The notes under the pieces are model-generated. The model was not told the DNA's origin. It made no database searches and saw only the letters and a program-made list of their open reading frames with translations. The position numbers were made by a program, and so were the translations under genes. From Dehalococcoidia bacterium (GTDB lineage: Bacteria > Chloroflexota > Dehalococcoidia > Lucifugimonadales > CBDFII01), in contig CBDFII010000004.1 of the NCBI GenBank assembly GCA_965248115.1, forward strand, positions 465,999-529,998: DNA of 64,000 nt, written 5' to 3'. Positions 1-64,000 of the stretch are shown here, in pieces (within the stretch, counting starts at the first letter, position 1; each line of letters begins with the position of its first letter).

Positions 1-1
1 G

Positions 2-754
2 AGCTTTCTGGGCCACGAGGGCAGGTTCAACGGAGAGGACATCATCGACATCATAGTAGAGCAGCCCTCCTGTGCTCGCTTCATCGCCCGGCACCTGTAC
101 AGCTTCTTCGTGGCCGACGAGCCACCGGTACCCAGCTGGACCACCACACCACCCCGGGATGAGGGAGCCATTCAGTATCTCTCCAAGGTATTTAGAGAGT
201 CCAAGTACGACATGAAGACGGTAATGAGAGCCCTGTTCAACGCGGACTTCTTCAAGGATGCCAGGTTCGCCCGGGTAAAGAGTCCGGCAGAGCTGGTGGT
301 GGGAGTGCTGAGGCTGGTGGGCGGCTATAACTTCCCCACACCCTTTTATGAAGAGGTGGCGATGCAGCCCACCTATATGGGACAGGACCTGATGAGGCCC
401 CCCAGTGTAGAGGGATGGCACACGGGGAAGGAGTGGCTCAACAGCGGGTCGGTGATGAACCGTGTGAACTTTGCCTCCAAGCAGGTGGGGGACCTGAGCA
501 GACCTGGGGTCCAGGCCATAGTAGAGAGGGTACGGGCCCGGGGCGTGCTGAGTCCCGAGGAGCTGGTGGAGGAGTGCCTGGAACTGATAGGGCCCCTGGA
601 GGTAGGGAAGCAGACCCATCAGCAGCTGGTGGAGCATGCACGAGAGGGAGATACGGTAAGGTGGGAGAGCGAGGAGGAGGCCCTGGCCTCTGCCCGACGG
701 GTGGCGGCCATGCTGCAGCTCATTGTGTCCTCCCCCGAATTCCAGCTAAACTAA
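2..754 (+). CDS. DUF1800 family protein, C-terminal part (5' end outside window)
   Basis: The frame of track ORF 110..754 stays open back to nt 2. The translation (SFLGHEGRFNGEDIIDIIVEQPSCARFIARHLYSFFVADEP...) is colinear with the complete DUF1800 paralogs at 37164(+), 47711(-) and 49969(+). Confidence 0.85.
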   Translation, partial: SFLGHEGRFNGEDIIDIIVEQPSCARFIARHLYSFFVADEPPVPSWTTTPPRDEGAIQYLSKVFRESKYDMKTVMRALFNADFFKDARFARVKSPAELVVGVLRLVGGYNFPTPFYEEVAMQPTYMGQDLMRPPSVEGWHTGKEWLNSGSVMNRVNFASKQVGDLSRPGVQAIVERVRARGVLSPEELVEECLELIGPLEVGKQTHQQLVEHAREGDTVRWESEEEALASARRVAAMLQLIVSSPEFQLN

Positions 755-858
755 AGAGAAAGCAGCACACAAAGAGCAAACGGAAGGGAGACTTCGTTGC
801 TCAGGCTCGGCGATAATGCACCCTCCGTTCAAAAGAGTGAAATCGAGGTAGGGAGCTG

Positions 859-1980
859 ATGGCCCTTATAACAATAGCTCGCGGCCGTGTTTACAACTTT
901 AGCCACGTAGTTGGGGCTAGGGCTTCTGGTCAAACTCCGGATGGAATGGGTGCACCAGGGTTAAATAGGCCTAACGCCATTGCGGTTGGTAAGGATGGCG
1001 TAGTGTACGTGTTGAACCGCCAGGACGGCTCAAGAGATAATCCGCGGGTGGCTAAAATAAAGATAGGAGGGCCATCCGAGGAGCGGTATCTCCTTACCAT
1101 CGGACGTGGGGGCTCTGAGGACGGTCAATTCATGTGGCCCGCTGGGGTGGCCCTGGACAAGGATGAGAACCTCTACGTTTCCGACGACTACCTTCACCAT
1201 GTCTCCATATTCGACAAAGAGGGAAAGTTTCTAGGCAAGTGGGGTACCCCAGGCAATGACCCTGGAGAGCTCAATGGCCCCAATGACCTTGCCTTTGATG
1301 GAGAGAACAACGTCTATGTGGTGGACGCCTTTAACCACCGGGTGCAGAAGTTCACCAAAGACGGCGTCTTTCTTGGTGGGTGGGGTCACTACGGCAGTGG
1401 AGAGGGCGAATTCAACATGCCGTGGGGGATCGATATAGATGACAAGGGTGCTGTGTACGTGGCTGACTGGAAGAACCACCGGGTACAAAAATTCAGCCAC
1501 GATGGGACCTTTCTCATGCAGATTGGCCGTCCCGCACCTGGTGCTGGTGAACTCCAGTATCCCTCATCCTTTCCGAGGCATATAGCCTTTTCGCATCTCT
1601 ACCGAATGGAAGGGGCCAACACCGGTGAGCTCAACCATCCATCTCATGTAGCAGTGGATAAGGATGGCGATGTTTACGTCTCGGACTGGGCTAACGACCG
1701 GGTTCAGATATATACGCCGGAGGGTGAGTTCTTCGCTTCCCTTTATGGAGACGCACAGGAAATTGGCAAGTGGGCTCAGGATCACGTGGGTGCGAACCCC
1801 GACGTCGCCAAAGCGATCCGCCGAGCCAAGAACATTGAGCAGATGTGGGAGTTCAAGATGCCTGAAGGTATAGGCATCGACCACGAGACGAACCGGATAA
1901 TTATCGCTGATTGCTTTAGGCGTCGCCTTCAGATTTATGTTAAAGAAAAGGATTATATAGACCCCCAGTTCAACCTGTAA
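859..1980 (+). CDS. NHL-repeat beta-propeller protein
   Basis: 373-aa ORF with repeated units of the NHL type (G.G.GQF..P.GVA.D..GN.YV.D..NHRVQKF). No signal peptide. Paralog of 46622(-) and 51394(+), sharing the N-terminal motif GRVYNFSH.VG and the C-terminal RLQIY.K.KDY.DPQFNL. Confidence 0.8.
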   Translation: MALITIARGRVYNFSHVVGARASGQTPDGMGAPGLNRPNAIAVGKDGVVYVLNRQDGSRDNPRVAKIKIGGPSEERYLLTIGRGGSEDGQFMWPAGVALDKDENLYVSDDYLHHVSIFDKEGKFLGKWGTPGNDPGELNGPNDLAFDGENNVYVVDAFNHRVQKFTKDGVFLGGWGHYGSGEGEFNMPWGIDIDDKGAVYVADWKNHRVQKFSHDGTFLMQIGRPAPGAGELQYPSSFPRHIAFSHLYRMEGANTGELNHPSHVAVDKDGDVYVSDWANDRVQIYTPEGEFFASLYGDAQEIGKWAQDHVGANPDVAKAIRRAKNIEQMWEFKMPEGIGIDHETNRIIIADCFRRRLQIYVKEKDYIDPQFNL

Positions 1981-2537
1981 TGGCTCTGGAATGGCCTTGT
2001 CGGGCTCCATAAACAAGAATGCAACGTCCCTGCCCTAGTCAAAATGTCTGTAGACAGCATTCTTCTGCATCCATGATTACAATTCCTTTATGGCATGCCC
2101 CCTTACCAAGTACCCATTGAGACCTTCGCACCAGTTACGAGCACCTGTGAGTTTAATGGACACCACCATCGTATGAGCCGTCTTCGGCGCATACGATGGG
2201 CTAAAACTACCTGAAGTTATAGCCACTCTCCCTGTTTATTTTAATTGAGGCCCCTATCAGCTTCGGGTGCATCTTCACTCGGGAGCTATCTACATTAGGA
2301 ACACCTAAAGGCATATCATACAAGCACAAAAACTATGCCTTCGTGCGGTTGTTGAAATATCTTGCGGCATATAAGTCAAAGTAAGTCAGCTTCATCCCCT
2401 TGTCCACACACTCCACATTCTGGCAAACTGTTCTATTGGAAGGAGCGCAAGGGCACTATTAAACCAGCAGAGAAACCGTCACAACCGATGCAGGCAGCCA
2501 GAGAGATAAGGCACCACTTCTACAAAGGGAGCTGTCT

Positions 2538-3845
2538 TTGTTAGGTATCCGGGCTACGAGGCCTACCCACCGCGTATTCTACGGCTGGTGGATCGTTCTA
2601 GCCGCGTCCGTGACCATGTCGATGTCAAGCGGCCTATTTAACCACGGCTTTGGATTTTACTTTGAACCCTTGAGGGCCCAGTTCGGATGGAGCCGTACCG
2701 TTCTGTCAGGGGCCTACTCTCTGACCAGGATAGAAAGTGGATTCCTCGGCCCTATAGAAGGCTATCTCATCCAGCGTTTCGGTCCCCGCAGCGTCATGGT
2801 GGTAGGGCTCATCATCTTCGAACTGGGCTTTGTTCTTTTCTACCGAGTAAACTCTCTCTTGACCTTTTACCTGGCCTTTCTTGTGCTGACCCTGGGTTCT
2901 GGTCTGGCGGGATTCAACGTGATGATGACATGCATCAACAACTGGTTCCGCCGCATGCGGGCCAGGGCCATCAGTATGTCTATACTAGGGCTTTCCCTTG
3001 GTGGAGTGATTTTCCCTCCAGTTCTAGCTTATGCTATCGAAAACTTCGGATGGCCCGCCACGGCCTTGGGATCAGGCGCCTTTATAGTTATGGTTGGCAT
3101 TCCCCTTGCCTGGGTGATCCGATACAATCCCGAACCCTATGGATATCTTCCCGATGGAGACCAGCCAGCCTCAGAGCAACCAGCGGTCATGTCTCCTGAT
3201 GAGGCTCCTGTATCCAGCCCACAACAACGTGGCTTCCAAGCAGAGTACGACTTTACTATCGGGGAAGCCCTCAGAACCCGTGCCTTCTGGATCATGTCCC
3301 TGGGGCACGCCCTAGCTATAATGGTAGTATCCACCATAGGGCTGCACCAAGTTCCCTTTCTTGAGACGGATCTTGGTTTCTCCAAGGCATTAGCAGCCCG
3401 TGTAGCCATGGTTCTCTTCGGTGTTACCACTTGCGGACAGCTGATCGGGGGATTTCTCGGAGATCGGTTCCCCAAGCAGTACATCGCTTCGGCCACGCTT
3501 TTGGGGCATGGCGGGGCTCTGTTCCTCCTTTCAACAGCTACAAGCTTCGCCCGGGTGATACTTGCCTCCGTGATCCAGGGTCTGGCTTGGGGCACGCGGG
3601 CTCCGATTACTACCGCTATGCGAGGTGACTACTTTGGCAGGAAGTCTTTCCCTTTAATCATGGGCTACTCTCAAGCTATCATGGTGGTCGGCATGGTATT
3701 GGGCACTCTTTTTTCGGGTTATTTAGCCGACCAGTTCAGTTACAGCGTCGGGTTTAAAGTAATAGCTATCTTTGCGCTGCCTGGTGCAGTCTTGTTCCTT
3801 TTCCTCAAAAAACCCAGGCCTCCGGCGAGGCATAGGAACGGCTGA
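2538..3845 (+). CDS. MFS transporter
   Basis: 435-aa ORF, highly hydrophobic with about 12 predicted TM stretches and a central hydrophilic loop. The N-terminus (FYGWWIVLAAS) is typical of MFS proteins. TTG start is uncertain. Confidence 0.8.
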   Translation: MLGIRATRPTHRVFYGWWIVLAASVTMSMSSGLFNHGFGFYFEPLRAQFGWSRTVLSGAYSLTRIESGFLGPIEGYLIQRFGPRSVMVVGLIIFELGFVLFYRVNSLLTFYLAFLVLTLGSGLAGFNVMMTCINNWFRRMRARAISMSILGLSLGGVIFPPVLAYAIENFGWPATALGSGAFIVMVGIPLAWVIRYNPEPYGYLPDGDQPASEQPAVMSPDEAPVSSPQQRGFQAEYDFTIGEALRTRAFWIMSLGHALAIMVVSTIGLHQVPFLETDLGFSKALAARVAMVLFGVTTCGQLIGGFLGDRFPKQYIASATLLGHGGALFLLSTATSFARVILASVIQGLAWGTRAPITTAMRGDYFGRKSFPLIMGYSQAIMVVGMVLGTLFSGYLADQFSYSVGFKVIAIFALPGAVLFLFLKKPRPPARHRNG

Positions 3846-3936
3846 CCTCCTGGTTGTTGGGATTTCACAACTCTTAGAACGTCAGCGCCCACTCTGACTT
3901 TTATATGTCCACCAAGTAAAGAGGACTAGACATACC

Positions 3937-5148
3937 ATGGTACGTATCTGGGCTCCATCTACTATTCCTTACGTGCAGATTGTTGTTGCTCTAGCTCTAG
4001 TTGGGAGCTTGGCCATCGGGTTTACCCAACAGGGCATTCCGATACTTTACCCTTTCATCCAAGAGGAATTTGGGGCAAGTCGGGCTCAGCTTGGCTTAAT
4101 CACCACTGCGCTTCAGGTGGGTGGAATGGGTACCATCATTCTTATAGGATGGCTCGCAGATACGATAGGCGTGCGGCGGGTCCTGACCGTGGCATTATTT
4201 ATGGTTACTATCGGGTTTCTCTTGTTCTCTCAGATTCAATCCCTGACACAGGGATTTCTGTTGGCCCTTCCTATAAGCATAGCAGCCACAGGTACTGCCC
4301 CTGCAACCACTAAAGCCATCATGGATTGGGTGAAGTCGCAGACCCGTGGTCTGGCCATGGGAATCAAGGAGACAGCCGTACCTATTAGCGGAGTTATCGG
4401 TGCCGTCCTTTTACCTTTCCTGGCGGTGACCTTTAGCTGGCGCATCGCCTTGATGTCCGTTGCAGTTATCATCGCTGTATCCGGTGTAGTTTTCTTTGCA
4501 TTCTATCGGGATAAGTCTGACAACGGGATAGGGAGAAAGAGGAGCGGCCTTCTAAGGAGCATAGGTATCTTGGCCAAGAACCGAGGCATCTGGCTAGCGG
4601 CCCTCGGTAATAATGTCCTGGTTGCCATGCACATCGTTGTCGTAAGCTATTTGATACTGTTCCTCAAAGAACACCTCGGTATGTCTGCAGCAGTGGCAGG
4701 CTCGTATCTGGCAATAGCCTTTACTGGCAGTGGAGTCGGACGCATTGGTTGGGGTCTGGTCAGTGACTCGCTGGGTGGACGCCGAGCAGTGGTATTGGCC
4801 TTTGTTTGTATGCTGATCATGGTATTTATGGCCTTAATGACCTGGCTACCTGCGGACGCCTCCCCTCTAGTGGTAGGGGTGCTGGTCTTCGTACTGGGGG
4901 CGACTGCTATGGGGTTTCAGGGCTTGCTACTCACTTTCGTAGTAGAGCTGGCAGGGGTGGAGCTTGCGGCAACAGCTACGGGCTTTACTCTCATCATCCA
5001 GCGAACAAACGCCTTCATTCCGCCTCTTTTCGGTCTGATTGTAGACCGGACTGGCTCCTACGACATGGCTTGGTTGATGATGGCGGGTATAGCGAGTGTT
5101 GGCGTGTTAGTGTTCGCCCTTGCACCACAGCAGCCGATGCGTCAATGA
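3937..5148 (+). CDS. MFS transporter
   Basis: 403-aa polytopic ORF with an AGAGGA RBS upstream of the ATG. Close paralog of 45244..46455(-), for example QQGIPILYPFIQEEFGASRAQLGLIT versus QQGLPILFPFIKEDFGASLAQLGLIT. Confidence 0.85.
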   Translation: MVRIWAPSTIPYVQIVVALALVGSLAIGFTQQGIPILYPFIQEEFGASRAQLGLITTALQVGGMGTIILIGWLADTIGVRRVLTVALFMVTIGFLLFSQIQSLTQGFLLALPISIAATGTAPATTKAIMDWVKSQTRGLAMGIKETAVPISGVIGAVLLPFLAVTFSWRIALMSVAVIIAVSGVVFFAFYRDKSDNGIGRKRSGLLRSIGILAKNRGIWLAALGNNVLVAMHIVVVSYLILFLKEHLGMSAAVAGSYLAIAFTGSGVGRIGWGLVSDSLGGRRAVVLAFVCMLIMVFMALMTWLPADASPLVVGVLVFVLGATAMGFQGLLLTFVVELAGVELAATATGFTLIIQRTNAFIPPLFGLIVDRTGSYDMAWLMMAGIASVGVLVFALAPQQPMRQ

Positions 5149-5320
5149 GTCCTGCTTACCTGGGCACAGGGCGAGGCATCCATTGGAACCAACCTCAGCC
5201 TAGGACACCAGGCATATTGAAATTATAAAGGGAATTCCCCACGACGGTGTCCCCCCTCACTATGCTGTGCTAAACTACTGCCAGATTCGGGAAGACACAT
5301 CTTAAGACGAGGACAAAACG

Positions 5321-6472
5321 ATGGATATACAATCCTTCAAAGTGCAAGTCCCAGAAGCGACCCTCCAAGACCTGAAAGACCGCCTGGCCCACACCCGCTG
5401 GCCCGATGAGATTCGGGATTCAGGCTTGGACTACGGCTCCAACCTGGCATATATCAAGGAGCTGGCAGATTACTGGCAGACACAGTTTGACTGGCGGGCC
5501 CAGGAGGAGGCCATCAACTCCTTCGCCAACTTTCGCGCCAACGTAGATGGACTTGGTATCCACTTTATCCACGAACGTGGCAAGGGCCCCAACCCTATGC
5601 CTCTTATCATCACCCACGGATGGCCCAGCTCCTTTTCGGAGATGCTAAAGATCATACCTCTGCTTACTGACCCTGCAAGCCACGGAGGAGACCGGGCGGA
5701 CTCTTTCGACGTGGTAGTGCCTTCTATGCCAGGCTACGGGTTTTCGGACCGCCCGACGGAAGCAGGAATGGGCATCTTCAAGATGGCCGACCTTTGGACA
5801 CAGCTAATGACGGAAGGACTGGGCTACCGTCGCTTTGGTGCCCAGGGTGGTGACTGGGGGGCCGGCGTGACTGCCCGCATCGGCTTCGCTCACCCCGACC
5901 AGGTAATAGGTATTCACACAGACTCGTTATCCTCAATCCCACCTTACTTAGGCCCTGGCACCCGAGAGGTGTCGCAAAAAGAGCAGGCGATGTTTGACAA
6001 GATGAAGAGCTGGCGGCAGGCCGAAGGTGGCTACGCCCATATTCAGGGGAGCAAGCCCCAGACCCTCTCTTATGCGCTGAATGACTCACCAGTGGGTGTT
6101 GCCGCCTGGATCGTTGAGAAGTTCCGCACCTGGAGCGATTGTGATGGCGATGTGGAACGGCGCTTCACCAAGGATGAGCTTCTTACCAACGTTACCATCT
6201 ATTGGGTAACTCAGACCATCAACTCTTCCACACGCCTTTACTACGAGGCTCAGCGTAACCCGTGGAGTTTCAAGGAGGGAGAGCGGATTCAGGTGCCCTG
6301 CGCTGTGGCTCTATTCCCAAAGGAGATAAACCACCCACCACGGGAGTGGGCTGAACGCTCCTACAACATCCAGCACTGGACTGAGATGCCCAGGGGGGGC
6401 CACTTCCCCGCTCTAGAAGAGCCGGAGCTGCTTGCCGAGGACATCCGCGACTTTTTCCGAAAACTGCGTTAG
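5321..6472 (+). CDS. Epoxide hydrolase (alpha/beta fold with EH N-terminal domain)
   Basis: The N-terminus F.V.VP...L.DL..RL..TRWPDE is the epoxide-hydrolase N-terminal domain. Also present are the HGWPSSF oxyanion motif and the GGDWGA Asp-nucleophile elbow. GAGGA RBS. Confidence 0.85.
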   Translation: MDIQSFKVQVPEATLQDLKDRLAHTRWPDEIRDSGLDYGSNLAYIKELADYWQTQFDWRAQEEAINSFANFRANVDGLGIHFIHERGKGPNPMPLIITHGWPSSFSEMLKIIPLLTDPASHGGDRADSFDVVVPSMPGYGFSDRPTEAGMGIFKMADLWTQLMTEGLGYRRFGAQGGDWGAGVTARIGFAHPDQVIGIHTDSLSSIPPYLGPGTREVSQKEQAMFDKMKSWRQAEGGYAHIQGSKPQTLSYALNDSPVGVAAWIVEKFRTWSDCDGDVERRFTKDELLTNVTIYWVTQTINSSTRLYYEAQRNPWSFKEGERIQVPCAVALFPKEINHPPREWAERSYNIQHWTEMPRGGHFPALEEPELLAEDIRDFFRKLR

Positions 6473-6502
6473 AGGTCAAGGACCAAGACACCAGCCGTCC
6501 AG

Positions 6503-7849
6503 CTAACCTTGATAGGCCACGTTAGCGCGATCCGTGACTAATCCCCTGGAACTGAGACGTATCAGAACCCCAGCAACACTTAGGAATAGGGCGGAAAAGC
6601 TCACGATCAGGAGGGCCAATCGCAAATCCCCCAAAGCCTCCTGAATCACGCCCGTCACCAGGGGACCCAGGGCTTGCCCCGCAGATACCATCGTCATAAT
6701 GAAACCTATGGCCACGGCAACCTCTCGGGGCCGGATGCCCGGGAGATGAAAGGGCACTGTCATTAGGATAGGCCAGAAGCCCCAAGCTATTCCATTGAAA
6801 AGCGCCAATAATACCAGGACAGGCAGGGAGCCGACCTGGGTCATGCTCACGTAGGTAGCCATCATGAGAATCCCCGATGTCAAGAGGATACGGTTCCCGT
6901 TTCCTGTGGTCATGAACAGGTGACTGAGCCGAAGTCCGGTGATACCCCCTACAAAGATGCCCAAAGCCAGGACTGCTCCGGACCATTGCAAAGATACCTG
7001 GTAAGTTTCCAGCATAAACGTTGGAAAGAAGGTAAGGAAAGAAGACCAAGCCACAGTCGCCCCCAGAAAGCCAAAGCCCGCCACCCAAAGGTCTCGATGA
7101 GAGAGAGCTCCCCTTAGGAGATTAGTCTTCTGAGAAACCTCCCGTCTCTGATACGCTCCAGTCACACGCTCCCTCCCCAGTGCTACCCAGAGGATGGTCA
7201 GCACAACGAAGAGAGCTCCAAAAAGATGAAGTATGGCTCTCCAGTCGTCGCCCAGTCCACGGAGGATAAAGGGTGCTCCCACCAACCCACCTCCCATAAC
7301 TAGGCCGAAGAGGGCATTACCCACGCTGTTGACCAGCACTATCTGCCTTGGGGGAAACCATTGTTGCATTAGGAGAGCTCGTGCTGGCTGCCTAGCGATA
7401 AGAGTGACTCCAAAAACAAGTCGGCCAACAAGAAGGATAGCAAAAGCAGGGGCCCAGCCCTGGAGAAAGAGGAAGAGAGTCCCCAGCACCATAGTGATTG
7501 TGGTGAGTATCTTTGGGCCGTACCGGGATGTCCACCAGCTCAATGGGATTGCCAGGGCCAGGTTGCCCCAAAGAGCGGACGAGCTCAGCAAACCCTGCTG
7601 GCTAGGTGATAGGTGAAGCTCTGAGCTTATAGCCGGCAAGAGAATCCCCAGGTTGAACACCACCATAAGACCAACCACACTGCTCAGGAGCCAAACTCCT
7701 ATGACTACCCAACGGTAGTTAGAAACATCCTCCAATACCCCTATTTTCTCAGACACCTGTCCCTCTAACGGCAATAGCTGCGATGAAAATAGCCCTTCAT
7801 CCTTCGACATTCTCAAGGTGATAGGATTGCCTCTGTCCCATGCACTCAT
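6503..7849 (-). CDS. MFS transporter
   Basis: 448-aa polytopic ORF with 12-TM-like hydrophobicity. The start is uncertain; an internal Met at about 7810 is also possible. Confidence 0.75.
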   Translation of the reverse strand: MSAWDRGNPITLRMSKDEGLFSSQLLPLEGQVSEKIGVLEDVSNYRWVVIGVWLLSSVVGLMVVFNLGILLPAISSELHLSPSQQGLLSSSALWGNLALAIPLSWWTSRYGPKILTTITMVLGTLFLFLQGWAPAFAILLVGRLVFGVTLIARQPARALLMQQWFPPRQIVLVNSVGNALFGLVMGGGLVGAPFILRGLGDDWRAILHLFGALFVVLTILWVALGRERVTGAYQRREVSQKTNLLRGALSHRDLWVAGFGFLGATVAWSSFLTFFPTFMLETYQVSLQWSGAVLALGIFVGGITGLRLSHLFMTTGNGNRILLTSGILMMATYVSMTQVGSLPVLVLLALFNGIAWGFWPILMTVPFHLPGIRPREVAVAIGFIMTMVSAGQALGPLVTGVIQEALGDLRLALLIVSFSALFLSVAGVLIRLSSRGLVTDRANVAYQG

Positions 7850-7978
7850 GGTTCGACAAGCTCACCATGAGTGGTTCTGTAGTCTTATTTATCCCTGAGT
7901 GTATCGGTGTGTGGAAATGGCTAACTGCGGTGGCAGAGGGCAATAATGGGGGCAGAAGCGTGCTGACTGGGGGAGAGT

Positions 7979-8905
7979 TTAGCTCTTCTCTCGACTCAAA
8001 CCTGCTTCCCTCGCAAACCACTCCATCAGCCGCAGAATTTCCTCGAAACTTCTCTCACGCATATCGAACCATCTAGCACTGTCAAAGTTAAAAAATCCCA
8101 GCACTACATGATTAAGGCCAGCTTTTTCGTACTGGGGCAGGGAGCGGAGCACATCCTCAAAGCTCTTCACCATGGCCATCGCCGCATAGGTCAAAGATCT
8201 GGGATCACGCCCAGCACTCTCAGCCGCCTCTTTGATGGTTTGGATTTCCCGGGGCAGCGCCTCGGGGTCCTGCCACCATGCATGGCCATACCAGCCATCT
8301 CCTAGTGTCCCCGCCCGACGAAAAGCATTCCGGCTATGGCCTCCGATCCAGATCGGAGGGTGAGGTTTCTGGACAGGCTTGGGCTCCATTCTCAGGTGGG
8401 AAAATGTGTGATAACGCCCCTCAAAACTCGGCTCCTCCTCGGTCCATAATGCTTTAATCGCGCGAAGGTATTCATCAGTTTGGGCACCGCGCTCATGGTA
8501 CGGAGCATCGAGAAGGGCGAACTCCTCGGCCATCCACCCCACACCTGCACCGAAGATTACCCGTCCTTGGGAGAGTACATCGAGGGTGGAGACCATCTTA
8601 GCCGTAATCATCGGGTGGCGGTAGGGAATAATGTAAACTCCTGTTCCCAGGCGAATGGTTGAGGTGCAAGCTGCCACATAGCTCAGCACCGTCATCGGGT
8701 CCAAGTAGGGAGTATCAGGCTTCTGCGGAAATTTTCCGAAATAAGGATATTCACTGGTCACTTGAGTGGGAATTACTATATGGTCTCCGACCCAAAGGGA
8801 GCGAAACCCCAAAGCTTCGGCCTGCTGCGCTACGGTTCGAAGCCGGTCCACCACTTGCTCACGAGTTTGCGGGCCTGTGTTTGGCAAGCTAACTCCAAAG
8901 TCCAT
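7979..8905 (-). CDS. LLM-class (luciferase-like) F420/flavin-dependent oxidoreductase
   Basis: MDFGVSLPN..., GF.SLWVGDH and R..LGTGV.I.PYRHP are hallmarks of the luciferase-like monooxygenase fold. Start placed at the ATG preceded by AGGAGGAG rather than the track start at 8953. Confidence 0.85.
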   Translation of the reverse strand: MDFGVSLPNTGPQTREQVVDRLRTVAQQAEALGFRSLWVGDHIVIPTQVTSEYPYFGKFPQKPDTPYLDPMTVLSYVAACTSTIRLGTGVYIIPYRHPMITAKMVSTLDVLSQGRVIFGAGVGWMAEEFALLDAPYHERGAQTDEYLRAIKALWTEEEPSFEGRYHTFSHLRMEPKPVQKPHPPIWIGGHSRNAFRRAGTLGDGWYGHAWWQDPEALPREIQTIKEAAESAGRDPRSLTYAAMAMVKSFEDVLRSLPQYEKAGLNHVVLGFFNFDSARWFDMRERSFEEILRLMEWFAREAGLSREKS

Positions 8906-9253
8906 AACTCCTCCTGTCGAGCGCACCTTAACATCGGTAGAATCGCTTGTCAAAAGCCATCTTCTCTATCCCGTGCAGCCAGCCATCAGCTACACCTCAT
9001 TAACGTGGCACCGCAGGCTCACCTATCCTGCCGCCTATTTCCCGATAGCACCGTTTCACAGTCCATTCTCTTCGTCCATCGCTAAGAGGCAGTGGTCAGC
9101 AGCTATCACTCTCTAGCTCCATTGTAAAACCGAGAGGGCATCAATCTCGCTATAAGCTCCTTTGCGGCTCGATAGCCAATTAATGCAAATATCTCTCTAA
9201 AGATATAGAATAGCAGGCCCGTTGGCTATATAAGAAGGGATGGCAAAGCTGTA

Positions 9254-10186
9254 TTGAATACCTTCCCGGATGAGAACCTTCTAACCAACATTGAAGCCGA
9301 GGCTGTATCAATGGCACGGAAGGCCGGAGATATCTTGGCCCGATATTTCGGTAAGAGCATTGAGGTGGAGTACAAACAGAAGAGGGAGCGAGACCCAGTC
9401 ACTACGGCCGACCGTGAGAGCCAGGAATACCTCAAGGAGGCTATATCCAGGTCCTTCCCTGAGCATGGCATACTGTCGGAAGAGGATAGCGAAGAGCAGA
9501 AGGAACCAGCCCCCGACACGGTATGGGTACTGGACCCTCTGGACGGCACAACAAACTTCCTCAACGGACTTCCACTGTATGCCGTCTCTATTGGGGTGCT
9601 GCACCAGGGCATTCCTGTAGTAGGTGCCCTATATATACCCTGGCCTTCATCCGGAGGAGGCGTCGTGCTCCACGCCCGAAAGGGTGGAGGTGCTTTTGTG
9701 GAGGGAGACCCCCTTAGTATAGGCGAGAAGACCCAGATATCCGAAAGCAACCGGCTGAGCAGCTTGCCTACCTCCTTTGGGGCCGTGTACCGATTTCGTA
9801 AAGGCATGCGAGGCAAGGTAGGGGAAGTAAGGCACACCGGCAGCATTGCCTACGAGCTATCAATGGCCGCCCTTGGCGTCTTCAAGTACGTCCTGACCAC
9901 AGGCCCCCACCTGTGGGACGTGGCAGCAGGAACTCTGTTGGTGCTGGAGGCGGGGGGCACAGTCCTAGTACGCCCGAGAGGATCAAAGGGCTGGCAGCCC
10001 GTCAACGCCCTTGTTCCTGAGTGGCAAACTGGCGCTATTAACTATGAGACCCTGCGCAAATGGTCTGCCTCCCTGATCTATGGAACACCCCAGGCCGCCC
10101 AGTTGGTAGCCGAACACCTTCAAAGGCGCCGACGTCCTCTATCTCAGGTTGTTCGGGGAATGTTTAGCCGGGTGCGGGCTAAATAG
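9254..10186 (+). CDS. Inositol monophosphatase family protein
   Basis: Contains the WVLDPLDGTTNF metal-binding motif and the downstream WD.AAG motif of the IMPase/SuhB family. TTG start is uncertain. Confidence 0.8.
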   Translation: MNTFPDENLLTNIEAEAVSMARKAGDILARYFGKSIEVEYKQKRERDPVTTADRESQEYLKEAISRSFPEHGILSEEDSEEQKEPAPDTVWVLDPLDGTTNFLNGLPLYAVSIGVLHQGIPVVGALYIPWPSSGGGVVLHARKGGGAFVEGDPLSIGEKTQISESNRLSSLPTSFGAVYRFRKGMRGKVGEVRHTGSIAYELSMAALGVFKYVLTTGPHLWDVAAGTLLVLEAGGTVLVRPRGSKGWQPVNALVPEWQTGAINYETLRKWSASLIYGTPQAAQLVAEHLQRRRRPLSQVVRGMFSRVRAK

Positions 10187-10308
10187 GGGTCTTAGTGGTG
10201 CGGGTGTGCTGCCACTTTCCAATATCACAACGAACCTGATATGAGAAAGCCAGAATAAAGTCGAGGTAGTTTGTGTTAAGGGTAGAGGGATACAAACCAA
10301 GGTGGGTC

Positions 10309-10881
10309 ATGGGTATATCGCGCATAAGATCTCTTCTGCTAGGCGGTCCCTTGGTTATCCTTATCCTTGGCCTTGTCCTCGCTGCCTGTGGGGGTGGGCC
10401 AGAGCCAACAGCGACGCCCAAAGCAACGCCCACAGCGTTAATGCAGGATGTAGATTCTGCACCTCAGTGGCAAATGACTCAGACTACATCTTACAGGATT
10501 GAGCTAGGCATCGGCCCCTTGATAACCATGATGACATCCTTCCCGATCATGTCGATGATGGACCAAGGACAGCCAGTCAATCACCATTTCGAAGTCCATA
10601 TATTCGACAAGAGCAGCGGAGCTAAAGTGAAAGACGTGATTCCCACAGTCACGATCACAGACCTGGCAACAGGATCTTCTCGAGGATTGGCCACAGACCA
10701 GGCGACAGGAACGTCGCAAAGAGTTGCTTTCGTGACGGCGTGTTTGATATCAAAGCACCGTGTGGTCGAACCTCACTTTGGCGACAACCTCTACCTCCCC
10801 GATGGTACCTATACCATTACTGTTAATGTCGGTAACGAGACCAAAATTGTCGAAAATATTGCTGTTAAGGGCTCTGGATAA
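10309..10881 (+). CDS. Hypothetical lipoprotein
   Basis: Signal peptide with lipobox LVLAAC-GGG. The mature part is beta-rich (HHFEVHIFD...GTYTITVNVG). No confident family assignment. Confidence 0.6.
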   Translation: MGISRIRSLLLGGPLVILILGLVLAACGGGPEPTATPKATPTALMQDVDSAPQWQMTQTTSYRIELGIGPLITMMTSFPIMSMMDQGQPVNHHFEVHIFDKSSGAKVKDVIPTVTITDLATGSSRGLATDQATGTSQRVAFVTACLISKHRVVEPHFGDNLYLPDGTYTITVNVGNETKIVENIAVKGSG

Positions 10882-11286
10882 GCTGGCGCATTAACGCGCT
10901 TCTTCTTCAGGCTTGTGCTCCATAACGATCTCCCTCTGTAGGAACCCTGGGTGATAACCCGGTAGGTCATCACATTTTTCCTCGGCTTCAAACGTCGATA
11001 GTAATCTACCCGCGTCATCCTTTTGTGTCACACGAATAGACCTTTAGCGTGACATATTTTTTCATCCTATCGATCCCCCTATTAGGTGATGAAGATTAAC
11101 TCGCACCTACACATACTGAATACATGCAGCGTCGAAATTCACTCGGCCTTGAGGGAGTCCTGCGAAGAAGCGCAAGAGCTCTCAGCGACACCCAGACTCA
11201 CCTCCTAGGCCGACGAAGGTCCTCTATGCAATCGGCCCCCTTAACCGAAAGGGGATGAGCAACGAAAAGCCGAGAAACAAAATCTG

Positions 11287-13194
11287 ATGGGGGTAGATTC
11301 CATGTGGAGAATATCGGGAATCAAGTCTAGACCATTCCGCGGTGTTTTCATCTCTGCTCTAGTGGCGATGACCCTGACTGTTGGATGCGACCTTATAGCT
11401 ATCGAGGATGCCCAGCAGGCTCTTGAGACCACCCGAGAGATGCAGAGGATTCAGGATGAAGAGATCCGACCCTGTCTTGCCGCCTTGGATCAGCTCCAAC
11501 AGGACGAGATCGAGCCGCGTGAACGAGAGATCAAAGGCCTCGCCCGCCAGAGCCGGGTCATTTATCGAGAGAAGATCGAGCCCCTGGAGCAGCAACTACA
11601 GTCTCTTTTCCCAGATGGAGAGACCTTCTCCGTACTGCAGCAAGAATTCAGTGCCCGCATGCGGGAGTTGGAGGAAGAGGAGCGCAATCTGGAGAACGAG
11701 GGGCGCCAATTTGAAAAGCAGTTCCACCTCCAAGAGGAGGCTCTGCGAGTCTTGCAGGAGACGACTATCCGTGAGAAAGAAGAGCAGGCGCATTCACTCC
11801 GGAAGCAGCTAGAAGAGCTCTACCAGAATGGTTGGGCAACTACAGATAGCCCCTCAACCACAGCCAGAGAGGATAGTGATGCCGCCCCTCTACGCCAACG
11901 AATTCAAGAGCTTGAAGCCGAAATCGCCCGGACTGAGACCCAACTCCACGACCAGACTGAAGGCCTAGAAAGGCAACTCTTCCCCCTTGAAGAGGAACTC
12001 CACAAGCTCTATCGAAATATGGAGGAGCAAGAGCGCCAGCTCTACCAGTCCATGGAGGATCACCAGCGCCAGTTTGATTCCGAGAACTGGACGCTCTCGC
12101 AGCAATTCCAAGAGAAGGAGAATACGCTACGCGCCCTGCGTGAAACGACGATCCTTCCCACAGAAGAGCTGAAGCGTTCAATCCAGATGCAGCTAGAACA
12201 GCTGTACCAAAACGACTGGGCTTACCTAGAAACTCTCCACAACGAACTTCAGATGCTACACATCAAGATCGCCGGAATTCCTGCCGACTCACCAGATGCA
12301 GACCGTGTAAGGCAACGGATACAGGAGCTAGAGGCCCAGATCAGCCAGAATGACAACCATCTCCGTGCCAAGGCTGAGGGCCTCGAGCAGCAACTCCATC
12401 AGCTAGAGCAGGAGTTGCGCCGGCTCTACTTGAATGTGGAGGAGCAGGAGCGGCAGCTCTACCAAAACCGAGAGAATCTGCAGCGCCAGTTCGAGGAGGA
12501 AAACTGGCAGCTTAGGCAGAGGTTCCAAGAGAAGGAGGACGCACTGCGTACCTTCTATGACACGACTATCCGTCCTAAAGAGGAGCTGATGCGTTCGCTT
12601 CAGATGCAGCTAGAGAACCTCCCCCGGAATGGATGGGCACCCATAGAGGCTCTCCACAACAAGCTGGAGGAGATTCAAGTTCGGGGGGAGTCCCAATTAC
12701 ATTCTCAAACCCAGGAGCTTGAGCAGCAGATGTTTGCCCTTGAGGAGGAGATACACCAGCTATACCAGAGGATGGAAGCGGAGATGCGGGCGCTCCAAGA
12801 GGAGTTCCAGCAATCTATGTGGTCGCTGGACGACCGCAGGTACCTCCTTCAGGATCGATGGCGCGTTTTAGAGGAGGAGATGCAAGAGAAGATGGGAACC
12901 GTACATATTGAGGTCGAGAGGGAGCGCCAGAAGCTCCAGGAGCAACTTGCCGCTATAAACCAACTGGAGCTGCACCCATTGGAAGAGCAAATTCACCAGA
13001 TGGAATTAGAGCTGGAAGAGTTCTATGAGCAGGAACGGGCCCAAAAGTTGGACCTACGGGCCGCAAAGCAAAACCTCGGGCCAATGCAACAGGAGATGGA
13101 GACCCGACTGCTTGATCTACTGGAATCGGCCCTGAGCACCCTGGCCAATGAGGATGTAGGTGCAGGCTCTGCTACTAATTCCAGTGAGGAGTAA
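11287..13194 (+). CDS. Q/E/L-rich coiled-coil repeat protein, possible lipoprotein
   Basis: 635-aa ORF. The N-terminal hydrophobic segment ends in LTVGC. The rest is heptad-like and acidic, with about 139-aa tandem units (RQRIQELEA...EEQERQLYQ...NW.L.Q.FQEKE..LR...TTI.P.EEL.RS.QMQLE.L..N.WA). Confidence 0.7.
   Translation: MGVDSMWRISGIKSRPFRGVFISALVAMTLTVGCDLIAIEDAQQALETTREMQRIQDEEIRPCLAALDQLQQDEIEPREREIKGLARQSRVIYREKIEPLEQQLQSLFPDGETFSVLQQEFSARMRELEEEERNLENEGRQFEKQFHLQEEALRVLQETTIREKEEQAHSLRKQLEELYQNGWATTDSPSTTAREDSDAAPLRQRIQELEAEIARTETQLHDQTEGLERQLFPLEEELHKLYRNMEEQERQLYQSMEDHQRQFDSENWTLSQQFQEKENTLRALRETTILPTEELKRSIQMQLEQLYQNDWAYLETLHNELQMLHIKIAGIPADSPDADRVRQRIQELEAQISQNDNHLRAKAEGLEQQLHQLEQELRRLYLNVEEQERQLYQNRENLQRQFEEENWQLRQRFQEKEDALRTFYDTTIRPKEELMRSLQMQLENLPRNGWAPIEALHNKLEEIQVRGESQLHSQTQELEQQMFALEEEIHQLYQRMEAEMRALQEEFQQSMWSLDDRRYLLQDRWRVLEEEMQEKMGTVHIEVERERQKLQEQLAAINQLELHPLEEQIHQMELELEEFYEQERAQKLDLRAAKQNLGPMQQEMETRLLDLLESALSTLANEDVGAGSATNSSEE
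11890..12640 (+). repeat. Intragenic tandem repeat, about 417-nt period, 2 well-conserved units plus diverged flanking units
   Basis: The unit starting at 11890 (ctacgccaacgaattcaagagcttgaagcc) aligns with the unit starting at 12307 (gtaaggcaacggatacaggagctagaggcc) along its whole length. Confidence 0.7.
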
Positions 13195-13255
13195 ATGAAA
13201 TGTCTCTATTTCTGCAACACCTGATAAAGCCATTTCAGCGCTCCATCATCTGGCC

Positions 13256-13921
13256 TTAGGACTGAACCTGCCTCAGGTCGGATGGTATTATCAGACGCGC
13301 TTCAGTCCTCTCCTGTACTTCCTCGGGTTTGTACTCCGGGGCTATTTCCCGCAGTAAAAAGCCCTGGGGAGTAACTTTGAAGAGTCCCAAGTCTGTCATT
13401 ACCAACTTCACCACGCCCGGTGCTGTGGCAGGCAACCTAAGCCGTCTCACAAGCCTGGGCTGGCCCTCTCGGGTGGTGTGTTCCATAACAATGAACACCC
13501 TCTTGGCTCCCATCGCCAGGTCCATAGCACCGCCGATGCCTCCCCCCTTGCGGCCAAGGGTCTTCCAGTTGGCGAAGTCGCCGTTCTCGGCCACCTCATA
13601 GCTGCCCAGCACGGCGACGTCTATATAGCCTCCACGGATGATGGCAAAGGAGTCGGCGTGGTGCACGATAGAAGCCCCCTGCACGAGGCTCACATACTGA
13701 CCACCAGCATTTACCAGGTGGAGATCCTCTTGGCCTTCGGGCACCAGAGGCCCATAGCCGATGACACCGTTTTCCGACTGGAAAATGACCCTCTTGCCCT
13801 CGTAGGAATAGTTGGAGCATAGGGTAGGTATGCCGATTCCCAAGTTTACCACCCACCCATCCTCGAACTCCATCGCAAGCCGAGCGGCCATCTGAGCTCG
13901 GGTTAATCCAGCCTTTGCCAT
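13256..13921 (-). CDS. 3-oxoacid/acyl CoA-transferase subunit B
   Basis: Family I CoA-transferase beta-subunit pattern (V.NLGIGIP, SENG..G, GG.DL..GAK). Start moved to the Met preceded by GGAGAAGGA, which avoids overlap with subunit A. Confidence 0.85.
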   Translation of the reverse strand: MAKAGLTRAQMAARLAMEFEDGWVVNLGIGIPTLCSNYSYEGKRVIFQSENGVIGYGPLVPEGQEDLHLVNAGGQYVSLVQGASIVHHADSFAIIRGGYIDVAVLGSYEVAENGDFANWKTLGRKGGGIGGAMDLAMGAKRVFIVMEHTTREGQPRLVRRLRLPATAPGVVKLVMTDLGLFKVTPQGFLLREIAPEYKPEEVQERTEARLIIPSDLRQVQS

Positions 13922-13947
13922 TCCAATCCTTCTCCCCGTGGGCATTG

Positions 13948-14661
13948 CTACCGGCGCACGACCATGTCCCAAATACCGTCGGAAGGAATCTTGGCAATGC
14001 GGTCTACAAAAATACCGGGCGTGTGAACGTGGTCAGGGTCGAAGGAGCCCGGCTCTAGAATCTCCTCCTCTACCTCCACAAAGGTCTCCTTGGCAGCCAT
14101 GGCCATGATAGGGTTGAAGTTCCGTTGCGCGAGGCGGTACTGGAGGTTGCCCCACTCATCGGCGCGCCACGCTCTAACGAAAGCATAGTCGGCGTAGAGG
14201 GGGTACTCGAGCACGTACTCCTGCCCACCGATCACGCGATGCTCTTTCCCTTCGGCCAGCTCCGTGCCTACACTAACCCGCGTATAGAAGCCTCCGATTC
14301 CCGCCCCGGAGGCCCGTATCCGCTCGGCCAAGGTACCCTGAGGAACCAGCTCTGCTTCGATCTCGCCGGCCTGGTAGAGCTGGTCGAAGGGGGTAACAGT
14401 AGAGGGATGTGGAGAGGCGGTGAAGGCGCAAATCATCTTCCTAAACCGCCGGGCGCTAACCAAGAGACCCAAATCTACCTGGCCATCGGGGATACCAGCT
14501 CGGTTGGTGATGCCCGTGAGGTTCTTGGCTCCTTGGCGCAACAGCGCGGCAATGAGATTCCTGGGCGTACCAGGGCCAGCAAACCCAGGAAACATGATGG
14601 TCGCACCGTCGGGAATGTCTGCGACCATCTGGTCAAAGCTCAAGGACACTTTGCTCTTCAT
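13948..14661 (-). CDS. 3-oxoacid/acyl CoA-transferase subunit A
   Basis: Typical alpha-subunit N-terminus (K..S.D..V..IPDGATIM.PGF.G.G.P..LI.AL) and a QGTLAERIRA.GAGI motif. Lies directly upstream of subunit B. Confidence 0.85.
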   Translation of the reverse strand: MKSKVSLSFDQMVADIPDGATIMFPGFAGPGTPRNLIAALLRQGAKNLTGITNRAGIPDGQVDLGLLVSARRFRKMICAFTASPHPSTVTPFDQLYQAGEIEAELVPQGTLAERIRASGAGIGGFYTRVSVGTELAEGKEHRVIGGQEYVLEYPLYADYAFVRAWRADEWGNLQYRLAQRNFNPIMAMAAKETFVEVEEEILEPGSFDPDHVHTPGIFVDRIAKIPSDGIWDMVVRR

Positions 14662-14682
14662 TGAGTTACCTCTACACCTTTT

Positions 14683-15318
14683 TCAGCGACTGGGCCCAAA
14701 GTACCGCTCTAGGAAAAAATCCTTCACGTAGGCCGTAAGCTGACTCCAATGATCGTTGATCTTCACCAACTCCTCCTGGTCCAACTGATTATAGGTCTTG
14801 CCAAACTGGGGAAGATACCATATGTCGAACACCCAGAATCCCTTGTGGGAAGTCACAGTTTCACTGGGGCGGATTTCTACCACAAGACCAGAGGGGCCCT
14901 CCACCTGCCACGAAGCCAGGGTCCGCCCCTCATCGGCGATGGCCAGAGCCTCCACCCAACTGGCACACCGCTCCTTCCCGGTGTAGGGTTCCATAAGCTG
15001 CAACAGTTGTAGTGCTCGATCTCGGTCGGTGGCCTCCTCTCCGGCAAAGCGATGGGTTAGCACGCTCTTCCAACGGTGACCCAAGACCGGGATCACCAAC
15101 CCTCCATCAGAGGCGATAGCGAGCGTCCTGGCAGCTTGCGACCAGCCTTCTGCTTTTAGGCATGCGTTCTCCTTGTGGGAGATACCCAGCTCGTGGGGCC
15201 CCTCCCAGTAGGAAAGACCGGCATCGTTAGGAGTTCGCGCGTGAAGTGGCAAACCGTCAAGCAGATTTCTCAGCCTTTGTTCCTTGGCCACGTTGGTGGT
15301 GGCCAGCAATATGTCCAA
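14683..15318 (-). CDS. Divergent HAM1/RdgB-like (ITPase-fold) protein
   Basis: 211-aa ORF. By eye it follows the Ham1 layout (ILLATTNVAKEQRL ~ IV.ATGN.GK..E; ASDGGL ~ ADDSGL; GFWVFD ~ GFGYDP; DHW ~ SHR), with several catalytic positions substituted. Only a 1-nt gap separates it from the upstream nuclease gene. Confidence 0.45.
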   Translation of the reverse strand: MDILLATTNVAKEQRLRNLLDGLPLHARTPNDAGLSYWEGPHELGISHKENACLKAEGWSQAARTLAIASDGGLVIPVLGHRWKSVLTHRFAGEEATDRDRALQLLQLMEPYTGKERCASWVEALAIADEGRTLASWQVEGPSGLVVEIRPSETVTSHKGFWVFDIWYLPQFGKTYNQLDQEELVKINDHWSQLTAYVKDFFLERYFGPSR

Positions 15319-15319
15319 C

Positions 15320-15989
15320 CTAATCCACTCCTATCGCCCAGCGACCGGCGGTGGCAACCCACCCGCAGTATTGGCAGCTTTGAAAAGGTTCTGGAGGGTC
15401 CGCCTGGACTAGAATGTTCGCTGCTCGGTACACAAGTTTGAGGGCGGCATCAGGATCAGTTGAAAGGGTAATGGGCGTCACAGACAGGGAGATGCCGTGG
15501 TCAAGATCACTCTCGTCGTAGGTATAGTACACCAGTATCGCCTGGCCAGATATGGGATACCCGTTGCCTTTAAGTAGCAATGTGTAAACGTCCATCTGCA
15601 CCTGGTAGGTATAGTGTACCCACTCGGGAGGTTTCCCCCGTGTCTTGTGATCCAGGGGTGCATATTCTCCCTCCGGATTCTCCAGGCACTCGTCCAGGCG
15701 CCCCGTCACCTTAAGCCCCGTTTTAGGATCAGTCCAGCCCTTGAGGGAGGGATCCACCAGTCTCCCTGCAATGCCAGCCCCGCTCAACAAGGGGGGGCAG
15801 GCCAGTCCCTCCCCTGTAAGGCTTGCAATACTCCTTGATCATGATGTCGAAGCGGCTGGGAAGGGTGGAAAAGGGCCCCCTAGGGCGCTTTATACCCTGT
15901 ACCAGCTCAAGCCAAAAGCAGCGAGGACAATCCCTCATCAGATTGAGGCTAGCTGGTGATACCGAGTCTCGGGGTAATTTCAAGAGCAC
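15320..15989 (-). pseudogene. PD-(D/E)XK (Cas4/RecB-like) nuclease with four Cys, interrupted by a +1 frameshift in a C7 run
   Basis: Track ORFs 15729..15989 and 15320..15790 overlap in different frames. Removing one base of the homopolymer at 15791..15797 gives one 222-aa protein with N-terminal CPRC, the motif GRLD...LDHKT (D...D-x-K) and C-terminal CQYC. Confidence 0.65.
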
Positions 15990-16172
15990 CTCTCACCAAC
16001 CGCATATCGATACTTGGCTATGAGACCCAGCATTGAATTGTAGTTGCCCTCCCTGAGAGGGTCAATCGCCTCAAGATGTCCTCTCCCTCACTTATTCATG
16101 GTTATAAACACACGAAATATCTAGATATCCAAACTACTCCTTTGAGACACTCTTTCCTCGCGAAAGACGCTC

Positions 16173-16201
16173 TTGACACCACCTCCTACACTCACTACCC
16201 T
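16173..16201 (+). promoter_or_regulatory. Candidate sigma70-type promoter of the cupin gene
   Basis: TTGACA (16173..16178), a 17-nt spacer, then TACCCT (16196..16201), about 87 nt upstream of the ATG at 16288. Confidence 0.3.
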
Positions 16202-16287
16202 TGAGTCCATTCGACGCCCCAGCTAGGGATCAACTATCACAAGAGCATGAAGTGGGCAAAACTTTAAACCTATTGAGGGAGATACGC

Positions 16288-16650
16288 ATGAAACATATAA
16301 AGATCGAAGAGGCCGCTGCCGAGGACAAAAGCCCTCTATTCACCGGGGGACCGGTGACGCGCCAAACTCTGTTGAGCGAGGATATGGGTAAATACTTCAT
16401 TATGTTCATGGTGAACTTTAGCCCAGGCGCTCGAACCAAATTCCACACTCACACTACTGACCAGGTAATCATCGTGACCAAGGGGACCGGCAGGGTGGTA
16501 ACCGAAGAGGAAGAGATAGTGGTGACAGTAGGTGACCTCGTCCACTGCCCAGCCGGTGAGAATCACTGGCACGGTGCCACCACAAACTCGGCCTTCTCCC
16601 ACATCGCAATGACTGCATCAGGAAGTAAAACGGACCAACGGGAGCCTTAA
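16288..16650 (+). CDS. Cupin domain protein
   Basis: Cupin motifs G.R..FH.H..DQ.I.V..G.G and P.G..HWHGA. The ATG at 16288 is preceded by GAGGGA; the longer track start at 16201 is less likely. Confidence 0.8.
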   Translation: MKHIKIEEAAAEDKSPLFTGGPVTRQTLLSEDMGKYFIMFMVNFSPGARTKFHTHTTDQVIIVTKGTGRVVTEEEEIVVTVGDLVHCPAGENHWHGATTNSAFSHIAMTASGSKTDQREP

Positions 16651-16738
16651 TCCACTGGCATTATCTCGCCACCAAGATTATGCTGCATGGGAAGATTCCC
16701 GTTGATCTAGATAACCCTGGGGTACGTAATAGTCTGCG

Positions 16739-17425
16739 ATGTCCCAATACCATCGATTAGGCCAAAATAGTAGGAGACGAGGGCTGTTAGCTACGGCATC
16801 AAGGCTTGTAGTATTCGGCCCACTTATGGTGATCCTTGCGGTGGCTTGCACCGGCTCCGAGAGCATCACTATCCCTTCCCAGCCCACAATACAAGAGGAA
16901 TCCACAGAGAAGAGCTTCCCAACACCCTCACCCCCATTGGACACCACAACAGCTACCCAGCATTCCGTGGGGACAAGGGTAGCTGACCTTGCACCCCCCT
17001 TCACCTTCACCCTTTCCAACGGCACGCTGGTGAGCCGGGATTCTATCAAGTCTGATGGAAACCCGGTGATGCTCTTCTTCTATACCCCTTGGTGACCCAC
17101 CTGTCGCGCCGAGTTACGGTCGCTTAAAACCATCTACCCCCAGTACCAAGCCCATGTGGACTTTTATGCCATATGTGTGGACCCAACGATGAGCCAGGCC
17201 GAACTGGAGGAAGATAAGGCACGTCAAGGCTACCCCTGGCCGGTGGTTGAGGCTCCGCGACAGTTGATCACTGACCTGCGGGTCACCGTACGATCCACTA
17301 AGGTGGCAATAGGGAGAGATGGAGTTATCACCTTCAGGACGGGGTACGGCGTCGGACCCAGAGAGGGTTGGGATCAACTCTTCCAAAGGCTTATAAAGGG
17401 GTCTGGCGACGGCTCAGGATACTAG
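16739..17425 (+). CDS. TlpA/ResA-like thiol:disulfide oxidoreductase lipoprotein with in-frame UGA (candidate selenoprotein, W-U-P-T-C)
   Basis: Track ORFs 16739..17095 and 17156..17425 share a frame; only TGA (17093..17095) and 20 sense codons lie between them. The read-through gives ...NPVMLFFYTPW-U-PTCRAELRSLK..., the thioredoxin-fold WCxxC site. Lipobox LAVAC at the N-terminus. Confidence 0.7.
17106..17123 (+). promoter_or_regulatory. Candidate bacterial SECIS hairpin
   Basis: GCGCCG / CGG(U)CGC: 6 G-C-rich base pairs with a bulged U and an AGUUA apical loop, starting 10 nt after the UGA. Confidence 0.45.
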
Positions 17426-18193
17426 CTCACCCCTCAACGATTGTAACCATTCAGAAAGCCATCTCTCCAGAACGTCTAACAGTTCAACTCCTACATTCAC
17501 GATAACGATCATTTGAATCACGCTGGCTAGACCGTGAAAGAGCACATACTTACGGAATGAGTATCGGGTAACCCCCGCGATGATGCTGCTCACATCTCCG
17601 GGAAGAAAAGGTATGAGGGCAAAGAGGAAAATAATAAGACCGCCGAAACGCCCCATAAGCCTCTGAAGGGCCGCCCCCCAGCGCCAACGCTCCACGTTGG
17701 AGCTGTTCATTGCGCCTGCCAGGTAGGCCGTTACACTGCCCACTGTTCCGCCTAACCCTGCAGCTACGCCTATTAGAGTAGCATTGAAGTCCTGCGCAAT
17801 CACTGCCACTAGAAGGCCCCCAGGGGCAGGAAATAGGATGGTAGCGCTGCTGGCTCCATTGACGATGAAGGCCCCAAGGTAACCCCAGTTACCCAAGTCC
17901 GTCAGATAGGGACGAAGAAGGTACATGGCCACCACCGTGGCCACAGAGTAGGCCACGATGATCTGGATCTTATATCGCCAGTCAATTCGATCGATGCGAA
18001 CCGCTAGACGGCGAAGAAGTCCCAGACGTGGAGGTTTTCGAGCATCTCGGCCGCGTTGCCTAGGGGCTCCTCTACTGGCAACTCGGCCGGCGCCTCGGTC
18101 TCGGTGACCAATTCGAGGTGACTCTCTACCTGGGGATCCTCTTCTACCCTGTTCGCTACCAGTTCGGCGGGACTTTCCTCGGCTGGTGGACAT
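17414..18193 (-). CDS. YqaA/DedA-related (VTT domain) membrane protein with Arg-rich N-terminal extension
   Basis: The hydrophobic core has the YLGAF.V....SAT..FP.PG and LIPFLPGD....AG motifs typical of SNARE-associated/VTT-domain proteins. The first ~60 aa are R/G-rich, so the start is uncertain. Confidence 0.6.
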   Translation of the reverse strand: MSTSRGKSRRTGSEQGRRGSPGRESPRIGHRDRGAGRVASRGAPRQRGRDARKPPRLGLLRRLAVRIDRIDWRYKIQIIVAYSVATVVAMYLLRPYLTDLGNWGYLGAFIVNGASSATILFPAPGGLLVAVIAQDFNATLIGVAAGLGGTVGSVTAYLAGAMNSSNVERWRWGAALQRLMGRFGGLIIFLFALIPFLPGDVSSIIAGVTRYSFRKYVLFHGLASVIQMIVIVNVGVELLDVLERWLSEWLQSLRGELVS

Positions 18194-18556
18194 ACTCTAC
18201 TCGTAGTTACGGTGGGAGGTCTCAAAACTGTGCAGGCCTTCTCAGCCCGCATGACATACACGTTAACACACCCTCTAAGAATTCTGCATAGCGCCTGCCA
18301 AACTATTTGTAGGGCCTTACTATTTCCATCGGGGGTGAACATCCTGGTAGTATCGATCTCCGTGGCAAATACCCTTTTTTCAGGTTGTCAAAATGGACAC
18401 GCCATTCCAAGAAGTTCCTTCGCCGCAAACGGGTAGCTATTGACATATCGCCGTGCCATTGTGAGAGAATCTTCTGCTGAACAATGTTTTCCACATCCAA
18501 TAGACGAAGCAAAGCGTAATACTAAAGGAACTCTCAATAAGGAGTGAATCTAACGA

Positions 18557-20632
18557 ATGGCATTTAGACTGTTAGTAACAATGATAGCGGTCCTCTTGGT
18601 AGCCTTGGCTTGCGCGGCTCCTCAGCCCACCCCAACCGCTACACCTACTCCAACCTCCCCACCCACCGCCACACCGACGGCGACACCCACTGGCGCACTT
18701 ACTTCAGTACCGCCAACACCCACCCCCACTCCAACACCGACTCCCACTGGCGCACTTACTCCAGTATCGCCAACACCCACCCCCACACCGACAGCGACAG
18801 CCACAGGCGCACTTACTCCAGTACTGCCAACACCCACCCCCACAGCTACACTAGTGTCGTTACCATCTCCGACTCCCACAGCCACACTAGTGTCGTTACC
18901 AACACCAACAGCTACACCAGTGATAACTGATCCAACCACATGGCGAACTGTTGAAGTGGAAGGCGCCTCGCTGGGTGTTCCCAGCTCCCTTAAGTCAACG
19001 GTCGACCAAATAGTGGCCCTTATTCCTAAAGGGCGTCCCGTAGTGCCCAATATAATTCTAAATCAAGAGGGAATAACAATCCTGTTCGCAGACCAATTGT
19101 TGGGAGCCGGAACAGTTACAGTAACAGGTAATGCAATAGGCAACGCTAATTTAGCCGACAAGCTAGTGCAGTTGGTGATAGCTGAGCAGCCACGTGAATT
19201 GGTCACTAGTGGAAGACAAGAATCAGTGGAATCAGTAGTGGGTAACCTTCAGGCTCTAGAGTTTGAGCTAGTCAAAGTAAGCTCAAATCTGAGATTGGTA
19301 TCCACAGTATTGGATGAGGGTGGAATAGTCCAGCACGTAACAGCCGGGGTCTTGCTAGCTGATGAGTCTGGGACAGCCCTGTACAGAGAAGTGCGGGATA
19401 ATGCCCGCAAACTGGCTGAAACGCCGACTGGTGACACAGTGGACTTGCTGATTTCGGCCGGAAACCAGCCTCGTTTATACCTCTTTGACCTTGCTCCAGA
19501 CCGTTTTTGGGTTGATTCCCTGGCTACAGTGGACGCTATAGTCCTCCCATCAAACATAGCTCGACGATTTTTAGAGTTGGTGGACTCATTCTTAGACGAA
19601 CCGTTTGTCGAAGATTTAGTGGTTTCGGATACGAGACCCCCCGATGTCCCTGTGCTATATATCGTAGATGTTAACTTCCCTTTAGCACGAGAGATCACGG
19701 ACATATCGATAATTTCCCCAGAGGACCGCATTGTAACATTCGAAGGTAACATCTTGGGCACCACCTTTAGTGTTCAGGAGAATGTTCGGACTGCTTCTGG
19801 AGGCCAAACCAACCTACCTGTTGATGTTACCTTAGAGGCCTCGGTAGCGTGGATATCTACGCCCTCTACAGTAAATCAGGCGCGTTTCATGGTGGCAGCC
19901 TCCTCCATCCATCAGAACGAGGAAGCTAAGGCACTGGAAGGACGTTTCAGAACTTGGGCCGTTGTAGTTCCTTCCGAGGAACTGGGTTTGCCACCAGGTA
20001 CCCAGGCTTTGGCGGTAGTCAAGCGAGAACGTTTAGGTTCTCTCGACCCAATATCAATCGGGCTGGACATTATAGATCTGGTCATGGAGAGTGTTACAAC
20101 CGTAATAGACCCATCACCTGCATCAACACCACCCACTCCCATTCCTACCTCCACGCCTACACCAACGCCCACTCCTACCTCCACGCCTACACCAACGCCC
20201 ACTCCTACCTCCACGCCTACACCAACGCCCACTCCTACCTCCACGCCTCCCCCGACTCCCACACCTACACCCACCCCCACACCACCTCCCCCACCAAAGG
20301 AAGTCTCCGCCGACATCGTGAACTTCGCTCTCCAAGATATCACCATTAGGGTAGGTACCACAGTTACATGGACCAACCGAGCCGATTTGCCCCACACCAC
20401 TACTTCCAGCCAACCCGGCGCTCAAACGGGATTGTGGGATAGCCCTACCCTTGGAGAGGGAAACTCCTTCCCCTTTACCTTCAATCAAACAGGGACTTTC
20501 AAATACTTTTGCAGATTTCATTCCTCTATGAAGGCGACCGTCACAGTTGTCGAGACACTGGCTGGGAATCCCGCAGTCGCCACACCCACTCCTAACAGTA
20601 GCGAAGAGGACACAGGTCCTTTCGGTTACTAG
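18557..20632 (+). CDS. Secreted Pro/Thr-rich protein with C-terminal cupredoxin (type-1 copper) domain
   Basis: N-terminal signal/lipobox (LLVALAC). Two PT-rich repeat linkers. The C-terminal domain has ligand-like residues PHTTTS ... YFCRFHSSM (His, Cys-x2-His-x2-Met). Confidence 0.75.
18625..18935 (+). repeat. Imperfect tandem repeats encoding a ([12 protein letters not shown]) linker
   Basis: Repeated cccactggcgcacttac(t/c)(t/c)cagta..gccaacacccacccccac and tacactagtgtcgttacca units. Confidence 0.8.
20131..20290 (+). repeat. Tandem 30-bp repeat (about 3.5 perfect copies) encoding ([10 protein letters not shown])n
   Basis: The unit tcctacctccacgcctacaccaacgcccac is repeated head-to-tail from about 20143 to 20248, flanked by degenerate PT-coding sequence. 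Confidence 0.9.
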
Positions 20633-20745
20633 CAGCTAGGGTGGACTCAGGTTATCTTCTGCTAACGTAAAAGACTGCTGGTAGAAGAGGACCCTTACTG
20701 ATATACTTCCCCTGCCCAGAGCACCAGGGTAACGTAGAATTCCCT

Positions 20746-21270
20746 ATGCAGATAAAGGTCCTGGTCCTTTACGATAGCCACGGCCCACTGATGGATAGTC
20801 TAGCCACAGAGGTGGCCGAGGGAGTCTCCAAAGTAGAGGCGGCCCAGGCAATCATAAGACGGATACCTCAAGCCACACGTCAGGATATTCTGGCTGCCGA
20901 CGCCATCATCGTGGGCTCGCCTAACTGGAGTGGCATCACGGGCGCTTTCAAAAGCTGGCTGGACGACCAGGGCGATCTTTGGGAGGAAGGAGTGCTGGCG
21001 GGCAAGGTGGGCGCTGCCTTTGCTACCGGACGAGGGCGTCATTCGGGCCTGGAATTTACCCTTCTGAGCCTCATTCACTGGATGCTAGCCTGCGGAATGA
21101 TTATTGTGGGCCTACCGTGGAGCCAACGGATGCGAATTTCGGGCTCCTATTACGGGGTCACCGCCGCGGGAGAGGTCTCATTGGAAGATCGGGAGCAGGC
21201 ACAGCAGTTAGGAGAGAGAGTGGCCCACCTGGCAGTCCGACTAGTCTCAGGTAAGGATAGCTCAGACTGA
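20746..21270 (+). CDS. Flavodoxin-like fold NAD(P)H-dependent oxidoreductase (WrbA-like)
   Basis: 174 aa. Has I.VLY.S..G....LA..V..G and D.II.GSPN. plus the FK...D pattern of flavodoxin-like FMN reductases. Its TGA stop overlaps the next ATG (TGATG). Confidence 0.7.
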   Translation: MQIKVLVLYDSHGPLMDSLATEVAEGVSKVEAAQAIIRRIPQATRQDILAADAIIVGSPNWSGITGAFKSWLDDQGDLWEEGVLAGKVGAAFATGRGRHSGLEFTLLSLIHWMLACGMIIVGLPWSQRMRISGSYYGVTAAGEVSLEDREQAQQLGERVAHLAVRLVSGKDSSD

Positions 21271-21722
21271 TGGTGCAACAGGGACAACAGGCACCTCATT
21301 TTCGCCTGGCTACCACCAGGGGGGACGTTTCTCTGGAGGAGCTACTCCAGAATAATAAGTTGATCCTCACCTTCTACATGGAGGACAACACTCCCGGTTG
21401 AAACCAGCAGCTCTCCTCCTTTAAGGAGGAATACGATACGGTAAGGGAGCTGGGAGCTCGGGTGTTGGCGGTTAGCGCCGACGACCAAGAGTCTCACCGG
21501 GTATTGGAAAGCCGCCTGGGTACCTTTCCCTTCCCCCTAGCCAGCGACCCCTCCCTGGAGACAGTCAAGCTCTACTGTACGTTAAGCGACGACGGCAAAC
21601 GAAGTAACAGGGCGGTGTTTGTTATTGACACCGACGGTACGGTAATTCACTCCATCCCCTGGTTCCAGCCGGGCAACCCCTCTCAGCTCCTGGAGGTCTT
21701 TACTGCCCTCGGTTTGGAATAG
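21270..21722 (+). CDS. Bcp/AhpC-TSA family peroxiredoxin with in-frame UGA at the peroxidatic Cys (candidate selenoprotein, T-P-G-U)
   Basis: The ATG at 21270 opens a frame that reads MVQQGQQAPHFRLATTRGDVSLEELLQNNKLILTFYMEDNTPG-U(21399..21401)-NQQLSSF and continues in frame into track ORF 21462..21722. FY..D.TPGC is the Prx active-site motif. Confidence 0.7.
21414..21430 (+). promoter_or_regulatory. Hairpin downstream of the Prx UGA (possible SECIS, non-canonical loop)
   Basis: UCCUCCU-UUA-AGGAGGA, 7 bp, starting 12 nt after the UGA. An outer helix CAGCUCUC (21408..) / GGGAGCUG (21445..) could enclose it. No G in the apical loop. Confidence 0.3.
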
Positions 21723-21757
21723 CTCTAACCGGCAACGATGATTAAGGGCAAAGAAAA

Positions 21758-23131
21758 CTACGAGACCGTCGGGACGTCAAAGGGCCACCACGAGGGGTAC
21801 TCGCGAAGGCGCAGGTGCCTGAACAGTTGAGGGTGGGTATCCACAGCCAGCTTCATAGCCTTTTCCATGGGCTCCCGGATGGAGAAGTGGGCCTGGGGCT
21901 GGGTACGCAACTTGAACAGATGGTAGCACTCCCGCAGGTTTAGTTTTGTCAGCACCCGCCGCTTATGGGCATGAGTCACCAGATACTGGGCCATCTTTGG
22001 GTACTCCCCAGAAACCTTGCGATATCCTTCCTCCGCCTTTTCCATAGCCTGCTCAAACTCTTGCTGTAGGCCCGCCTTAACTATCAGCTCGGGTATTATA
22101 TAGTGATTATCCACGGTCAGGGGCTGGGGGATGTAGCTCTGCATACGGTGGCGCTTGAACTCCCGGTAGGCCCCGTAGTCCATAAGAAACTCAAAGGTGT
22201 AGTCCACCATCTCCAGCTCCCGCATTGGAGAGTCGTGGGGTCCCAACCTGTCTAAGCAAGATGCTATAAGGTCTTGCTGCTCTCTGGTACCCATCTCCTG
22301 GGCACGCTGCCACACTTGGGCATAGGGGAGATGGGAGAAGCGATACAGCAATGCCGCCGCCAGCCGTTCTTCTGCATTGGAGTCGTAGTCGACCAACGTC
22401 ACCCTTACCTCTTCCATCTCCGTGTTTATTCCGGTGGCACTCAAAGTCGCCGCCCAGTCCTGCTGACGCTGGCGGGATGCTTCAAGGTACTCGTTGCGGT
22501 CGGCATACTTAATAAGGGTGGGTGTAATCTCTCGCCCCTTCTCCCCAAGCTCCTCGCCCAGGGCACGCTCCTCAGCCAGCTCCGAGGAAAGGAGCTTGGT
22601 AATGGCGTGCTCCATGAGGCGGGCGTTGATGGTAACACCCACGTTGGTAAGGGTGGCGGCGGGGAGTAGAAAACGGCAGCTATCGGTGGCCTCCCGCCTC
22701 AGGCGCAGGTTGTAGGCCGAGTCCCTCTCATCCTCACGCTGGGGATGCACTGTCCTCAGGTACTCTTTAACGCCGTCTATCATGCGTGGATAGCTCTCGA
22801 AGAGGCGGTCGCAAGTGGTTATGTAAACTCGTTTTAGAGGCTCATTGCCGTCTAACTCTGCCGGCACGTGATAGTACCCCTGGGGCAGCACCTGGTATCG
22901 GGAGGACTTCTCGGTGTAGGAGGCCAGACGATTGTCCTCCAGAGTGTCGCAGGCCAGACGCGAGATGTTCTCAACCGCCATGTGGATGATGGCATGCTCG
23001 GCCACAGAGGCGTGTCCGTATCCCAGGACCCATCGCTCGTGGAACTGGGCCGCCTTCTCCTGGCTTACCTGTTTGGCGATCTCGTCGAAGGGCTCAGGGC
23101 GCCGGGAGGTCATGGCGAAGACCACCGCCAA
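21758..23131 (-). CDS. ThyX-fold (FAD-dependent thymidylate synthase family) two-domain protein
   Basis: ThyX-like motifs appear twice (ISRLACDTLEDNRLASYTEKSSRY and EFKRHRMQSY ... LRT...AH.SIR). Conserved-looking sequence (RRIYPLSPQELTEEQL) continues upstream of the TTG start with no ATG/GTG/TTG available, so the start is unresolved. Confidence 0.6.
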   Translation of the reverse strand: MAVVFAMTSRRPEPFDEIAKQVSQEKAAQFHERWVLGYGHASVAEHAIIHMAVENISRLACDTLEDNRLASYTEKSSRYQVLPQGYYHVPAELDGNEPLKRVYITTCDRLFESYPRMIDGVKEYLRTVHPQREDERDSAYNLRLRREATDSCRFLLPAATLTNVGVTINARLMEHAITKLLSSELAEERALGEELGEKGREITPTLIKYADRNEYLEASRQRQQDWAATLSATGINTEMEEVRVTLVDYDSNAEERLAAALLYRFSHLPYAQVWQRAQEMGTREQQDLIASCLDRLGPHDSPMRELEMVDYTFEFLMDYGAYREFKRHRMQSYIPQPLTVDNHYIIPELIVKAGLQQEFEQAMEKAEEGYRKVSGEYPKMAQYLVTHAHKRRVLTKLNLRECYHLFKLRTQPQAHFSIREPMEKAMKLAVDTHPQLFRHLRLREYPSWWPFDVPTVS

Positions 23132-23319
23132 CTGCTCCTCAGTAAGCTCCTGAGGGCTCAGGGGGTAGATACGGCGAGGGTAGGTAACGCTCTGCGTGGT
23201 AGCTATGGGATAGGCCCTTCACTGTGTTTCTTGTTGTTGGCCCCAGCATACATCCCAGGGACAGCCGCCACAAGATGACCCTGGGTTAGCAGGCCAGCAA
23301 GGAGTGGCTGAGCTGTGGG

Positions 23320-23739
23320 TTAGCCGCCCTGAGTTGGGCGCCTTGCCCTGAGCCGCCACATCAGCACAGAGGCCATCAATACTGCCATGGCTATGAGACC
23401 CCACTGGGAGAGGGAGGGGATGGGAGTAGGAGTAGTGGTAGGTACAGGTGCGGCTGCCACTGAAAAGCACGCAGAGAACTCCGACGTATTGTTGTTTGGG
23501 TCGGTGGCTGTCGCTGTGATAAAATCGCCCACCCCCACCGTGGCTCCGAAGGTAGCTGTGAAGCTGGCATTGCCGTTTCCGTCGGTGGTTACATCCTTAA
23601 AGCCGAAGAAGGTCTCGCCCTCACCGTTGCCGGAAGGATCGCAGGCGCTGTTGGAGAAGAACTCCAGCCTGAACTGGGTGCTGGCCGTACTGTTAAGCGT
23701 GCCCTCGATGGTAGTGCTCCCACTCTCGGCAGAGGTCCT
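23320..23739 (-). pseudogene. C-terminal fragment of a beta-helix surface protein with IPTL-CTERM sorting tail (separated from its N-terminal part by the IS)
   Basis: The 3' part of track ORF 23320..24174 reads RTSAESGSTTIEGTLNST...FRLEFFSNSACDPSGNGEGE...TPTPIPSLSQWGLIAMAVLMASVLMWRLRARR. This is the IPTL-type motif, then a TM helix, then a basic tail. Confidence 0.65.
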
Positions 23740-23743
23740 TGAT

Positions 23744-25392
23744 GAGCCTGTCTCAGAAGTCTGATCTGGCAATGGGTATGTCGTCAGGTGTAGCTTCGAA
23801 GCGAGATCAATTGGGGGGATACTGATATGCCGCTTCGACCGATGGGCCGAGAGCAGATGTGGATGTTGCCGCCGACGCTTGACGAGTTGTTGCCGTTGGA
23901 TCATCCGGCGCGGTTCGTCGCCGAGTTCGTCGATGCTCTGGGTCGAGATGCCTGGGCGGAGCTTGGCGTGGACATAGACGGGGAGGTCCTGGGAGCGCCA
24001 GCCTACCATCCCCGTGCACTGTTGAGTGTATGGCTGTACGGCTTCATGACCGGTGTGCGCTCCTGCCGGAAGCTGGAGGCGGCCTGCCGCGACCAGATTC
24101 CGTACCTGTGGTTGACCGGGTGGCAGCATCCCGATCACAACACTCTGTGGCGGTTCTACAAAGGGCATCGGCACGCCATGAGGAAGCTGTTCGAGCGCTC
24201 GGTGCGCACGGCAGTGGCCATGGCGTTGGTGGATCTAGCGGTGCAGGCCGTGGACGGGACGAAGGTGGTAGCCAACGCCTCAGTGAACAGGAGCTATGAT
24301 GCTGTGGGACTGAGTGGTCTGTTGGAGCGTCTCGAGAAGGCGATAGCCGACCTTGAGGCACAGAACGAAGGGGGAGAGGATGCTCCTGTTGCCCATCTGC
24401 CAAAAGAGTTAGCCGACAAGGAGGTCTTGAGGGACCGGGTGAGGCAGGCGATGGCCGACCTCGGGAGTCAGAAGCGCCACAAGCGGATCAACCTGACCGA
24501 CCCGGAGGCCCGACTGATGAAGGGCAGGCAGGGGATCGTGGCCGGCTACAACGTCCAGGCTATGGTCTCACCCATGGAGATCGATGGAGAAGCGGCCGGC
24601 ATGGTGGTCACAGCCGTGGACGTGGTTGATGCGGCCAATGACAATGCCCTGCTGGTGCCGATGGTCGAGCAGGCGGAGGAGACGACCGGGACGAGGGTGC
24701 CGATGACATTGGCCGACGCTGGCTACTTCGCCGTGAGCCACCTAGCGGAGTGCGACCGGCGAGGCCAGCAGGTGGTGGTGTCAGAAGCACGGCAGCGGTT
24801 CCTCACAGACGCGTATCACAAGGACCGATTCACCTATGACGAGCAAAGCGACAGTTTTACGTGTCCACAGGGACGGAGGCTCAAGTTCCTTCGCATCCAA
24901 CATACGAATGGAGTTCCGCTGCGTCTGTACCGGGCCTCTGGAGCCGTCTGCCAGGCGTGCCCGGCCTTCGGAGTCTGTACGAGAGCCCGCGAGACCGGCC
25001 GCAGTCTGGCGATAGGGCCCCATGACGGAGTGCTACGCCGCCACCGCGCCTGGAGGACCACGTTAGCCGCCAAAGAGGCGTACCGGCTGAGAAAGCAGCT
25101 GGTCGAGCCGGTCTTCGGAATCATCAAGGAACAACAGAGGGCACGTAGGTTCCTGCTGCGTGGCCTCGCCAACGTGGCGGCCGAGTGGACCATGTTGGCC
25201 ACCGCCTTCAACCTGCGCACCCTCTACCGGGTGTGGAGCTCCTCCCTCCATCTTCAACCCTCTACCTGACGGTCTGGAACCTTGTCATGTCTCGTGAGCT
25301 GAGGCCATTGACAGCTATCCCTCACCCCATCGTCTGCGTAATACTTCGCGTCGGAGTACGCCTGCCAACGGACGTCATTCTGAGACAGGCTC
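23744..25392 (+). mobile_element. IS element copy 1 (IS1182/IS5-like), 1649 bp
   Basis: Bounded by perfect 15-bp inverted repeats GAGCCTGTCTCAGAA (23744..23758 and the complement of 25378..25392). Differs from copy 2 (52451..54099) at only 2 positions that I could find. Confidence 0.8.
23827..25269 (+). CDS. IS1182/IS5-family DDE transposase
   Basis: 480 aa. The N-terminal LPP.LDELLP.DHPARFV and YHP..LL.V.LYG...G..S.R.LE motif is the transposase InsH-like N-terminal domain. A DDE region and a C-terminal Cys-rich segment follow. Confidence 0.85.
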   Translation: MPLRPMGREQMWMLPPTLDELLPLDHPARFVAEFVDALGRDAWAELGVDIDGEVLGAPAYHPRALLSVWLYGFMTGVRSCRKLEAACRDQIPYLWLTGWQHPDHNTLWRFYKGHRHAMRKLFERSVRTAVAMALVDLAVQAVDGTKVVANASVNRSYDAVGLSGLLERLEKAIADLEAQNEGGEDAPVAHLPKELADKEVLRDRVRQAMADLGSQKRHKRINLTDPEARLMKGRQGIVAGYNVQAMVSPMEIDGEAAGMVVTAVDVVDAANDNALLVPMVEQAEETTGTRVPMTLADAGYFAVSHLAECDRRGQQVVVSEARQRFLTDAYHKDRFTYDEQSDSFTCPQGRRLKFLRIQHTNGVPLRLYRASGAVCQACPAFGVCTRARETGRSLAIGPHDGVLRRHRAWRTTLAAKEAYRLRKQLVEPVFGIIKEQQRARRFLLRGLANVAAEWTMLATAFNLRTLYRVWSSSLHLQPST

Positions 25393-26601
25393 TACTGGAA
25401 AGTTTTGTAGGTTGTTGGCGCCGGAGTCGCCGTCCCCTACGTCGTTGGGGGTTACCCCGTCGGCACCCAGATCGATGCCCAACTCCCCGTTGGAGAATAT
25501 AGAGTTGCCCAGAATGGCGTTGCCGGTGCCATTTTCTACGAATATTCCGTCTACGTCGTTGAATGCGATGACGTTGGAGGAGCCGAGGAGAATTCCTCCG
25601 ATGGTGTTGTTGCCACCGGACGGCCCGGATCCGGTAGGAATGCCTAGATGAACCCCGTGGCCCGTGTTAGGCAACGGAGCAGCACCTGACACGTCTGTCC
25701 CAATGTGATTGCCTTGCACCAGGTTTCCTGAGACGTTGCCAAAAATCCAGACGCCATCACCATCGATCCCTGAAATTACATTAGCCGCCCCTGCCGTTGT
25801 TCCGCCGATGACGTTGTTGCTGCCCCCTTTTACATTCACGCCGAAAGGAGCCTTGAATACACCTACCGTGCCAGTGGCGTCTGTGCCGATAAAATTACCT
25901 TGCACAGTGTTTCCATTTGTCACGATAAGGACACCCCCGAACAAAACATTTCGAGCACCCGGAATGGAACCACCTACAGTATTATTAGATGACCCGCTTG
26001 TGACTACTATGTCTCCCTGATTATTGCTCAGCACTGTAGTGCCGTTGACATCGGTGCCGATAAAGTTCCCTTCGACGATATTACCGTCGTTCGTTTCCAG
26101 TCTAATGCCAGTGCCACTAAAGCGGTTAATGACCAGCCCGCGTATAGTGCTGTTCCCGGCATTGATTCTGAGTCCGTTAACAAATGGAGAGCCAGCGTTG
26201 ATCCCGTCCAGCTCGATCTTCAGAACGACGTTAATGCCAGACCCGGGGGGATTCGTGTTGGGGCTGGCCCCTGGTTGGGTGAACCCGTCAATGATCACCG
26301 GATTGGTGATGGTCGGCAGGCCAGATGCTGGCTGGATGGTGAATGCAGTCGTAGAAGCGTTGAAGCCAAGGTCGCTGGTGGTGATGTTGAAGGCGATGGT
26401 GTCTGTCCCCGCTAAGGCATTGGCAGCGGTAATCGCCTCCCGTAGTGAGCAATCGGCATCACAGACACCGTCGTTAGTATCGGCGGTCTTGGTAACGGTG
26501 AAGGTTGTCTGGGCCTGGACAACGCCCTGCGAGGCCACTAGCAATATCGCCGCCAAGCCAACAGCGATCAAGATGCCAATGAGAATCCTAGCTCTGCTCA
26601 T
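25393..26601 (-). pseudogene. N-terminal part of the beta-helix surface protein (interrupted by IS copy 1)
   Basis: Signal peptide, a CSLREAI motif, then many parallel beta-helix repeats (G..I.GN.IG.D..G). The real sequence ends ...DSGANNLQNFPV at the IS boundary; the remaining 5 codons of the track ORF are IS sequence. Confidence 0.7.
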
Positions 26602-26739
26602 ACCGTTGCTGAGCGTACACCAGGCTGGCTCTCAAAGACAAGGCTAAGCTTATTCCCGTGAATATCCCGCTCACTAGGAGCGGAGAGTGGCGAAGCCACT
26701 AGGCCCTAAGAATGGCCTTGGGCACGGGAATTTGCGGCC

Positions 26740-27945
26740 TTAAAGTAACAGAGTTGCCGGGTGCTCTAAGAGGTTTTTTACCTCCCCGATGAAGCGAGCC
26801 GCCTCGGCACCGTCAGCCACCCGGTGGTCCACAGAGATGGTGCCCTTCATTATCTGCGCTATCTTTATCTGGCCGTCCCGAACTACAGGACGCTCCATCA
26901 CCTTACCTACCGCCAGCACCGCCGAATTGGGGGGTAGGATAATGGCAGTGAAGCTCTCTACTTCGAACATACCCAGGTTGCTTATGCTGAAGGTGCTGCC
27001 CGTATACTCCTCAGCCCCAAGAGTCCCCTTCTGAGTCCGCTGGATGAGATCGCGGCTGGCCTTTGCGATCTCCACCAAGGACTTGTCCTGGCAGTTGTTG
27101 ATGGCGGGCACAATGAGCCCCTGCTCCAGGGCTATGGCGATCCCCATGTTTATACTGGAGTGCATCCGAAGATGGTCCTCGCTGAATGAGGCATTGAACT
27201 TGGGGTACTGCTCCAACACCTTGGTGACGGCCTTAATGAGGAGGTCGTTGACGCTTATACGTCCTTCGTTGTGAAGGGTCTGGTTGACCTGGTTGCGCAA
27301 CTCCAGGGCCGAGGTCATGTCGATTTCGGCGGTCACATAAAAGTGAGGGATCTGCTGCTTGCTCAGGGTAGTAACCCTGGCAATCGCCTGGCGCATGCGG
27401 GTTAGGTCAACTCGCTCCGCCGGTACCGCTTCCGCCGCTGGCGCTACGACCGCTGTATCTGCATAGGCTGTCAGATCACCCTCAGTAATGCGACCACCAG
27501 GTCCCGTGCCGGTGACCTTGGTAAGGTCTATGCCTTTCTCCCGAGCCAGCCTTCGGGCCAAGGGTGAGGCCCGTACCCCCCTCGCTGGGGATGGAGCTGC
27601 CACCGACTCCTTTTTCGCGGTTACAGGAGCTTCTGGAACAGCGGTCAAAACTTGGTCAGAGGACGCAGCTTGCTTGGTAAGCTTCTCCAGAGGAGGAATC
27701 TCCTCTTCAGCGTCGCCGATGACTGCAATAAGCTGCCCTACCGGCACCACCTTTCCCTCTTCCACTGCTATCTTGCGCAGCACCCCGGTGGCGTAGGCCT
27801 CCATCTCCACCACGGCCTTGTCCGTTTCTATTTCGGCGATTATCTCACCACGAGAGACCGAATCTCCCTCCCTCTTATGCCAACGGACGACGGTACCTTC
27901 TTTCATGTCGTAGCCCATTTGGGGCATGACAACGGTGGTAGCCAA
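26740..27945 (-). CDS. Dihydrolipoamide acyltransferase (E2) of a 2-oxoacid dehydrogenase complex
   Basis: N-terminal lipoyl domain (EIETDKAVVE), a peripheral subunit-binding domain (ASPLARRLAREKGIDL) and a catalytic domain with DHR..DG. Confidence 0.9.
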   Translation of the reverse strand: MATTVVMPQMGYDMKEGTVVRWHKREGDSVSRGEIIAEIETDKAVVEMEAYATGVLRKIAVEEGKVVPVGQLIAVIGDAEEEIPPLEKLTKQAASSDQVLTAVPEAPVTAKKESVAAPSPARGVRASPLARRLAREKGIDLTKVTGTGPGGRITEGDLTAYADTAVVAPAAEAVPAERVDLTRMRQAIARVTTLSKQQIPHFYVTAEIDMTSALELRNQVNQTLHNEGRISVNDLLIKAVTKVLEQYPKFNASFSEDHLRMHSSINMGIAIALEQGLIVPAINNCQDKSLVEIAKASRDLIQRTQKGTLGAEEYTGSTFSISNLGMFEVESFTAIILPPNSAVLAVGKVMERPVVRDGQIKIAQIMKGTISVDHRVADGAEAARFIGEVKNLLEHPATLLL

Positions 27946-27964
27946 ACTTCCCTCCTGCGCTTTA

Positions 27965-28948
27965 CTAGAGGCCGAGAACCGTCTTGACAGCTTCAGCTAC
28001 TCTACTGGAGTCGGGAATAGCAGCTTTCTCCAGCACCTGTGAATAAGGCATGGGCACCTCGTCCCCAGCTACCCGCTCTACAGGGGCGTCCAGATAATCG
28101 AAGGCGCAGTACTGGAGCTGGCTGGCCACCTCCGCCCCCACACCTCCCGTCTTCCATCCCTCCTCCACGATAACAGCCCGATGGGTCTTGCGTACCGACT
28201 GGATGACGGTCTCCATATCCAGGGGTCTGAGGGTCCGGAGGTCTACCACCTCGGCTTCTATACCCTCATCAGAAAGTTGGGCAGCAGCAGCCAGGGCAAC
28301 TTGGGTCATTAAGGAATAAGTGACGATGGTAACATCGCTGCCCGGGCGTTTTACGTCGGCCACCCCTAGGGGTATCTTGTAGTGGTCCTCGGCCACCTCG
28401 CCTAGGCTACTGTACAGGAGAATATGCTCAACGAACATAATGGGGTCCATCAGGTCACGACAAGAGCGAAAGAGACCAAGGGCGTCGTAAGGGGTGGAGG
28501 GGACCACTACCCGGAGACCCGGTACCGAGGCGAACCAGCCTTCTAGGCACTGGGAGTGAGTGGCGGCTAGTTGGGCTCCACCGCCAGTGACGGTACGCAT
28601 GATTAACGGAACCGATATCTGGCCTCCTGACATGTAGCGTAGCTTTGCGGCGTGGTTTACGATCTGGTCCATAGCGAGAAGGCTGAAGTTTATGGTCATT
28701 ATCTCCACCACGGGCCTGAGGCCTGCCATGGCTGCCCCGACCCCAGCACCTACAATGGCCGACTCGGAGAGGGGCGAGTCCTTGATACGTCGAGGCCCGA
28801 ACTCCTCTATGAGTCCCTTGGTCACGGCGTAGGCACCCCCATAGGGACCGATATCCTCCCCCATCAGGAACACTCGCTCGTCCTCGTCAAGGGCCTCCCG
28901 TAAAGCCCGTTGGACAGCTTCGCGATAGTTTATCTCCGCCATAGCCAC
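27965..28948 (-). CDS. 2-oxoacid dehydrogenase E1 component beta subunit
   Basis: 327 aa with transketolase-like pyrimidine-binding and C-terminal domains (F.MGEDIG.YGGA...T.GL). Substrate (pyruvate, acetoin or branched-chain) cannot be decided from the sequence alone. Confidence 0.9.
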   Translation of the reverse strand: MAMAEINYREAVQRALREALDEDERVFLMGEDIGPYGGAYAVTKGLIEEFGPRRIKDSPLSESAIVGAGVGAAMAGLRPVVEIMTINFSLLAMDQIVNHAAKLRYMSGGQISVPLIMRTVTGGGAQLAATHSQCLEGWFASVPGLRVVVPSTPYDALGLFRSCRDLMDPIMFVEHILLYSSLGEVAEDHYKIPLGVADVKRPGSDVTIVTYSLMTQVALAAAAQLSDEGIEAEVVDLRTLRPLDMETVIQSVRKTHRAVIVEEGWKTGGVGAEVASQLQYCAFDYLDAPVERVAGDEVPMPYSQVLEKAAIPDSSRVAEAVKTVLGL

Positions 28949-28951
28949 CTC

Positions 28952-29935
28952 TTATGTTGATGGGGCGTATACGTTTTCATGTAGAGCCGAGGGTGGGGGG
29001 AAGGGGCTTTCATCGGCGTACTTGACTGCCTCCACCACCTCTCTATCCACCAACTCCTCAATCTCCACCAGCTCTGGCTCCGAGGCTACCTCAAGTCCCA
29101 GCATCTTCTGTCTGAACAGTAGCAAAGGGTCTCGCTGCATCCAGTACTCAAGCTCTTCCCGGGACCGGTAGCCGGCGGGGTCGGCTATCGAGTGGCCACG
29201 GAACCTGTAGGTTAGCGCCTCGAGAAATATGGGCCCTTCACCGTTGCGAACGTGCTCTACGGCATCCAGGGTCTTCTCGCGCACCTCCAGCACGTCCATA
29301 CCATCTATCTGTCGCCCTGGCATCCGATAGGCATCTGCAAGTTTATAGATCTCCTCGTGGATGGCTACCGTAGCAGAAGCAGCGGCGCCCATGCCGTAGA
29401 GGTTGTTCTCGCAGAAGAATATAACAGGTAGCTTCCAGATGGAGGCCAAGTTCATGGATTCGTGGAACTCCCCCTCGTTAAGGGCCCCATCCCCCAGGAA
29501 GCACAGAACCACCCGGTTCTCCTCATTGTAGCTGACGGACAACGCCAGACCAGTAGCGATGGGCAACTGACCACCTACGATGGCGTAGCCCCCCATGAAG
29601 TTTTTAGAGACATCGAAGAGGTGCATAGAGCCACCCTTTCCCTTGCTGCAACCCGTTTCCTTCCCGAATAGCTCGGCCATCACCACTTTGCTTTCCAGCC
29701 CCCGGGCAAGGGCCTGGCCATGGTCTCGATAGTGGGTCACCACATAATCCTCGGGTCTAAGGGCGGAGATGGCCCCTACTGCGATGGCCTCCTCACCAAT
29801 GTATAGATGCAGGAAGCCTCGGATCTTTTGCATCATGTACTGACGGCTGCACTCCTCCTCGAACGCTCGCAGCAGACGCATCTGGCGGTACAAATCTAGG
29901 AGCTGGGTCTTATCTATTCGCTCCTGTACCTTCAT
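28952..29935 (-). CDS. 2-oxoacid dehydrogenase E1 component alpha subunit (TPP-binding)
   Basis: YRDHG..LARG, GKGGSMH and the GDGA.NEG TPP motif. ATG at 29935 is preferred over the GTG at 29950, which lies inside the AAGGTGGGG RBS. Confidence 0.9.
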   Translation of the reverse strand: MKVQERIDKTQLLDLYRQMRLLRAFEEECSRQYMMQKIRGFLHLYIGEEAIAVGAISALRPEDYVVTHYRDHGQALARGLESKVVMAELFGKETGCSKGKGGSMHLFDVSKNFMGGYAIVGGQLPIATGLALSVSYNEENRVVLCFLGDGALNEGEFHESMNLASIWKLPVIFFCENNLYGMGAAASATVAIHEEIYKLADAYRMPGRQIDGMDVLEVREKTLDAVEHVRNGEGPIFLEALTYRFRGHSIADPAGYRSREELEYWMQRDPLLLFRQKMLGLEVASEPELVEIEELVDREVVEAVKYADESPFPPPSALHENVYAPST

Positions 29936-29980
29936 ATTATTTGACCCCACCTTTCTAACGTCTAACCTTCATCCCTGTAA

Positions 29981-31369
29981 TCATACATGTATAGCCTGGC
30001 CATTGGCAGCCAGGGCTGCCTCCTTTAAGGCCTCTGAGATAGTAGGGTGGGCGTGAACCATCCACCCCAACTCCAGGGTGGTGCCCTCCAGCAGCCTCAC
30101 CATAGACACCTCCGCCAGTAGCTCCGTAACCTCGGGGCCAATCATGTGAGCCCCGATAATCTCTCCCGCCCTCCCCTCCACCACCAGCTTTATCATTCCA
30201 TTGCTGTCGCCGATAGCCAGCGCCTTCCCGCTGGCCTGCAAGGGAAACTTGCCCACCTTAACATCATATCCCTGCTCTCGGGCCTCCTTCTCGGTGAGAC
30301 CGAAACTAGCCACCTGGGGTATGCAGTAGGTCGCCCTTGGCATGGAAATGTAATCCAGGGGCTGGGTCTCCATACCGGCGATGTGCTCCACCGCCGCTAT
30401 CCCCTGGGCCGTTGCCACGTGGGCCAGCAGCAGAATACCCGTCACATCTCCAATAGCGTACACTCCTGGTACGTTAGTAGCCATTGTGCCGTCAATCTTT
30501 ATAAAGCCCTTTTCAGTGACCACATCCATCCGCTCCAGCCCCATATTCTCAGTGTTACCCTTAACGCCAACGGCCACGAGCACCTTCTGGCAGTTCAGAT
30601 CCTCCTCTCCATCGGGGGTCTCAAGCTTTACCGCGGCTCCACCATCGGTAGGGACCATCCCTGAAACTTTGGAGCGAGTCCTCACAGTGATACCCTGAGA
30701 GGAGAGGGATTGCTCCAACTGCTGGCTTATCTCCTCATCCTCCTTGGGAAGCAAATGAGGAAGTAGCTCCACCACCGTCACCTTCACCCCGTAAGCGTTG
30801 TAAAGGTAGGCGAACTCTACCCCCGTGGCCCCTCCCCCTACAATGACGATAGACTGGGGTAACTCCCGCAGCTCCAGGGCCTCGCGGCTGGTAATAACCA
30901 GCTCTCCATCGATGGGCAAGGGAGGAATGGTGCTGGCACGTGCCCCTGTGGCGATGACAACGTTTCTGGTACTTAACACTCTACCGTCTGGAGAGAGCTC
31001 GACAGAATGGCTGTCCCGCAGCCTGGCTGTCCCCGGTATGTGCTCCACTCCGTTCTTCTTTAAAAGAAAAGCGACGCCTTGGGTAAGGCGCCGCACTACC
31101 TGGCGACTTCGATCAATGGCCTTCCCGTAGTCTACCCGAAGATTATCAAAATAAAACCCGTAGGCTTCCGAGTTGCGCAGTAGGGATAGAACCTCTGCGT
31201 TTTTTATCAGGGCCTTACTGGGAATGCACCCCCAGTTTAGACACACTCCACCCAATTCGTCCCTCTCCACCACCGCCGTCTTCAGACCCAGTTGTCCCGC
31301 TCGAATACCAGCGACGTAACCCCCCGGCCCACCTCCAATTACAACCACATCGTAGTCTGCGTCCATCAC
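29981..31369 (-). CDS. lpdA: Dihydrolipoyl dehydrogenase (E3)
   Basis: GGGPGGY FAD-binding motif, the redox-active disulfide GGVCLNWGCIPSK, and the C-terminal HAHPT.SE dimerisation motif. Confidence 0.9.
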   Translation of the reverse strand: MMDADYDVVVIGGGPGGYVAGIRAGQLGLKTAVVERDELGGVCLNWGCIPSKALIKNAEVLSLLRNSEAYGFYFDNLRVDYGKAIDRSRQVVRRLTQGVAFLLKKNGVEHIPGTARLRDSHSVELSPDGRVLSTRNVVIATGARASTIPPLPIDGELVITSREALELRELPQSIVIVGGGATGVEFAYLYNAYGVKVTVVELLPHLLPKEDEEISQQLEQSLSSQGITVRTRSKVSGMVPTDGGAAVKLETPDGEEDLNCQKVLVAVGVKGNTENMGLERMDVVTEKGFIKIDGTMATNVPGVYAIGDVTGILLLAHVATAQGIAAVEHIAGMETQPLDYISMPRATYCIPQVASFGLTEKEAREQGYDVKVGKFPLQASGKALAIGDSNGMIKLVVEGRAGEIIGAHMIGPEVTELLAEVSMVRLLEGTTLELGWMVHAHPTISEALKEAALAANGQAIHV

Positions 31370-31617
31370 CTACCCTCTACGAGCTGGGAGACCCGCACGC
31401 CAGAGGTGCCGCTGACACCAGCTTTAGATTCATTATACAAAGCATGCGATAGCTATTCAAGGACACCAAAGGCATATAGGCACAGGATTTGCTACCCTCA
31501 ATACCCCGTCAGCAAAAGAAAAAGTTTACAATCACTGCACCCATGTAAACGATTGCGTTAGAGGATGTTTTCCTGTTACTATATTAGCTAGAGTAGCTTT
31601 GGGTATAAGGGGGAAGA

Positions 31618-31821
31618 GTGCCGAAATTAGGGCCGCTGGAACTGGCCATAATTCTGGTCATCGTGCTATTGATCTTTGGGGTAGGAAGACTACCTCAGGT
31701 AGGCTCCTCCTTGGGCCGCAGCATGCGGGCCTTCAAGCGGGCCATTACCGGCGAGGATGAGGGTGGTGTAGAGGAGGAGGTTAAGGAGCCCGCACCCCGA
31801 ACAAGGAAGAAAAAGGGCTGA
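31618..31821 (+). CDS. tatA: Twin-arginine translocase TatA/E family protein
   Basis: 67 aa with an N-terminal TM helix plus amphipathic helix (GPLELAIILVIVLLIFGVGRLPQVGSSLGRSMRAFKRA). GTG start. Confidence 0.85.
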   Translation: MPKLGPLELAIILVIVLLIFGVGRLPQVGSSLGRSMRAFKRAITGEDEGGVEEEVKEPAPRTRKKKG

Positions 31822-31997
31822 GCACGCTATCTACCTGTTTCCTACTAGCCAGTAATTGATAGTTTCTTGTTAACCCTTTCCTGATTAGTAGATTAGAAAT
31901 CGTACTGCCCTCCCGTATCTTGTCGAAGAGTGAGCGAACAACTACATGAGTCATTAGTAATCAGGATCGGCTTTAGTATTTTCTCCGCTCTGTTACC

Positions 31998-32768
31998 TCA
32001 GGAGCCTGGCGTTTCAGCTACTTGCGCAACCTCTTTAGTTCTACCCACCCCACCCAGCTTGGCCAGCCAAATTCCCGCCTCGTAGAGCACGATGAGGGGC
32101 ACAGCCACGAGGATCTGGTTTATGGGGTCGAAGGTGGGTGTTATTATGGCACCCAAGATGAAGGCTACCACAACCCAGTAACGGCGCCATCTGGCTAAAG
32201 AGCGGTGGGAAACGATCCCCAGCCTGGCCAGAAGGAACATCACCAAAGGGGTCTCGAACACCACCCCCATCCAGAACAGCAGCCTCACCATCAGGTTGAC
32301 ATAGTTGCCTATCCTGATCATGGGCGTGGCTATGTCGGAGCCGAGCTGAAGCAGGAAGTTAATGGCAGGGGGAATGAGGACAAAGTAGGCAAAGGCAGCG
32401 CCCCCAACAAAGGCCATAAGGACCCCGGGCATAAAGGCCAGAAGGTAGCGACGCTCCCTGGTGGTGAGCCCGGGCGCTACGAACATTATTACCTGATATA
32501 GGATCACTGGAGAAGCCAGTACCACGCCCGACATTAAGGCTACTTTAAATGTAACGGCTAGCATCTCCGTGACCTCGGTGAACACCAGACCAGCGCCACC
32601 CGCAGCAGGAGAGTTCAGAGTTTCGGCAGGGCGGAGGAGAAAACGGATAATGTGTTTATAAAATATGAAGGATATAGAGGTGGCAACCACCCACGTTAAA
32701 GCGGCGATGAGAAGCCTAATCCGTAGCTCATCCAGATGCTCACGCAGCGAGAGAGACCTGTCCTTCAA
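31998..32768 (-). CDS. tatC: Twin-arginine translocase subunit TatC
   Basis: 256 aa with 6 TM segments and the N-terminal L.EHL.ELR.RL motif. Confidence 0.9.
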   Translation of the reverse strand: MKDRSLSLREHLDELRIRLLIAALTWVVATSISFIFYKHIIRFLLRPAETLNSPAAGGAGLVFTEVTEMLAVTFKVALMSGVVLASPVILYQVIMFVAPGLTTRERRYLLAFMPGVLMAFVGGAAFAYFVLIPPAINFLLQLGSDIATPMIRIGNYVNLMVRLLFWMGVVFETPLVMFLLARLGIVSHRSLARWRRYWVVVAFILGAIITPTFDPINQILVAVPLIVLYEAGIWLAKLGGVGRTKEVAQVAETPGS

Positions 32769-33007
32769 CGCTCTCCCTCTGATCTATGCCCACCCGGATT
32801 GTCATCTTGACCGATATCGCTTCGATCTTTAGACGTCGATTCTATATCATCTAAGGTATCGGAGAGGTTACCCACCGTCTGCTGCAACTCCCGCACTATC
32901 CGTCCTGCGTTACGAGCTGCATGTATGGTCTGGGCAGGCCCCAGTATTAACAGACCCACCAGCACCACTATCAAAAGTTCCAGGGGCCCTATACCTAAGA
33001 AGTCCAA
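32765..33007 (-). CDS. TatA/TatB-like translocase protein
   Basis: LDFLGIGPLELLIVVLVGLLILGP... is a TatA/B-type N-terminus. A TTG start at 33007 preceded by GGGGAG is preferred over the track start at 33043. It overlaps the tatC start by 4 nt. Confidence 0.65.
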   Translation of the reverse strand: MDFLGIGPLELLIVVLVGLLILGPAQTIHAARNAGRIVRELQQTVGNLSDTLDDIESTSKDRSDIGQDDNPGGHRSEGER

Positions 33008-34914
33008 GTTCTCCCCTCTCTCGCTTGAGCGCACAGGGAGCACTTGGAAGGGTCTTCGATAGAAATCCTATCATTTTGAACTAGGTTATTCTCCTTAAGA
33101 AGCTCCAATAGAGTGCAAAGGGGCAGCCCCATGATGTTGGTATAGCAACCCTCTATCCGAGCCGCGGGGCGCAATACCGAATCTTGGACAGCGTAAGCGC
33201 CTGCTTTGTCCAAAGGCTCGCCGGACGCCACGTAATCCTCCAGCTCTTGAGACGAGAATTCCCGCATAAAGACCGTGCTAGTCCGGCTGGCAGTGACCGA
33301 TCGCCCTGTGGCACTATCTATCGCCGCCACCCCAGTTACCACCCGATGCTCGCTCCCTCGCAGCTTTTGTAGCATTTGCCTGGCTTGCGTCGAGTCCTCA
33401 GGTTTGCCCAGAACCTCACCATCCAACAACACCACCACCGAGTCCGCTCCCACCACAAAGCCTCTGTCAAACCCTTGCGCCACCGATGAGGCCTTAGCTA
33501 GTGCCAGACGTACTACCAGCTCCTCCGGTGTCTCCCCGGGGCGAACCTCTTCTTCCACATGGGGGTCCACCGTTCTAAACGGTAGTCTCAGAAGGGGCAG
33601 AAGTTGCTGGCGGCGAGGCGAGGTCGAAGCCAGCACCAGGGGCAGCTTATCTACACTTTTGGATTCAGGGCCAGCCTCAGGCATCGCAGAAGATTTGGAT
33701 GAATCCAGGTCGACGGAACCGCTAGTCCCCTGATAAGCCAGAGTGGCTACGCACTCCACGAGATGAGTCTGAGGGAACATATCGATAGGTTGCACCTGCT
33801 CCAGAGAAAAGGGGCCATCGCAAAGCAAGCGCAGATCTCGAGCCAGGGTAGCAGGGTCACACGAGACGTACGCTACACGTGTGGGCCCCAGTTGGGCCAG
33901 AGTTTCCAGAGTCTTGGGATGACAGCCCGTTCTGGGAGGGTCCAGGATCACCCCATCTGGCCTTTGAGCCATTCCCGCCAGCACCTCTTCCGTCTTTCCC
34001 TGCAAAAACTCTACGTTACTTATTCCCTCAGCGTTCACCAAGGCGTCTTGCACAGCTGACTTCGACTCCTCTATGGCAATGACCCTCTCAGTATAAGGAG
34101 CCAGCAGGATGGCGAAGGTGCCCACCCCAGCATAGGCATCCACCAGGAGCTCACTTCCCGTTAACCTTAGGGCCTCTTTCACTACCTCCACCATCCTTTC
34201 GGCCTGAGCAGTGTTCACCTGAAAAAAGGAAGAGGAGGAAATGCGAAAGGAGCGACCCGCCAGGGTGTCCCAGTAATGTTTCTGACCTGAAGGAAGGGGG
34301 AAATCGCCACTACGAAAGGTGGGCTGAATAAGAAAGTCATCGGTAGCCTCACCGTGGCGGATGGATGCTTGGGTGGTCTCACCACACTTGCCTTGTAGCT
34401 GCTCCAGGGCACCGTTGATCCAGGGATTCATCAGCATGCACTGACTGATGACCACACGTTGCTGCGTCTCTCGGTTCACGTAACACAGCTCACCATTCGC
34501 CCCCACCGTCAGACGTGCATGGTTTCGATAGTAATATTGCTTAGGTGACAGTATGACTGGTGCTACCGGTGGCCCGGAGAAGCCTCCAATGCGGCAAAGG
34601 GCGTCTACCACTTTCTGGCGCTTTAGCTCCAATTGGTGCTGATAATCTATGTGCTGCCACTGGCACCCGGTGCATGGACCAAAGTAGGGACATGGAGCCT
34701 CAACACGTTGAGAGGAAGGACTAAGCACCTCCACCACTCTAGCCGCTACATACTTGCGGCGGCTTTTAAGCACCTCTGCTATCACCTCTTCACCAGGCAC
34801 TCCTCCAAAGACGAACATTAGCTGGCCATCGTAGGAGGCATGGGCCTCTCCCAGTCTCCCCCAACCATCAAGTAGCAGCCGTACTCGCTCCCCAACCTCT
34901 AATCGTCCATTCAT
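32995..34914 (-). CDS. Fusion protein: RlmD/RumA-type m5U RNA methyltransferase (TRAM + Fe-S + SAM MTase) with C-terminal Maf nucleotide pyrophosphatase
   Basis: Single 639-aa frame. Residues 1-400 carry CPYFGPCTGCQWQH, DAYAGVGTF, DPPRTG and YVSCDPATLARD. Residues ~430-639 carry LVLASTSPRRQQLL, GADSVV and AGAYAVQD, which are Maf hallmarks. No stop codon between the two parts. Confidence 0.8.
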   Translation of the reverse strand: MNGRLEVGERVRLLLDGWGRLGEAHASYDGQLMFVFGGVPGEEVIAEVLKSRRKYVAARVVEVLSPSSQRVEAPCPYFGPCTGCQWQHIDYQHQLELKRQKVVDALCRIGGFSGPPVAPVILSPKQYYYRNHARLTVGANGELCYVNRETQQRVVISQCMLMNPWINGALEQLQGKCGETTQASIRHGEATDDFLIQPTFRSGDFPLPSGQKHYWDTLAGRSFRISSSSFFQVNTAQAERMVEVVKEALRLTGSELLVDAYAGVGTFAILLAPYTERVIAIEESKSAVQDALVNAEGISNVEFLQGKTEEVLAGMAQRPDGVILDPPRTGCHPKTLETLAQLGPTRVAYVSCDPATLARDLRLLCDGPFSLEQVQPIDMFPQTHLVECVATLAYQGTSGSVDLDSSKSSAMPEAGPESKSVDKLPLVLASTSPRRQQLLPLLRLPFRTVDPHVEEEVRPGETPEELVVRLALAKASSVAQGFDRGFVVGADSVVVLLDGEVLGKPEDSTQARQMLQKLRGSEHRVVTGVAAIDSATGRSVTASRTSTVFMREFSSQELEDYVASGEPLDKAGAYAVQDSVLRPAARIEGCYTNIMGLPLCTLLELLKENNLVQNDRISIEDPSKCSLCAQAREGRTWTS

Positions 34915-35041
34915 CCACTAGCTCCTTGGGTAAACTATAACCCAACCCCTATTGTATGCCAAGGGAAACGTACCTGGACAGTAAAGCTAGATAGGAGGCC
35001 ATAAAACGTGACTGCGACCAATAAGGGGACTAATCGCTAAG

Positions 35042-35068
35042 TTGACCAGAGGCACCATTCAGTATAAA
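35042..35068 (+). promoter_or_regulatory. Candidate promoter for trxA (and possibly selC)
   Basis: TTGACC (35042..35047), a 15-nt spacer, then TATAAA (35063..35068). The spacer is short, hence the low confidence. Confidence 0.3.
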
Positions 35069-35107
35069 CTGGGGCAAGCTGCTACTTCAGTTGCACCTTT
35101 ATAGCCA

Positions 35108-35131
35108 CTTTCTAATCTAATCATTAGAAAG
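35108..35131. promoter_or_regulatory. Perfect 9-6-9 palindrome (operator-like) between the candidate promoter and the trxA RBS
   Basis: CTTTCTAAT-ctaatc-ATTAGAAAG, ending 22 nt before the trxA ATG. Confidence 0.4.
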
Positions 35132-35152
35132 AGAAATTGCGGGAGGAGAATA

Positions 35153-35482
35153 ATGGCCAAACCCTATGCTGTGAGTGACGCCGATTTTTCGGAGAATGTG
35201 GAAAATGCCAAGGTGCCTGTGCTGGTTGACTTCTGGGCCGAGTGGTGTATGCCCTGCAAGATGATCGCTCCAATAGTGGACGAGCTGGCTGAGGAGTACG
35301 ACGGCAAGGTCAACTTTGTCAAGGTGGACGTAGATTCCAGCCCTTCCACTGCTACCAAGTACGGTGTGCGCAGCATCCCTACCCTGCTGATCTTCAAGGA
35401 GGGCAAGCCCGTTCAGCAGGTGGTGGGGGCTGTGCCCAAAAGCGCCCTTAAGGAGAGAATCGAGGCCGCGCTGACCTTGTAG
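35153..35482 (+). CDS. trxA: Thioredoxin
   Basis: 109 aa with VLVDFWAEWCMPCK (WCxPC active site), an IPTL cis-Pro loop and a GGGAGGAG RBS. Confidence 0.9.
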   Translation: MAKPYAVSDADFSENVENAKVPVLVDFWAEWCMPCKMIAPIVDELAEEYDGKVNFVKVDVDSSPSTATKYGVRSIPTLLIFKEGKPVQQVVGAVPKSALKERIEAALTL

Positions 35483-35507
35483 ACCTCAACACTAGTCATT
35501 ACCTAGT

Positions 35508-35603
35508 GGGGGTGGATGGGGCCCGGTGGCTCTTGCGGACTTCAAATCCGTCGTGCCTCGTTAACCCGGGGTAGGTGGGTTCGACTCCCTCCCACTCCCG
35601 CCA
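35508..35603 (+). tRNA. selC: tRNA-Sec (anticodon UCA)
   Basis: 96 nt folded by hand. 8-bp acceptor stem (GGGGGUGG/CCACUCCC), 6-bp D stem with 4-nt loop (GGGGCC-CGGU-GGCUCU), anticodon loop CUUCAAA and a long variable arm (GCCUCG-UUAACC-CGGGGU). The 5-bp T arm has a UUCGACU loop, followed by G-CCA. The layout is colinear with the E. coli selC tRNA. Confidence 0.9.
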
Positions 35604-35731
35604 AAGCTACCTCGTTGCCGAGAAAGCCCGTCCTTCTTTTAGATATTGCCTTTCCCGAAGAGCTTTTCCTTTAACGTAATGGCGCTCCTATAATCCTCTA
35701 TATTGAAGGCCGCCACAGAGAAAAGGACGAA

Positions 35732-35760
35732 TTGACACCCTTAGGGCTCATTGCTATTAT
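35732..35760 (+). promoter_or_regulatory. Candidate sigma70-type promoter upstream of the LLM gene
   Basis: Consensus TTGACA (35732..35737), a 17-nt spacer, then TATTAT (35755..35760), about 150 nt upstream of the ATG at 35908. Confidence 0.45.
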
Positions 35761-35907
35761 ACAGCCAGTCATTTCAATCTGCGAGGTGGAATCCTTCTCT
35801 CCTAAGTGACGGAGAGACTTTTACGAATTGCTGTAAGTTGATCCCACTCGAATATAGACCTAATCTCCAACGCAACATAGGAAAAACTCAGGAAGGAGAA
35901 TGATAAT

Positions 35908-37077
35908 ATGACCCTTCCAGCTAGATTAAAGTTCGGTGTCTTTCTGGCACCCTTCCACCGAGTTGGTGAGAACCCCACCCTCGCCCTGGAACGCGACCTG
36001 GAGCTCCTCCAGTGGCTCGATATGTTGGGCTTCGATGAGGCTTACATCGGGGAGCACCACAGCGCAGGCTGGGAGACCATCCCATCTCCTGAGCTCTTCA
36101 TCGCCACCGCCGCTGAGCGCACCCGACACATTCGCCTGGGCACCGGAGTGACCAGCCTCCCCTACCACCACCCCTTCATGGTGGCCAGCCGTATGGTGCT
36201 GCTAGACCACCTCACACGGGGTCGAGTGATCCTGGGAGTGGGGCCTGGGGCCCTGGCCCCCGACGCCTATATGTTGGGTATAGACCCCGAGCGTCAACGG
36301 GACATGATGGACGAGGCCCTGGGAATAATCATCCGCCTCTTTGAAGAGACGGAGCCCGTCACCTACAAAAGCGATTGGTTCGAACTGCGGGAGGCTGTTC
36401 TTCAGCTACGACCTTACCAGCAACCCACAATACCTATTGTTACAGCAGCAACCCAATCGCCCGCCGGAGTGAGGCTGGCAGGCAAGCACGGCCTGACAGT
36501 TCTCACCATGATTGCGCCGGGAGTTGGTTCGAATGCGCAAGAGGTGACGCCGAAGGACCTTTGGGCCATCGCCGAGGAGTCAGCGGCGGAGCATGGTAAA
36601 GAGGTACGTCGCGAAGACTGGGGGCTAGTAATAAGCGTACATCTGGCCGAGAGCCGTAAAGAGGCCATCGAGGATATCCGTTTGGGAGGAGCCCGCCTGC
36701 TCACCGAGTACTCCGGCGAGACTCTAGGTCAGCCACTCCCCGATTGCTCCTTCGATAATATAGCGGACCACATGATCGAAAACAACAGCTGGGTCGTGGG
36801 CACCCCAGACGATTGTATCGAAGCTATCTACCGCCTTGACGAGGAGAGCGGTGGCTATGGAAGATTTATGGTGCGGGTGGAGGACTGGGCCCCCAGGGGA
36901 AAGGTGCTGCACAGCTACGAGCTGCTGGCCCGCTACGTCATGCCCCATTTCCAGGGCAGCTTGACAGGCATCATCAACTCCAACCGCTGGGTCAGTGAAA
37001 AGCGAGAGATGCTCCAGGAACATCGACGCCAGGGCATAGAGCGGGCCCGGGCCGCCTACTACGCCCGCAGCCGATAG
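35908..37077 (+). CDS. LLM-class flavin-dependent monooxygenase/oxidoreductase
   Basis: 389 aa. KFGVFL.PFH, GFDEAYIGEHHS and R.RLGTGV.SLPYHHP are typical of the luciferase-like family. GGAAGGAGA RBS. Confidence 0.85.
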   Translation: MTLPARLKFGVFLAPFHRVGENPTLALERDLELLQWLDMLGFDEAYIGEHHSAGWETIPSPELFIATAAERTRHIRLGTGVTSLPYHHPFMVASRMVLLDHLTRGRVILGVGPGALAPDAYMLGIDPERQRDMMDEALGIIIRLFEETEPVTYKSDWFELREAVLQLRPYQQPTIPIVTAATQSPAGVRLAGKHGLTVLTMIAPGVGSNAQEVTPKDLWAIAEESAAEHGKEVRREDWGLVISVHLAESRKEAIEDIRLGGARLLTEYSGETLGQPLPDCSFDNIADHMIENNSWVVGTPDDCIEAIYRLDEESGGYGRFMVRVEDWAPRGKVLHSYELLARYVMPHFQGSLTGIINSNRWVSEKREMLQEHRRQGIERARAAYYARSR

Positions 37078-37163
37078 GATAACCCAAGGTCAGATAAGAT
37101 TATCTGCAATCATTTACGTACAATACGTATAAATAAGTTCGACACAAGACACGAGGTGAAGGG

Positions 37164-38582
37164 TTGGCAGATAACGACATAGCCTTGATGGCGCACCTGC
37201 TGCGGCGTGCCGGCTTCGGGTCCACCAGAGACGAGCTTGAGGCCTACTGTGCCAAGGGGTACGAGGCCACCGTAGAGGAGCTACTTCACCCTGAGACCCG
37301 GCCTCCTGCCATTGAAGAAGACCTGGTGGGCCGGTACTTACCCGAGTTTTCGGACTTGGGAGCCTTCGAGTCCAGCAGAGGATATTGGATGTACCGGATG
37401 ATTAACACCAAGCGTCCTCTGGAGGAGAAGATCGCCCTCTTCTGGCACGGAGTCCTGTGCTCAGGCGACTCTAAGGTAGATTCCCCTAGAATGATGAGCA
37501 TTCAGGTAGACATGTTTCGCCAGCATGGCCTCGATAGCTTCCGCGATCTGCTGGTCAAGCTGTCCAGGAACCCCACCATGGTGTACTTCCTAGACAATAG
37601 CGAGAGCCACAAAAACGCTATCAACGAGAACTATGGGCGGGAGCTTTTGGAGCTCTTCTCCATGGGCGTGGGGATGGATGGCCACCCCAACTACACCGAG
37701 GACGACGTTAAGGCCTGTTCCCGTGCCTTCACCGGCTGGAACGTAGCTCCCACCCTTCCAGTATTCCCTTTTGGCCGCACCCCCTGGCAGTTCCTGTACA
37801 ACTACTCGGACCACGACGAGGGTGTGAAAACGTTCCTGGGAGAGACGGGACGCTGGAACGGCGAGGATGTCATCGACATCATCGCGCAGCAGCCAGCTAC
37901 CGCCCGGTTCGTCTGCCGTCACCTGTACAACTTCTTCGTGGCCGATGAGGTTCAGGTTCCAGCATGGCAGGACACACCACCCCAGGACCCCGAGGCGATA
38001 CGTACGCTGGAGAAGGCCTTCGTGGAGCACAACTACGATATCCGTTCGGTATTGCGGGTGCTGTTCAACTCCGACTTCTTCAAGGAGGCCCGTTTCGCCA
38101 AGGTCAAGAGCCCTGCAGAGGTGGTGGCGGGCACCATGCGGCTGGTCCAGGACTTTACCTCCCCCAAGTTTGGCCTCCACAACATCGCCATAGAGGACAC
38201 CTATATGGGTCAAACCCTGCTTAACCCCCCCAGCGTGGAGGGATGGCACACAGGCAGGGAGTGGATCGACAGCGGCACTCTGGTGGAGCGCATCAACTTC
38301 GTTGCTGACCAGGTGGGCAATACCGACTTACCCGGTGTGAAGGCTATCGTCGATCGCCTTGCTGCCCAGGGCGCCATGTCTCCCCAGCAGTTCGTGGAGA
38401 GCTGCCTTGACCTGATGGGCTGCGTGGAGGTCACCGAGAAGACCCGCGACCAGCTCATCTCCCACGCCACCCGGGCTGGCGAGCTGCGAGGGGATAGCGG
38501 AGAGCACAAAGAGCACTTCGCCTCCCAGGTGGGGGAGATGCTCCAGCTCATCGTGTCCACCGGCGAGTACCAGTTCGGATAA
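37164..38582 (+). CDS. DUF1800 family protein
   Basis: 472 aa. ALMAHLLRRAGFG, LFWHG, NENYGRELLELFSMG and SRAFTGW are DUF1800 hallmarks. No signal peptide. TTG start. Confidence 0.85.
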   Translation: MADNDIALMAHLLRRAGFGSTRDELEAYCAKGYEATVEELLHPETRPPAIEEDLVGRYLPEFSDLGAFESSRGYWMYRMINTKRPLEEKIALFWHGVLCSGDSKVDSPRMMSIQVDMFRQHGLDSFRDLLVKLSRNPTMVYFLDNSESHKNAINENYGRELLELFSMGVGMDGHPNYTEDDVKACSRAFTGWNVAPTLPVFPFGRTPWQFLYNYSDHDEGVKTFLGETGRWNGEDVIDIIAQQPATARFVCRHLYNFFVADEVQVPAWQDTPPQDPEAIRTLEKAFVEHNYDIRSVLRVLFNSDFFKEARFAKVKSPAEVVAGTMRLVQDFTSPKFGLHNIAIEDTYMGQTLLNPPSVEGWHTGREWIDSGTLVERINFVADQVGNTDLPGVKAIVDRLAAQGAMSPQQFVESCLDLMGCVEVTEKTRDQLISHATRAGELRGDSGEHKEHFASQVGEMLQLIVSTGEYQFG

Positions 38583-38601
38583 GCTAAAAGGAGGCACTTC
38601 C

Positions 38602-39735
38602 ATGGCATCCTCAAAGGACCCCGTCCTGGCGGTTATCTCCCTGGCGGGGGGTAACGATTTCATGAACACCATCATCCCCTACAACAATCCCCTGTATAGG
38701 GACTACCGCCCCAACCTGGGCATCCCCGAAGAGGAGATTCTGCCCATCGATGACCAGGTGGCCTTCAACCCCAACCTGGAGCCCCTCAAGGAGCTCTACG
38801 ATCAGGGTAAGGTGGCCATCATCCTGGGGGTGGGCTATCCCAACCCCAACCGCTCTCACTTCCGCTCCATGGACATATGGCAGACCTCGGAGCCCGACAA
38901 GGTAGGCACCGAGGGCTGGCTGGGCCGGGCCATTAGGGAGCTGGACCCCAACAAGGAGAATGTGCTCACGGGGGTCAACTTCGGCCGGGGCCTGCCCAGG
39001 GCCATGGCAGCACCGGGGGTACCCGTGGCCTCGGTGGGTAACCTGGCCACCTACGGCGTTCTCACCGGCATCGCCGGTGAGGAGCAGCGGGCCGAGGCCC
39101 TGGAGGTCTTCTCCCGTATGTATGCCCCCGCCATCGGCACAGGCCCGGTGATAGACTACCTGTGGCAGACGGGGATGGATGCCCTCAAGGGCGCCGATAT
39201 CCTGAAGACGGCCCCTGAGAAGTATACCTCCAATATAGAGTATGGCCCCGATGTGGTATCCCAGGGGCTCAAGGGCATGGCGCAGGTGCACACCGCCGAC
39301 CTGGGCTCCCGTATCCTCTTCACCACCTCTCCCAACAACGCCTTCGACACCCACGCCAACCAGGCCCCCATCCACACCATGCTGTGGCGTAACCTCTCCA
39401 GGGCCATCGCCGACTTCTACCAGGACCTGAAGGAGCACGACCACAACCAGGAGGTGACCCTCCTCATGTTCAGCGAGTTCGGGCGCCGGGCCAGGGACAA
39501 CGGCACGGGCACCGACCACGGCACGGGGGGTGTGGCCTTCGTCATCGGCGACCGGGTCAAGGGGGGACTGTACGGTGAGTACCCCTCTCTGGAGCAGGAC
39601 AAGCTGGAGGACGAGGGGGACCTGCTCCACAACGTAGATTTCCGCAGCATGTACTCCACCATTCTGGAGAGGGGGCTGGGTCTGGACCCAGTGCCCATCG
39701 TGGGGGGTAACTTCGAGCAGTTGGACTTTCTGTAG
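38602..39735 (+). CDS. DUF1501 family protein (sulfatase/alkaline-phosphatase-like fold)
   Basis: 377 aa. GGNDFMN, YPNPNRSHFRSMDIW, GWLGR, FDTHANQ and SEFGRR..DNGTGTDHG match DUF1501. It starts directly at the conserved core with no twin-arginine leader. Confidence 0.85.
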   Translation: MASSKDPVLAVISLAGGNDFMNTIIPYNNPLYRDYRPNLGIPEEEILPIDDQVAFNPNLEPLKELYDQGKVAIILGVGYPNPNRSHFRSMDIWQTSEPDKVGTEGWLGRAIRELDPNKENVLTGVNFGRGLPRAMAAPGVPVASVGNLATYGVLTGIAGEEQRAEALEVFSRMYAPAIGTGPVIDYLWQTGMDALKGADILKTAPEKYTSNIEYGPDVVSQGLKGMAQVHTADLGSRILFTTSPNNAFDTHANQAPIHTMLWRNLSRAIADFYQDLKEHDHNQEVTLLMFSEFGRRARDNGTGTDHGTGGVAFVIGDRVKGGLYGEYPSLEQDKLEDEGDLLHNVDFRSMYSTILERGLGLDPVPIVGGNFEQLDFL

Positions 39736-39762
39736 GAGTACCGACGTAACGAGCTTGAACAG

Positions 39763-39800
39763 CGGGAGTCCCAGACCTATGGTGGGACTCCCGTCTCTTT
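39763..39800 (+). terminator. Rho-independent-type terminator after the DUF1501 gene
   Basis: Perfect 11-bp stem CGGGAGTCCCA / TGGGACTCCCG with a 9-nt loop, followed by TCTCTTT. Begins 28 nt after the stop codon. Confidence 0.6.
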
Positions 39801-39855
39801 GGAGCTGCCCTTACCAGGGCTCCTAAATAGGAAAGTTGGTGAGGTGGACTCTAAC

Positions 39856-39887
39856 AAAGTGACGCCGCATTAATGCGGCGTCACTTT
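39856..39887. repeat. 32-bp perfect palindrome (bidirectional terminator / REP-like element), family member 1
   Basis: AAAGTGACGCCGCATTAATGCGGCGTCACTTT lies between the convergent DUF1501 and MMPL genes. It shares the core CGCCG.ATTAATGCGGCG with 46541..46570. Confidence 0.7.
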
Positions 39888-39946
39888 GTCACTCCGAAAC
39901 CTATGGCAAGTGGATATCTATAGTAATCTTACGTCTTTGGGTACGG

Positions 39947-42150
39947 TCAGGCAGGCATCACCTCGGGCACTTCCTTGTCCCCAACCTGATCCACTTCAAC
40001 GCGAAAGTCGGGCAGCCATTCGAGCCACGAGGGCAGATACCAGTTCCACTTGCCCAGAAGCTTCATGGCGGCAGGCACCAGAACCATCCGGACGATGGTG
40101 GCGTCGAGGAGTATAGCGATCCCCAGGCCGAAGCCCATCTGCTGCAATCCGATTATGTCGCCAGCGGCAAAGGACCAAAACACAGCGACCATGATGAGGG
40201 CCGCTCCAGTGATGAGGCTCCCTGTGGATCGAATGCCGAAAGCCACCGAACCGGTGTTGTCCTGGGTCTGGTCGAAACGCTCCCGGATACGGCTGAGGAG
40301 AAAGACGTGATAGTCCATGGATAGGCCAAACAGGATGGCAAATTGTGTGAATATGCCCAGATCCTCACCCACGCCTTTCTGAAAGACAAGAACCAGGATT
40401 CCATAGGTCGCTCCCACGGAAAGTAGATTCAGTATAATGGCTTTAAGCGGCACGATAATTGATCGGAAAACGAGCATTAGCAAGAAGAAGCTTATGCCCA
40501 GGACGAAAGGGAATATATAGAACACGGCATTGTTGGCCGTGTCGAAGAAGTCCATGTTATATGCGGTCTCACCTGTGACACTTACTGTCGCAGGAACGCC
40601 TGCAAAGGCGGCAGGGACATACTCGCGGCGGAGTCTGCTGATAGCGGCTTTGGACTCATCCTCAGCGGAATCACCAGCTACCGGCACGGTAAGCAGCGCC
40701 ACAGTCCCGGCCTTGTTCACCTCCAGAGGAGCCGCCAAGGAGAATGCGTTGACTATGTCCGTCGCCATGGCCGCCTTTAGGCTCTCGATAGCCCCTTGCA
40801 CAGGCTGAGAGGCAATATCGCCCTCAATGACTATCTGCGCCGGCGTCACATTTCCCGCGGAGAATTTCGCGTCAAGAACATCGAAACCCTGCTTGGACCG
40901 CAGGTCGTCGGGCAGGTGCTGATCCCCTGGAAGCCTGTACTGAGATCGAAGGCGGGATAGGCAGCGGCGATAAGGAGACCTCCGGCCAGCAAAAGGCTAA
41001 TCACAGGCCGTCGCATGACTCCATGAGGAATCCTGTCCCAGAAGCCACCGGCGCTCTGCTCGTCGAATCTGGTCTGTGCCCTACCGATCCAAGGGATAGA
41101 CAGCCGATTGACCCCATCCCCCATGAGACTGAGTACAGCAGGCAGAAGGGTCATGGCGGCCGTTACTGAGGTGATCACCACCACAATAGCGCCGATGCCA
41201 AGACCGATAAAGACGTTGAAGGGTACCAACAACATGCCAATGAGGCCCAGAACCACGGCCATGCCACTGAAGAGGACGGCCCGGGTGGCCGTCCCCCCAG
41301 CCCGCCCGATCGCATCGATCTTCTCCAGGCCCCGGGCCCGCTCCTCCCGGTAACGGGCAACGATAAAGAGGGAGTAGTCGATGCCGACGGCGAGGCCGAT
41401 CATGAACATGATGTTTTGGACGAAAAAGGACAGCGCGAAGGCCTGTCCGACTATGGAGACAATCCCCATTGCAACGATGATGGAGACGACAGCCAGCACA
41501 ATGGGCACCAGCGCTGCCACCAGGGCCCCGAACACCACCACGAGAATGATGAGGGCAGCGGGCACTCCAAAGATCTCTCCCTTCTCGAGTCCCTCCTGAG
41601 CCACCTCCTGAAAGTCCTCACCAACAGTGGCCTGGCCGAATATCAGAACCTCGAAATCGCCCTGCTTATTGGCGTCCACTACCTCGAGGGCCTTGTGGAT
41701 GTTGTCTGTAGCGTCGTCGAAGTCTCCGGCCATAATGAGGGGCATAATGGTGGTGAGGCGGTCCTCTGAGACCAAGAAGGGGGCTCCTGTCTGATAATAA
41801 TTGATAAACGTTCCTTCTCTGATAATCTCGGGCCCCAACGCCGCAACTTTCCCATAGAAAGCCTCAACGAACTCTTGAAAAGCAGGGTCGTCAACGGTGA
41901 GGGTATCCGACTGGACGATGAGCACCTCGTTGGTGCTGAAGGGGAGGCCGCGCAACTCTACTATCAGGTCCACCCCACGCTGGGACTCGGGGGTGTTGGT
42001 GAAGACGAACTAGGTAGTGACAGCATCGTCAAAGAGGCTGGCAACGAGGCCGACAGCCACAACCACAATCAACACCCATATGCTGATGGTGGTCCATGGC
42101 CGTGTCGCGCATCGGCGAGTCAATGATTCAGAAGAGATCCCTAGCGCCAT
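39947..42150 (-). pseudogene. MMPL/RND-superfamily transporter, disrupted (in-frame TAG plus frameshift)
   Basis: An ATG at 42150 with an AGGAGGAGG RBS opens MALGISSESL...DDAVTT-TAG(42010..42012)-FVFTNTPESQRGVDLIVELRG, continuing into track ORF 40846..41973. Near 40915 the frame shifts (GIST | LPDDLRSKQGFDVLDAKFSAGNVTPAQIVIEGD) into ORF 39947..40849. Confidence 0.7.
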
Positions 42151-42366
42151 ACCTCCTCCTTTGCAATCCCTCTCGTATCAGGAACCCTTGATCGGACAGA
42201 ACTCCCTATGTAGATTGTGAAAAGAAGCACGTACTCACACCAGCGGATAAGTGTAGGCAAATAAGGCAGTGCTGTCAACACAGCCTAAATGAGGGTGCAG
42301 ACAATGTGAGGTGTATAATCTTGGAAGGACCTGACCACCGTGACCAAATTGATGGGGAGGTATTCC

Positions 42367-43179
42367 ATGGCAACGTCTATGAAGGGCTCAGAGCATTATG
42401 TATCGCGCCCTGATGGAAGAGTTTACTATTACAAGGTAGGTTTGGGAGAGCCGTTGCTGCTACTCCACCCTATTAATAATAGTGGATGGTGCTGGAGAAA
42501 CGTCATCGACAGGTTGGCAGAGCATTTCACCTGCTATAACGTAGACCTGCCTGGCTTTGACAACTCGGACATCCCCCCTGGTAAGTATTCCGTTGAGGAC
42601 TTCGTCCAGGCTACTGTGGATGTGTTGGAAAGTGCAGGGATCAAGCACACTTCCATCCTAGCAACCCACACGGGTGCAATGGTCTCAGTAGTCCTGGCCG
42701 CCACTTACCCTCAACGGGTGAAAAGGATGGTATTTGATGCTCTGCCCTACTGGAGTGAGGAGGAAGGTCGGGCCTATTTAGAAAAATTCATCAGGCCCCA
42801 GTTCACCGATACGATCTCTTATGATATTCCAGTTGCGCCCATGATTACATGGGAAGAGGCTGCACAGAACAACACCAATCTTACCAAGGAACGCTGGGAA
42901 AAGACCGAGGAAATCAAAGGGAAAAGCCGGCGCTGGACTCGACTTTGCTACGAGGCAATCACCAACTTCAATATGCATGAGTACGGACCCAAGTTGAAGG
43001 TGCCCACCTTAATTATGTTTGGAGATGGAGAGAGGATACGCTTTGGGGAGCAACTGGCCAATAAGGATATAAAGGGCTCAATTCTGCATGTAGTAGAAGG
43101 GTGTCCAGGTGCCGTCCACGAATTTAAACCTGAGGAGTTGCTAAGGCTGGCCTTGCCGTTTCTCCTGAACTCTCAGTGA
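42367..43179 (+). CDS. Alpha/beta-fold protein, atypical (His at the nucleophile-elbow position)
   Basis: Typical alpha/beta-hydrolase layout (LLLLHP...DLPGFD.S...), but the elbow reads ILATHTGAMV instead of G-x-S-x-G. The ATG at 42367 is preceded by GGGGAGG; the track start at 42340 is also possible. Confidence 0.7.
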   Translation: MATSMKGSEHYVSRPDGRVYYYKVGLGEPLLLLHPINNSGWCWRNVIDRLAEHFTCYNVDLPGFDNSDIPPGKYSVEDFVQATVDVLESAGIKHTSILATHTGAMVSVVLAATYPQRVKRMVFDALPYWSEEEGRAYLEKFIRPQFTDTISYDIPVAPMITWEEAAQNNTNLTKERWEKTEEIKGKSRRWTRLCYEAITNFNMHEYGPKLKVPTLIMFGDGERIRFGEQLANKDIKGSILHVVEGCPGAVHEFKPEELLRLALPFLLNSQ

Positions 43180-43222
43180 GTACGAATCTCTTTTTAAGGC
43201 GTGGCGAACTTAAGAGGGGGCA

Positions 43223-43744
43223 TCAAGACACACCTGCTGCCTGCAGGAACTCCTCTGCCGCCATCACGGTCCCCTGGCGAGGATATATCTTCTCTATCAG
43301 CACTCGGTGCACTTCTGGGTCTGGATCGCCACAGGCATCCCCTATCACCACCAGGTTGTAGTTGATATCGGCAGCCCAGCGTACAGTAGAGAGGACACAC
43401 CCGCTGGTGGATACTCCCATCAGAACCAGGGTATCCTTGCCCATCTCCCGTAGCAGCACATCCAAACCAGTAGTGGAGAAGGGGCTCGTCCTGGTCTTGG
43501 CAATTATACGATCCCCAGGGGATGGCGCCACGCCGGAGTGTATCTCTGTTCCAGAGGAAGGAGTCTCAAAGCGGCCACCCCGGTGGGTAACGTAGATTAC
43601 TGGAATCCCCACCTGCCGGGCCCCTTCTAGCACTTGGGATGCCCTCTGGATCACTTCCTTAGACACATTCTTCACAATGTCGTTCTGGTAGTCCATTATA
43701 ATGACCACTGTCCTGTCGCGATCCAGAGTCTGCTGCTGTGTCAT
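43223..43744 (-). CDS. Isochorismatase-family cysteine hydrolase
   Basis: 173 aa with V.I.MDYQNDIV, a conserved Lys region and the catalytic Cys context LVLMGVSTSGCVLSTVR. Confidence 0.8.
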   Translation of the reverse strand: MTQQQTLDRDRTVVIIMDYQNDIVKNVSKEVIQRASQVLEGARQVGIPVIYVTHRGGRFETPSSGTEIHSGVAPSPGDRIIAKTRTSPFSTTGLDVLLREMGKDTLVLMGVSTSGCVLSTVRWAADINYNLVVIGDACGDPDPEVHRVLIEKIYPRQGTVMAAEEFLQAAGVS

Positions 43745-43889
43745 TGGTCTCTCTCCCTTCTAAGGTGGCTACGACTCACCAAGTTTCTTTCCCAAGTCTC
43801 TTAGAAGCAACTTCCAACTTAAAAACAATAGGCGTCAGGGGAGGTTCTGTCCTGAATGGGGTGGACTGTAATCACCGATGTATTGCGTG

Positions 43890-45101
43890 TCAACTTCCAT
43901 AGACAATCGCCTGATCCAGGTAGGAGGTAAGGTCAACTCTCTGGCCGTTAAGGCCAATGGATTGGGTAGCAGCCACCCCCAGGGCCACGCTATACAATCC
44001 AGCCAGTATGTCAGCCACTGGACGGCGCTCGGTGGCCACACACTGCAAAAAGGAGTCAATTAAGGGCTCGTCGCCACCGCCATGCTCGTCCCTCATCTCC
44101 TCAGGAAACTCGATAGTCTTCGATATGCCGCCCACGGTCTCTAGGCCGATGGTACCATTGGCCTGACTGGCGTGTATTTGACCATTTTGCCCAATTAGCA
44201 GAAAATGCCGCTCGTGGCGAGCGCCAGTGGTTGAAAAGCTAAAGGTTAGGCGGACGCCATTCTCATACTGTACGTTCATTACGGCGTTGTCTACCGAGTC
44301 CTTTTCCGAGTTATACACGCAAAGGTCATTGGCATAAGTCAGAGGATCATGTCGCTCCTTCCGGGTCTGATAAATCCAGTTATAAGCATCCACCCGATAG
44401 GCCGCAGGGCAAGCGGCCGTGAGAGCACAGTCCCGGCAACGTTCTGCTGCCCCCTGTTTCGGCACAAAGGTCTGAGTCCCGCCACTGGCAGTGACCCACG
44501 CTGGCCTGGATCCTATTATCCAGTTGATTACATCTAAGGTGTGGCACGCCTTGTGAACCAAAAGTCCCCCGCTTTTCCTACGAAATCGATGCCAACGACG
44601 AAAGAAGGCGGCTCCATGATAATACTCCACTACCTCAGAGGCGTTTATCTGTAGCAGAGGGCAAATAGCACCAGATTCTATGATTTCTCTCAATTTGACG
44701 ACAAAAGGGGCATAGCGAAGCATAAATCCTATTTGTACGACCTGCTTTGAGGCCATAGCTCTCCTGGTCATATCCAAGGCATCCTCGATAGTGGTGGCCA
44801 TTGGCTTCTCACAGATGGTATGTTTTCCAGCCTCCAGGCCCTTTTCCAACATCTCCCGGTGAGTGAAATCGGGAGTGGTAATAATCACCGCCTCCACTTG
44901 GGGGTCTTTGACCATATCGTCCAGACTATGGTAAGAGCGAATGTCTCCTCCCAGGTCTACTACGGCGCTGTTAAGCCGCGACTCATCATAGTCAGCCAGA
45001 GCTACCAGGCGAGCCTTCTCTGGGTGGGCTTTTATATAGGGCCCAAAGAAATACATGCACCGTTGGCCTGTACCAACGATGCCTATACCTAAGGCTGGCA
45101 T
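43890..45101 (-). CDS. Gfo/Idh/MocA family NAD(P)-dependent oxidoreductase
   Basis: N-terminal Rossmann motif GIGIVGTGQR and an EKP motif (ICEKPMA) with a C-terminal alpha/beta domain. GGGAGA RBS. Confidence 0.8.
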   Translation of the reverse strand: MPALGIGIVGTGQRCMYFFGPYIKAHPEKARLVALADYDESRLNSAVVDLGGDIRSYHSLDDMVKDPQVEAVIITTPDFTHREMLEKGLEAGKHTICEKPMATTIEDALDMTRRAMASKQVVQIGFMLRYAPFVVKLREIIESGAICPLLQINASEVVEYYHGAAFFRRWHRFRRKSGGLLVHKACHTLDVINWIIGSRPAWVTASGGTQTFVPKQGAAERCRDCALTAACPAAYRVDAYNWIYQTRKERHDPLTYANDLCVYNSEKDSVDNAVMNVQYENGVRLTFSFSTTGARHERHFLLIGQNGQIHASQANGTIGLETVGGISKTIEFPEEMRDEHGGGDEPLIDSFLQCVATERRPVADILAGLYSVALGVAATQSIGLNGQRVDLTSYLDQAIVYGS

Positions 45102-45243
45102 GCAAAGTCTCCCGGATTTTCAGATTTCATCACCTGCCCCATAGAAAGGCGTTATATGCACTGTATGGGTTCCAGGTCTTGTATATGTAGACTTAGCCTG
45201 GCTCCAACAAATCCTCCTTCCTTTGAAGGGGTGAGCAAATTGT

Positions 45244-46455
45244 TCATCGATACATAGATCGACGCCGTACAAAGGTCAGCAGCAGTGCGCCGACGCTGGC
45301 CAGGCCAGCCATCATCCACCAGCCCATGTCGTAGGAGCCAGTTCTATCCACAATGAGGCCAAATAAAGGGGGACCAAAGGCACCCGTTCGGGCAAAAATT
45401 GTCACAAAGCCGATACCCGTTCCAACGAGCTCTGGCTGTACCAGGCCAACCACCAGAGCCAGATACACCCCTGTCCATCCCAGGGCAGTAACCCCCAAGA
45501 ACGCGGCCAACACTCCTACTACTACCCCAGGTGCATCCGAGGGCAACCAAATCATTGAGATTGTACCCAGCATTGACAGCGCACATACCAGAGCTAAAAT
45601 CACTGCTGGACGTCCACCCAGTAGGTCGCTGATCAGACCCCAGAAAACACGCCCCACAACGCTGGCCGCAAAGGCTATAGCCAGAAAGCTCGCCGCCACA
45701 GACACAGACATGCCCAGCTTTTCTATTAGGAAGAGTATCAGGTAGCTTCCGACGACCAGGTATAAAGCCAGGAGGATAGCACTAGAGAAGCCAACTAACC
45801 AGATATCTCGGTCACTAGCCAGTGTCACTATACCTCTTATCAAGCTGGGCCTTCCCCCGCTGGTGCCGCTGTCAGGCTTATTCCGGTAAGAGGCGAAGAT
45901 CACCATACCTAGTACACCGACGATAAGGCCGAGGACCAGCACAGCAGTGCGCCAGCTATAGGCTGCTGCCAAAAATGGGAAGAGGGCTGCAGCAACAATT
46001 CCGCTAAGAGGTACACTCGTCTCCTTAATTCCCATAGATAGGCCGCGGGTCTGAGGTGTCACCCAATCCATGATGGCTTTAACGCTGGCGGGGGTAATCC
46101 CCGCAGTAGTTAGGCTTATCAAAAAGGCCAAAACAACGCCCTGATTTAGCGATTTGATCTGGGAAAAGAGAAGGAGCCCCGCAGTCATCGCCAGCAACCC
46201 CACACTTATGATTTTGCGTACGCCCATCCTATCCGCCAGCCATCCCATAATGAGAGTGGTACTGGTGGCACCCAAAAACAGCCCAGAGGTGATAAGGCCC
46301 AGCTGGGCGAGACTGGCCCCAAAGTCCTCCTTAATGAAGGGGAAGAGAATTGGCAGGCCCTGTTGTATGAAGCCCTCACCCATAGTTGCCAAAAGGGCAA
46401 GGACAACAACAATCCACGCATAGGGAATGGCCGACATAAGAGGAATCCGCATCAC
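45244..46455 (-). CDS. MFS transporter (paralog of 3937..5148)
   Basis: 403 aa, polytopic and colinear with the MFS at 3937..5148 over its whole length. Confidence 0.85.
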   Translation of the reverse strand: MMRIPLMSAIPYAWIVVVLALLATMGEGFIQQGLPILFPFIKEDFGASLAQLGLITSGLFLGATSTTLIMGWLADRMGVRKIISVGLLAMTAGLLLFSQIKSLNQGVVLAFLISLTTAGITPASVKAIMDWVTPQTRGLSMGIKETSVPLSGIVAAALFPFLAAAYSWRTAVLVLGLIVGVLGMVIFASYRNKPDSGTSGGRPSLIRGIVTLASDRDIWLVGFSSAILLALYLVVGSYLILFLIEKLGMSVSVAASFLAIAFAASVVGRVFWGLISDLLGGRPAVILALVCALSMLGTISMIWLPSDAPGVVVGVLAAFLGVTALGWTGVYLALVVGLVQPELVGTGIGFVTIFARTGAFGPPLFGLIVDRTGSYDMGWWMMAGLASVGALLLTFVRRRSMYR

Positions 46456-46540
46456 GGCGCTTTAAGTGCCCTTGGCTCTGTTAAGCTTACTTGTAGAGTT
46501 GCCACAAGTCGGGGAGCTACATAACTTTGGCTACAAGACT

Positions 46541-46570
46541 GAGTGGCGCCGGATTAATGCGGCGCCACTC
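46541..46570. repeat. 30-bp hairpin (11-bp perfect stem), palindromic element family member 2
   Basis: GAGTGGCGCCG-GATTAATG-CGGCGCCACTC lies between the NHL gene stop (46622) and the MFS start (46455) on the minus strand. It has the same ATTAATGCGGCG core as 39856..39887. Confidence 0.7.
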
Positions 46571-46621
46571 CTGTTCAGTAAAGTAGATATAGAGGCAGCC
46601 CCAATGCCATAGGCCAACCTC

Positions 46622-47605
46622 TTAGGAGCGTTTCTGGTACACCTGGAGGCGATCGCGATTACAGTCAATCACGACGATACGCCCCTCATCATCAACCTCA
46701 ACGGCATTGGGGTGCCAGAAGCTCTTCCAGGATGTCAAGTCCGGCACCAGGTCCATCTGTTTTGCCATGTCGGGGTTAGCGCTTAGTTGCGCTTGACCCC
46801 ATTTGGAGAGCACCCCATTCCCAGTGAAAATCGTAATGAACATGCCCTCAGGGGTGAACGCCTGTACCCTGTGATTAAGCCAGTCGGTGACATAGAAGTC
46901 TCCGTCTTTATCTACAGCCACATCTGTAGGACGGTTAAACTGGCCCATCTCCTTACCCGATGTGCCAAAGCTGGCCGTGAAAGTGCCGTCAGCTGTGAAC
47001 TTCTGAATACGGTCGTTACGCCAGTCGGCGACCCACACGTCGCCTTTCTTGTCTATGGTGAGGCCCCAAGGGAGGTTGAACTCTCCATCAGCGTTGCCTT
47101 GCCTACCCCACTTGGCCAGGAACTTCCCCTCTTTGTTGAACACCTCTATCCTGTTGTTGGCACTGTCCACCAGGTAGAGGTTGTCCTCCTTATCGAAGCA
47201 GAGACCTGTGGGCTTGTTTATCTCTCCATCGGCACTACCCTTTGAGCCCCAGTGGTCGAGAAAATTTCCCTGACCGTCGAAAATCGAGATACGGTTCAGG
47301 TAGTCGTCGCTAACATAGGCGTTCCCCTTGCTGTCCAGGGCAATGGAAGAGGGCCAGATGAATTGCCCTCTGCCGTCACCGTATCGGCCAAACTCGCTTA
47401 TATATTCCTCGTCCAAGGTGCAAATAGTCACCCGTACTCCCGTAGTTTCATACTCTGCCGAATGGTTAAGGACGTATATCTTCCCTCCCTCACCCAGGGC
47501 CAAGTCCACAGGATCTCTGAACCCTTGTCCCGATGCCCCGTTCCGCCCAATGGTGTGGCTGTACTTATATAGTCTCGTAGTTACACCAAAGAATACGCTA
47601 GCCAT
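46622..47605 (-). CDS. NHL-repeat beta-propeller protein
   Basis: 327 aa with six NHL-like blades (GQF..P..IA.D..GN.YV.D..N.RI..F). No signal peptide. Lies directly downstream of a DUF1800 gene. Confidence 0.8.
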   Translation of the reverse strand: MASVFFGVTTRLYKYSHTIGRNGASGQGFRDPVDLALGEGGKIYVLNHSAEYETTGVRVTICTLDEEYISEFGRYGDGRGQFIWPSSIALDSKGNAYVSDDYLNRISIFDGQGNFLDHWGSKGSADGEINKPTGLCFDKEDNLYLVDSANNRIEVFNKEGKFLAKWGRQGNADGEFNLPWGLTIDKKGDVWVADWRNDRIQKFTADGTFTASFGTSGKEMGQFNRPTDVAVDKDGDFYVTDWLNHRVQAFTPEGMFITIFTGNGVLSKWGQAQLSANPDMAKQMDLVPDLTSWKSFWHPNAVEVDDEGRIVVIDCNRDRLQVYQKRS

Positions 47606-47710
47606 CTTTACCTCCCCACCTTTTGATTATTGGCTTCCAGTGAAGATCGAACAGGGCTGAAAATATACCAACCTTCTCGTTCTGGGTCCCTATAAATGCT
47701 ACCTTCCAGC

Positions 47711-49126
47711 TTATCCGAACTGGTACTCGCCTGTGTCCACGATCAGCTGAAGTATCTCACCCACTTGATGGACAAACTTGTCTCGCTCGTCCTCGATGTC
47801 CCCTCGTAGCCCACCAACCCGGCTGGCGTGGGAGACCAACTGATTACGGGTCTTCTCGGTGACCTCCACATAGCCCATCAGGTCCAAACAGCCATCCACG
47901 AACTGCTCAGGGGTCAGAGCTCCTCGACTGGCCAGCCACTCAATGATGGAGCGGACACCGGGCAACTCGGTGTTGCCCACCTGGTCAGACACGAAGTTAA
48001 TACGCTCAACCAGGGTGCCGCTGTCGATCCACTCCATGCCCGTATGCCATCCCTCTACACTAGGTGGGTTGAGCAGGTCCTGGCCCATATAGAGGCACTC
48101 CTTCGAGAGAGGAAACATGCCAGGCTGGACATCGGTGTGATCCTTCATTAGACGAATAGTGCCCACTACGACCTCGGCGGGGCTCTTCACCTTAGCGAAG
48201 CGAGCCTTCTTAAAGAAGTTGGAGTTGAAGAGCACCCGCAGCACTGAGCGGATCTCGTAGTTGCTCTCTACGAAGGCCCTCTCCAGTGTATGGATGGCCT
48301 CGGGGTCCCGGGGTGGAGTTCCCTGCCATGATGGTACCTGAGGCTCGTCGTCCACAAAGAAGTTGTACAAGTGGCGACAGATAAACCTGGCAGTGGAGGG
48401 CTTACCCACAATGATCTCGATGACGTCCTCGCCGTTCCAGCGTCCTGTCTCCCCCAGGAATGTCTTCACACCCTCGTCGTGGTCCGTGGGGTTATAAAGG
48501 CACTGCCATGGAGTACGTCCAAAGGGGAGAGGTGGCGGGGTGGGGCTGATATTCCAGCCGGTAAAAGCACGAGAACATGCCTTAACATCGTCCTCGGTAT
48601 AGTTAGGGTGGTCATCCATACCCACACCCATTGAGAAGAGCTCCAAGAGCTCCCGTCCGTAGTTCTCGTTAATAGCCACCTTGTGGCTCTCGCTGTTATC
48701 CAGGTAATACAACATGGCGGGGTTCCGAGAAAGCTCCATCAATAGGTCGCGGAAGCTGCCTAGGCCGTGGCGACGGAACATATCTATCTGTCTTCTCATC
48801 ATACCGGGGTGGTCTACTTTGGCATCGCCCGAGCATAGAATTCCATGCCAGAAGAGGGCAATTTTCTCTTCCAGGGGACGCTTGGTACGTACCATCCGAT
48901 GTACCCAATACTGCTGGCTAGATTCAAAGGGCCCACAGTCACAATACTCAGGTAAGTAGCGTAACAACAAGTCATCCTCAGTGTGAGGCTGACTCTCTGG
49001 GTGGAGGAGCTCCTCTACTGTGACCTCGTACCCCTTGGCACAATAGGCCTCCAGCTCGCCTGGGGCAGCCCCGAAGCCAGCGCGCCGTATCAGATGTGCC
49101 ATCAAGGCCTTTTCGTTGTCTCCCAT
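47711..49126 (-). CDS. DUF1800 family protein
   Basis: Same hallmarks as 37164..38582, with which it shares roughly three quarters of positions by eye. The ATG at 49126 is preceded by GGAGGCGAGG and is preferred over the track start at 49174. Confidence 0.85.
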   Translation of the reverse strand: MGDNEKALMAHLIRRAGFGAAPGELEAYCAKGYEVTVEELLHPESQPHTEDDLLLRYLPEYCDCGPFESSQQYWVHRMVRTKRPLEEKIALFWHGILCSGDAKVDHPGMMRRQIDMFRRHGLGSFRDLLMELSRNPAMLYYLDNSESHKVAINENYGRELLELFSMGVGMDDHPNYTEDDVKACSRAFTGWNISPTPPPLPFGRTPWQCLYNPTDHDEGVKTFLGETGRWNGEDVIEIIVGKPSTARFICRHLYNFFVDDEPQVPSWQGTPPRDPEAIHTLERAFVESNYEIRSVLRVLFNSNFFKKARFAKVKSPAEVVVGTIRLMKDHTDVQPGMFPLSKECLYMGQDLLNPPSVEGWHTGMEWIDSGTLVERINFVSDQVGNTELPGVRSIIEWLASRGALTPEQFVDGCLDLMGYVEVTEKTRNQLVSHASRVGGLRGDIEDERDKFVHQVGEILQLIVDTGEYQFG

Positions 49127-49274
49127 CACCTCGCCTCCAATAGATCCAAGGAGCTTTGGATAGAGGGACGTCAACGGTTATCAATCTAGCGCTTGCAATT
49201 TCCCATGTCAAGGGAGCCAACCAGGATCCCCTTGTAGAGATGCTTGAGCCCACAGAGTGTGATCGGTGCTCTGG

Positions 49275-49790
49275 TCATCCTCTCCATTCAAAAGCCAGTG
49301 TGCCGAAGCGTACGAAGACAGCTCCACCGGGTGCAGCCAGGGGGCCATTGATCGCCAGCAAGGCGATGGTATGTCGATCCCCAGGCTGGGGGTCAACATT
49401 GACCACCACCCTTTGTACCACATTAAACCCCTGTATCGCACCTCGTTCGCGGTCACATTCGCCATCAATCCACACTTCGCCGTAGTCGTCGATGCAGGTC
49501 TCAAACAAACACCGTGTTCCTCGGACCTCTCTGCCCCGTACTGTTTCCGGGAGCGTTATGGTAGTGCGATACCAGGCGAAGGTTAGACCTCGAGAGTGCC
49601 ATTGAGTCAGATCCTCTGTCACATCCCAGCTAGAATCATCATAGTCTGCCAAGCGAGCCGGACTATCTGTCAACTGTGAGACCAAACCTTCGTTGGCTTC
49701 CCCTGGCACTAGACCTAGTGCAAAGCGCCACTGTCCTGAAACAATTTTCAAATCATCTGGGTCCTGGAGATTCAGCTGTACCCTTGACAT
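49275..49790 (-). CDS. Small galactose-binding-domain-like (GH2 N-terminal-like) beta-sandwich protein
   Basis: 171 aa starting at the ATG preceded by TAGGAGG. YDDSSWDV...W...G..FAWYRTTITLPE...G.R..L.F....DDYGEVWIDGE resembles the jelly-roll sugar-binding domain of GH2 enzymes. The longer track ORF (to 50075) overlaps the divergent DUF1800 gene. Confidence 0.55.
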   Translation of the reverse strand: MSRVQLNLQDPDDLKIVSGQWRFALGLVPGEANEGLVSQLTDSPARLADYDDSSWDVTEDLTQWHSRGLTFAWYRTTITLPETVRGREVRGTRCLFETCIDDYGEVWIDGECDRERGAIQGFNVVQRVVVNVDPQPGDRHTIALLAINGPLAAPGGAVFVRFGTLAFEWRG

Positions 49791-49968
49791 TAGGTTGCCT
49801 CCTAACGAAGAGAATTTGGGGCTATGATACATCAAGAGCGACTTCAGATAAATTCCTTGAGATACCATGGGACGTAAGGATTGACAGAGAATAGAGCTGC
49901 GAGTACCTTTAAGGTACCGTGTGGGCCGTCGAAACGAATCGGTACAGGCTAAAAGGGGAGGTACTAAG

Positions 49969-51375
49969 ATGGCCAACAATGATATAGCCTTGATGGCACA
50001 CCTGATGCGCCGAGCTGGCTTCGGAGCAAAGCGTGACGAGTTGGAGGAGCGAGTGGCCAAGGGGTACGAAGCCACGGTGGAGGAGCTGCTGCATCCTGAA
50101 AACGCGTCCCCAGCGGACGAGCATATCCTCCAAAGGTACCACCCACCTGCTATGTTTCCCGGTAGTGTTTCCCCTACTTACAACATGCACTGGATGTTCT
50201 ACATGCTAAATACGGAACGCCTCCTAGAGGAGAAGATTGCCCTGTTCTGGCATCAGGTGTTCGCCACCGGAAACGCCAAAGTGGACAATGGCATCGACAT
50301 ACTGAAACAAATAGCCATGTTCCGGCGCTACGGATTGGGTAGCTTCCGGGAGCTGCTGACCGAGCTAGCTAAAAACCCCGCTATGATCTTTTGGCTGGAC
50401 AATAACGAGAACCACAAGTACGCGGTCAACGAGAACTGGGGCCGAGAGCTGCTGGAGCTGTTCTCCATGGGTGTGGGCAACTACACCGAGGTGGATGTAA
50501 GAGAGGCCTCCCGGGCCTTCACAGGCTGGACCATGATCGCCAGGGTGCCCCGTTACCCCTATTCCCGCTCCCCCTGGCCAGGATTCGAGTATAAAGTGGA
50601 GGACCATGACTACGCCGAGAAAAGGTTTTTGGGCCACGAAGGCCGTTTCAACGGCGAGGATATTATCGACATCATCGTCCAGCAGCCCGCCTGCGCACGC
50701 TTTATCGCTCGCCACCTCTACAACTTCTTCGTGGCCGACGAGCCACAGGTACCGAGCTGGTCCATCGATCCACCTAGAGATCCCGAAGCTCTAAACACCC
50801 TGACGACGGCTTTCATCGAGTCTAATTACGAGATTCGGGCAGTGCTACGTACTCTTTTCAACTCCGACTTCTTCAAAGAGGCTCGCTTTGCCAAGGTGAA
50901 GAGTCCCACCGAGGTAGCTGTAAGCACCTATAAGCTAGTAGGCGGGCATAACTTTCCCAGGCCAGGCTTCGGAGAGCTGTCCATGCAACCCACCTACATG
51001 GGCCAGGAGATCCTCAACCCACCCAGTGTAGAGGGCTGGCATACAGGCCAGGAGTGGATAAACAGCGGCTCCCTAATGAGCCGTGTCAATTTTGTCGCCG
51101 ATCTGGTGGGTGACATCAGCCTACCAGGCGTCCAATCCATCATTAACCGGCTTAGAATCCAGGGAGAGCTCTCACCCGAGACGCTGGTCGATGGCTGTTT
51201 GGATATGCTAGGCCCATTGGATGTAGAGCCTAAGACCCGCCAACACTTGATCGAGCAAGCTACAGAGGGTAGCATCCTGCACTGGGACACCGAAGAGGAA
51301 GTTAGTGATTCCGAAAAGAAGATCGCTGAGATGCTGCAGCTGATAGTCGCTACCAGGGAATACCAGTTCGCTTAG
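49969..51375 (+). CDS. DUF1800 family protein
   Basis: MANNDIALMAHLMRRAGFG..., LFWHQ, NENWGRELLELFSMG and SRAFTGW. The ATG at 49969 is preceded by GGGGAGG. Confidence 0.85.
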   Translation: MANNDIALMAHLMRRAGFGAKRDELEERVAKGYEATVEELLHPENASPADEHILQRYHPPAMFPGSVSPTYNMHWMFYMLNTERLLEEKIALFWHQVFATGNAKVDNGIDILKQIAMFRRYGLGSFRELLTELAKNPAMIFWLDNNENHKYAVNENWGRELLELFSMGVGNYTEVDVREASRAFTGWTMIARVPRYPYSRSPWPGFEYKVEDHDYAEKRFLGHEGRFNGEDIIDIIVQQPACARFIARHLYNFFVADEPQVPSWSIDPPRDPEALNTLTTAFIESNYEIRAVLRTLFNSDFFKEARFAKVKSPTEVAVSTYKLVGGHNFPRPGFGELSMQPTYMGQEILNPPSVEGWHTGQEWINSGSLMSRVNFVADLVGDISLPGVQSIINRLRIQGELSPETLVDGCLDMLGPLDVEPKTRQHLIEQATEGSILHWDTEEEVSDSEKKIAEMLQLIVATREYQFA

Positions 51376-51393
51376 GGAATAGGGGCGAAAAGG

Positions 51394-52413
51394 ATGCTTA
51401 CAACTATAGCGGCAGGACGAGTATACAATTTTAGTCATGCAGTGGGTCGCAACCAGCAGACGGGCACGGGGTTTCATTGGCCAACAGCGCTAGCTCTAGG
51501 CCCGGACGGGGTAGTATACGTAGTCAGCCGGGGTAATGAAACCAACTTCGGTACACGAGTGAGCAAGCTCACCTTGTGGCCTCCTGGCGAGGAAGAATTA
51601 ATATGTGAGTTCGGTACTTATGGTGAGATGGATGGGCAGTTGATTTGGCCTACCTCTTTGACCCTGGACATGGAAGGAAACCTCTACGTCTCTGACGAGT
51701 GGCTTAACCGAATTTCCATCTTTGATCAGGATGGCACTTTCCTGGAGAAATGGGGCACATCGGGAACTAGCATCGGAGGGTTAAATGGTCCCTCTGGCTT
51801 AGCTTTGGATAAGGAAGAAAACCTATACGTTGTCGACAGTTTTAGCAATCGTGTCCAAAAGTTCACCAAAGACGGCACCTTTTTGGCTAAGTTCGGCGAA
51901 GAGGGGAGCGGTGAAGGACAGTTCGACATGCCGTGGGGCATTACCATCGACAACAAGGGCGATGTGTACGTGGGCGATTGGAAAAATCACCGAGTGCAAA
52001 AGTTCTCCTCCGAGGGCACCTTCCTGACGAGCTTCGGCACATTCGGGACAGGAGTAGGAGAGCTTAACCACCCAACCGATGTGGCCGTTGACGATGAGGG
52101 GGATGTATACGTGTGCGACTGGGATAACGACCGTGTCCAGATATTTGCGCCCGATGGAGATGTCATCACATCCCTCATTGGAGATGCTCAGCAGCTCTCC
52201 AAGTGGGGCAAGGAAAAACTGGATGTGAATCCAGACATAGTTATGGCTCGACGGAGGCTCAAGAGCCTTGAACCTGAATGGCGGTTCTGCCATCCTTCGG
52301 GAGTGGCCTTTGACCAGACTGAGAACCGCATCGTAGTGGTTGACTGTCAACGGAGCCGCCTCCAGATATACATCAAGGATAAGGACTACGTGGACCCCCA
52401 GTTCAACTTGTAG
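51394..52413 (+). CDS. NHL-repeat beta-propeller protein
   Basis: 339 aa. Starts 18 nt after the DUF1800 stop. Closely resembles 859..1980 (N-terminal GRVYNFSHAVGR, C-terminal RLQIYIKDKDYVDPQFNL). Confidence 0.8.
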   Translation: MLTTIAAGRVYNFSHAVGRNQQTGTGFHWPTALALGPDGVVYVVSRGNETNFGTRVSKLTLWPPGEEELICEFGTYGEMDGQLIWPTSLTLDMEGNLYVSDEWLNRISIFDQDGTFLEKWGTSGTSIGGLNGPSGLALDKEENLYVVDSFSNRVQKFTKDGTFLAKFGEEGSGEGQFDMPWGITIDNKGDVYVGDWKNHRVQKFSSEGTFLTSFGTFGTGVGELNHPTDVAVDDEGDVYVCDWDNDRVQIFAPDGDVITSLIGDAQQLSKWGKEKLDVNPDIVMARRRLKSLEPEWRFCHPSGVAFDQTENRIVVVDCQRSRLQIYIKDKDYVDPQFNL

Positions 52414-52450
52414 CCCCCCGCACCAATTCAAATCGAAAAAGGTCCTTGAT

Positions 52451-54099
52451 GAGCCTGTCTCAGAAGTCTGATCTGGCAATGGGTATGTCGTCAGGTGTAG
52501 CTTCGAAGCGAGATCAATTGGGGGGATACTGATATGCCGCTTCGACCGATGGGCCGAGAGCAGATGTGGATGTTGCCGCCGACGCTTGACGAGTTGTTGC
52601 CGTTGGATCATCCGGCGCGGTTCGTCGCCGAGTTCGTCGATGCTCTGGGTCGAGATGCCTGGGCGGAGCTTGGCGTGGACATAGACGGGGAGGTCCTGGG
52701 AGCGCCAGCCTACCATCCCCGTGCACTGTTGAGTGTATGGCTGTACGGCTTCATGACCGGTGTGCGCTCCTGCCGGAAGCTGGAGGCGGCCTGCCGCGAC
52801 CAGATTCCGTACCTGTGGTTGACCGGGTGGCAGCATCCCGATCACAACACTCTGTGGCGGTTCTACAAAGGGCATCGGCACGCCATGAGGAAGCTGTTCG
52901 AGCGCTCGGTGCGCACGGCAGTGGCCATGGCGTTGGTGGATCTAGCGGTGCAGGCCGTGGACGGGACGAAGGTGGTAGCCAACGCCTCAGTGAACAGGAG
53001 CTATGATGCTGTGGGCCTGAGTGGTCTGTTGGAGCGTCTCGAGAAGGCGATAGCCGACCTTGAGGCACAGAACGAAGGGGGAGAGGATGCTCCTGTTGCC
53101 CATCTGCCAAAAGAGTTAGCCGACAAGGAGGTCTTGAGGGACCGGGTGAGGCAGGCGATGGCCGACCTCGGGAGTCAGAAGCGCCACAAGCGGATCAACC
53201 TGACCGACCCGGAGGCCCGACTGATGAAGGGCAGGCAGGGGATCGTGGCCGGCTACAACGCCCAGGCTATGGTCTCACCCATGGAGATCGATGGAGAAGC
53301 GGCCGGCATGGTGGTCACAGCCGTGGACGTGGTTGATGCGGCCAATGACAATGCCCTGCTGGTGCCGATGGTCGAGCAGGCGGAGGAGACGACCGGGACG
53401 AGGGTGCCGATGACATTGGCCGACGCTGGCTACTTCGCCGTGAGCCACCTAGCGGAGTGCGACCGGCGAGGCCAGCAGGTGGTGGTGTCAGAAGCACGGC
53501 AGCGGTTCCTCACAGACGCGTATCACAAGGACCGATTCACCTATGACGAGCAAAGCGACAGTTTTACGTGTCCACAGGGACGGAGGCTCAAGTTCCTTCG
53601 CATCCAACATACGAATGGAGTTCCGCTGCGTCTGTACCGGGCCTCTGGAGCCGTCTGCCAGGCGTGCCCGGCCTTCGGAGTCTGTACGAGAGCCCGCGAG
53701 ACCGGCCGCAGTCTGGCGATAGGGCCCCATGACGGAGTGCTACGCCGCCACCGCGCCTGGAGGACCACGTTAGCCGCCAAAGAGGCGTACCGGCTGAGAA
53801 AGCAGCTGGTCGAGCCGGTCTTCGGAATCATCAAGGAACAACAGAGGGCACGTAGGTTCCTGCTGCGTGGCCTCGCCAACGTGGCGGCCGAGTGGACCAT
53901 GTTGGCCACCGCCTTCAACCTGCGCACCCTCTACCGGGTGTGGAGCTCCTCCCTCCATCTTCAACCCTCTACCTGACGGTCTGGAACCTTGTCATGTCTC
54001 GTGAGCTGAGGCCATTGACAGCTATCCCTCACCCCATCGTCTGCGTAATACTTCGCGTCGGAGTACGCCTGCCAACGGACGTCATTCTGAGACAGGCTC
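52451..54099 (+). mobile_element. IS element copy 2 (IS1182/IS5-like), 1649 bp, flanked by a 4-bp direct repeat TGAT
   Basis: Same 15-bp terminal inverted repeats as copy 1. TGAT occurs at 52447..52450 and 54100..54103. Inserted 37 nt downstream of the NHL gene stop. Confidence 0.85.
52534..53976 (+). CDS. IS1182/IS5-family DDE transposase
   Basis: 480 aa. Identical to the copy-1 protein except for one residue (A versus V in GYN(A/V)QAM). Confidence 0.85.
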   Translation: MPLRPMGREQMWMLPPTLDELLPLDHPARFVAEFVDALGRDAWAELGVDIDGEVLGAPAYHPRALLSVWLYGFMTGVRSCRKLEAACRDQIPYLWLTGWQHPDHNTLWRFYKGHRHAMRKLFERSVRTAVAMALVDLAVQAVDGTKVVANASVNRSYDAVGLSGLLERLEKAIADLEAQNEGGEDAPVAHLPKELADKEVLRDRVRQAMADLGSQKRHKRINLTDPEARLMKGRQGIVAGYNAQAMVSPMEIDGEAAGMVVTAVDVVDAANDNALLVPMVEQAEETTGTRVPMTLADAGYFAVSHLAECDRRGQQVVVSEARQRFLTDAYHKDRFTYDEQSDSFTCPQGRRLKFLRIQHTNGVPLRLYRASGAVCQACPAFGVCTRARETGRSLAIGPHDGVLRRHRAWRTTLAAKEAYRLRKQLVEPVFGIIKEQQRARRFLLRGLANVAAEWTMLATAFNLRTLYRVWSSSLHLQPST

Positions 54100-54177
54100 T
54101 GATATATACTAATACTCGAACTCGGTTTTCAGCAGATTTGGTTTATAAGATATGAAGACCCTTAGCGAAGTCATTCC

Positions 54178-54540
54178 ATGACGTCACAGCCTCCGCCAGA
54201 CATAGGGGGTTTGAGCCGAACTCAGAAGCGAATCGACTGGCTTCACTACATCATAGTTATCATCGTGTTTGGCATCACTGGTTTTCTATCAGTGCTGTTC
54301 AGCAGGTTTCTACTAAATGGGGTTCTAAATCTACAAGGTGAAGTGTGGTCTGGCCCATGGTCATATCGCATCACCTATCTTTTACTAATTCCAGCATCTT
54401 ACTCAGTAATGCTCGTGGTGGTGGGCACACTCTTCGGCAAGCACAGCTATTTCAAACAACGGGTCCTGCGTATGTGGAGCCGCATTCTGCCAAAGCGCAT
54501 GTATACCCTCCGACGGCGTTCGAATGCTAAGAGCGGGTAA
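54178..54540 (+). CDS. Small membrane protein, unknown function
   Basis: 120 aa with two clear hydrophobic helices (IIVIIVFGITGFLSVLF and ITYLLLIPASYSVMLVVVGTLF) and a basic C-terminal tail. Confidence 0.55.
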   Translation: MTSQPPPDIGGLSRTQKRIDWLHYIIVIIVFGITGFLSVLFSRFLLNGVLNLQGEVWSGPWSYRITYLLLIPASYSVMLVVVGTLFGKHSYFKQRVLRMWSRILPKRMYTLRRRSNAKSG

Positions 54541-54692
54541 TCACTAAGCAAGTCGGACGGCCAATTCTCCCAGCACTTCTTTCCTTGGTAGGCTTGCTAT
54601 CACTCCCTCGTACGGGATTTGACAAACCAGTCAAAGAGAGCTACATTCTCCCTACTACCTATGAAGAAGCCTACCTCACGGAGGGATGCAAA

Positions 54693-56456
54693 ATGAATTC
54701 CAACAAGATTTTGAAAATACTGTTGCCCTTGATAGCGTTGACCGCCTTAGTAGCCATGGCGTGTGGTGCGGCAGCTACGGCTACACCAATTGTCATCGAG
54801 AAAGAGGTCATTAAAGAGATCCCGGTAGAGGTGATTGAAGAGGTAGAAGTCATAAAAGAGGTGCCGGTGGAAAGAGAGGTGATTAAAGAGGTAGAGGTCA
54901 TAAAAGAGGTAGAGGTGATAAAAGTTGTGATCGCTACCCCTACACCAACGCCTTCTGGCCCGCCTGCACCAGCAAGGGTAGGTGTGTTCCGGGTGGCCTA
55001 TGGGCCTTTCAACGCCCTAGGAGTGACACCGTGGGAAGGTACCGTAGGGCTTTCGCAGATGGGACAGATGTACGACGCCGCTAATATAGAAGTCCGAGAT
55101 GACAGAGGCGTGCCAGTGCGTCATGTGCCAGGCCTTCTCCGCGAATGGGAGGTGATTGATGGAGGGAAGCGCATCAGAGCGAAGGTAGTGGAGGGGGTAC
55201 AGGCCCAGGGTGGATGGGGTGAATATACTGCGGAGGACTTCGTCTGGCTTCACTCCTTCCTTCGGGAGATTACAAAGTGGAATCCAAAGAGAGAATGGGA
55301 TAACTGGGACATAAAAGCAGAACAGACGGGACGTTATGAGTTTGAGGTATTCCGTGGCGGCGGAGAGAAGATGCCCGTGTTCGACTGGGTGTCAAATATG
55401 GGGCAATGGGTTTATCCCCTAGTTAAGAAGCACGTTGAGACCGGGGGCCTGGATGCGATCAGAACCGACCCCATAGGGACGGGACCCTTCCGCAACGTCA
55501 AATGGGATTCGGCACTCCAGATCTACGAGGCGGTACCAAATCACTGGCGTTCACAACCTGTCATGGACCGCCTGGAATATGTCCACGTCCGAGAGAGCTT
55601 GACTCGGGTAGCCATGGCGCTGACGGGGGCGGCTCAGATGACCTCTGCCGTTCTATTGGAGCACGCTTTGGATGCGGAGGAACGGGGCTTTCCCGTAACG
55701 TCATACCCGGGCCAGTTCAACGTGCGGTTGATTTTTGGTGGTCTTCAGACGATAGAGCACAGCAATGACCCGTGGGCCGACCCGAAAGTGCGTAAGGCCA
55801 TAGCCTTGGCCATTGACAAGCAGGCCATGATAGACGAGCTATGGGGTGGGTTTGCAGTGCCTCTCTCCACCCAATGGCAAACGAAATTTCCAACACCAGC
55901 TCGAACACTAGAGCCTTACCCTTACGACCTAGAGGAAGCCCGTAGGCTACTGGCTGAGGCCGGGTTTCCCAACGGATTTGCCGTTGAGGTGCCAATGATA
56001 GTCATCCGTGGTACACCCAGGGTACCCCTCGAGCACAACGCCCTTATCTTGGCCATGGAGAATCTTGGGCTAAAGGTTAAGGGCACTATCGGCGAATGGT
56101 CTTCTTTCAAGCCCAAGTGGAACGTAGGGGATACGGCAGGGATAATGTTTGCCATGTCGGTAACCACTTTCGCTAGCGAACCCCGAGAATGGGGTTGGTA
56201 TCAGCCCGGCAAGCGCAACAACTTTTCGGATCAATTTATGGCGGATATCATCCCCGGTATCAATGAAACCTATGTCGAAAACCGGAAGGAATACGAGCGC
56301 CTCGGAGCAGAAGCGATGCAGCACCTCTATGACGTGTACGCTACAGTTCCTCTATACACCACCCCGGAGCTTGAGGTGCTGGCACCCGGATTCAGTTGGA
56401 AGTACCACATGAATCCCCAGAGGCTGTATCTGGACCAACTTGAGTATAACCCATAA
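54693..56456 (+). CDS. ABC transporter substrate-binding lipoprotein, family 5 (peptide/nickel type), no cognate permease nearby
   Basis: The ATG at 54693 is preceded by GGAGGG. Signal peptide with lipobox LVAMAC, then an acidic (EVIKE)n tether and a large SBP_bac_5-like body (P..W......YEAVPNHWR, ...AID...). Confidence 0.75.
   Translation: MNSNKILKILLPLIALTALVAMACGAAATATPIVIEKEVIKEIPVEVIEEVEVIKEVPVEREVIKEVEVIKEVEVIKVVIATPTPTPSGPPAPARVGVFRVAYGPFNALGVTPWEGTVGLSQMGQMYDAANIEVRDDRGVPVRHVPGLLREWEVIDGGKRIRAKVVEGVQAQGGWGEYTAEDFVWLHSFLREITKWNPKREWDNWDIKAEQTGRYEFEVFRGGGEKMPVFDWVSNMGQWVYPLVKKHVETGGLDAIRTDPIGTGPFRNVKWDSALQIYEAVPNHWRSQPVMDRLEYVHVRESLTRVAMALTGAAQMTSAVLLEHALDAEERGFPVTSYPGQFNVRLIFGGLQTIEHSNDPWADPKVRKAIALAIDKQAMIDELWGGFAVPLSTQWQTKFPTPARTLEPYPYDLEEARRLLAEAGFPNGFAVEVPMIVIRGTPRVPLEHNALILAMENLGLKVKGTIGEWSSFKPKWNVGDTAGIMFAMSVTTFASEPREWGWYQPGKRNNFSDQFMADIIPGINETYVENRKEYERLGAEAMQHLYDVYATVPLYTTPELEVLAPGFSWKYHMNPQRLYLDQLEYNP
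54798..54926 (+). repeat. Short-period coding repeat (gag gt. .a. a.a gag gt.) encoding the (E/V)VIKE tether
   Basis: EKEVIKEIPVEVIEEVEVIKEVPVEREVIKEVEVIKEVEVIKVV is read directly from the DNA. Confidence 0.8.
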
Positions 56457-56474
56457 GGTGGTTGAGTCTGCTCG

Positions 56475-57302
56475 ATGAGGAGAGCCTACGCCGACACGCC
56501 CGAAGGGCAGGTACATTACGTAACTGAGGGATCGGGGGAGCCCTTGCTCCTCCTTCATGAGAGCCCCCGCTCATGGGCTACGTATGTTCGTATGATCCCG
56601 CTCCTGGCCAAGACTCATCGGGTCATTGCTATGGACAACCTCGGCTTCGGGGACTCGGACCCGCCTTCACAGGCCTATCAGGTAGAGGATTACGCTGAGA
56701 ATGTTGCCCATTTCCTAGATTCATTGGGCATCGCCCAAACGAGCGTTATGGGCGATCATACTGGGGCATCTATAGCCGTTGAAGTGGCAGTCCGATGGCC
56801 AGAGCGGGTCCGGCGGCTGGTCTTAGCGGGGTTGCCCTTTTGGATAAGCAAGGAGGAGCGCCTTGCCCGCCTAGAGCAGGAAAAAACAAGCAATTCGGGT
56901 AGCATCGACGTAGACGGGGCCCATTGCACCAGGTTGTGGCAGCGCGCACTGGCAAAAGTGCCAAGAGAAGCGAATGGCGAGGTCTCTCAAGACGACCTAG
57001 AGTTTGTAGCTGGTTACACCTTGGATGGCCTCAAAGCGGGGCCCTACAACAAAGAGACCCATATGGCCGTTTACAGCTACGACCCAGAGCCCCGCCTGCC
57101 GCTCATTCAGGCGCCAACCCTGGTGGTTGATGTAACTGGCGAGGGACCTACACAATACACCAAACGAGGCTCCCAGGTGAAGGCGCTTATTCCACAAAGC
57201 AGTCTGGTCACAATTGAAGGTGGAGGATCGCGGCTAAAAATTATTAGGGCTACGGAGCTCAGCGAAACCATGCTCCAGTTTTTAGATAGTTCTACACTGT
57301 AA
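56475..57302 (+). CDS. Alpha/beta-fold protein, atypical (G-D-H-T-G elbow)
   Basis: 275 aa with an alpha/beta-hydrolase layout. However, HESP replaces the HG oxyanion motif and His95 (56757..56759) sits at the nucleophile position. Confidence 0.75.
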   Translation: MRRAYADTPEGQVHYVTEGSGEPLLLLHESPRSWATYVRMIPLLAKTHRVIAMDNLGFGDSDPPSQAYQVEDYAENVAHFLDSLGIAQTSVMGDHTGASIAVEVAVRWPERVRRLVLAGLPFWISKEERLARLEQEKTSNSGSIDVDGAHCTRLWQRALAKVPREANGEVSQDDLEFVAGYTLDGLKAGPYNKETHMAVYSYDPEPRLPLIQAPTLVVDVTGEGPTQYTKRGSQVKALIPQSSLVTIEGGGSRLKIIRATELSETMLQFLDSSTL

Positions 57303-57468
57303 TAACGACCCATCCACTACTTTGTGGGCGTAATAGCTAGTCTCTACTCCATCCAACTCTTTGCCAGTTGAATTGGTATCCTTTTACGGATAAATATTGC
57401 TCGCTAAACATATCCATAAGATCGTATTATCACCCAGTGTCCATCTTTAGGAGATTGGCAAGAAGGAT

Positions 57469-58281
57469 ATGATGGGGCTTGATGTCAGGTTTGGCTATGC
57501 AGATACTAACCTCGGACAGGTCCACTACCGCGAGGTGGGCTCCGGTCCACCAGTAGTCCTATTCCATGAAAGCCCCTTCTCTGGGGCAGTATTTGAGGCC
57601 GTTTTGCCCATGTTGGGCCGACGGGTTCGGGCCATTGCCCCAGACACCCCAGGCTACGGCGCATCTCCCCCACCACCCAGCCCCCTCTCCATTGGTGGCT
57701 ATGCCGAACGGGTGGCCCTTTTCCTGGATGCACTGGGGCTGGAGCATGTCGTGCTGGTTGGTAACCACACAGGTGGGGCCATCGCAATCCAGCTTGCTGT
57801 AGACATGCCAGAGCGAGTGACAGCGCTTATAATCACAGGAGCTCTTCTATTTAACGAGGAGGAGCGAAGGGATAGGTTGGAGAACTATCTAGAGCCGTTT
57901 AACCTATCTCCGGATGGAGGGCACTTGGCTTGGCTGTGGGCTCGCCTCCGCCGAGGAAATGGTCCTGATGCCCCGGTGGAACTGCTCCACTTTTTTGCTG
58001 CCCAGTTCCTCCAAACAGCATCTCGATACGACTGGGCCTTTAGGGCAGCATATGAATTTGACACGGAGCGCCTATTGCCTAAGATAACCTGCCCGACCCT
58101 CTTCCTCATCACCGCAGGTGACAGGTTATCGAACAAAAACGAACGTGCAGTAGCACTGACCTCCCGTGCGGAGGGACGGGTCGTGGATAAACCTTATGGA
58201 CAATTTGCAACTCGAGATCCGGAGGAGTACTCCAATGAGGTTTTGTCCTTCCTAGGCCGTGTAGGATATCTCACCTCGTAA
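57469..58281 (+). CDS. Alpha/beta-fold protein, atypical (G-N-H-T-G elbow)
   Basis: 270 aa, paralog of 56475..57302 (GQVHY.E.GSG.P..L.HESP.S). His100 (57766..57768) sits at the nucleophile position. Confidence 0.75.
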   Translation: MMGLDVRFGYADTNLGQVHYREVGSGPPVVLFHESPFSGAVFEAVLPMLGRRVRAIAPDTPGYGASPPPPSPLSIGGYAERVALFLDALGLEHVVLVGNHTGGAIAIQLAVDMPERVTALIITGALLFNEEERRDRLENYLEPFNLSPDGGHLAWLWARLRRGNGPDAPVELLHFFAAQFLQTASRYDWAFRAAYEFDTERLLPKITCPTLFLITAGDRLSNKNERAVALTSRAEGRVVDKPYGQFATRDPEEYSNEVLSFLGRVGYLTS

Positions 58282-58340
58282 CGAAGGAGCTTGGTAACTT
58301 CATCGCATCCCTCGACAAACCTTTGCCCAGGAGACAACAT

Positions 58341-59378
58341 ATGGCCCCTGCCGACATTACCAATAACAAAAGAGTATCCATCTGCTTCGGCAGCCGCATA
58401 CTATGGTCTGACGAGGAGCTTATCAAGGTAGCCCAGGCCGCCGAGTCCCTGGGCTATGAGACCATCTTTATGGCCGAGTCCTGGGGACGCGACGTTTTTA
58501 CCCTTCTAACCCTGCTGGCTCTAAACACCAAACGTATCAAACTGGCGACGGGCATCGCCGGCATTTGGGCCCGTTCACCGACCATGACGGCTCAGACAGC
58601 CGCCTCGCTGGACAACATGTCCGATGGTAGGTTCATACTGGGCCTGGGTACAGGGAATCCCCTCGTAGTCGAGGAGTGGCACGGTCAGGAGTTCAAAAGG
58701 CCGCTGCAGCGTACCCGTGAATTCACCGAGATTGTGCGCATGGTCATAAGCGGCCAGCGCCTCGACTACCAAGGGAAGCTCTTCAAGTTCAATGGGAGCT
58801 TCCAGCCCGTGAACAAGGGTCCTCGCGACCGCATCCCCGTTTACATCGCCGCCATCGGGCCCAGACTCACAGAACTGGCCGGAGAGATAGCCGATGGGTG
58901 GATGCCTGTCTATGCGGTTCTCCCCAAGTTCCACATCCTTAAGGGCCACCTGGACATAGGAGCCCAACGGGCAGGCCGTGACCCCAGCGCCATAGACATT
59001 GCCCTTTGCATCGTCACATGTGTTGACGAGGATGAGGAGTGGGCCCGGCTTCAATTCAGGGAACGCCTTGCCCTGCGGGTAGGAGGCATGGGAGACCGAT
59101 ACCACGACTTGATGTGTCGCTCCGGCTTCAAGGAGGAGGCCGATGGAATCAGGGCCACCTGGACCCAGGGAGATCATAAGAGAGCCGCCGCCCTTGTGAC
59201 CGATGAAATGGTTGACAACATGACTATCATAGGTAAGCCTGAGCTATGCCGTGAGCGACTGGAGACCTGCTACTCAGTTGGCGTAAATATGCCCATTCTC
59301 TCCTTCCTGGATCACCTCCCCTTAAAAGTGGTCTATCGGAGCCTGGAGGCCCTAGCGCCGCTGCCTACACGGGCGTAA
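58341..59378 (+). CDS. LLM-class F420/flavin-dependent oxidoreductase
   Basis: GYETIFMAESWGRD, R.KL.TGI and F.LGLGTG are typical of the luciferase-like family. The ATG at 58341 is preceded by AGGAGA and is preferred over the track start at 58323. Confidence 0.85.
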   Translation: MAPADITNNKRVSICFGSRILWSDEELIKVAQAAESLGYETIFMAESWGRDVFTLLTLLALNTKRIKLATGIAGIWARSPTMTAQTAASLDNMSDGRFILGLGTGNPLVVEEWHGQEFKRPLQRTREFTEIVRMVISGQRLDYQGKLFKFNGSFQPVNKGPRDRIPVYIAAIGPRLTELAGEIADGWMPVYAVLPKFHILKGHLDIGAQRAGRDPSAIDIALCIVTCVDEDEEWARLQFRERLALRVGGMGDRYHDLMCRSGFKEEADGIRATWTQGDHKRAAALVTDEMVDNMTIIGKPELCRERLETCYSVGVNMPILSFLDHLPLKVVYRSLEALAPLPTRA

Positions 59379-59498
59379 AATTAAACGTTCGTGTTTGCCC
59401 AAAAGGAGGCTGAGCCCATCCTCCTCACCATCGACGCTACCAGCTAGGGACTCATTTCTGTGGAACTACACCAACGTCCTCGCGGCCCCCTCCTTACG

Positions 59499-60716
59499 AT
59501 GCTGCAAGATGGCAAGTTCCGTGCCATCTTGTACGTAACCTCTTTGAATTTCTTCACACGCCGCTTTGAGCTGCTGGTCCTAAGCATATTTATCCTCGAA
59601 GTTACCAATTCCCCATTGCAATTGGCGTTGGTCTGGGTATTCCAAAACCTACCCAGGCCTTTAGTATCCCCACTATCCGGCGTCATCGCCGACCGCTTCA
59701 GCCGACACCGCATCCTGGTGGTGGCACAAAGTCTCAACGCGTCCATCGCCACTAGCGTCCTCTTGCTCCTCGTAAGTGGCCTCGTCCAGCCGTGGCACAT
59801 TTTCGCCGCGGCGTTCCTGCAAGGGGTCACACAATCTCTTGAAGACCCCTCACGACGTATGGCGATCCTAGATATCGTGGGCCAAGGCCGGCTAGTCAAT
59901 GCCATGTCAATGGAACTGATGGGGCAACTCTCCGGGAAAATGACCGGTCCCATCATAGGAGGGATTCTAATAGCGCTGTTCACATTTAAAGCAGCCTACG
60001 GATTTGTGTTGGTAGTGCATTTGATATCCCTGGGACTGCTACTGGGCTTGGTGAGGATTCCGCGCTATAGCGGCACCATCACGGTGGAATCGATATGGAG
60101 AGGCCTGGGTCTAGGAGTACGATATGCCCTGCACAATCGAATGGTCTTTGGGGTACTCTACATCACTATCATAATGAATGCCCTCGCCTTTCCGGTACAG
60201 CAGTTTATCCCAATCATTGGACGTGACCTTCTAGGAGTAGGGCCTGCGTTGGTGGGACTCCTCGTAGCAGCAGATGGCTTTGGCATGCTGGTCTCAGCGG
60301 TAATACTGGCTTCGAGCAGGAATCTCAGATACCACGGACGGCTATTCGTGGTGGGTACGCTGACAATGCTGGCCACGGTTTCACTGTTCGTGTGGTCGCC
60401 CTGGTACGCCCTATCCTTTGCTTTCTTGACCATAGGGGGCATCGGGCAGGCAGGTTTTGGCACCATGCAAAGCTCGATCACCATGCTCTCCACACCCCAG
60501 GAGATGCGGGGCAGAATGTTGGGACTGCTTAGCTTCTGCATCAGCGTAGGGGTCCCCTTGGGAACCCTGGAGATAGGGCTGGTGGCTGTTGCCTTCAGCA
60601 CCCAGTGGGCTATATCGGTAAACGTCTTAGCTGGGCTACTGTTGATCTTGCCATCGCTGATGCTAACACCGCTGATCTGGCAGCCGTCGAGCGAGCCCCT
60701 GCCTCAAAGGTCTTGA
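59499..60716 (+). CDS. MFS transporter
   Basis: About 405 aa, polytopic, with a G.IADRFSRHRIL motif in loop 2-3. The start (GTG 59460 or ATG 59499) is uncertain. Confidence 0.75.
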   Translation: MLQDGKFRAILYVTSLNFFTRRFELLVLSIFILEVTNSPLQLALVWVFQNLPRPLVSPLSGVIADRFSRHRILVVAQSLNASIATSVLLLLVSGLVQPWHIFAAAFLQGVTQSLEDPSRRMAILDIVGQGRLVNAMSMELMGQLSGKMTGPIIGGILIALFTFKAAYGFVLVVHLISLGLLLGLVRIPRYSGTITVESIWRGLGLGVRYALHNRMVFGVLYITIIMNALAFPVQQFIPIIGRDLLGVGPALVGLLVAADGFGMLVSAVILASSRNLRYHGRLFVVGTLTMLATVSLFVWSPWYALSFAFLTIGGIGQAGFGTMQSSITMLSTPQEMRGRMLGLLSFCISVGVPLGTLEIGLVAVAFSTQWAISVNVLAGLLLILPSLMLTPLIWQPSSEPLPQRS

Positions 60717-60727
60717 CGCACACCTTT

Positions 60728-60904
60728 TTATAGACCAATGGGTCTGTTGGCCTCTATCCCATCCATCTTAGGCATTTGAGCATTCATAAAGATGACACTA
60801 GGCTGCAACTGCTCAGCTTTGCCCACAGCTTGAGAGGATGCACGGTCATACCAATGGGGGATGGCTGCATCGGTCAAAGGGACGATAGAATCGTCGTACC
60901 TTTG
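60728..60904 (-). pseudogene. Remnant of a response-regulator receiver (REC) domain
   Basis: A 58-codon open frame reads YDDSIVPLTDAAIPHWYDRASSQAVGKAEQLQPSVIFMNAQMPKMDGIEANRPIGL*. This is a REC-like pattern (DD...; P.VIFM-D/N-..MP.MDG.EA) but is truncated, has no usable start, and has N at the phospho-acceptor position. Confidence 0.4.
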
Positions 60905-61237
60905 TCATGACTAAAATCGGTAGCCTGACCGATGACGCAGAACAGACACCAAGGGTATCGTACTTCACAAGCATTCACGAAAACTTGTCCAGGAGGATAT
61001 CGTGCAAATATGGCTCCCCGTCAAGAAGGCTTATCAGGCGCGGGATGTCCCGATGGACGAACCTATTATCCAGGCTTGCCGCATACCTTTGTATAGACCT
61101 GTCGGCCCGTTGGCCTCTAGGGTATTTAGCCTACCCGCGATGAGGCCTGGGGCCCATGTCAATTAAGGAACGATGCAGTATAATGTTCCACCATTGGAAA
61201 TACACTTAGAAAAAAAACAGGGAGAGAGGAGCGTTTA

Positions 61238-61966
61238 ATGGGAGACCTGATCATATCAGCCGAGGGTATCCACAAGACCTACGACGCCGGCGACGTCAAG
61301 GTCCAGGCCCTCCGCGGGGTAGACCTCCACGTTGAACGCGGCGAGATGGTCGCGATCATGGGACCCAGCGGATGCGGCAAGACCACCCTGCTCAACTGCC
61401 TCTCCGGTCTGGATGAGGTTGATTCGGGAAAGGTGCTTATCGATGGCGTGCTCCTCCACGCACTCCCTGACGACGAGCGAAGCGACTACAGGGCCCGCAG
61501 AATGGGGTTCGTTTTCCAGCTGTACAATCTCCTCCCGGTACTGACCACCGTCGAGAATATCGAGATGCCACTGCTGGTGTCTGGGGTTGGCGCCGCCGAG
61601 GCCCGACGCCGGGCCGTGGCTGTGCTGGATGTGGTGGGGCTCGGCGACCGTGCTCACCACATTCCCGGACAGCTTTCGGGAGGCCAACGGCAGCGTGTCA
61701 CCATAGCCCGGGCCCTGGTGAACCAGCCCTCCATCGTATGGGCCGACGAGCCCACCGGTGACCTGGATAGCGAGACCGCCGGCGAGATCGTTGACCTGAT
61801 GGTCGAGCTGAACCGTGCCAACGGGCAAACCTTCGTCCTTGTGACCCACTCGCAGGAGGTGGGGGACCGGGCCCACCGGATCGTGAGAATGCGCGATGGG
61901 CTGATCCTGGACGACGGCAACGGCTCACGCAAGGGAAAGACCGCGCCCCAAGGGGAAAGTGCGTAG
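61238..61966 (+). CDS. ABC transporter ATP-binding protein (MacB/LolD-like)
   Basis: Walker [11 protein letters not shown]-loop, signature LSGGQRQR and Walker [24 protein letters not shown]. Confidence 0.9.
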
Positions 61967-64000
61967 TGGAAGAGCTGTTCGGCCTCTCCATGAACGTAAT
62001 CATGATGGTCGTCCTGGCCATTTTTCTGGCCGCAATAGTTGTGGTTACTGTGCTGGCCTTGCGCAACCGCATCATGCTAAAGATGGGTCTGCGCCCAATA
62101 CCCCGCAGGCTGGGCCAGACCGTACTCATCATCATCGGCGTGATGTTGAGCACAGTGATCATCTCCGCCGCCTTCGGCACCGGCGATACCATCAGCTTTT
62201 CCATCCGGAGCGAGGTGCTGAAGGAGCTCAAGACCATAGACGAGGTCATTATTCCCGCACGAGCCAGCGCCGACGACAGTTTCGGCAGCGCCCCCTACGT
62301 CTCCTACCAGCGATTCGAGGAGTTACAGGCCGAGTTGGCCAACTTTGAAGAGATAGACGGTCTCACACCTCAGATCGGCGAATCCGTCCCGGCCACTAAT
62401 CTCAGAACCTCCCAGAGTGAGGGGTTCATGAGGGTGGCCGGCATCGCCCCCGGTTTTCTAACAGGGTTTGGGACGTTAAAGCTGACCTCGGGCGAGGATG
62501 TCGACCTCAAGGATCTCCGGGAGGGCGAAGCCTATATCAACGACAAGGCTGCAGATGAGCTGGATGCCGTGGTCGGAGACGAGCTGAGTCTGTTCGTCGA
62601 GGGAAAGTCCCCAAGGTTCAGAGTCAAGGGCATCGTGGAACGGGGAGGGCTGGCCGGAAGGGACCCCACCTTGCTCATACCCTTGGAGCGGGCGCAGACC
62701 CTGTTTGCGAGAGAGGGGCAGATAAACAGCATCGTTGTCTCCAACCGTGGGGACGAGCTCGACGGTGCAGAGCTGAGCAAGTCGGTGGCACGCAGGCTGA
62801 GAGTCCTCTATACCGACAGGGAGGTTGCCTCGCAGCTCAAGGAACTCCTTAACCAGGATAACGTGCTCAAGGCGCTGGAGGAAAGGGAAGAATCTCTTGC
62901 CGAGCACCTGCAGAAGGATATGTCCCAGCTACGGAAGGAGGTACAGGGAGCTGAGCTATCAGACGACCTCATAAGCCTCTTGGCCGACAACGATGTTGTC
63001 GACGTGGTCTTCGATGTGCTGGAGGAGAATGAGCTTAGAGAGGTGGAACGGGAGGCGAGAACGCTTTTCGATGAGCTGGTGGAGTTCCGCGTCTTCGAGT
63101 TCAAGCGCCGCGGCCTGGAGATCGCCGATCTGGCAGGAAGCTTCGCTATAACGTTCTTCATGGTCTTCAGCCTGTTCTCCATAGCAGTGGGGATTCTGCT
63201 CATTTTCCTCATATTCGTAATGCTCGCGTCGGCTCGAAGGTCGGAGATGGGCATGGCCCGGGCGGTGGGGGCCAAGCGCCGGCACCTGGTGCAGATGTTT
63301 ACCTTCGAGGGCACGGCTTACTCCCTGGCGTCCGCCGCCACCGGGGTGGTGCTGGGACTGGCCGTAAGCGCCGGTATGATTGTGATAATAAACCGGCTGT
63401 TCGCCAGCTTCGAAGAGGATTTTCAGATGAGCATCCACTTCGAGCCCCGCACTATCATCGTATCCTATTGCGTGGGGATGATCATTACATTCGCCACGGT
63501 GGCCTTGTCCTCCTACCGAGTCAGCCGTCTTAACATCGTCACCGCTATTCGCGGCCTGCCCGAGGCCATCGTGTTAAGGAGCGAGGCGCGCTTTTCGCAA
63601 CGTCTGATTCTGGTGCTAAAGGCCGTGGCGCGCCCTCTCATCTTCCTGTGGAGGGCCCTCCAGTCCTTGCGGCGATTAAGAGTTGGCCGCTTCCCGCTCA
63701 ACCTGGTCCTTGCGATTGTGTGGATCATTCCTCCGGTCTGGTTGACTGGTATCGCCATTGCCCTGGTCCGGTTCTCCTGGCCCTATATTCTTCGCGGGTG
63801 GCTTCTCGTACTCCTTGGCGCCTTGGTGGCCTGGTGGGGCATTGCGGGCCTGGAGCGGCTCTCGGTCTACACTGCTGGAGCCTCTCTGATAATCCTGGGG
63901 GTTGGCCTGATGCTGCGAGTGCTGGCGTTGCGCCGGCGAATGCCGCCCGAGGTATTCGGCGTGCTGATATTGCTGGGTGGAGTCGCGCTGTTGGCCCGTG
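61966..64000 (+). CDS. ABC transporter permease, FtsX/MacB-type, large (3' end outside window)
   Basis: Absent from the ORF track because it has no stop in the window. The GTG at 61966 overlaps the ATPase stop (TAGTG), and I read the frame open to nt 64000. It has an N-terminal TM helix, a large extracytoplasmic domain, then the FtsX motif region ...FFMVFSLFSIAVGILLIFLIFVMLASARRSEMGMARAVGAKRRHLVQMFTFEG... Confidence 0.8.
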   Translation, partial: MEELFGLSMNVIMMVVLAIFLAAIVVVTVLALRNRIMLKMGLRPIPRRLGQTVLIIIGVMLSTVIISAAFGTGDTISFSIRSEVLKELKTIDEVIIPARASADDSFGSAPYVSYQRFEELQAELANFEEIDGLTPQIGESVPATNLRTSQSEGFMRVAGIAPGFLTGFGTLKLTSGEDVDLKDLREGEAYINDKAADELDAVVGDELSLFVEGKSPRFRVKGIVERGGLAGRDPTLLIPLERAQTLFAREGQINSIVVSNRGDELDGAELSKSVARRLRVLYTDREVASQLKELLNQDNVLKALEEREESLAEHLQKDMSQLRKEVQGAELSDDLISLLADNDVVDVVFDVLEENELREVEREARTLFDELVEFRVFEFKRRGLEIADLAGSFAITFFMVFSLFSIAVGILLIFLIFVMLASARRSEMGMARAVGAKRRHLVQMFTFEGTAYSLASAATGVVLGLAVSAGMIVIINRLFASFEEDFQMSIHFEPRTIIVSYCVGMIITFATVALSSYRVSRLNIVTAIRGLPEAIVLRSEARFSQRLILVLKAVARPLIFLWRALQSLRRLRVGRFPLNLVLAIVWIIPPVWLTGIAIALVRFSWPYILRGWLLVLLGALVAWWGIAGLERLSVYTAGASLIILGVGLMLRVLALRRRMPPEVFGVLILLGGVALLAR

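What the first reader, a model, noticed from the sequence alone, without database searches (positions are those of the whole stretch)
45244..52413. Recurrent DUF1800 + NHL beta-propeller gene pair (three copies in 64 kb) in place of the canonical DUF1800 + DUF1501 pair: a candidate undescribed two-component module
DUF1800 is normally found next to DUF1501, and that pair is present at 37164..39735. In this window three other DUF1800 paralogs (2..754, 47711..49126 minus, 49969..51375) are each followed within 18-105 nt by a leaderless six-bladed NHL protein instead (859..1980, 46622..47605 minus, 51394..52413). The DUF1800 partnered with DUF1501 and the one at 47711 are very similar, roughly three quarters identical by eye. 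The partner therefore appears to have been swapped on a conserved DUF1800 scaffold. Two pairs face each other divergently across a small GH2-like beta-sandwich gene (49275..49790), and one pair continues into an MFS transporter. Neither DUF1800 nor this NHL subfamily has a known function.
Basis: partly seen in the sequence, partly recalled or inferred. Interest (0 to 1): 0.68.

Follow-up and report, generated by a model that had tools for sequence, protein, structure and literature searches.

The report
Reduced copies of a three-gene operon
The repeated DUF1800 + NHL-propeller gene pairs are real and under selection, but they are trimmed copies of a widespread, highly conserved three-gene operon of unknown function (DUF1800, DUF1501, NHL), not a swap of one partner for another.

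Summary
The window has four DUF1800 genes: three are followed within 18-105 nt by a leaderless six-bladed NHL protein, and one by a leaderless DUF1501. The paralogs are old (42-75% identical) and under purifying selection (dN/dS 0.07-0.17).

The "partner swap" reading does not hold. In 165 related loci from at least four phyla and from metagenome contigs (many probably soil), this DUF1800 subfamily almost always sits in a three-gene operon, DUF1800>DUF1501>NHL. I found 113 intact triads, and the three proteins co-diverge (r about 0.9). DUF1800>NHL pairs are a polyphyletic minority derived from triads.

The window's DUF1800_D+DUF1501 and DUF1800_B+NHL_B match, gene for gene, one intact triad in a close relative. 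They are complementary partial copies of it. The A and C pairs belong to a pair-only clade that multiplied in this Dehalococcoidia lineage, while DUF1501 stayed at about one copy per contig.

Outside Dehalococcoidia, the triad often sits next to an Irr/PerR-like Fur-family regulator and carries a conserved ICE-like operator. DUF1800 gives a confident AlphaFold model with no Foldseek match among solved structures.

The function is unknown. My inference is a cytoplasmic metalloenzyme system built around DUF1501. The literature I could search notes only that the three COGs co-vary in SAR202.

The parts
2..754 (+). DUF1800_A: C-terminal 250 aa of a DUF1800 gene cut by the window start (pair A)
   Evidence: Pfam PF08811 148 bits. 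62% identical to DUF1800_C.
859..1980 (+). NHL_A: leaderless six-bladed NHL propeller, 373 aa, with an insertion of about 30 aa between blades 4 and 5 (pair A)
   Evidence: Pfam NHL 127 bits. 51% identical to NHL_C. Alignment A1.
2538..3845 (+). MFS transporter downstream of pair A. Lineage-specific neighbour, not part of the conserved core.
   Evidence: Pfam MFS_1 152.7 bits.
3937..5148 (+). MFS transporter, paralog (55%) of the one downstream of pair B
   Evidence: ORF.
37164..38582 (+). DUF1800_D: triad-type DUF1800, followed after 19 nt by DUF1501
   Evidence: Pfam 339 bits. 81% identical to the DUF1800 of an intact triad in L168. Sister to DUF1800_B in the tree.
38602..39735 (+). DUF1501: leaderless, 377 aa, the only copy in the window. 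No NHL gene follows it here.
   Evidence: Pfam PF07394 80 bits. 93% identical to the middle gene of the intact triad in L167. dN/dS 0.10. No NHL remnant downstream.
45244..46455 (-). MFS transporter downstream of NHL_B (gap 166 nt)
   Evidence: Pfam MFS_1 151.5 bits. Sub-threshold NCBIfam matches to sugar-acid and organophosphate transporters. Syntenic in L002.
46622..47605 (-). NHL_B: triad-type NHL propeller, 327 aa (pair B)
   Evidence: Pfam NHL 131 bits. 70-73% identical to the NHL of the L167/L168 triads, against 52% to pair-type NHLs. dN/dS 0.08 against the L002 ortholog.
47711..49126 (-). DUF1800_B: triad-type DUF1800 (pair B). The start at 49126 is supported by a GGAGG site 7 nt upstream.
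   Evidence: Pfam 340 bits. 74.8% identical to DUF1800_D. 76-78% identical to the triad DUF1800 of L167/L168. Sequence.
49275..49790 (-). Small 171-aa protein upstream of DUF1800_B on the same strand. Lineage-specific.
   Evidence: 81% identical ortholog in L002, dN/dS 0.17. Seen only in L002/L003 among the loci screened for it. Weak GH2_N match, E 0.014.
49969..51375 (+). DUF1800_C: pair-type DUF1800 (pair C). Divergent from the small gene across 178 nt.
   Evidence: Pfam 333 bits. 87-88% ortholog in L002. 74% identical to the pair in L168. AlphaFold model pLDDT 92.9. dN/dS 0.07.
51394..52413 (+). NHL_C: pair-type NHL propeller, 339 aa, 18 nt after DUF1800_C
   Evidence: Pfam NHL 135 bits. 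86% ortholog in L002. dN/dS 0.12.

Best explanation
SHOWN.
- The three DUF1800+NHL pairs and the DUF1800+DUF1501 pair are partial copies of one conserved, leaderless (cytoplasmic) three-gene operon, DUF1800>DUF1501>NHL.
- That operon is found in Dehalococcoidia, Entotheonella/Tectomicrobia, Nitrospinota, Alphaproteobacteria and in metagenome contigs, many probably from soil.
- Its three proteins co-diverge and are unusually conserved.
- Triads have repeatedly lost DUF1501 to give DUF1800>NHL pairs.
- In the window, loci D (DUF1800+DUF1501) and B (DUF1800+NHL) are complementary remnants of one triad type. Pairs A and C belong to a pair-only clade.
- By a proxy count, that clade multiplied in this lineage while DUF1501 stayed at about one copy per contig.
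- All copies are under purifying selection.

INFERRED.
- The three proteins work together as one cytoplasmic enzyme system.
- DUF1501 is the metal-dependent catalytic subunit. It has an alkaline-phosphatase-superfamily-like pattern of invariant residues: Asp19, Ser85, Asp249/His251, Asp305/His306, His343.
- DUF1800 is its obligatory all-alpha partner, with an invariant polar cluster and no Foldseek match among solved structures.
- The NHL propeller is a substrate-binding or second processing subunit.
- In this lineage the multiplied DUF1800-NHL sub-modules sit in catabolic islands next to MFS importers. They probably diversify substrate range and use the single DUF1501 in trans.
- Where the operon is single-copy, it appears to be controlled by an Irr/PerR-type Fur-family regulator. 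That ties the ancestral role to iron or peroxide status.
For: Architecture:
- 66 of 96 NHL genes in loci L001-L085 sit in triads and 15 in pairs.
- From the DUF1800 side, 54 of 57 informative metagenome loci are triads and 3 are pairs. None has DUF1800>DUF1501 with room for an NHL gene but no NHL.
- There are 113 intact triads. Pairwise-identity matrices of the three proteins correlate at r = 0.90-0.91. Mean pairwise identity is 66% (DUF1800), 64% (DUF1501) and 54% (NHL).

Derivation of pairs:
- Pair-type DUF1800 genes fall at seven or more places among triad-type ones.
- They keep 131 of the 168 columns that are at least 90% conserved in triad-type genes.
- Intact triads in relatives (L167, L168) match the window's DUF1501 at 93%, DUF1800_D at 79-81%, DUF1800_B at 76-78% and NHL_B at 70-73%.
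- In every case where more than one locus of a genome or contig was available, pairs coexist with DUF1501: the genome behind L006/L021/L058, L007, L064, L168 and the window.

Selection: dN/dS is 0.07-0.17 for all genes tested.

Unequal expansion: among the top 120 hits, a 1.07-Mb contig carries 14 NHL, 11 DUF1800 and 1 DUF1501.

Regulation:
- A Fur-family gene lies directly upstream in 17 of 54 informative non-Dehalococcoidia loci.
- One of these regulators passes the NCBIfam IrrA and Irr cut-offs. The others score best, below threshold, as PerR.
- All 9 ICE-like motifs found in 3.7 Mb lie 249-361 nt upstream of a DUF1800 start and abut a TTGAC -35-like hexamer. The ICE consensus is taken from PMC1698941.

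Cytoplasmic location: the ORFs start directly in the domain, whereas distant DUF1800 relatives carry Tat- or Sec-type leaders.

Fold: the DUF1800 model has pLDDT 92.9, and Foldseek against PDB finds nothing (best E 0.27, TM at most 0.21).
Against: - No biochemical or structural evidence links the three proteins physically. No multimer prediction could be run.
- Alkaline-phosphatase-superfamily membership of DUF1501 rests on my recollection of the Pfam clan and on a residue pattern. A profile comparison with sulfatases was not significant, and PDB sequence searches found nothing.
- The closest solved NHL relatives are binding domains (TRIM71, Thin, PknD), not enzymes.
- The window has no Fur-family gene and no ICE-like site near these genes, so the regulatory link may not apply here.
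- Orphan NHL genes exist and are still under selection (L002, L166). NHL may therefore work without a cis partner, or alone.
- Copy numbers per contig come from top-120 hit lists, with contig length used as a proxy for contig identity. They are not a genome census.
Confidence: 0.6

Rival explanations
1. First reader's reading. DUF1800+NHL is a distinct two-component module in which NHL has replaced DUF1501 on a conserved DUF1800 scaffold.
For: Three such pairs lie in 64 kb. Pair-type modules recur in other Dehalococcoidia and in metagenomes. They have multiplied without a matching increase in DUF1501.
Against: NHL normally follows DUF1501 rather than replacing it. Triads dominate from both the NHL side and the DUF1800 side. 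Pair-type DUF1800 genes are polyphyletic inside triad-type clades. NHL_B is orthologous to the third gene of a triad whose DUF1501 is 93% identical to the window's.
Confidence: 0.12
2. The pairs descend from triads but have become autonomous. DUF1800+NHL performs a function that no longer needs any DUF1501, for example binding or lyase/lactonase-type chemistry on imported organic acids.
For: Pairs are under strong purifying selection. A pair-only clade expanded many-fold while DUF1501 did not. Pairs sit beside MFS importers, oxidoreductases and hydrolases. NHL proteins score above the Pfam cut-off for the SGL lactonase-like family (47-49 bits against 26.3).
Against: Pair-type DUF1800 keeps nearly all triad-type conserved residues. 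Every genome or contig with more than one sampled locus also has DUF1501. The SGL hits overlap the NHL repeats and are clan-level similarity only.
Confidence: 0.22
3. The partial copies are decaying remnants of duplicated triads on the way to pseudogenes, in a genome with active insertion sequences.
For: Stepwise loss is visible: triad (L167/L168), then pair (window B), then orphan NHL (L002). Transposases flank many copies. L004 carries a frameshifted DUF1800 and a fragmented NHL.
Against: All window copies are intact full-length ORFs, and the starts I read have ribosome-binding sites. dN/dS is 0.07-0.17 at dS of about 0.4-1.3.
Confidence: 0.04
4. The NHL proteins are eukaryote-like repeat proteins used in host interaction (as proposed for sponge symbionts), and their position next to DUF1800 is incidental.
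For: Relatives occur in Entotheonella and other lineages that I know, from my own knowledge, to be associated with sponges. The closest solved structures are animal TRIM-NHL domains.
Against: The proteins have no export signal. The same operon occurs in contigs whose names suggest soil and free-living marine bacteria. NHL co-diverges with DUF1800 and DUF1501 at r about 0.9.
Confidence: 0.02

Closest known systems
Canonical DUF1800-DUF1501 two-gene operon of Proteobacteria and PVC bacteria (uncharacterised; DUF1501 Tat-exported)
   Same: Same two Pfam families, same gene order and close spacing (locus D: 19-nt gap). The pair is reported as a co-transferred operon in PMC5122149.
   Different: Here both proteins lack any leader, whereas distant DUF1800 relatives carry Tat- or Sec-type leaders. 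A third gene, an NHL propeller, is an almost constant member. The subfamily is far more conserved, at about 65% identity across phyla.
Co-expansion of COG3391 (NHL/YncE-like), COG4102 (DUF1501) and COG5267 (DUF1800) in SAR202 Chloroflexi (Saw et al. 2020, PMC6946804)
   Same: Same three families and same bacterial group. The paper notes that their abundances co-vary and calls them uncharacterised.
   Different: As far as I read it, the paper reports a correlation of COG counts only, with no operon, derived pairs, regulator link or distribution outside SAR202. Those are established here.
Planctomycete PSD1/DUF1553 (PSCyt) proteins paired with DUF1501
   Same: DUF1800 gives weak sub-threshold hits to PSD1 and PSD2 (16-18 bits). 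From my own knowledge, those proteins are also encoded next to DUF1501 and are multiplied many-fold per genome.
   Different: The Pfam hits are below threshold, so homology is not established here. The planctomycete proteins are exported and carry cytochrome-like domains that are absent here.
NHL beta-propellers with solved structures (TRIM71, Thin, TRIM2/3, PknD sensor, PAL)
   Same: Six-bladed NHL propeller. The profile matches Thin (E 2e-81) and TRIM71 NHL domains (E about 1e-73), PknD (E 1e-30) and PAL (E 2e-20).
   Different: Stand-alone cytoplasmic protein with a subfamily-specific conserved N-terminus, a conserved insert of about 37 aa between blades 5 and 6, and a conserved C-terminal ...PQFNL tail. 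It has no RING/B-box, kinase or PHM domain.
Irr/ICE iron-responsive regulon of Alphaproteobacteria
   Same: An adjacent regulator passes the NCBIfam IrrA and Irr cut-offs. A conserved TTTRGAA-N3-TTCTNAN site lies upstream of DUF1800 and resembles the ICE consensus TTTRGAAYNRTTCYAAA (PMC1698941).
   Different: The sites differ from the consensus at 2-3 positions in the right half. Binding has not been tested. This feature is absent from the window and from most Dehalococcoidia loci.

Membership tests
DUF1800 (PF08811) | Match to the Pfam model above the gathering score over the whole domain | tested here: met
   333-340 bits over profile positions 1-418 for B, C and D. 148 bits for the truncated A. 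Cut-off 26.1.
NHL-repeat six-bladed beta-propeller (PF01436) | Repeated NHL motifs that make up six blades | tested here: met
   127-135 bits with four scored repeats. Six blade motifs are readable in the sequence and in alignment A1. Matches the Thin (E 2e-81) and TRIM71 NHL domains.
DUF1501 (PF07394) | Match to the Pfam model above the gathering score | tested here: met
   80 bits against a cut-off of 27. Only the C-terminal part aligns for the window protein; a relative aligns over positions 4-379.
DUF1501 (PF07394) | Twin-arginine (Tat) export signal, typical of the family | tested here: not met
   The ORF starts at the first start codon after a stop, with MASSKDPVLAVISLAGGND..., directly in the first strand. 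There is no RR motif and no room for a leader.
Alkaline-phosphatase superfamily (for DUF1501) | Shared fold with a conserved metal-ligand and nucleophile constellation | tested here: inconclusive
   Invariant D19, S85, D249/H251, D305/H306 and H343 in alignment A3 fit the pattern. hhalign against sulfatases gave 0.3% probability. PDB sequence searches found nothing. The clan assignment is from my memory.
Canonical DUF1800-DUF1501 pair | The two genes adjacent on the same strand, DUF1800 first | tested here: met
   37164..38582 followed by 38602..39735, with a 19-nt gap.
Leaderless DUF1800>DUF1501>NHL triad (defined here) | All three genes in this order in one locus | tested here: not met
   No window locus has all three genes. 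A, B and C lack DUF1501, and D lacks NHL.
Leaderless DUF1800>DUF1501>NHL triad (defined here) | Orthology of the window genes to members of intact triads | tested here: met
   Against the L167/L168 triads: DUF1501 93%, DUF1800_D 79-81%, DUF1800_B 76-78%, NHL_B 70-73%. All DUF1800 copies nest within the subfamily tree.
Enzymatic six-bladed propellers (SGL lactonases, Vgb lyase, PAL) | Catalytic metal-binding residues in the central channel | not tested
   SGL scores 47-49 bits (cut-off 26.3) and Vgb_lyase is below its cut-off. These overlap the NHL repeats. No NHL model was made, so active-site geometry was not examined.
Irr/ICE-regulated operons | ICE-type operator upstream and an Irr regulator present | tested here: not met
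   This applies to the window: no Fur-family gene and no ICE-like site near the DUF1800 genes. The feature is met in nine related loci.
Anti-phage defence systems (PADLOC) | Match to a defence-protein model | tested here: not met
   The only hit is a weak NHL-repeat match to PD-T4-6 (E 3e-6). DUF1800, DUF1501 and the small protein have none.

The most novel reading that the evidence does not exclude
DUF1800, DUF1501 and this NHL propeller form a previously unrecognised cytoplasmic three-subunit metalloenzyme. It is ancestrally switched by iron or peroxide status through Irr/PerR-type regulators, and one subunit (DUF1800) has a fold with no solved relative. In SAR202-like Dehalococcoidia the DUF1800-NHL specificity sub-module has been multiplied many-fold around a single shared DUF1501 catalytic subunit, giving a modular system for attacking diverse recalcitrant organic substrates.
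Probability: 0.25. Interest if true: 0.78.

Novelty: new variant of a known kind. Interest (0 to 1): 0.55.

Why it matters
DUF1800 and DUF1501 are very large families with no assigned function. The DUF1800 profile alone finds 17,576 50%-identity clusters.

The leaderless triad is a good entry point for working out what they do:
- It has three co-inherited genes and extreme conservation across phyla.
- It has a recognisable regulator and operator in culturable Alphaproteobacteria.
- It gives a confident DUF1800 model.

For marine carbon cycling, these three families are among the most expanded in SAR202 (PMC6946804). Knowing that they form one operon, and that the DUF1800-NHL part can multiply independently, turns an unexplained correlation into testable hypotheses: a shared catalytic subunit with diversified specificity modules.

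Tried and rejected
- **First DUF1800 model.** AlphaFold with a shallow alignment (all sequences at least 58% identical) gave pLDDT 55 and was discarded. A diverse alignment fixed this.
- **PDB sequence and profile searches.** DUF1800 and DUF1501 gave nothing significant.
- **Sulfatase comparison.** hhalign of DUF1501 against sulfatases from neighbouring loci was not significant.
- **Domain fusions.** The ten longest DUF1800 representatives have no informative extra domains.
- **Promoter/terminator scan of 45.0-52.7 kb.** Promoter-like sites were no more frequent than expected; terminator-like sites (11 against 6.1 ± 2.7 expected) were somewhat more frequent, but none lies between a DUF1800 gene and its NHL partner.
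- **Source contig.** Look-ups for the window's own contig failed.
- **Leader RNA.** Rfam found no family in the conserved leader upstream of Irr-linked triads. RNAalifold gave almost no covariation.
- **Defence system.** Rejected.
- **ICE-like sites in the window.** None near the genes.
- **Surface loss in pair-type DUF1800.** Only 3 columns differ strongly from triad-type, so there is no lost patch.

Full report
**1. Observation**

- Pfam assigns DUF1800 to 2..754 (cut by the window start), 47711..49126(-), 49969..51375 and 37164..38582. Full-length copies score 333-340 bits.
- Pfam assigns NHL repeats (127-135 bits) to 859..1980, 46622..47605(-) and 51394..52413, and DUF1501 (80 bits) to 38602..39735.
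- Gaps are 104, 105 and 18 nt (DUF1800 to NHL) and 19 nt (DUF1800 to DUF1501).
- DUF1800_B and DUF1800_D are 74.8% identical. Other DUF1800 pairs are 52-62% identical and NHL pairs 42-52%. The copies are therefore old.
- Each ORF begins at the first start codon after a stop, directly in the domain. The starts I read (small gene, DUF1800_B, DUF1800_C, NHL_B) have a GGAGG ribosome-binding site; NHL_C has a weaker AAGG. The proteins have no leader.
- More distant DUF1800 relatives do carry Tat- or Sec-type leaders.
- No other copies of these families are in the window.

**2. What the pairing really is**

The first contexts I looked up for NHL homologs showed a different arrangement. In a Nitrospinae MAG and in another genome the order is Fur-family regulator, DUF1800, DUF1501, NHL.

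I then scanned one genome per species with an NHL alignment and classified every NHL gene in loci L001-L085 by tblastn. Of 96 NHL genes:

| Arrangement | NHL genes |
|---|---|
| In a DUF1800>DUF1501>NHL triad (median gaps 61 and 116 nt) | 66 |
| In a DUF1800>NHL pair | 15 |
| Second NHL directly after a triad | 4 |
| Cut by a contig end | 6 |
| Other | 5 |

One of the 15 pairs (L064) is followed by a DUF1501, giving the order DUF1800>NHL>DUF1501.

The hosts are Dehalococcoidia, Entotheonella/Entotheonellaceae, Nitrospinota and several alphaproteobacterial families.

A metagenome scan from the DUF1800 side removes the bias of starting from NHL. Of 57 loci with enough sequence, 54 are triads and 3 are pairs. 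None has DUF1800>DUF1501 with room for an NHL gene but no NHL.

Across all loci there are 113 intact triads.

- The pairwise-identity matrices of the three proteins correlate at r = 0.90-0.91.
- Mean pairwise identity is 66% (DUF1800), 64% (DUF1501) and 54% (NHL).

This is a co-inherited and strongly constrained unit.

**3. How the window's pairs arose**

- In a neighbour-joining tree of 86 DUF1800 proteins, those followed by NHL fall at seven or more separate places among those followed by DUF1501. DUF1501 has therefore been lost from the operon repeatedly.
- A close relative of the window organism (ENA sample ERZ25067264) carries intact triads. Their genes match the window as follows:

| Window gene | Identity to the L167/L168 triad genes |
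|---|---|
| DUF1501 | 93% |
| DUF1800_D | 79-81% |
| DUF1800_B | 76-78% |
| NHL_B | 70-73% |

- Loci D and B are therefore complementary partial copies of one triad type. D kept DUF1800+DUF1501, and B kept DUF1800+NHL.
- Pair C (and A) belongs to a pair-only clade. It is 74% and 71% identical to a pair that lies next to a triad in L168, and 86-88% identical to the syntenic pair in L002.
- In L002 the ortholog of NHL_B directly follows the small protein, with no DUF1800_B. Erosion can therefore continue to an orphan NHL that is still under selection.
- dN/dS is 0.07-0.17 for every gene tested, so these are not pseudogenes.
- Pair-type DUF1800 keeps 131 of the 168 columns that are at least 90% conserved in triad-type genes.

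**4. Lineage-specific multiplication**

I counted paralogs per contig among the best 120 homologs of each query.

| Contig | NHL | DUF1800 | DUF1501 |
|---|---|---|---|
| 1.07 Mb | 14 | 11 | 1 |
| 380 kb | 9 | 6 | 1 |
| 788 kb | 4 | 6 | 1 |

- The DUF1501 on the 788-kb contig is 100% identical to the window's.
- The counts use contig length as a proxy for contig identity. They are not a census, but they agree with the window (three pairs, one DUF1501).
- They also agree with the published note that COG3391, COG4102 and COG5267 are among the most abundant and co-varying COGs in SAR202 (PMC6946804).

**5. Clues to function**

*Location.* None of the three proteins has a leader, so the system is cytoplasmic.

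*DUF1501.*
- It has invariant D19, S85, D249/H251, D305/H306 and H343.
- This pattern resembles the two-metal, Ser-nucleophile sites of the alkaline-phosphatase superfamily.
- From memory, Pfam places DUF1501 in that clan. My own test was inconclusive.

*DUF1800.*
- With a diverse alignment it gives a confident, mostly helical model: pLDDT 92.9 and pTM 0.92.
- Foldseek finds no relative among solved structures (best E 0.27).
- Across the whole family it keeps many invariant polar residues: E88, H95, D144, N154-E155-N156, R159, E160, E163, D176 and H213-D214.
- This suggests a binding or catalytic site rather than a plain scaffold.

*NHL.*
- Its closest solved relatives are TRIM-type binding propellers and the PknD sensor domain. 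PAL is more distant.
- The subfamily has its own conserved N-terminus, an insert between blades 5 and 6, and a C-terminal PQFNL tail.

*Regulation outside Dehalococcoidia.*
- The most frequent neighbour is a Fur-family regulator. It lies directly upstream in 17 of 54 informative loci.
- A Rhizobium example passes the NCBIfam cut-offs for IrrA and Irr. The others score best, below threshold, as PerR.
- The motif TTTRGAA-N3-TTCTNAN occurs nine times in 3.7 Mb of fetched sequence. Every occurrence lies 249-361 nt upstream of a DUF1800 start and 2-3 nt before a TTGAC hexamer.
- It resembles the Irr operator ICE, TTTRGAAYNRTTCYAAA (PMC1698941).
- Three related metagenome loci instead have a Fur-box-like TTTTCATAATAATAATTATCA.
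- An operator abutting the -35 hexamer suggests repression by Irr in low iron. That is an inference.

*The window itself.* It has no Fur-family gene and no such site. Here the pairs lie among MFS importers, a GFO/IDH/MocA oxidoreductase, an isochorismatase-family hydrolase, alpha/beta hydrolases and luciferase-like oxidoreductases.

**6. Best explanation and rivals**

The architecture and history are well supported: a triad as the ancestral unit, with pairs as derived, selected partial copies.

The mechanism is inferred:
- DUF1501 is the catalytic metallo-subunit.
- DUF1800 is its constant partner.
- NHL is a substrate-binding or processing subunit.
- The multiplied DUF1800-NHL sub-modules diversify specificity and use the remaining DUF1501 in trans.

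The main rival is that pairs have become independent of DUF1501. I cannot exclude this. The swap hypothesis, decay to pseudogenes, host-interaction proteins and anti-phage defence are each contradicted by specific results.

**7. Novelty**

- Searches of the paper library found no functional study of DUF1800 or DUF1501.
- No paper combines either family with NHL, apart from the COG correlation in SAR202.
- The DUF1800-DUF1501 pair is a known but uncharacterised kind of operon (PMC5122149).
- The leaderless, NHL-containing and regulator-linked form, and its reduced pair derivatives, are a new variant of it.

Noticed in passing
window 23733..25393 and 52440..54100: Two copies of a 1661-bp IS1182-family element, 99.9% identical and in the same orientation (transposase ORFs 23827..25269 and 52534..53976). 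The second begins 27 nt after the NHL_C stop. At that position the closest relative (L002) has a DUF6787 gene instead.
   Followed up: partly
window 39947..41973 (-): An MMPL-family transporter is split into two adjacent ORFs (300 and 375 aa) directly downstream of the DUF1501 gene. In the relative L002 the region is broken into at least four pieces. It is probably a pseudogene.
   Followed up: no
L002 6727..8391 compared with window 46622..49790: The closest relative lacks DUF1800_B altogether. The small 171-aa gene is followed after 165 nt by the NHL_B ortholog (88% identical, dN/dS 0.08), so an orphan NHL is maintained.
   Followed up: partly
L019 5038, L025 2263, L103 4631, L110 565, L111 578, L117 678, L121 4734, L123 1559, L127 1763: A conserved ICE-like operator plus -35/-10-like promoter is followed by a 250-360-nt leader before DUF1800. 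The leader has a conserved segment of about 60 nt (GTCGGCTCGGCCGC...CGCGACCGCCCGTTCC...GAGGGACGGATGGCG). Rfam finds no family, and there is almost no covariation support for a structure.
   Followed up: partly
L086, L087, L088: intergenic region between the Fur-family gene and DUF1800: A Fur-box-like sequence, TTTTCATAATAATAATTATCA, is conserved in three related metagenome loci about 250 nt upstream of DUF1800.
   Followed up: no
L064 11405..14989: A variant gene order, DUF1800>NHL>DUF1501, lies on the same contig as a normal triad.
   Followed up: no
window 859..1980 (NHL_A); also P0106 and the alphaproteobacterial NHLs (about 364 aa): There is an insertion hot-spot of 20-35 aa between blades 4 and 5 of the NHL propeller. 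The inserted sequences differ between lineages.
   Followed up: no
L004/L005 downstream of NHL; L061, L066, L068, L077, L081, L084: Some neighbours recur downstream of the triad in particular lineages. These are a ferredoxin plus a CMD/AhpD-like protein in one lineage, an isochorismatase-family hydrolase plus a GMC oxidoreductase in a Dehalococcoidia subgroup, and an unannotated 110-aa protein in another subgroup. The window also has an isochorismatase-family gene, at 43223..43744.
   Followed up: partly
(PMC12981691): Two DUF1800 proteins of Entotheonella (W4LJC4, W4LDN1) were among the more abundant proteins in an arsenic/barium-mineralising vesicle fraction. I did not check whether they belong to the triad subfamily.
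   Followed up: no
window 3937..5148 and 45244..46455: Two MFS paralogs, 55% identical, each lie downstream of a DUF1800-NHL pair. The duplicated unit in this lineage may therefore have been DUF1800-NHL-MFS.
   Followed up: partly

What the first reader, a model, noticed from the sequence alone, without database searches (positions are those of the whole stretch)
56475..58281. Alpha/beta-fold paralogs with His at the nucleophile elbow (G-x-H-T-G) and HESP instead of the HG oxyanion motif
I aligned the three paralogs (42367..43179, 56475..57302, 57469..58281) by eye to the standard alpha/beta-hydrolase pattern (..LVGHSMGG.IA...A...P.RV..LVL). This puts His (codons at 42667, 56757 and 57766) where the Ser/Asp/Cys nucleophile should be: ATHTGA, GDHTGA, GNHTGG. 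The oxyanion motif HG is HES/HPI, and I cannot find the usual C-terminal catalytic His in its normal context. Conservation of the HTG elbow across three diverged copies argues against random decay. It points to a subfamily with different chemistry (cofactor-independent oxygenase/lyase, metal site) or a binding role. They sit among LLM oxidoreductases and transporters.
Basis: partly seen in the sequence, partly recalled or inferred. Interest (0 to 1): 0.55.

Follow-up and report, generated by a model that had tools for sequence, protein, structure and literature searches.

The report
Alpha/beta-fold proteins with elbow histidine
Three genes in this window encode alpha/beta-hydrolase-fold proteins that carry a histidine where the catalytic serine or aspartate normally sits, and they belong to a large, widespread, uncharacterised bacterial subfamily whose chemistry is probably not that of a classical hydrolase.

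Summary
Three ORFs are alpha/beta-hydrolase-fold proteins: W1 56475-57302, W2 57469-58281 and W3 42367-43179. Sequence, profile and AlphaFold2 evidence all place a His (codons 56757, 57766, 42667) at the strand-turn-helix nucleophile elbow. The HG motif is HESP in W1 and W2 and HPIN in W3. W1 and W2 lack the catalytic His after strand 8.

This is not decay. The x-H-T-G elbow defines a large subfamily found in Chloroflexota, Actinomycetota, Alpha-, Gamma- and Deltaproteobacteria, Acidobacteriota and Entotheonella, and every source name is generic. The elbow His is present in 65-86% of domains, depending on the sample. It co-varies with the residue replacing the HG glycine, with the acid after strand 7 and with a cap Tyr/His. 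A cap motif, D-G-x-H-x4-W, is even more conserved.

Members often occur as tandem genes or as two-domain fusions. They sit in catabolic operons next to Cupin_7, Amdase-like, CoA-transferase III, RutB/BiuH-like amidohydrolase and F420-type LLM genes.

Most likely these are non-covalent general-base enzymes with a rewired active site, but no function is demonstrated. The nearest precedent is E. coli RutD, and these proteins are not RutD. Verdict: a new variant of a known kind, of moderate interest.

The parts
56475..57302 (+). W1, a 275-aa alpha/beta-hydrolase-fold protein with the HESP and GDHTGA motifs
   Evidence: ORF. Pfam Abhydrolase_1 at E 2.4e-16. AF2 model with pLDDT 94.6. Foldseek TM about 0.8 to enol-lactonase, esterases and haloperoxidases.
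56556..56567 (+). W1 H28-E29-S30-P31, the loop after strand 3 that replaces the HG / HGxP oxyanion motif
   Evidence: Aligned to the HGxP-type loop of epoxide hydrolases and dehalogenases. Glu or Gln at position 29 co-varies with the elbow residue.
56751..56768 (+). W1 nucleophile elbow G93-D-H95-T96-G97-A98, with the His95 codon at 56757-56759
56913..56939 (+). W1 cap motif D147-G148-A-H150-x4-W155
   Evidence: This is the most conserved family signature. G148 is present in 209 of 211 domains, W155 in 202 and H150 in 182.
57141..57143 (+). W1 Glu223, the acid after strand 7 (Asp in most relatives)
   Evidence: It aligns with the catalytic Asp of Est1. Asp occupies this column in 88% of domains with the elbow His and in 46% without it.
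57469..58281 (+). W2, a 270-aa paralog with HESP and GNHTGG. The His100 codon is at 57766-57768. Gln245 (58201-58203) sits at the canonical catalytic-His column.
   Evidence: In the clade, HESP is present in 110 of 118 and the elbow His in about 114 of 118.
42367..43179 (+). W3, a 270-aa paralog (alternative GTG start at 42340) with HPIN and ATHTGA. The His101 codon is at 42667-42669. A conserved His251 (43117-43119) follows strand 8.
54585..56456 (+). Family-5 solute-binding protein whose stop lies 18 nt upstream of the W1 start
   Evidence: Pfam SBP_bac_5. The SBP-W1-W2-LLM order is conserved in the relative L091, where W1 is 83% identical.
58323..59378 (+). Luciferase-like (LLM) oxidoreductase of the F420-dependent class, 41 nt downstream of W2
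   Evidence: Pfam Bac_luciferase. NCBIfam TIGR04024 and TIGR03559 are the best matches, not RutA.
59460..60716 (+). MFS transporter downstream of the LLM gene
   Evidence: Pfam MFS_3 and MFS_1.
43223..43744 (-). Isochorismatase-family (RutB/BiuH-like) amidohydrolase, convergent with W3
   Evidence: Pfam Isochorismatase. NCBIfam gives weak RutB and BiuH matches. The same family recurs in 20 of 91 related loci.

Best explanation
W1, W2 and W3 belong to an uncharacterised subfamily of alpha/beta-hydrolase-fold proteins in which the classical nucleophile-His-acid triad has been rewired.

A histidine sits on the nucleophile elbow, followed by a near-invariant Thr-Gly. The glycine of the HG(xP) loop is replaced by Glu or Gln. 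The acid after strand 7 is kept. In the W1 and W2 clades the catalytic His after strand 8 is lost. The helical cap carries a conserved D-G-x-H-x4-W motif.

I infer that the elbow His, oriented by Glu/Gln29 and/or Asp/Glu223, acts as a general base or general acid. On this reading there is no covalent acyl- or alkyl-enzyme intermediate. The backbone NH groups of Thr96 and Ser30, and perhaps the Thr96 hydroxyl, would stabilise an oxyanion or enolate. The cap residues would bind a small polar substrate such as a carboxylate, amide, ureide, lactone or CoA thioester.

The proteins work in catabolic operons, often as paired paralogs or as two-domain fusions.

Shown here: the fold, the residue positions, the conservation, the co-variation and the gene contexts. 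Inferred only: catalytic competence, the role of each residue, the substrate, and any W1-W2 complex.
For: Fold and elbow position.

Conservation:
- Among 235 homologues, the elbow His is present in 203, Thr or Ser at the next position in 227, Gly97 in 232, and Asp or Glu at 223 in 212.
- The elbow His is present in about 114 of 118 W2-clade and about 45 of 49 W3-clade sequences.
- The family occurs in at least eight phyla, including cultured Actinomadura, Nonomuraea, Micromonospora and Variovorax davisae.

Active-site-like co-variation in 357 non-redundant domains:
- Presence of His95 associates with Gln or Glu at 29, Tyr or His at 196, Asp at 223 (88% against 46%) and residues of the loop after strand 8.
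- Arg or Lys at position 95 occurs only with Glu at 29, in 11 of 11 cases.

Enzyme-like gene context:
- The SBP-W1-W2-LLM block is conserved.
- W2-type genes lie directly downstream of a Cupin_7 gene in Actinomadura and Chloroflexota. The two genes overlap in Actinomadura.
- HHTG-type genes are followed by an Amdase-like gene in 24 of 83 loci across four bacterial classes.
- CoA-transferase III, amidohydrolases and RutB/BiuH-like amidohydrolases recur nearby.

Precedents for alpha/beta-fold enzymes that work without an elbow nucleophile, such as dyad lyases, MKS1 and RutD: PMC11878206 and PMC3531081.
Against: - No member has been characterised, and every source name is generic.
- The elbow His is not invariant. 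The closest W1 paralogs carry Arg, Lys, Met or Ser. Only 138 of 211 domains among the representatives have His, and 11 of 70 fusions have none.
- The cap motif and Thr96 are more conserved than the His. They could be structural, for example Thr as a helix N-cap.
- Position 29 is free in many fusion domains that keep the His.
- Gene contexts are heterogeneous, and these genomes are rich in LLM and hydrolase paralogs. Some adjacency may therefore be chance.
Confidence: 0.5

Rival explanations
1. These are pseudoenzymes or binding subunits. On this view the canonical site is plugged by a His-Glu pair (or an Arg-Glu salt bridge), and the proteins act as ligand-binding, regulatory or scaffolding partners. 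The partner could be a catalytic paralog, with W1 pairing with W2 or one fusion domain pairing with the other.
For: - Arg or Lys replaces His only when Glu is at position 29, which looks like a structural salt bridge.
- Met, Leu and Phe variants exist.
- Half of the top representatives are two-domain fusions. In 35 of 70 only one domain has His, and in 11 of 70 neither does.
- The cap motif is conserved even in domains with degenerate elbows.
- Non-catalytic alpha/beta-fold proteins are well known, for example the neuroligins (PMC3531081). NDRG proteins are a further example from my own knowledge, not from a source read here.
Against: - The elbow His, the acid after strand 7 and pocket residues are co-conserved, which is the pattern expected of a working site.
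- W2- and W3-clade orthologues keep the His in more than 90% of cases.
- The genes are embedded in, and translationally coupled within, catabolic operons.
- No clean split-gene relationship exists between W1/W2 and the N- and C-terminal halves of the fusions.
Confidence: 0.25
2. This is a metal-dependent site. His95, together with His150 and Asp147 from the cap and/or Glu29, would chelate a divalent metal that does the chemistry (hydrolysis or oxygenation).
For: Several conserved His, Asp and Glu residues lie in positions expected to line the active-site cavity. W2-type genes are paired with cupins, which are typically metalloenzymes.
Against: - No geometry could be measured.
- Glu29 is Gln in the largest clade and is free in fusions.
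- In the W2 clade His150 is Gln in 57 sequences and Asp147 varies.
- I know of no metal-dependent alpha/beta-hydrolase-fold precedent (own knowledge), and none was found in the literature searches.
Confidence: 0.08
3. The His or the adjacent Thr is a covalent nucleophile. His95 would form an acyl-, phospho- or alkyl-imidazole intermediate. Alternatively Thr96 (Ser in some relatives) would be the real nucleophile on a register-shifted elbow, with His95 as its base.
For: - Thr or Ser at position 96 is present in 97% of sequences, more than the His.
- GVHSGA variants exist.
- The strained G-x-Nu-x-G turn is retained.
- Glu29 or Asp223 could polarise the imidazole.
Against: - Ungapped alignments to many solved enzymes, and DSSP of two high-confidence models, put His and not Thr at the turn.
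- With Thr as the nucleophile, the -2 and +2 positions would not be small residues.
- No alpha/beta-hydrolase with a His or Thr nucleophile is listed in the 2024 classification.
Confidence: 0.12
4. This is a trivial explanation. The three genes would be decaying hydrolase paralogs, or a by-eye misalignment would hide a normal Ser or Asp nucleophile.
For: The genomes carry many paralogs and IS elements.
Against: - The ORFs are intact.
- The motif is conserved across phyla.
- Profile and structure evidence agree on the residue at the elbow.
Confidence: 0.03

Closest known systems
E. coli RutD (PDB 3V48), the putative aminoacrylate hydrolase of the Rut pyrimidine pathway
   Same: - It is an alpha/beta-hydrolase fold without Ser, Asp or Cys at the elbow.
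- ESTHER 2012 reports that a His substitutes the canonical Ser (PMC3531081, citing Knapik et al. 2012).
- Its biochemical role is still unproven (PMC8113886).
- It is encoded with an LLM enzyme (RutA) and an isochorismatase-family amidohydrolase (RutB). LLM and RutB/BiuH-like genes also recur near this family.
   Different: - hhalign places RutD His87 of G-H-A-L-G on family position 94 and Ala88 on the family His95, so the His is in a different column.
- RutD keeps the canonical Asp and His after strands 7 and 8, whereas W1 and W2 lack that His.
- The NCBIfam RutD model scores 52, 38 and 27 bits against a cut-off of 238.5.
- The neighbouring LLMs here are of the F420 class, not RutA.
- RutD lacks the HxxP loop and the family's cap motif.
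Epoxide hydrolases, haloalkane dehalogenases and fluoroacetate dehalogenases (Asp-nucleophile alpha/beta hydrolases with an HGxP loop)
   Same: - They are the best single-sequence PDB matches for all three paralogs.
- They share the N-terminal 'hY..G.G.P.lLlH..P' segment and the H-x-x-P loop.
- They have a helical cap after strand 6, with residues that bind the leaving group.
   Different: - The nucleophile Asp is replaced by His.
- The HG glycine is replaced by Glu or Gln.
- The water-activating His after strand 8 is lost in W1 and W2.
- The NCBIfam dehalogenase models score far below their cut-offs.
Alpha/beta-fold enzymes that work without an elbow nucleophile, such as MKS1 decarboxylase (Ala at the elbow) and the D/E-H dyad carboxy-lyases
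   Same: They show that the fold supports non-covalent acid-base chemistry when the nucleophile is absent (PMC3531081; PMC11878206).
   Different: These enzymes keep the His after strand 8 as the base. Here the only conserved His in W1 and W2 sits on the elbow itself. There is no detectable specific sequence relationship.
Cofactor-independent dioxygenases HOD and QDO
   Different: From my own knowledge, HOD and QDO retain a Ser at the elbow and use the His-Asp dyad with the His after strand 8. W1 and W2 lack that His. No specific similarity was seen in any search.
NDRG / Ndr-family non-catalytic alpha/beta-fold proteins
   Same: There are weak Pfam Ndr matches around the elbow (E about 0.003-0.006). 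Degenerate fusion domains carry G-x-G-x-G-A elbows like those of NDRG proteins (the NDRG motif is from my own knowledge).
   Different: Scores of 16 bits are below the cut-off of 23.3. NDRG proteins have Gly, not His, at the elbow and are eukaryotic.

Membership tests
Alpha/beta-hydrolase fold superfamily (Pfam Abhydrolase_1, PF00561) | Profile match above the gathering score | tested here: met
   Scores of 60.6, 58.6 and 66.7 bits against a cut-off of 25.8.
Alpha/beta-hydrolase fold superfamily (Pfam Abhydrolase_1, PF00561) | Eight-stranded beta-sheet core with a strand 5-turn-helix C elbow and a cap insertion | tested here: met
   AF2 models with pLDDT 94.6 and 95.3 show the expected order of strands and helices. 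Foldseek TM is 0.74-0.83 to many alpha/beta hydrolases.
Classical alpha/beta hydrolase with a nucleophile-His-acid triad | Ser, Cys or Asp at the elbow | tested here: not met
   His occupies that column in W1, W2 and W3.
Classical alpha/beta hydrolase with a nucleophile-His-acid triad | Catalytic His in the loop after strand 8 | tested here: not met
   In W1 the column is variable. In W2 Gln245 aligns with the 3om8 His. W3 has a conserved His251 nearby, so the result is inconclusive for W3 only.
Classical alpha/beta hydrolase with a nucleophile-His-acid triad | Acidic residue after strand 7 | tested here: met
   Glu223 in W1 and Asp in W2 align with the Est1 Asp. Asp or Glu occupies this column in 212 of 235 homologues.
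RutD (NCBIfam TIGR03611) | Score above the equivalog cut-off of 238.5 bits | tested here: not met
   Scores of 51.9, 37.8 and 27.1 bits.
RutD (NCBIfam TIGR03611) | G-H-A-L-G elbow with the canonical Asp and His retained | tested here: not met
   hhalign puts RutD His87 on family position 94 and Ala88 on His95. The RutD 'GGH' His has no counterpart in W1 or W2.
RutD (NCBIfam TIGR03611) | Encoded in a rut operon with RutA (an FMN-dependent LLM) and RutB | tested here: not met
   The neighbouring LLMs are of the F420 class (TIGR04024, TIGR03617, TIGR03564). The isochorismatase-family genes score 58-140 bits against a RutB cut-off of 378.
Epoxide hydrolase / haloalkane dehalogenase / fluoroacetate dehalogenase | Asp nucleophile in sm-x-D-x-sm | tested here: not met
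   His aligns with that Asp.
Epoxide hydrolase / haloalkane dehalogenase / fluoroacetate dehalogenase | HGxP oxyanion loop | tested here: not met
   W1 and W2 have H-E-S-P and W3 has H-P-I-N. The His and, in W1 and W2, the Pro are kept, but the Gly is lost.
Epoxide hydrolase / haloalkane dehalogenase / fluoroacetate dehalogenase | NCBIfam equivalog score | tested here: not met
   The best score is 84 bits against a cut-off of 466.
Cofactor-independent dioxygenase (HOD/QDO type) | A His-Asp dyad with the His after strand 8 acting as the base | tested here: not met
   There is no conserved His after strand 8 in the W1 and W2 clades. O2 dependence is not testable here.
Ndr family (PF03096) | Profile match above the gathering score | tested here: not met
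   Scores of 16.0, 15.8 and 16.6 bits against a cut-off of 23.3.

The most novel reading that the evidence does not exclude
The x-H-T-G proteins would be a previously unrecognised catalytic class of the alpha/beta-hydrolase fold. In this class the catalytic histidine has moved onto the nucleophile elbow and is paired with the strand-7 acid and/or a Glu or Gln from the former oxyanion loop. The proteins would work as paired or fused domains. They would carry out a non-hydrolase step, such as a lyase, isomerase, decarboxylase or direct-water amide or lactone cleavage. That step would follow cupin or oxidoreductase enzymes in the breakdown of nitrogen-rich or recalcitrant organic matter by marine Chloroflexota, sponge symbionts and actinomycetes.
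Probability: 0.3. Interest if true: 0.75.

Novelty: new variant of a known kind. Interest (0 to 1): 0.55.

Why it matters
The alpha/beta-hydrolase fold is one of the largest enzyme superfamilies. Its catalytic repertoire is taught as Ser, Cys or Asp on the elbow plus a His-acid pair. A 2024 classification lists only these and a few dyads (PMC11878206).

A large cross-phylum family with a conserved elbow His would add a new active-site architecture. The profile found up to about 3,300 clusters at 50% identity with E <= 1e-30, although some canonical hydrolases are included in that count.

It would also correct the blanket annotation 'alpha/beta hydrolase / pimeloyl-ACP methyl ester carboxylesterase'. 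These proteins would not be detected by serine-hydrolase activity probes.

The family is expanded in Chloroflexota of the type implicated in oxidation of recalcitrant dissolved organic matter, and in sponge symbionts. Knowing its reaction would fill a step in those predicted pathways.

Cultured hosts make this testable. Examples are Actinomadura sp. WMMA1423, Nonomuraea and Variovorax davisae.

Tried and rejected
- A literature search for 'GHHTG' returned only an unrelated complement-receptor paper. Searches on nucleophile elbow, histidine and pseudoenzyme found no description of this family. One SAR202 search added nothing specific.
- The Knapik et al. 2012 RutD paper is not held. The RutD comparison therefore rests on ESTHER's sentence, my recollection of the abstract, and hhalign against the 3V48 sequence.
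- The idea of a Rut-like module, with LLM as RutA, was weakened. The LLMs are of the F420 class and the isochorismatase genes are far below the RutB cut-off.
- I looked for a Cupin_7 gene in the window and found none.
- I tested whether W1 and W2 correspond to the N- and C-terminal halves of the fusion proteins (a Rosetta-stone relationship). There is no clean mapping, and both halves are slightly closer to W2.
- The first genome-contig scan with W1 peptides found nothing. Alignment A2 was too diverse for that tool. The second scan, with a tighter alignment, worked, but it selects for GHHTGA, so motif counts in those loci are biased.
- Exact-sequence look-ups of P0001 and P0124 were not on record.
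- Promoter, terminator and Rfam scans of 53900-61000 gave nothing above background.
- An elbow-centred PDB search found only Ser, Asp or Ala-mutant elbows among the alignments shown.
- Model coordinates are not exposed, so active-site distances could not be computed.
Full report
**1. What is in the sequence**

Three intact ORFs encode proteins of 270-275 aa: W1 (56475-57302, +), W2 (57469-58281, +) and W3 (42367-43179, +, with an alternative GTG start at 42340). They are 31-36% identical to one another.

All three match Pfam Abhydrolase_1 well above its gathering score. No NCBIfam model reaches its cut-off. The best matches are haloalkane dehalogenase, enol-lactonase, HsaD and RutD models at a fraction of the required score.

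**2. Which residue is on the elbow**

Ungapped HMMER alignments to solved enzymes place the His on the catalytic nucleophile:
- W1 GDHTGA aligns with Alp1U GHDIGS.
- W2 GNHTGG aligns with 3om8 GLSLGG and with ancestral dehalogenase VHDWGS.
- W3 ATHTGA aligns with fluoroacetate dehalogenase GHDRGA.
- A 40-sequence family profile aligns its G-x-h-t-G with GVSMG of Est1, GNSIG of Est816 and GNSFG of CumD.

AlphaFold2 models built on family alignments are confident. In W1 (pLDDT 94.6) the strand is 89-94, His95 is in coil and the helix is 96-107. In W3 (pLDDT 95.3) the strand is 95-100, His101 is in coil and the helix is 102-113.

Foldseek finds only generic alpha/beta hydrolases, with TM about 0.8 and about 20% identity. 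A PDB search with an elbow-centred consensus returned, in the alignments shown, only Ser, Asp or Ala-mutant elbows.

The HG motif is H-E-S-P in W1 and W2 and H-P-I-N in W3.

The family profile has no conserved His at the canonical column after strand 8. In W2 a Gln aligns with the 3om8 catalytic His.

The acid after strand 7 is retained.

W3 differs. It and about 43 of 49 relatives keep a His (W3 His251) just after strand 8. The W3 clade may therefore have His(elbow)-His-acid.

**3. It is a family, not decay**

W1 has 594 homologues at E <= 1e-5. W2 has 312 and W3 has 50 at E <= 1e-10.

In 235 aligned homologues the counts are:
- elbow His in 203;
- Thr or Ser at the next position in 227;
- Gly97 in 232;
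- His28 in 231;
- Asp or Glu at 223 in 212.

The commonest versions are H-Q-[ST]-P with G-H-H-T-G-[AG], and H-E-S-P with G-[VN]-H-T-G.

A profile search of 1.84 billion representatives gave 3,322 clusters at E <= 1e-30. This is an upper bound, because good canonical hydrolases would also reach that score.

A scan of one genome per species with two family peptides found 197 relatives. They come from Dehalococcoidia and other Chloroflexota, Alpha-, Gamma- and Deltaproteobacteria, Entotheonella, Acidobacteriota, Actinomycetota, Myxococcota and Variovorax davisae. W2 relatives include cultured Actinomadura, Nonomuraea and Micromonospora.

All source names are generic.

**4. What else is conserved**

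A cap motif, D-G-x-H-x4-W, is the strongest signature. G148 is present in 209 of 211 domains, W155 in 202 and H150 in 182. It persists in domains whose elbow is degenerate.

The elbow His is less universal. It is present in 75% of 357 non-redundant domains and in 65% of the domains in the representative set. The nearest W1 paralogs have Arg, Lys, Met or Ser at that position.

The variation is structured:
- Arg or Lys occurs only when position 29 is Glu, in 11 of 11 cases. This implies a side-chain contact between the former oxyanion loop and the elbow.
- Presence of the His associates with Gln or Glu at 29, Tyr or His at 196, Asp at 223 (88% against 46%) and residues of the loop after strand 8.

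That is the pattern of a functional site that is kept as a unit or lost as a unit.

**5. Architecture and context**

Half of the 140 new representatives are proteins of about 560 aa with two family domains. Of these 70 fusions, 24 have His in both domains, 35 in one and 11 in neither. Summed scores favour such proteins in the ranking.

Tandem genes are frequent, including three in a row in L016, L037, L050 and L080. The W1-W2 pair fits this habit. However, W1 and W2 do not map cleanly onto the N- and C-terminal halves of the fusions.

In the window the order is SBP_bac_5, then W1 (18 nt after the SBP stop), W2, an F420-class LLM oxidoreductase and an MFS transporter. A transposase lies upstream. 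The SBP-W1-W2-LLM block is conserved in a relative with 83% identity. W3 is convergent with an isochorismatase-family gene.

Elsewhere:
- W2-type genes follow a Cupin_7 gene directly. The two overlap in Actinomadura. CoA-transferase III, LLM and RutB/BiuH-like genes lie alongside.
- HHTG-type genes are followed by an Amdase/EutA-like gene in 24 of 83 loci from four bacterial classes.
- W1-type paralogs sit next to double-domain CoA-transferase III, amidase, Amidohydro_2 and thiolase genes.

These are catabolic operons. No single partner is universal.

**6. Mechanism**

My best reading, at about 0.5 confidence, is an active enzyme with a rewired site. The elbow His would serve as a general base or acid, oriented by Glu/Gln29 and/or the strand-7 acid. 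The backbone amides of Thr96 and Ser30, and possibly the Thr hydroxyl, would stabilise a negative charge. The cap D/H/W and Tyr/His196 would bind a small polar substrate. No covalent intermediate would form.

Only the positions, the conservation and the contexts are shown here. The roles of the residues are inferred.

The rivals are:
- a pseudoenzyme or partner subunit (0.25);
- a covalent His or Thr nucleophile (0.12);
- a metal site (0.08);
- a trivial artefact (0.03).

Without coordinates I could not measure the geometry that would separate these.

**7. Comparison with what is known**

A 2024 survey of the superfamily lists Ser, Asp or Cys at the elbow and a few nucleophile-less dyads, with no His (PMC11878206).

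ESTHER 2012 records one precedent. [quoted passage not shown] The function of RutD is still unproven (PMC8113886).

I retrieved the 3V48 sequence and aligned it to the family profile. Four differences follow:
- RutD His87 falls on family position 94 and Ala88 on the family His95.
- RutD keeps the canonical Asp and His.
- The RutD model scores 27-52 bits against a cut-off of 238.5.
- The neighbouring LLMs are of the F420 type, not RutA.

These proteins are therefore not RutD. They resemble it in being non-canonical alpha/beta-fold proteins encoded with LLM and isochorismatase-family enzymes.

By sequence they are nearest to the HGxP / Asp-nucleophile group of epoxide hydrolases and dehalogenases, but they fail its defining features.

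**8. Verdict**

The feature is real, conserved and widespread, and I found no description of it in the literature searched. It is a new variant within a very well-known fold, with no function demonstrated.

Interest is moderate at 0.55. It would be surprising to alpha/beta-hydrolase specialists if the elbow His proves catalytic, and it is directly testable in cultured hosts. Non-canonical and inactive members of this superfamily are common, however, and the RutD precedent exists.

Noticed in passing
window 54585-56456 (+): The family-5 solute-binding protein has an N-terminal repetitive acidic stretch (EVIKE / EVIEE / EVIKEV units). A Pro-Thr linker follows, before the binding domain (translation).
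   Followed up: no
window 52534-53976 (+); L091 11488-13878: A DDE transposase lies between the NHL-repeat gene and the SBP-W1-W2-LLM block. The relative with 83% identity has no IS at that place. It has other IS copies downstream of the LLM that interrupt the MFS gene.
   Followed up: partly
window 39947-40849 and 40846-41973 (-): Two same-strand ORFs overlap by 4 nt. The downstream one is an MMPL-family transporter fragment of 375 aa. This may be a split or frameshifted MMPL gene.
   Followed up: no
window 57303-57468: A 166-nt AT-rich spacer lies between W1 and W2 in a window of 55% GC. Its length is conserved (170 nt) and it is weakly alignable in L091. There is no Rfam match and no consensus promoter or terminator.
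   Followed up: partly
window 49921-52413; L091 3181-5633; L094 2005-5876: DUF1800 (with DUF1501 in L094) and an NHL/SGL beta-propeller gene recur immediately upstream of W1-type paralogs in three loci.
   Followed up: no
L084 6141-7816; L085 6102-7822; L086 5111-6801: A Cupin_7 gene of about 290 aa directly precedes W2-type genes in Actinomadura sp. WMMA1423 and in Chloroflexota-like contigs. The two genes overlap by 4 nt in Actinomadura. No NCBIfam model matches the cupin.
   Followed up: partly
P0241-P0379 (representatives); L016, L037, L050, L080: Half of the best representatives are two-domain fusions of this family, often with one His-bearing domain and one degenerate elbow (G-R-G-x-G-A). 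Several genomes carry three family genes in a row.
   Followed up: partly
L039 6001-7538 and 23 other loci: An Amdase/EutA-like (Asp/Glu-racemase superfamily) gene starts within a few bases of the stop of HHTG-type genes. This is seen in Gamma-, Delta- and Alphaproteobacteria and in Dehalococcoidia.
   Followed up: partly
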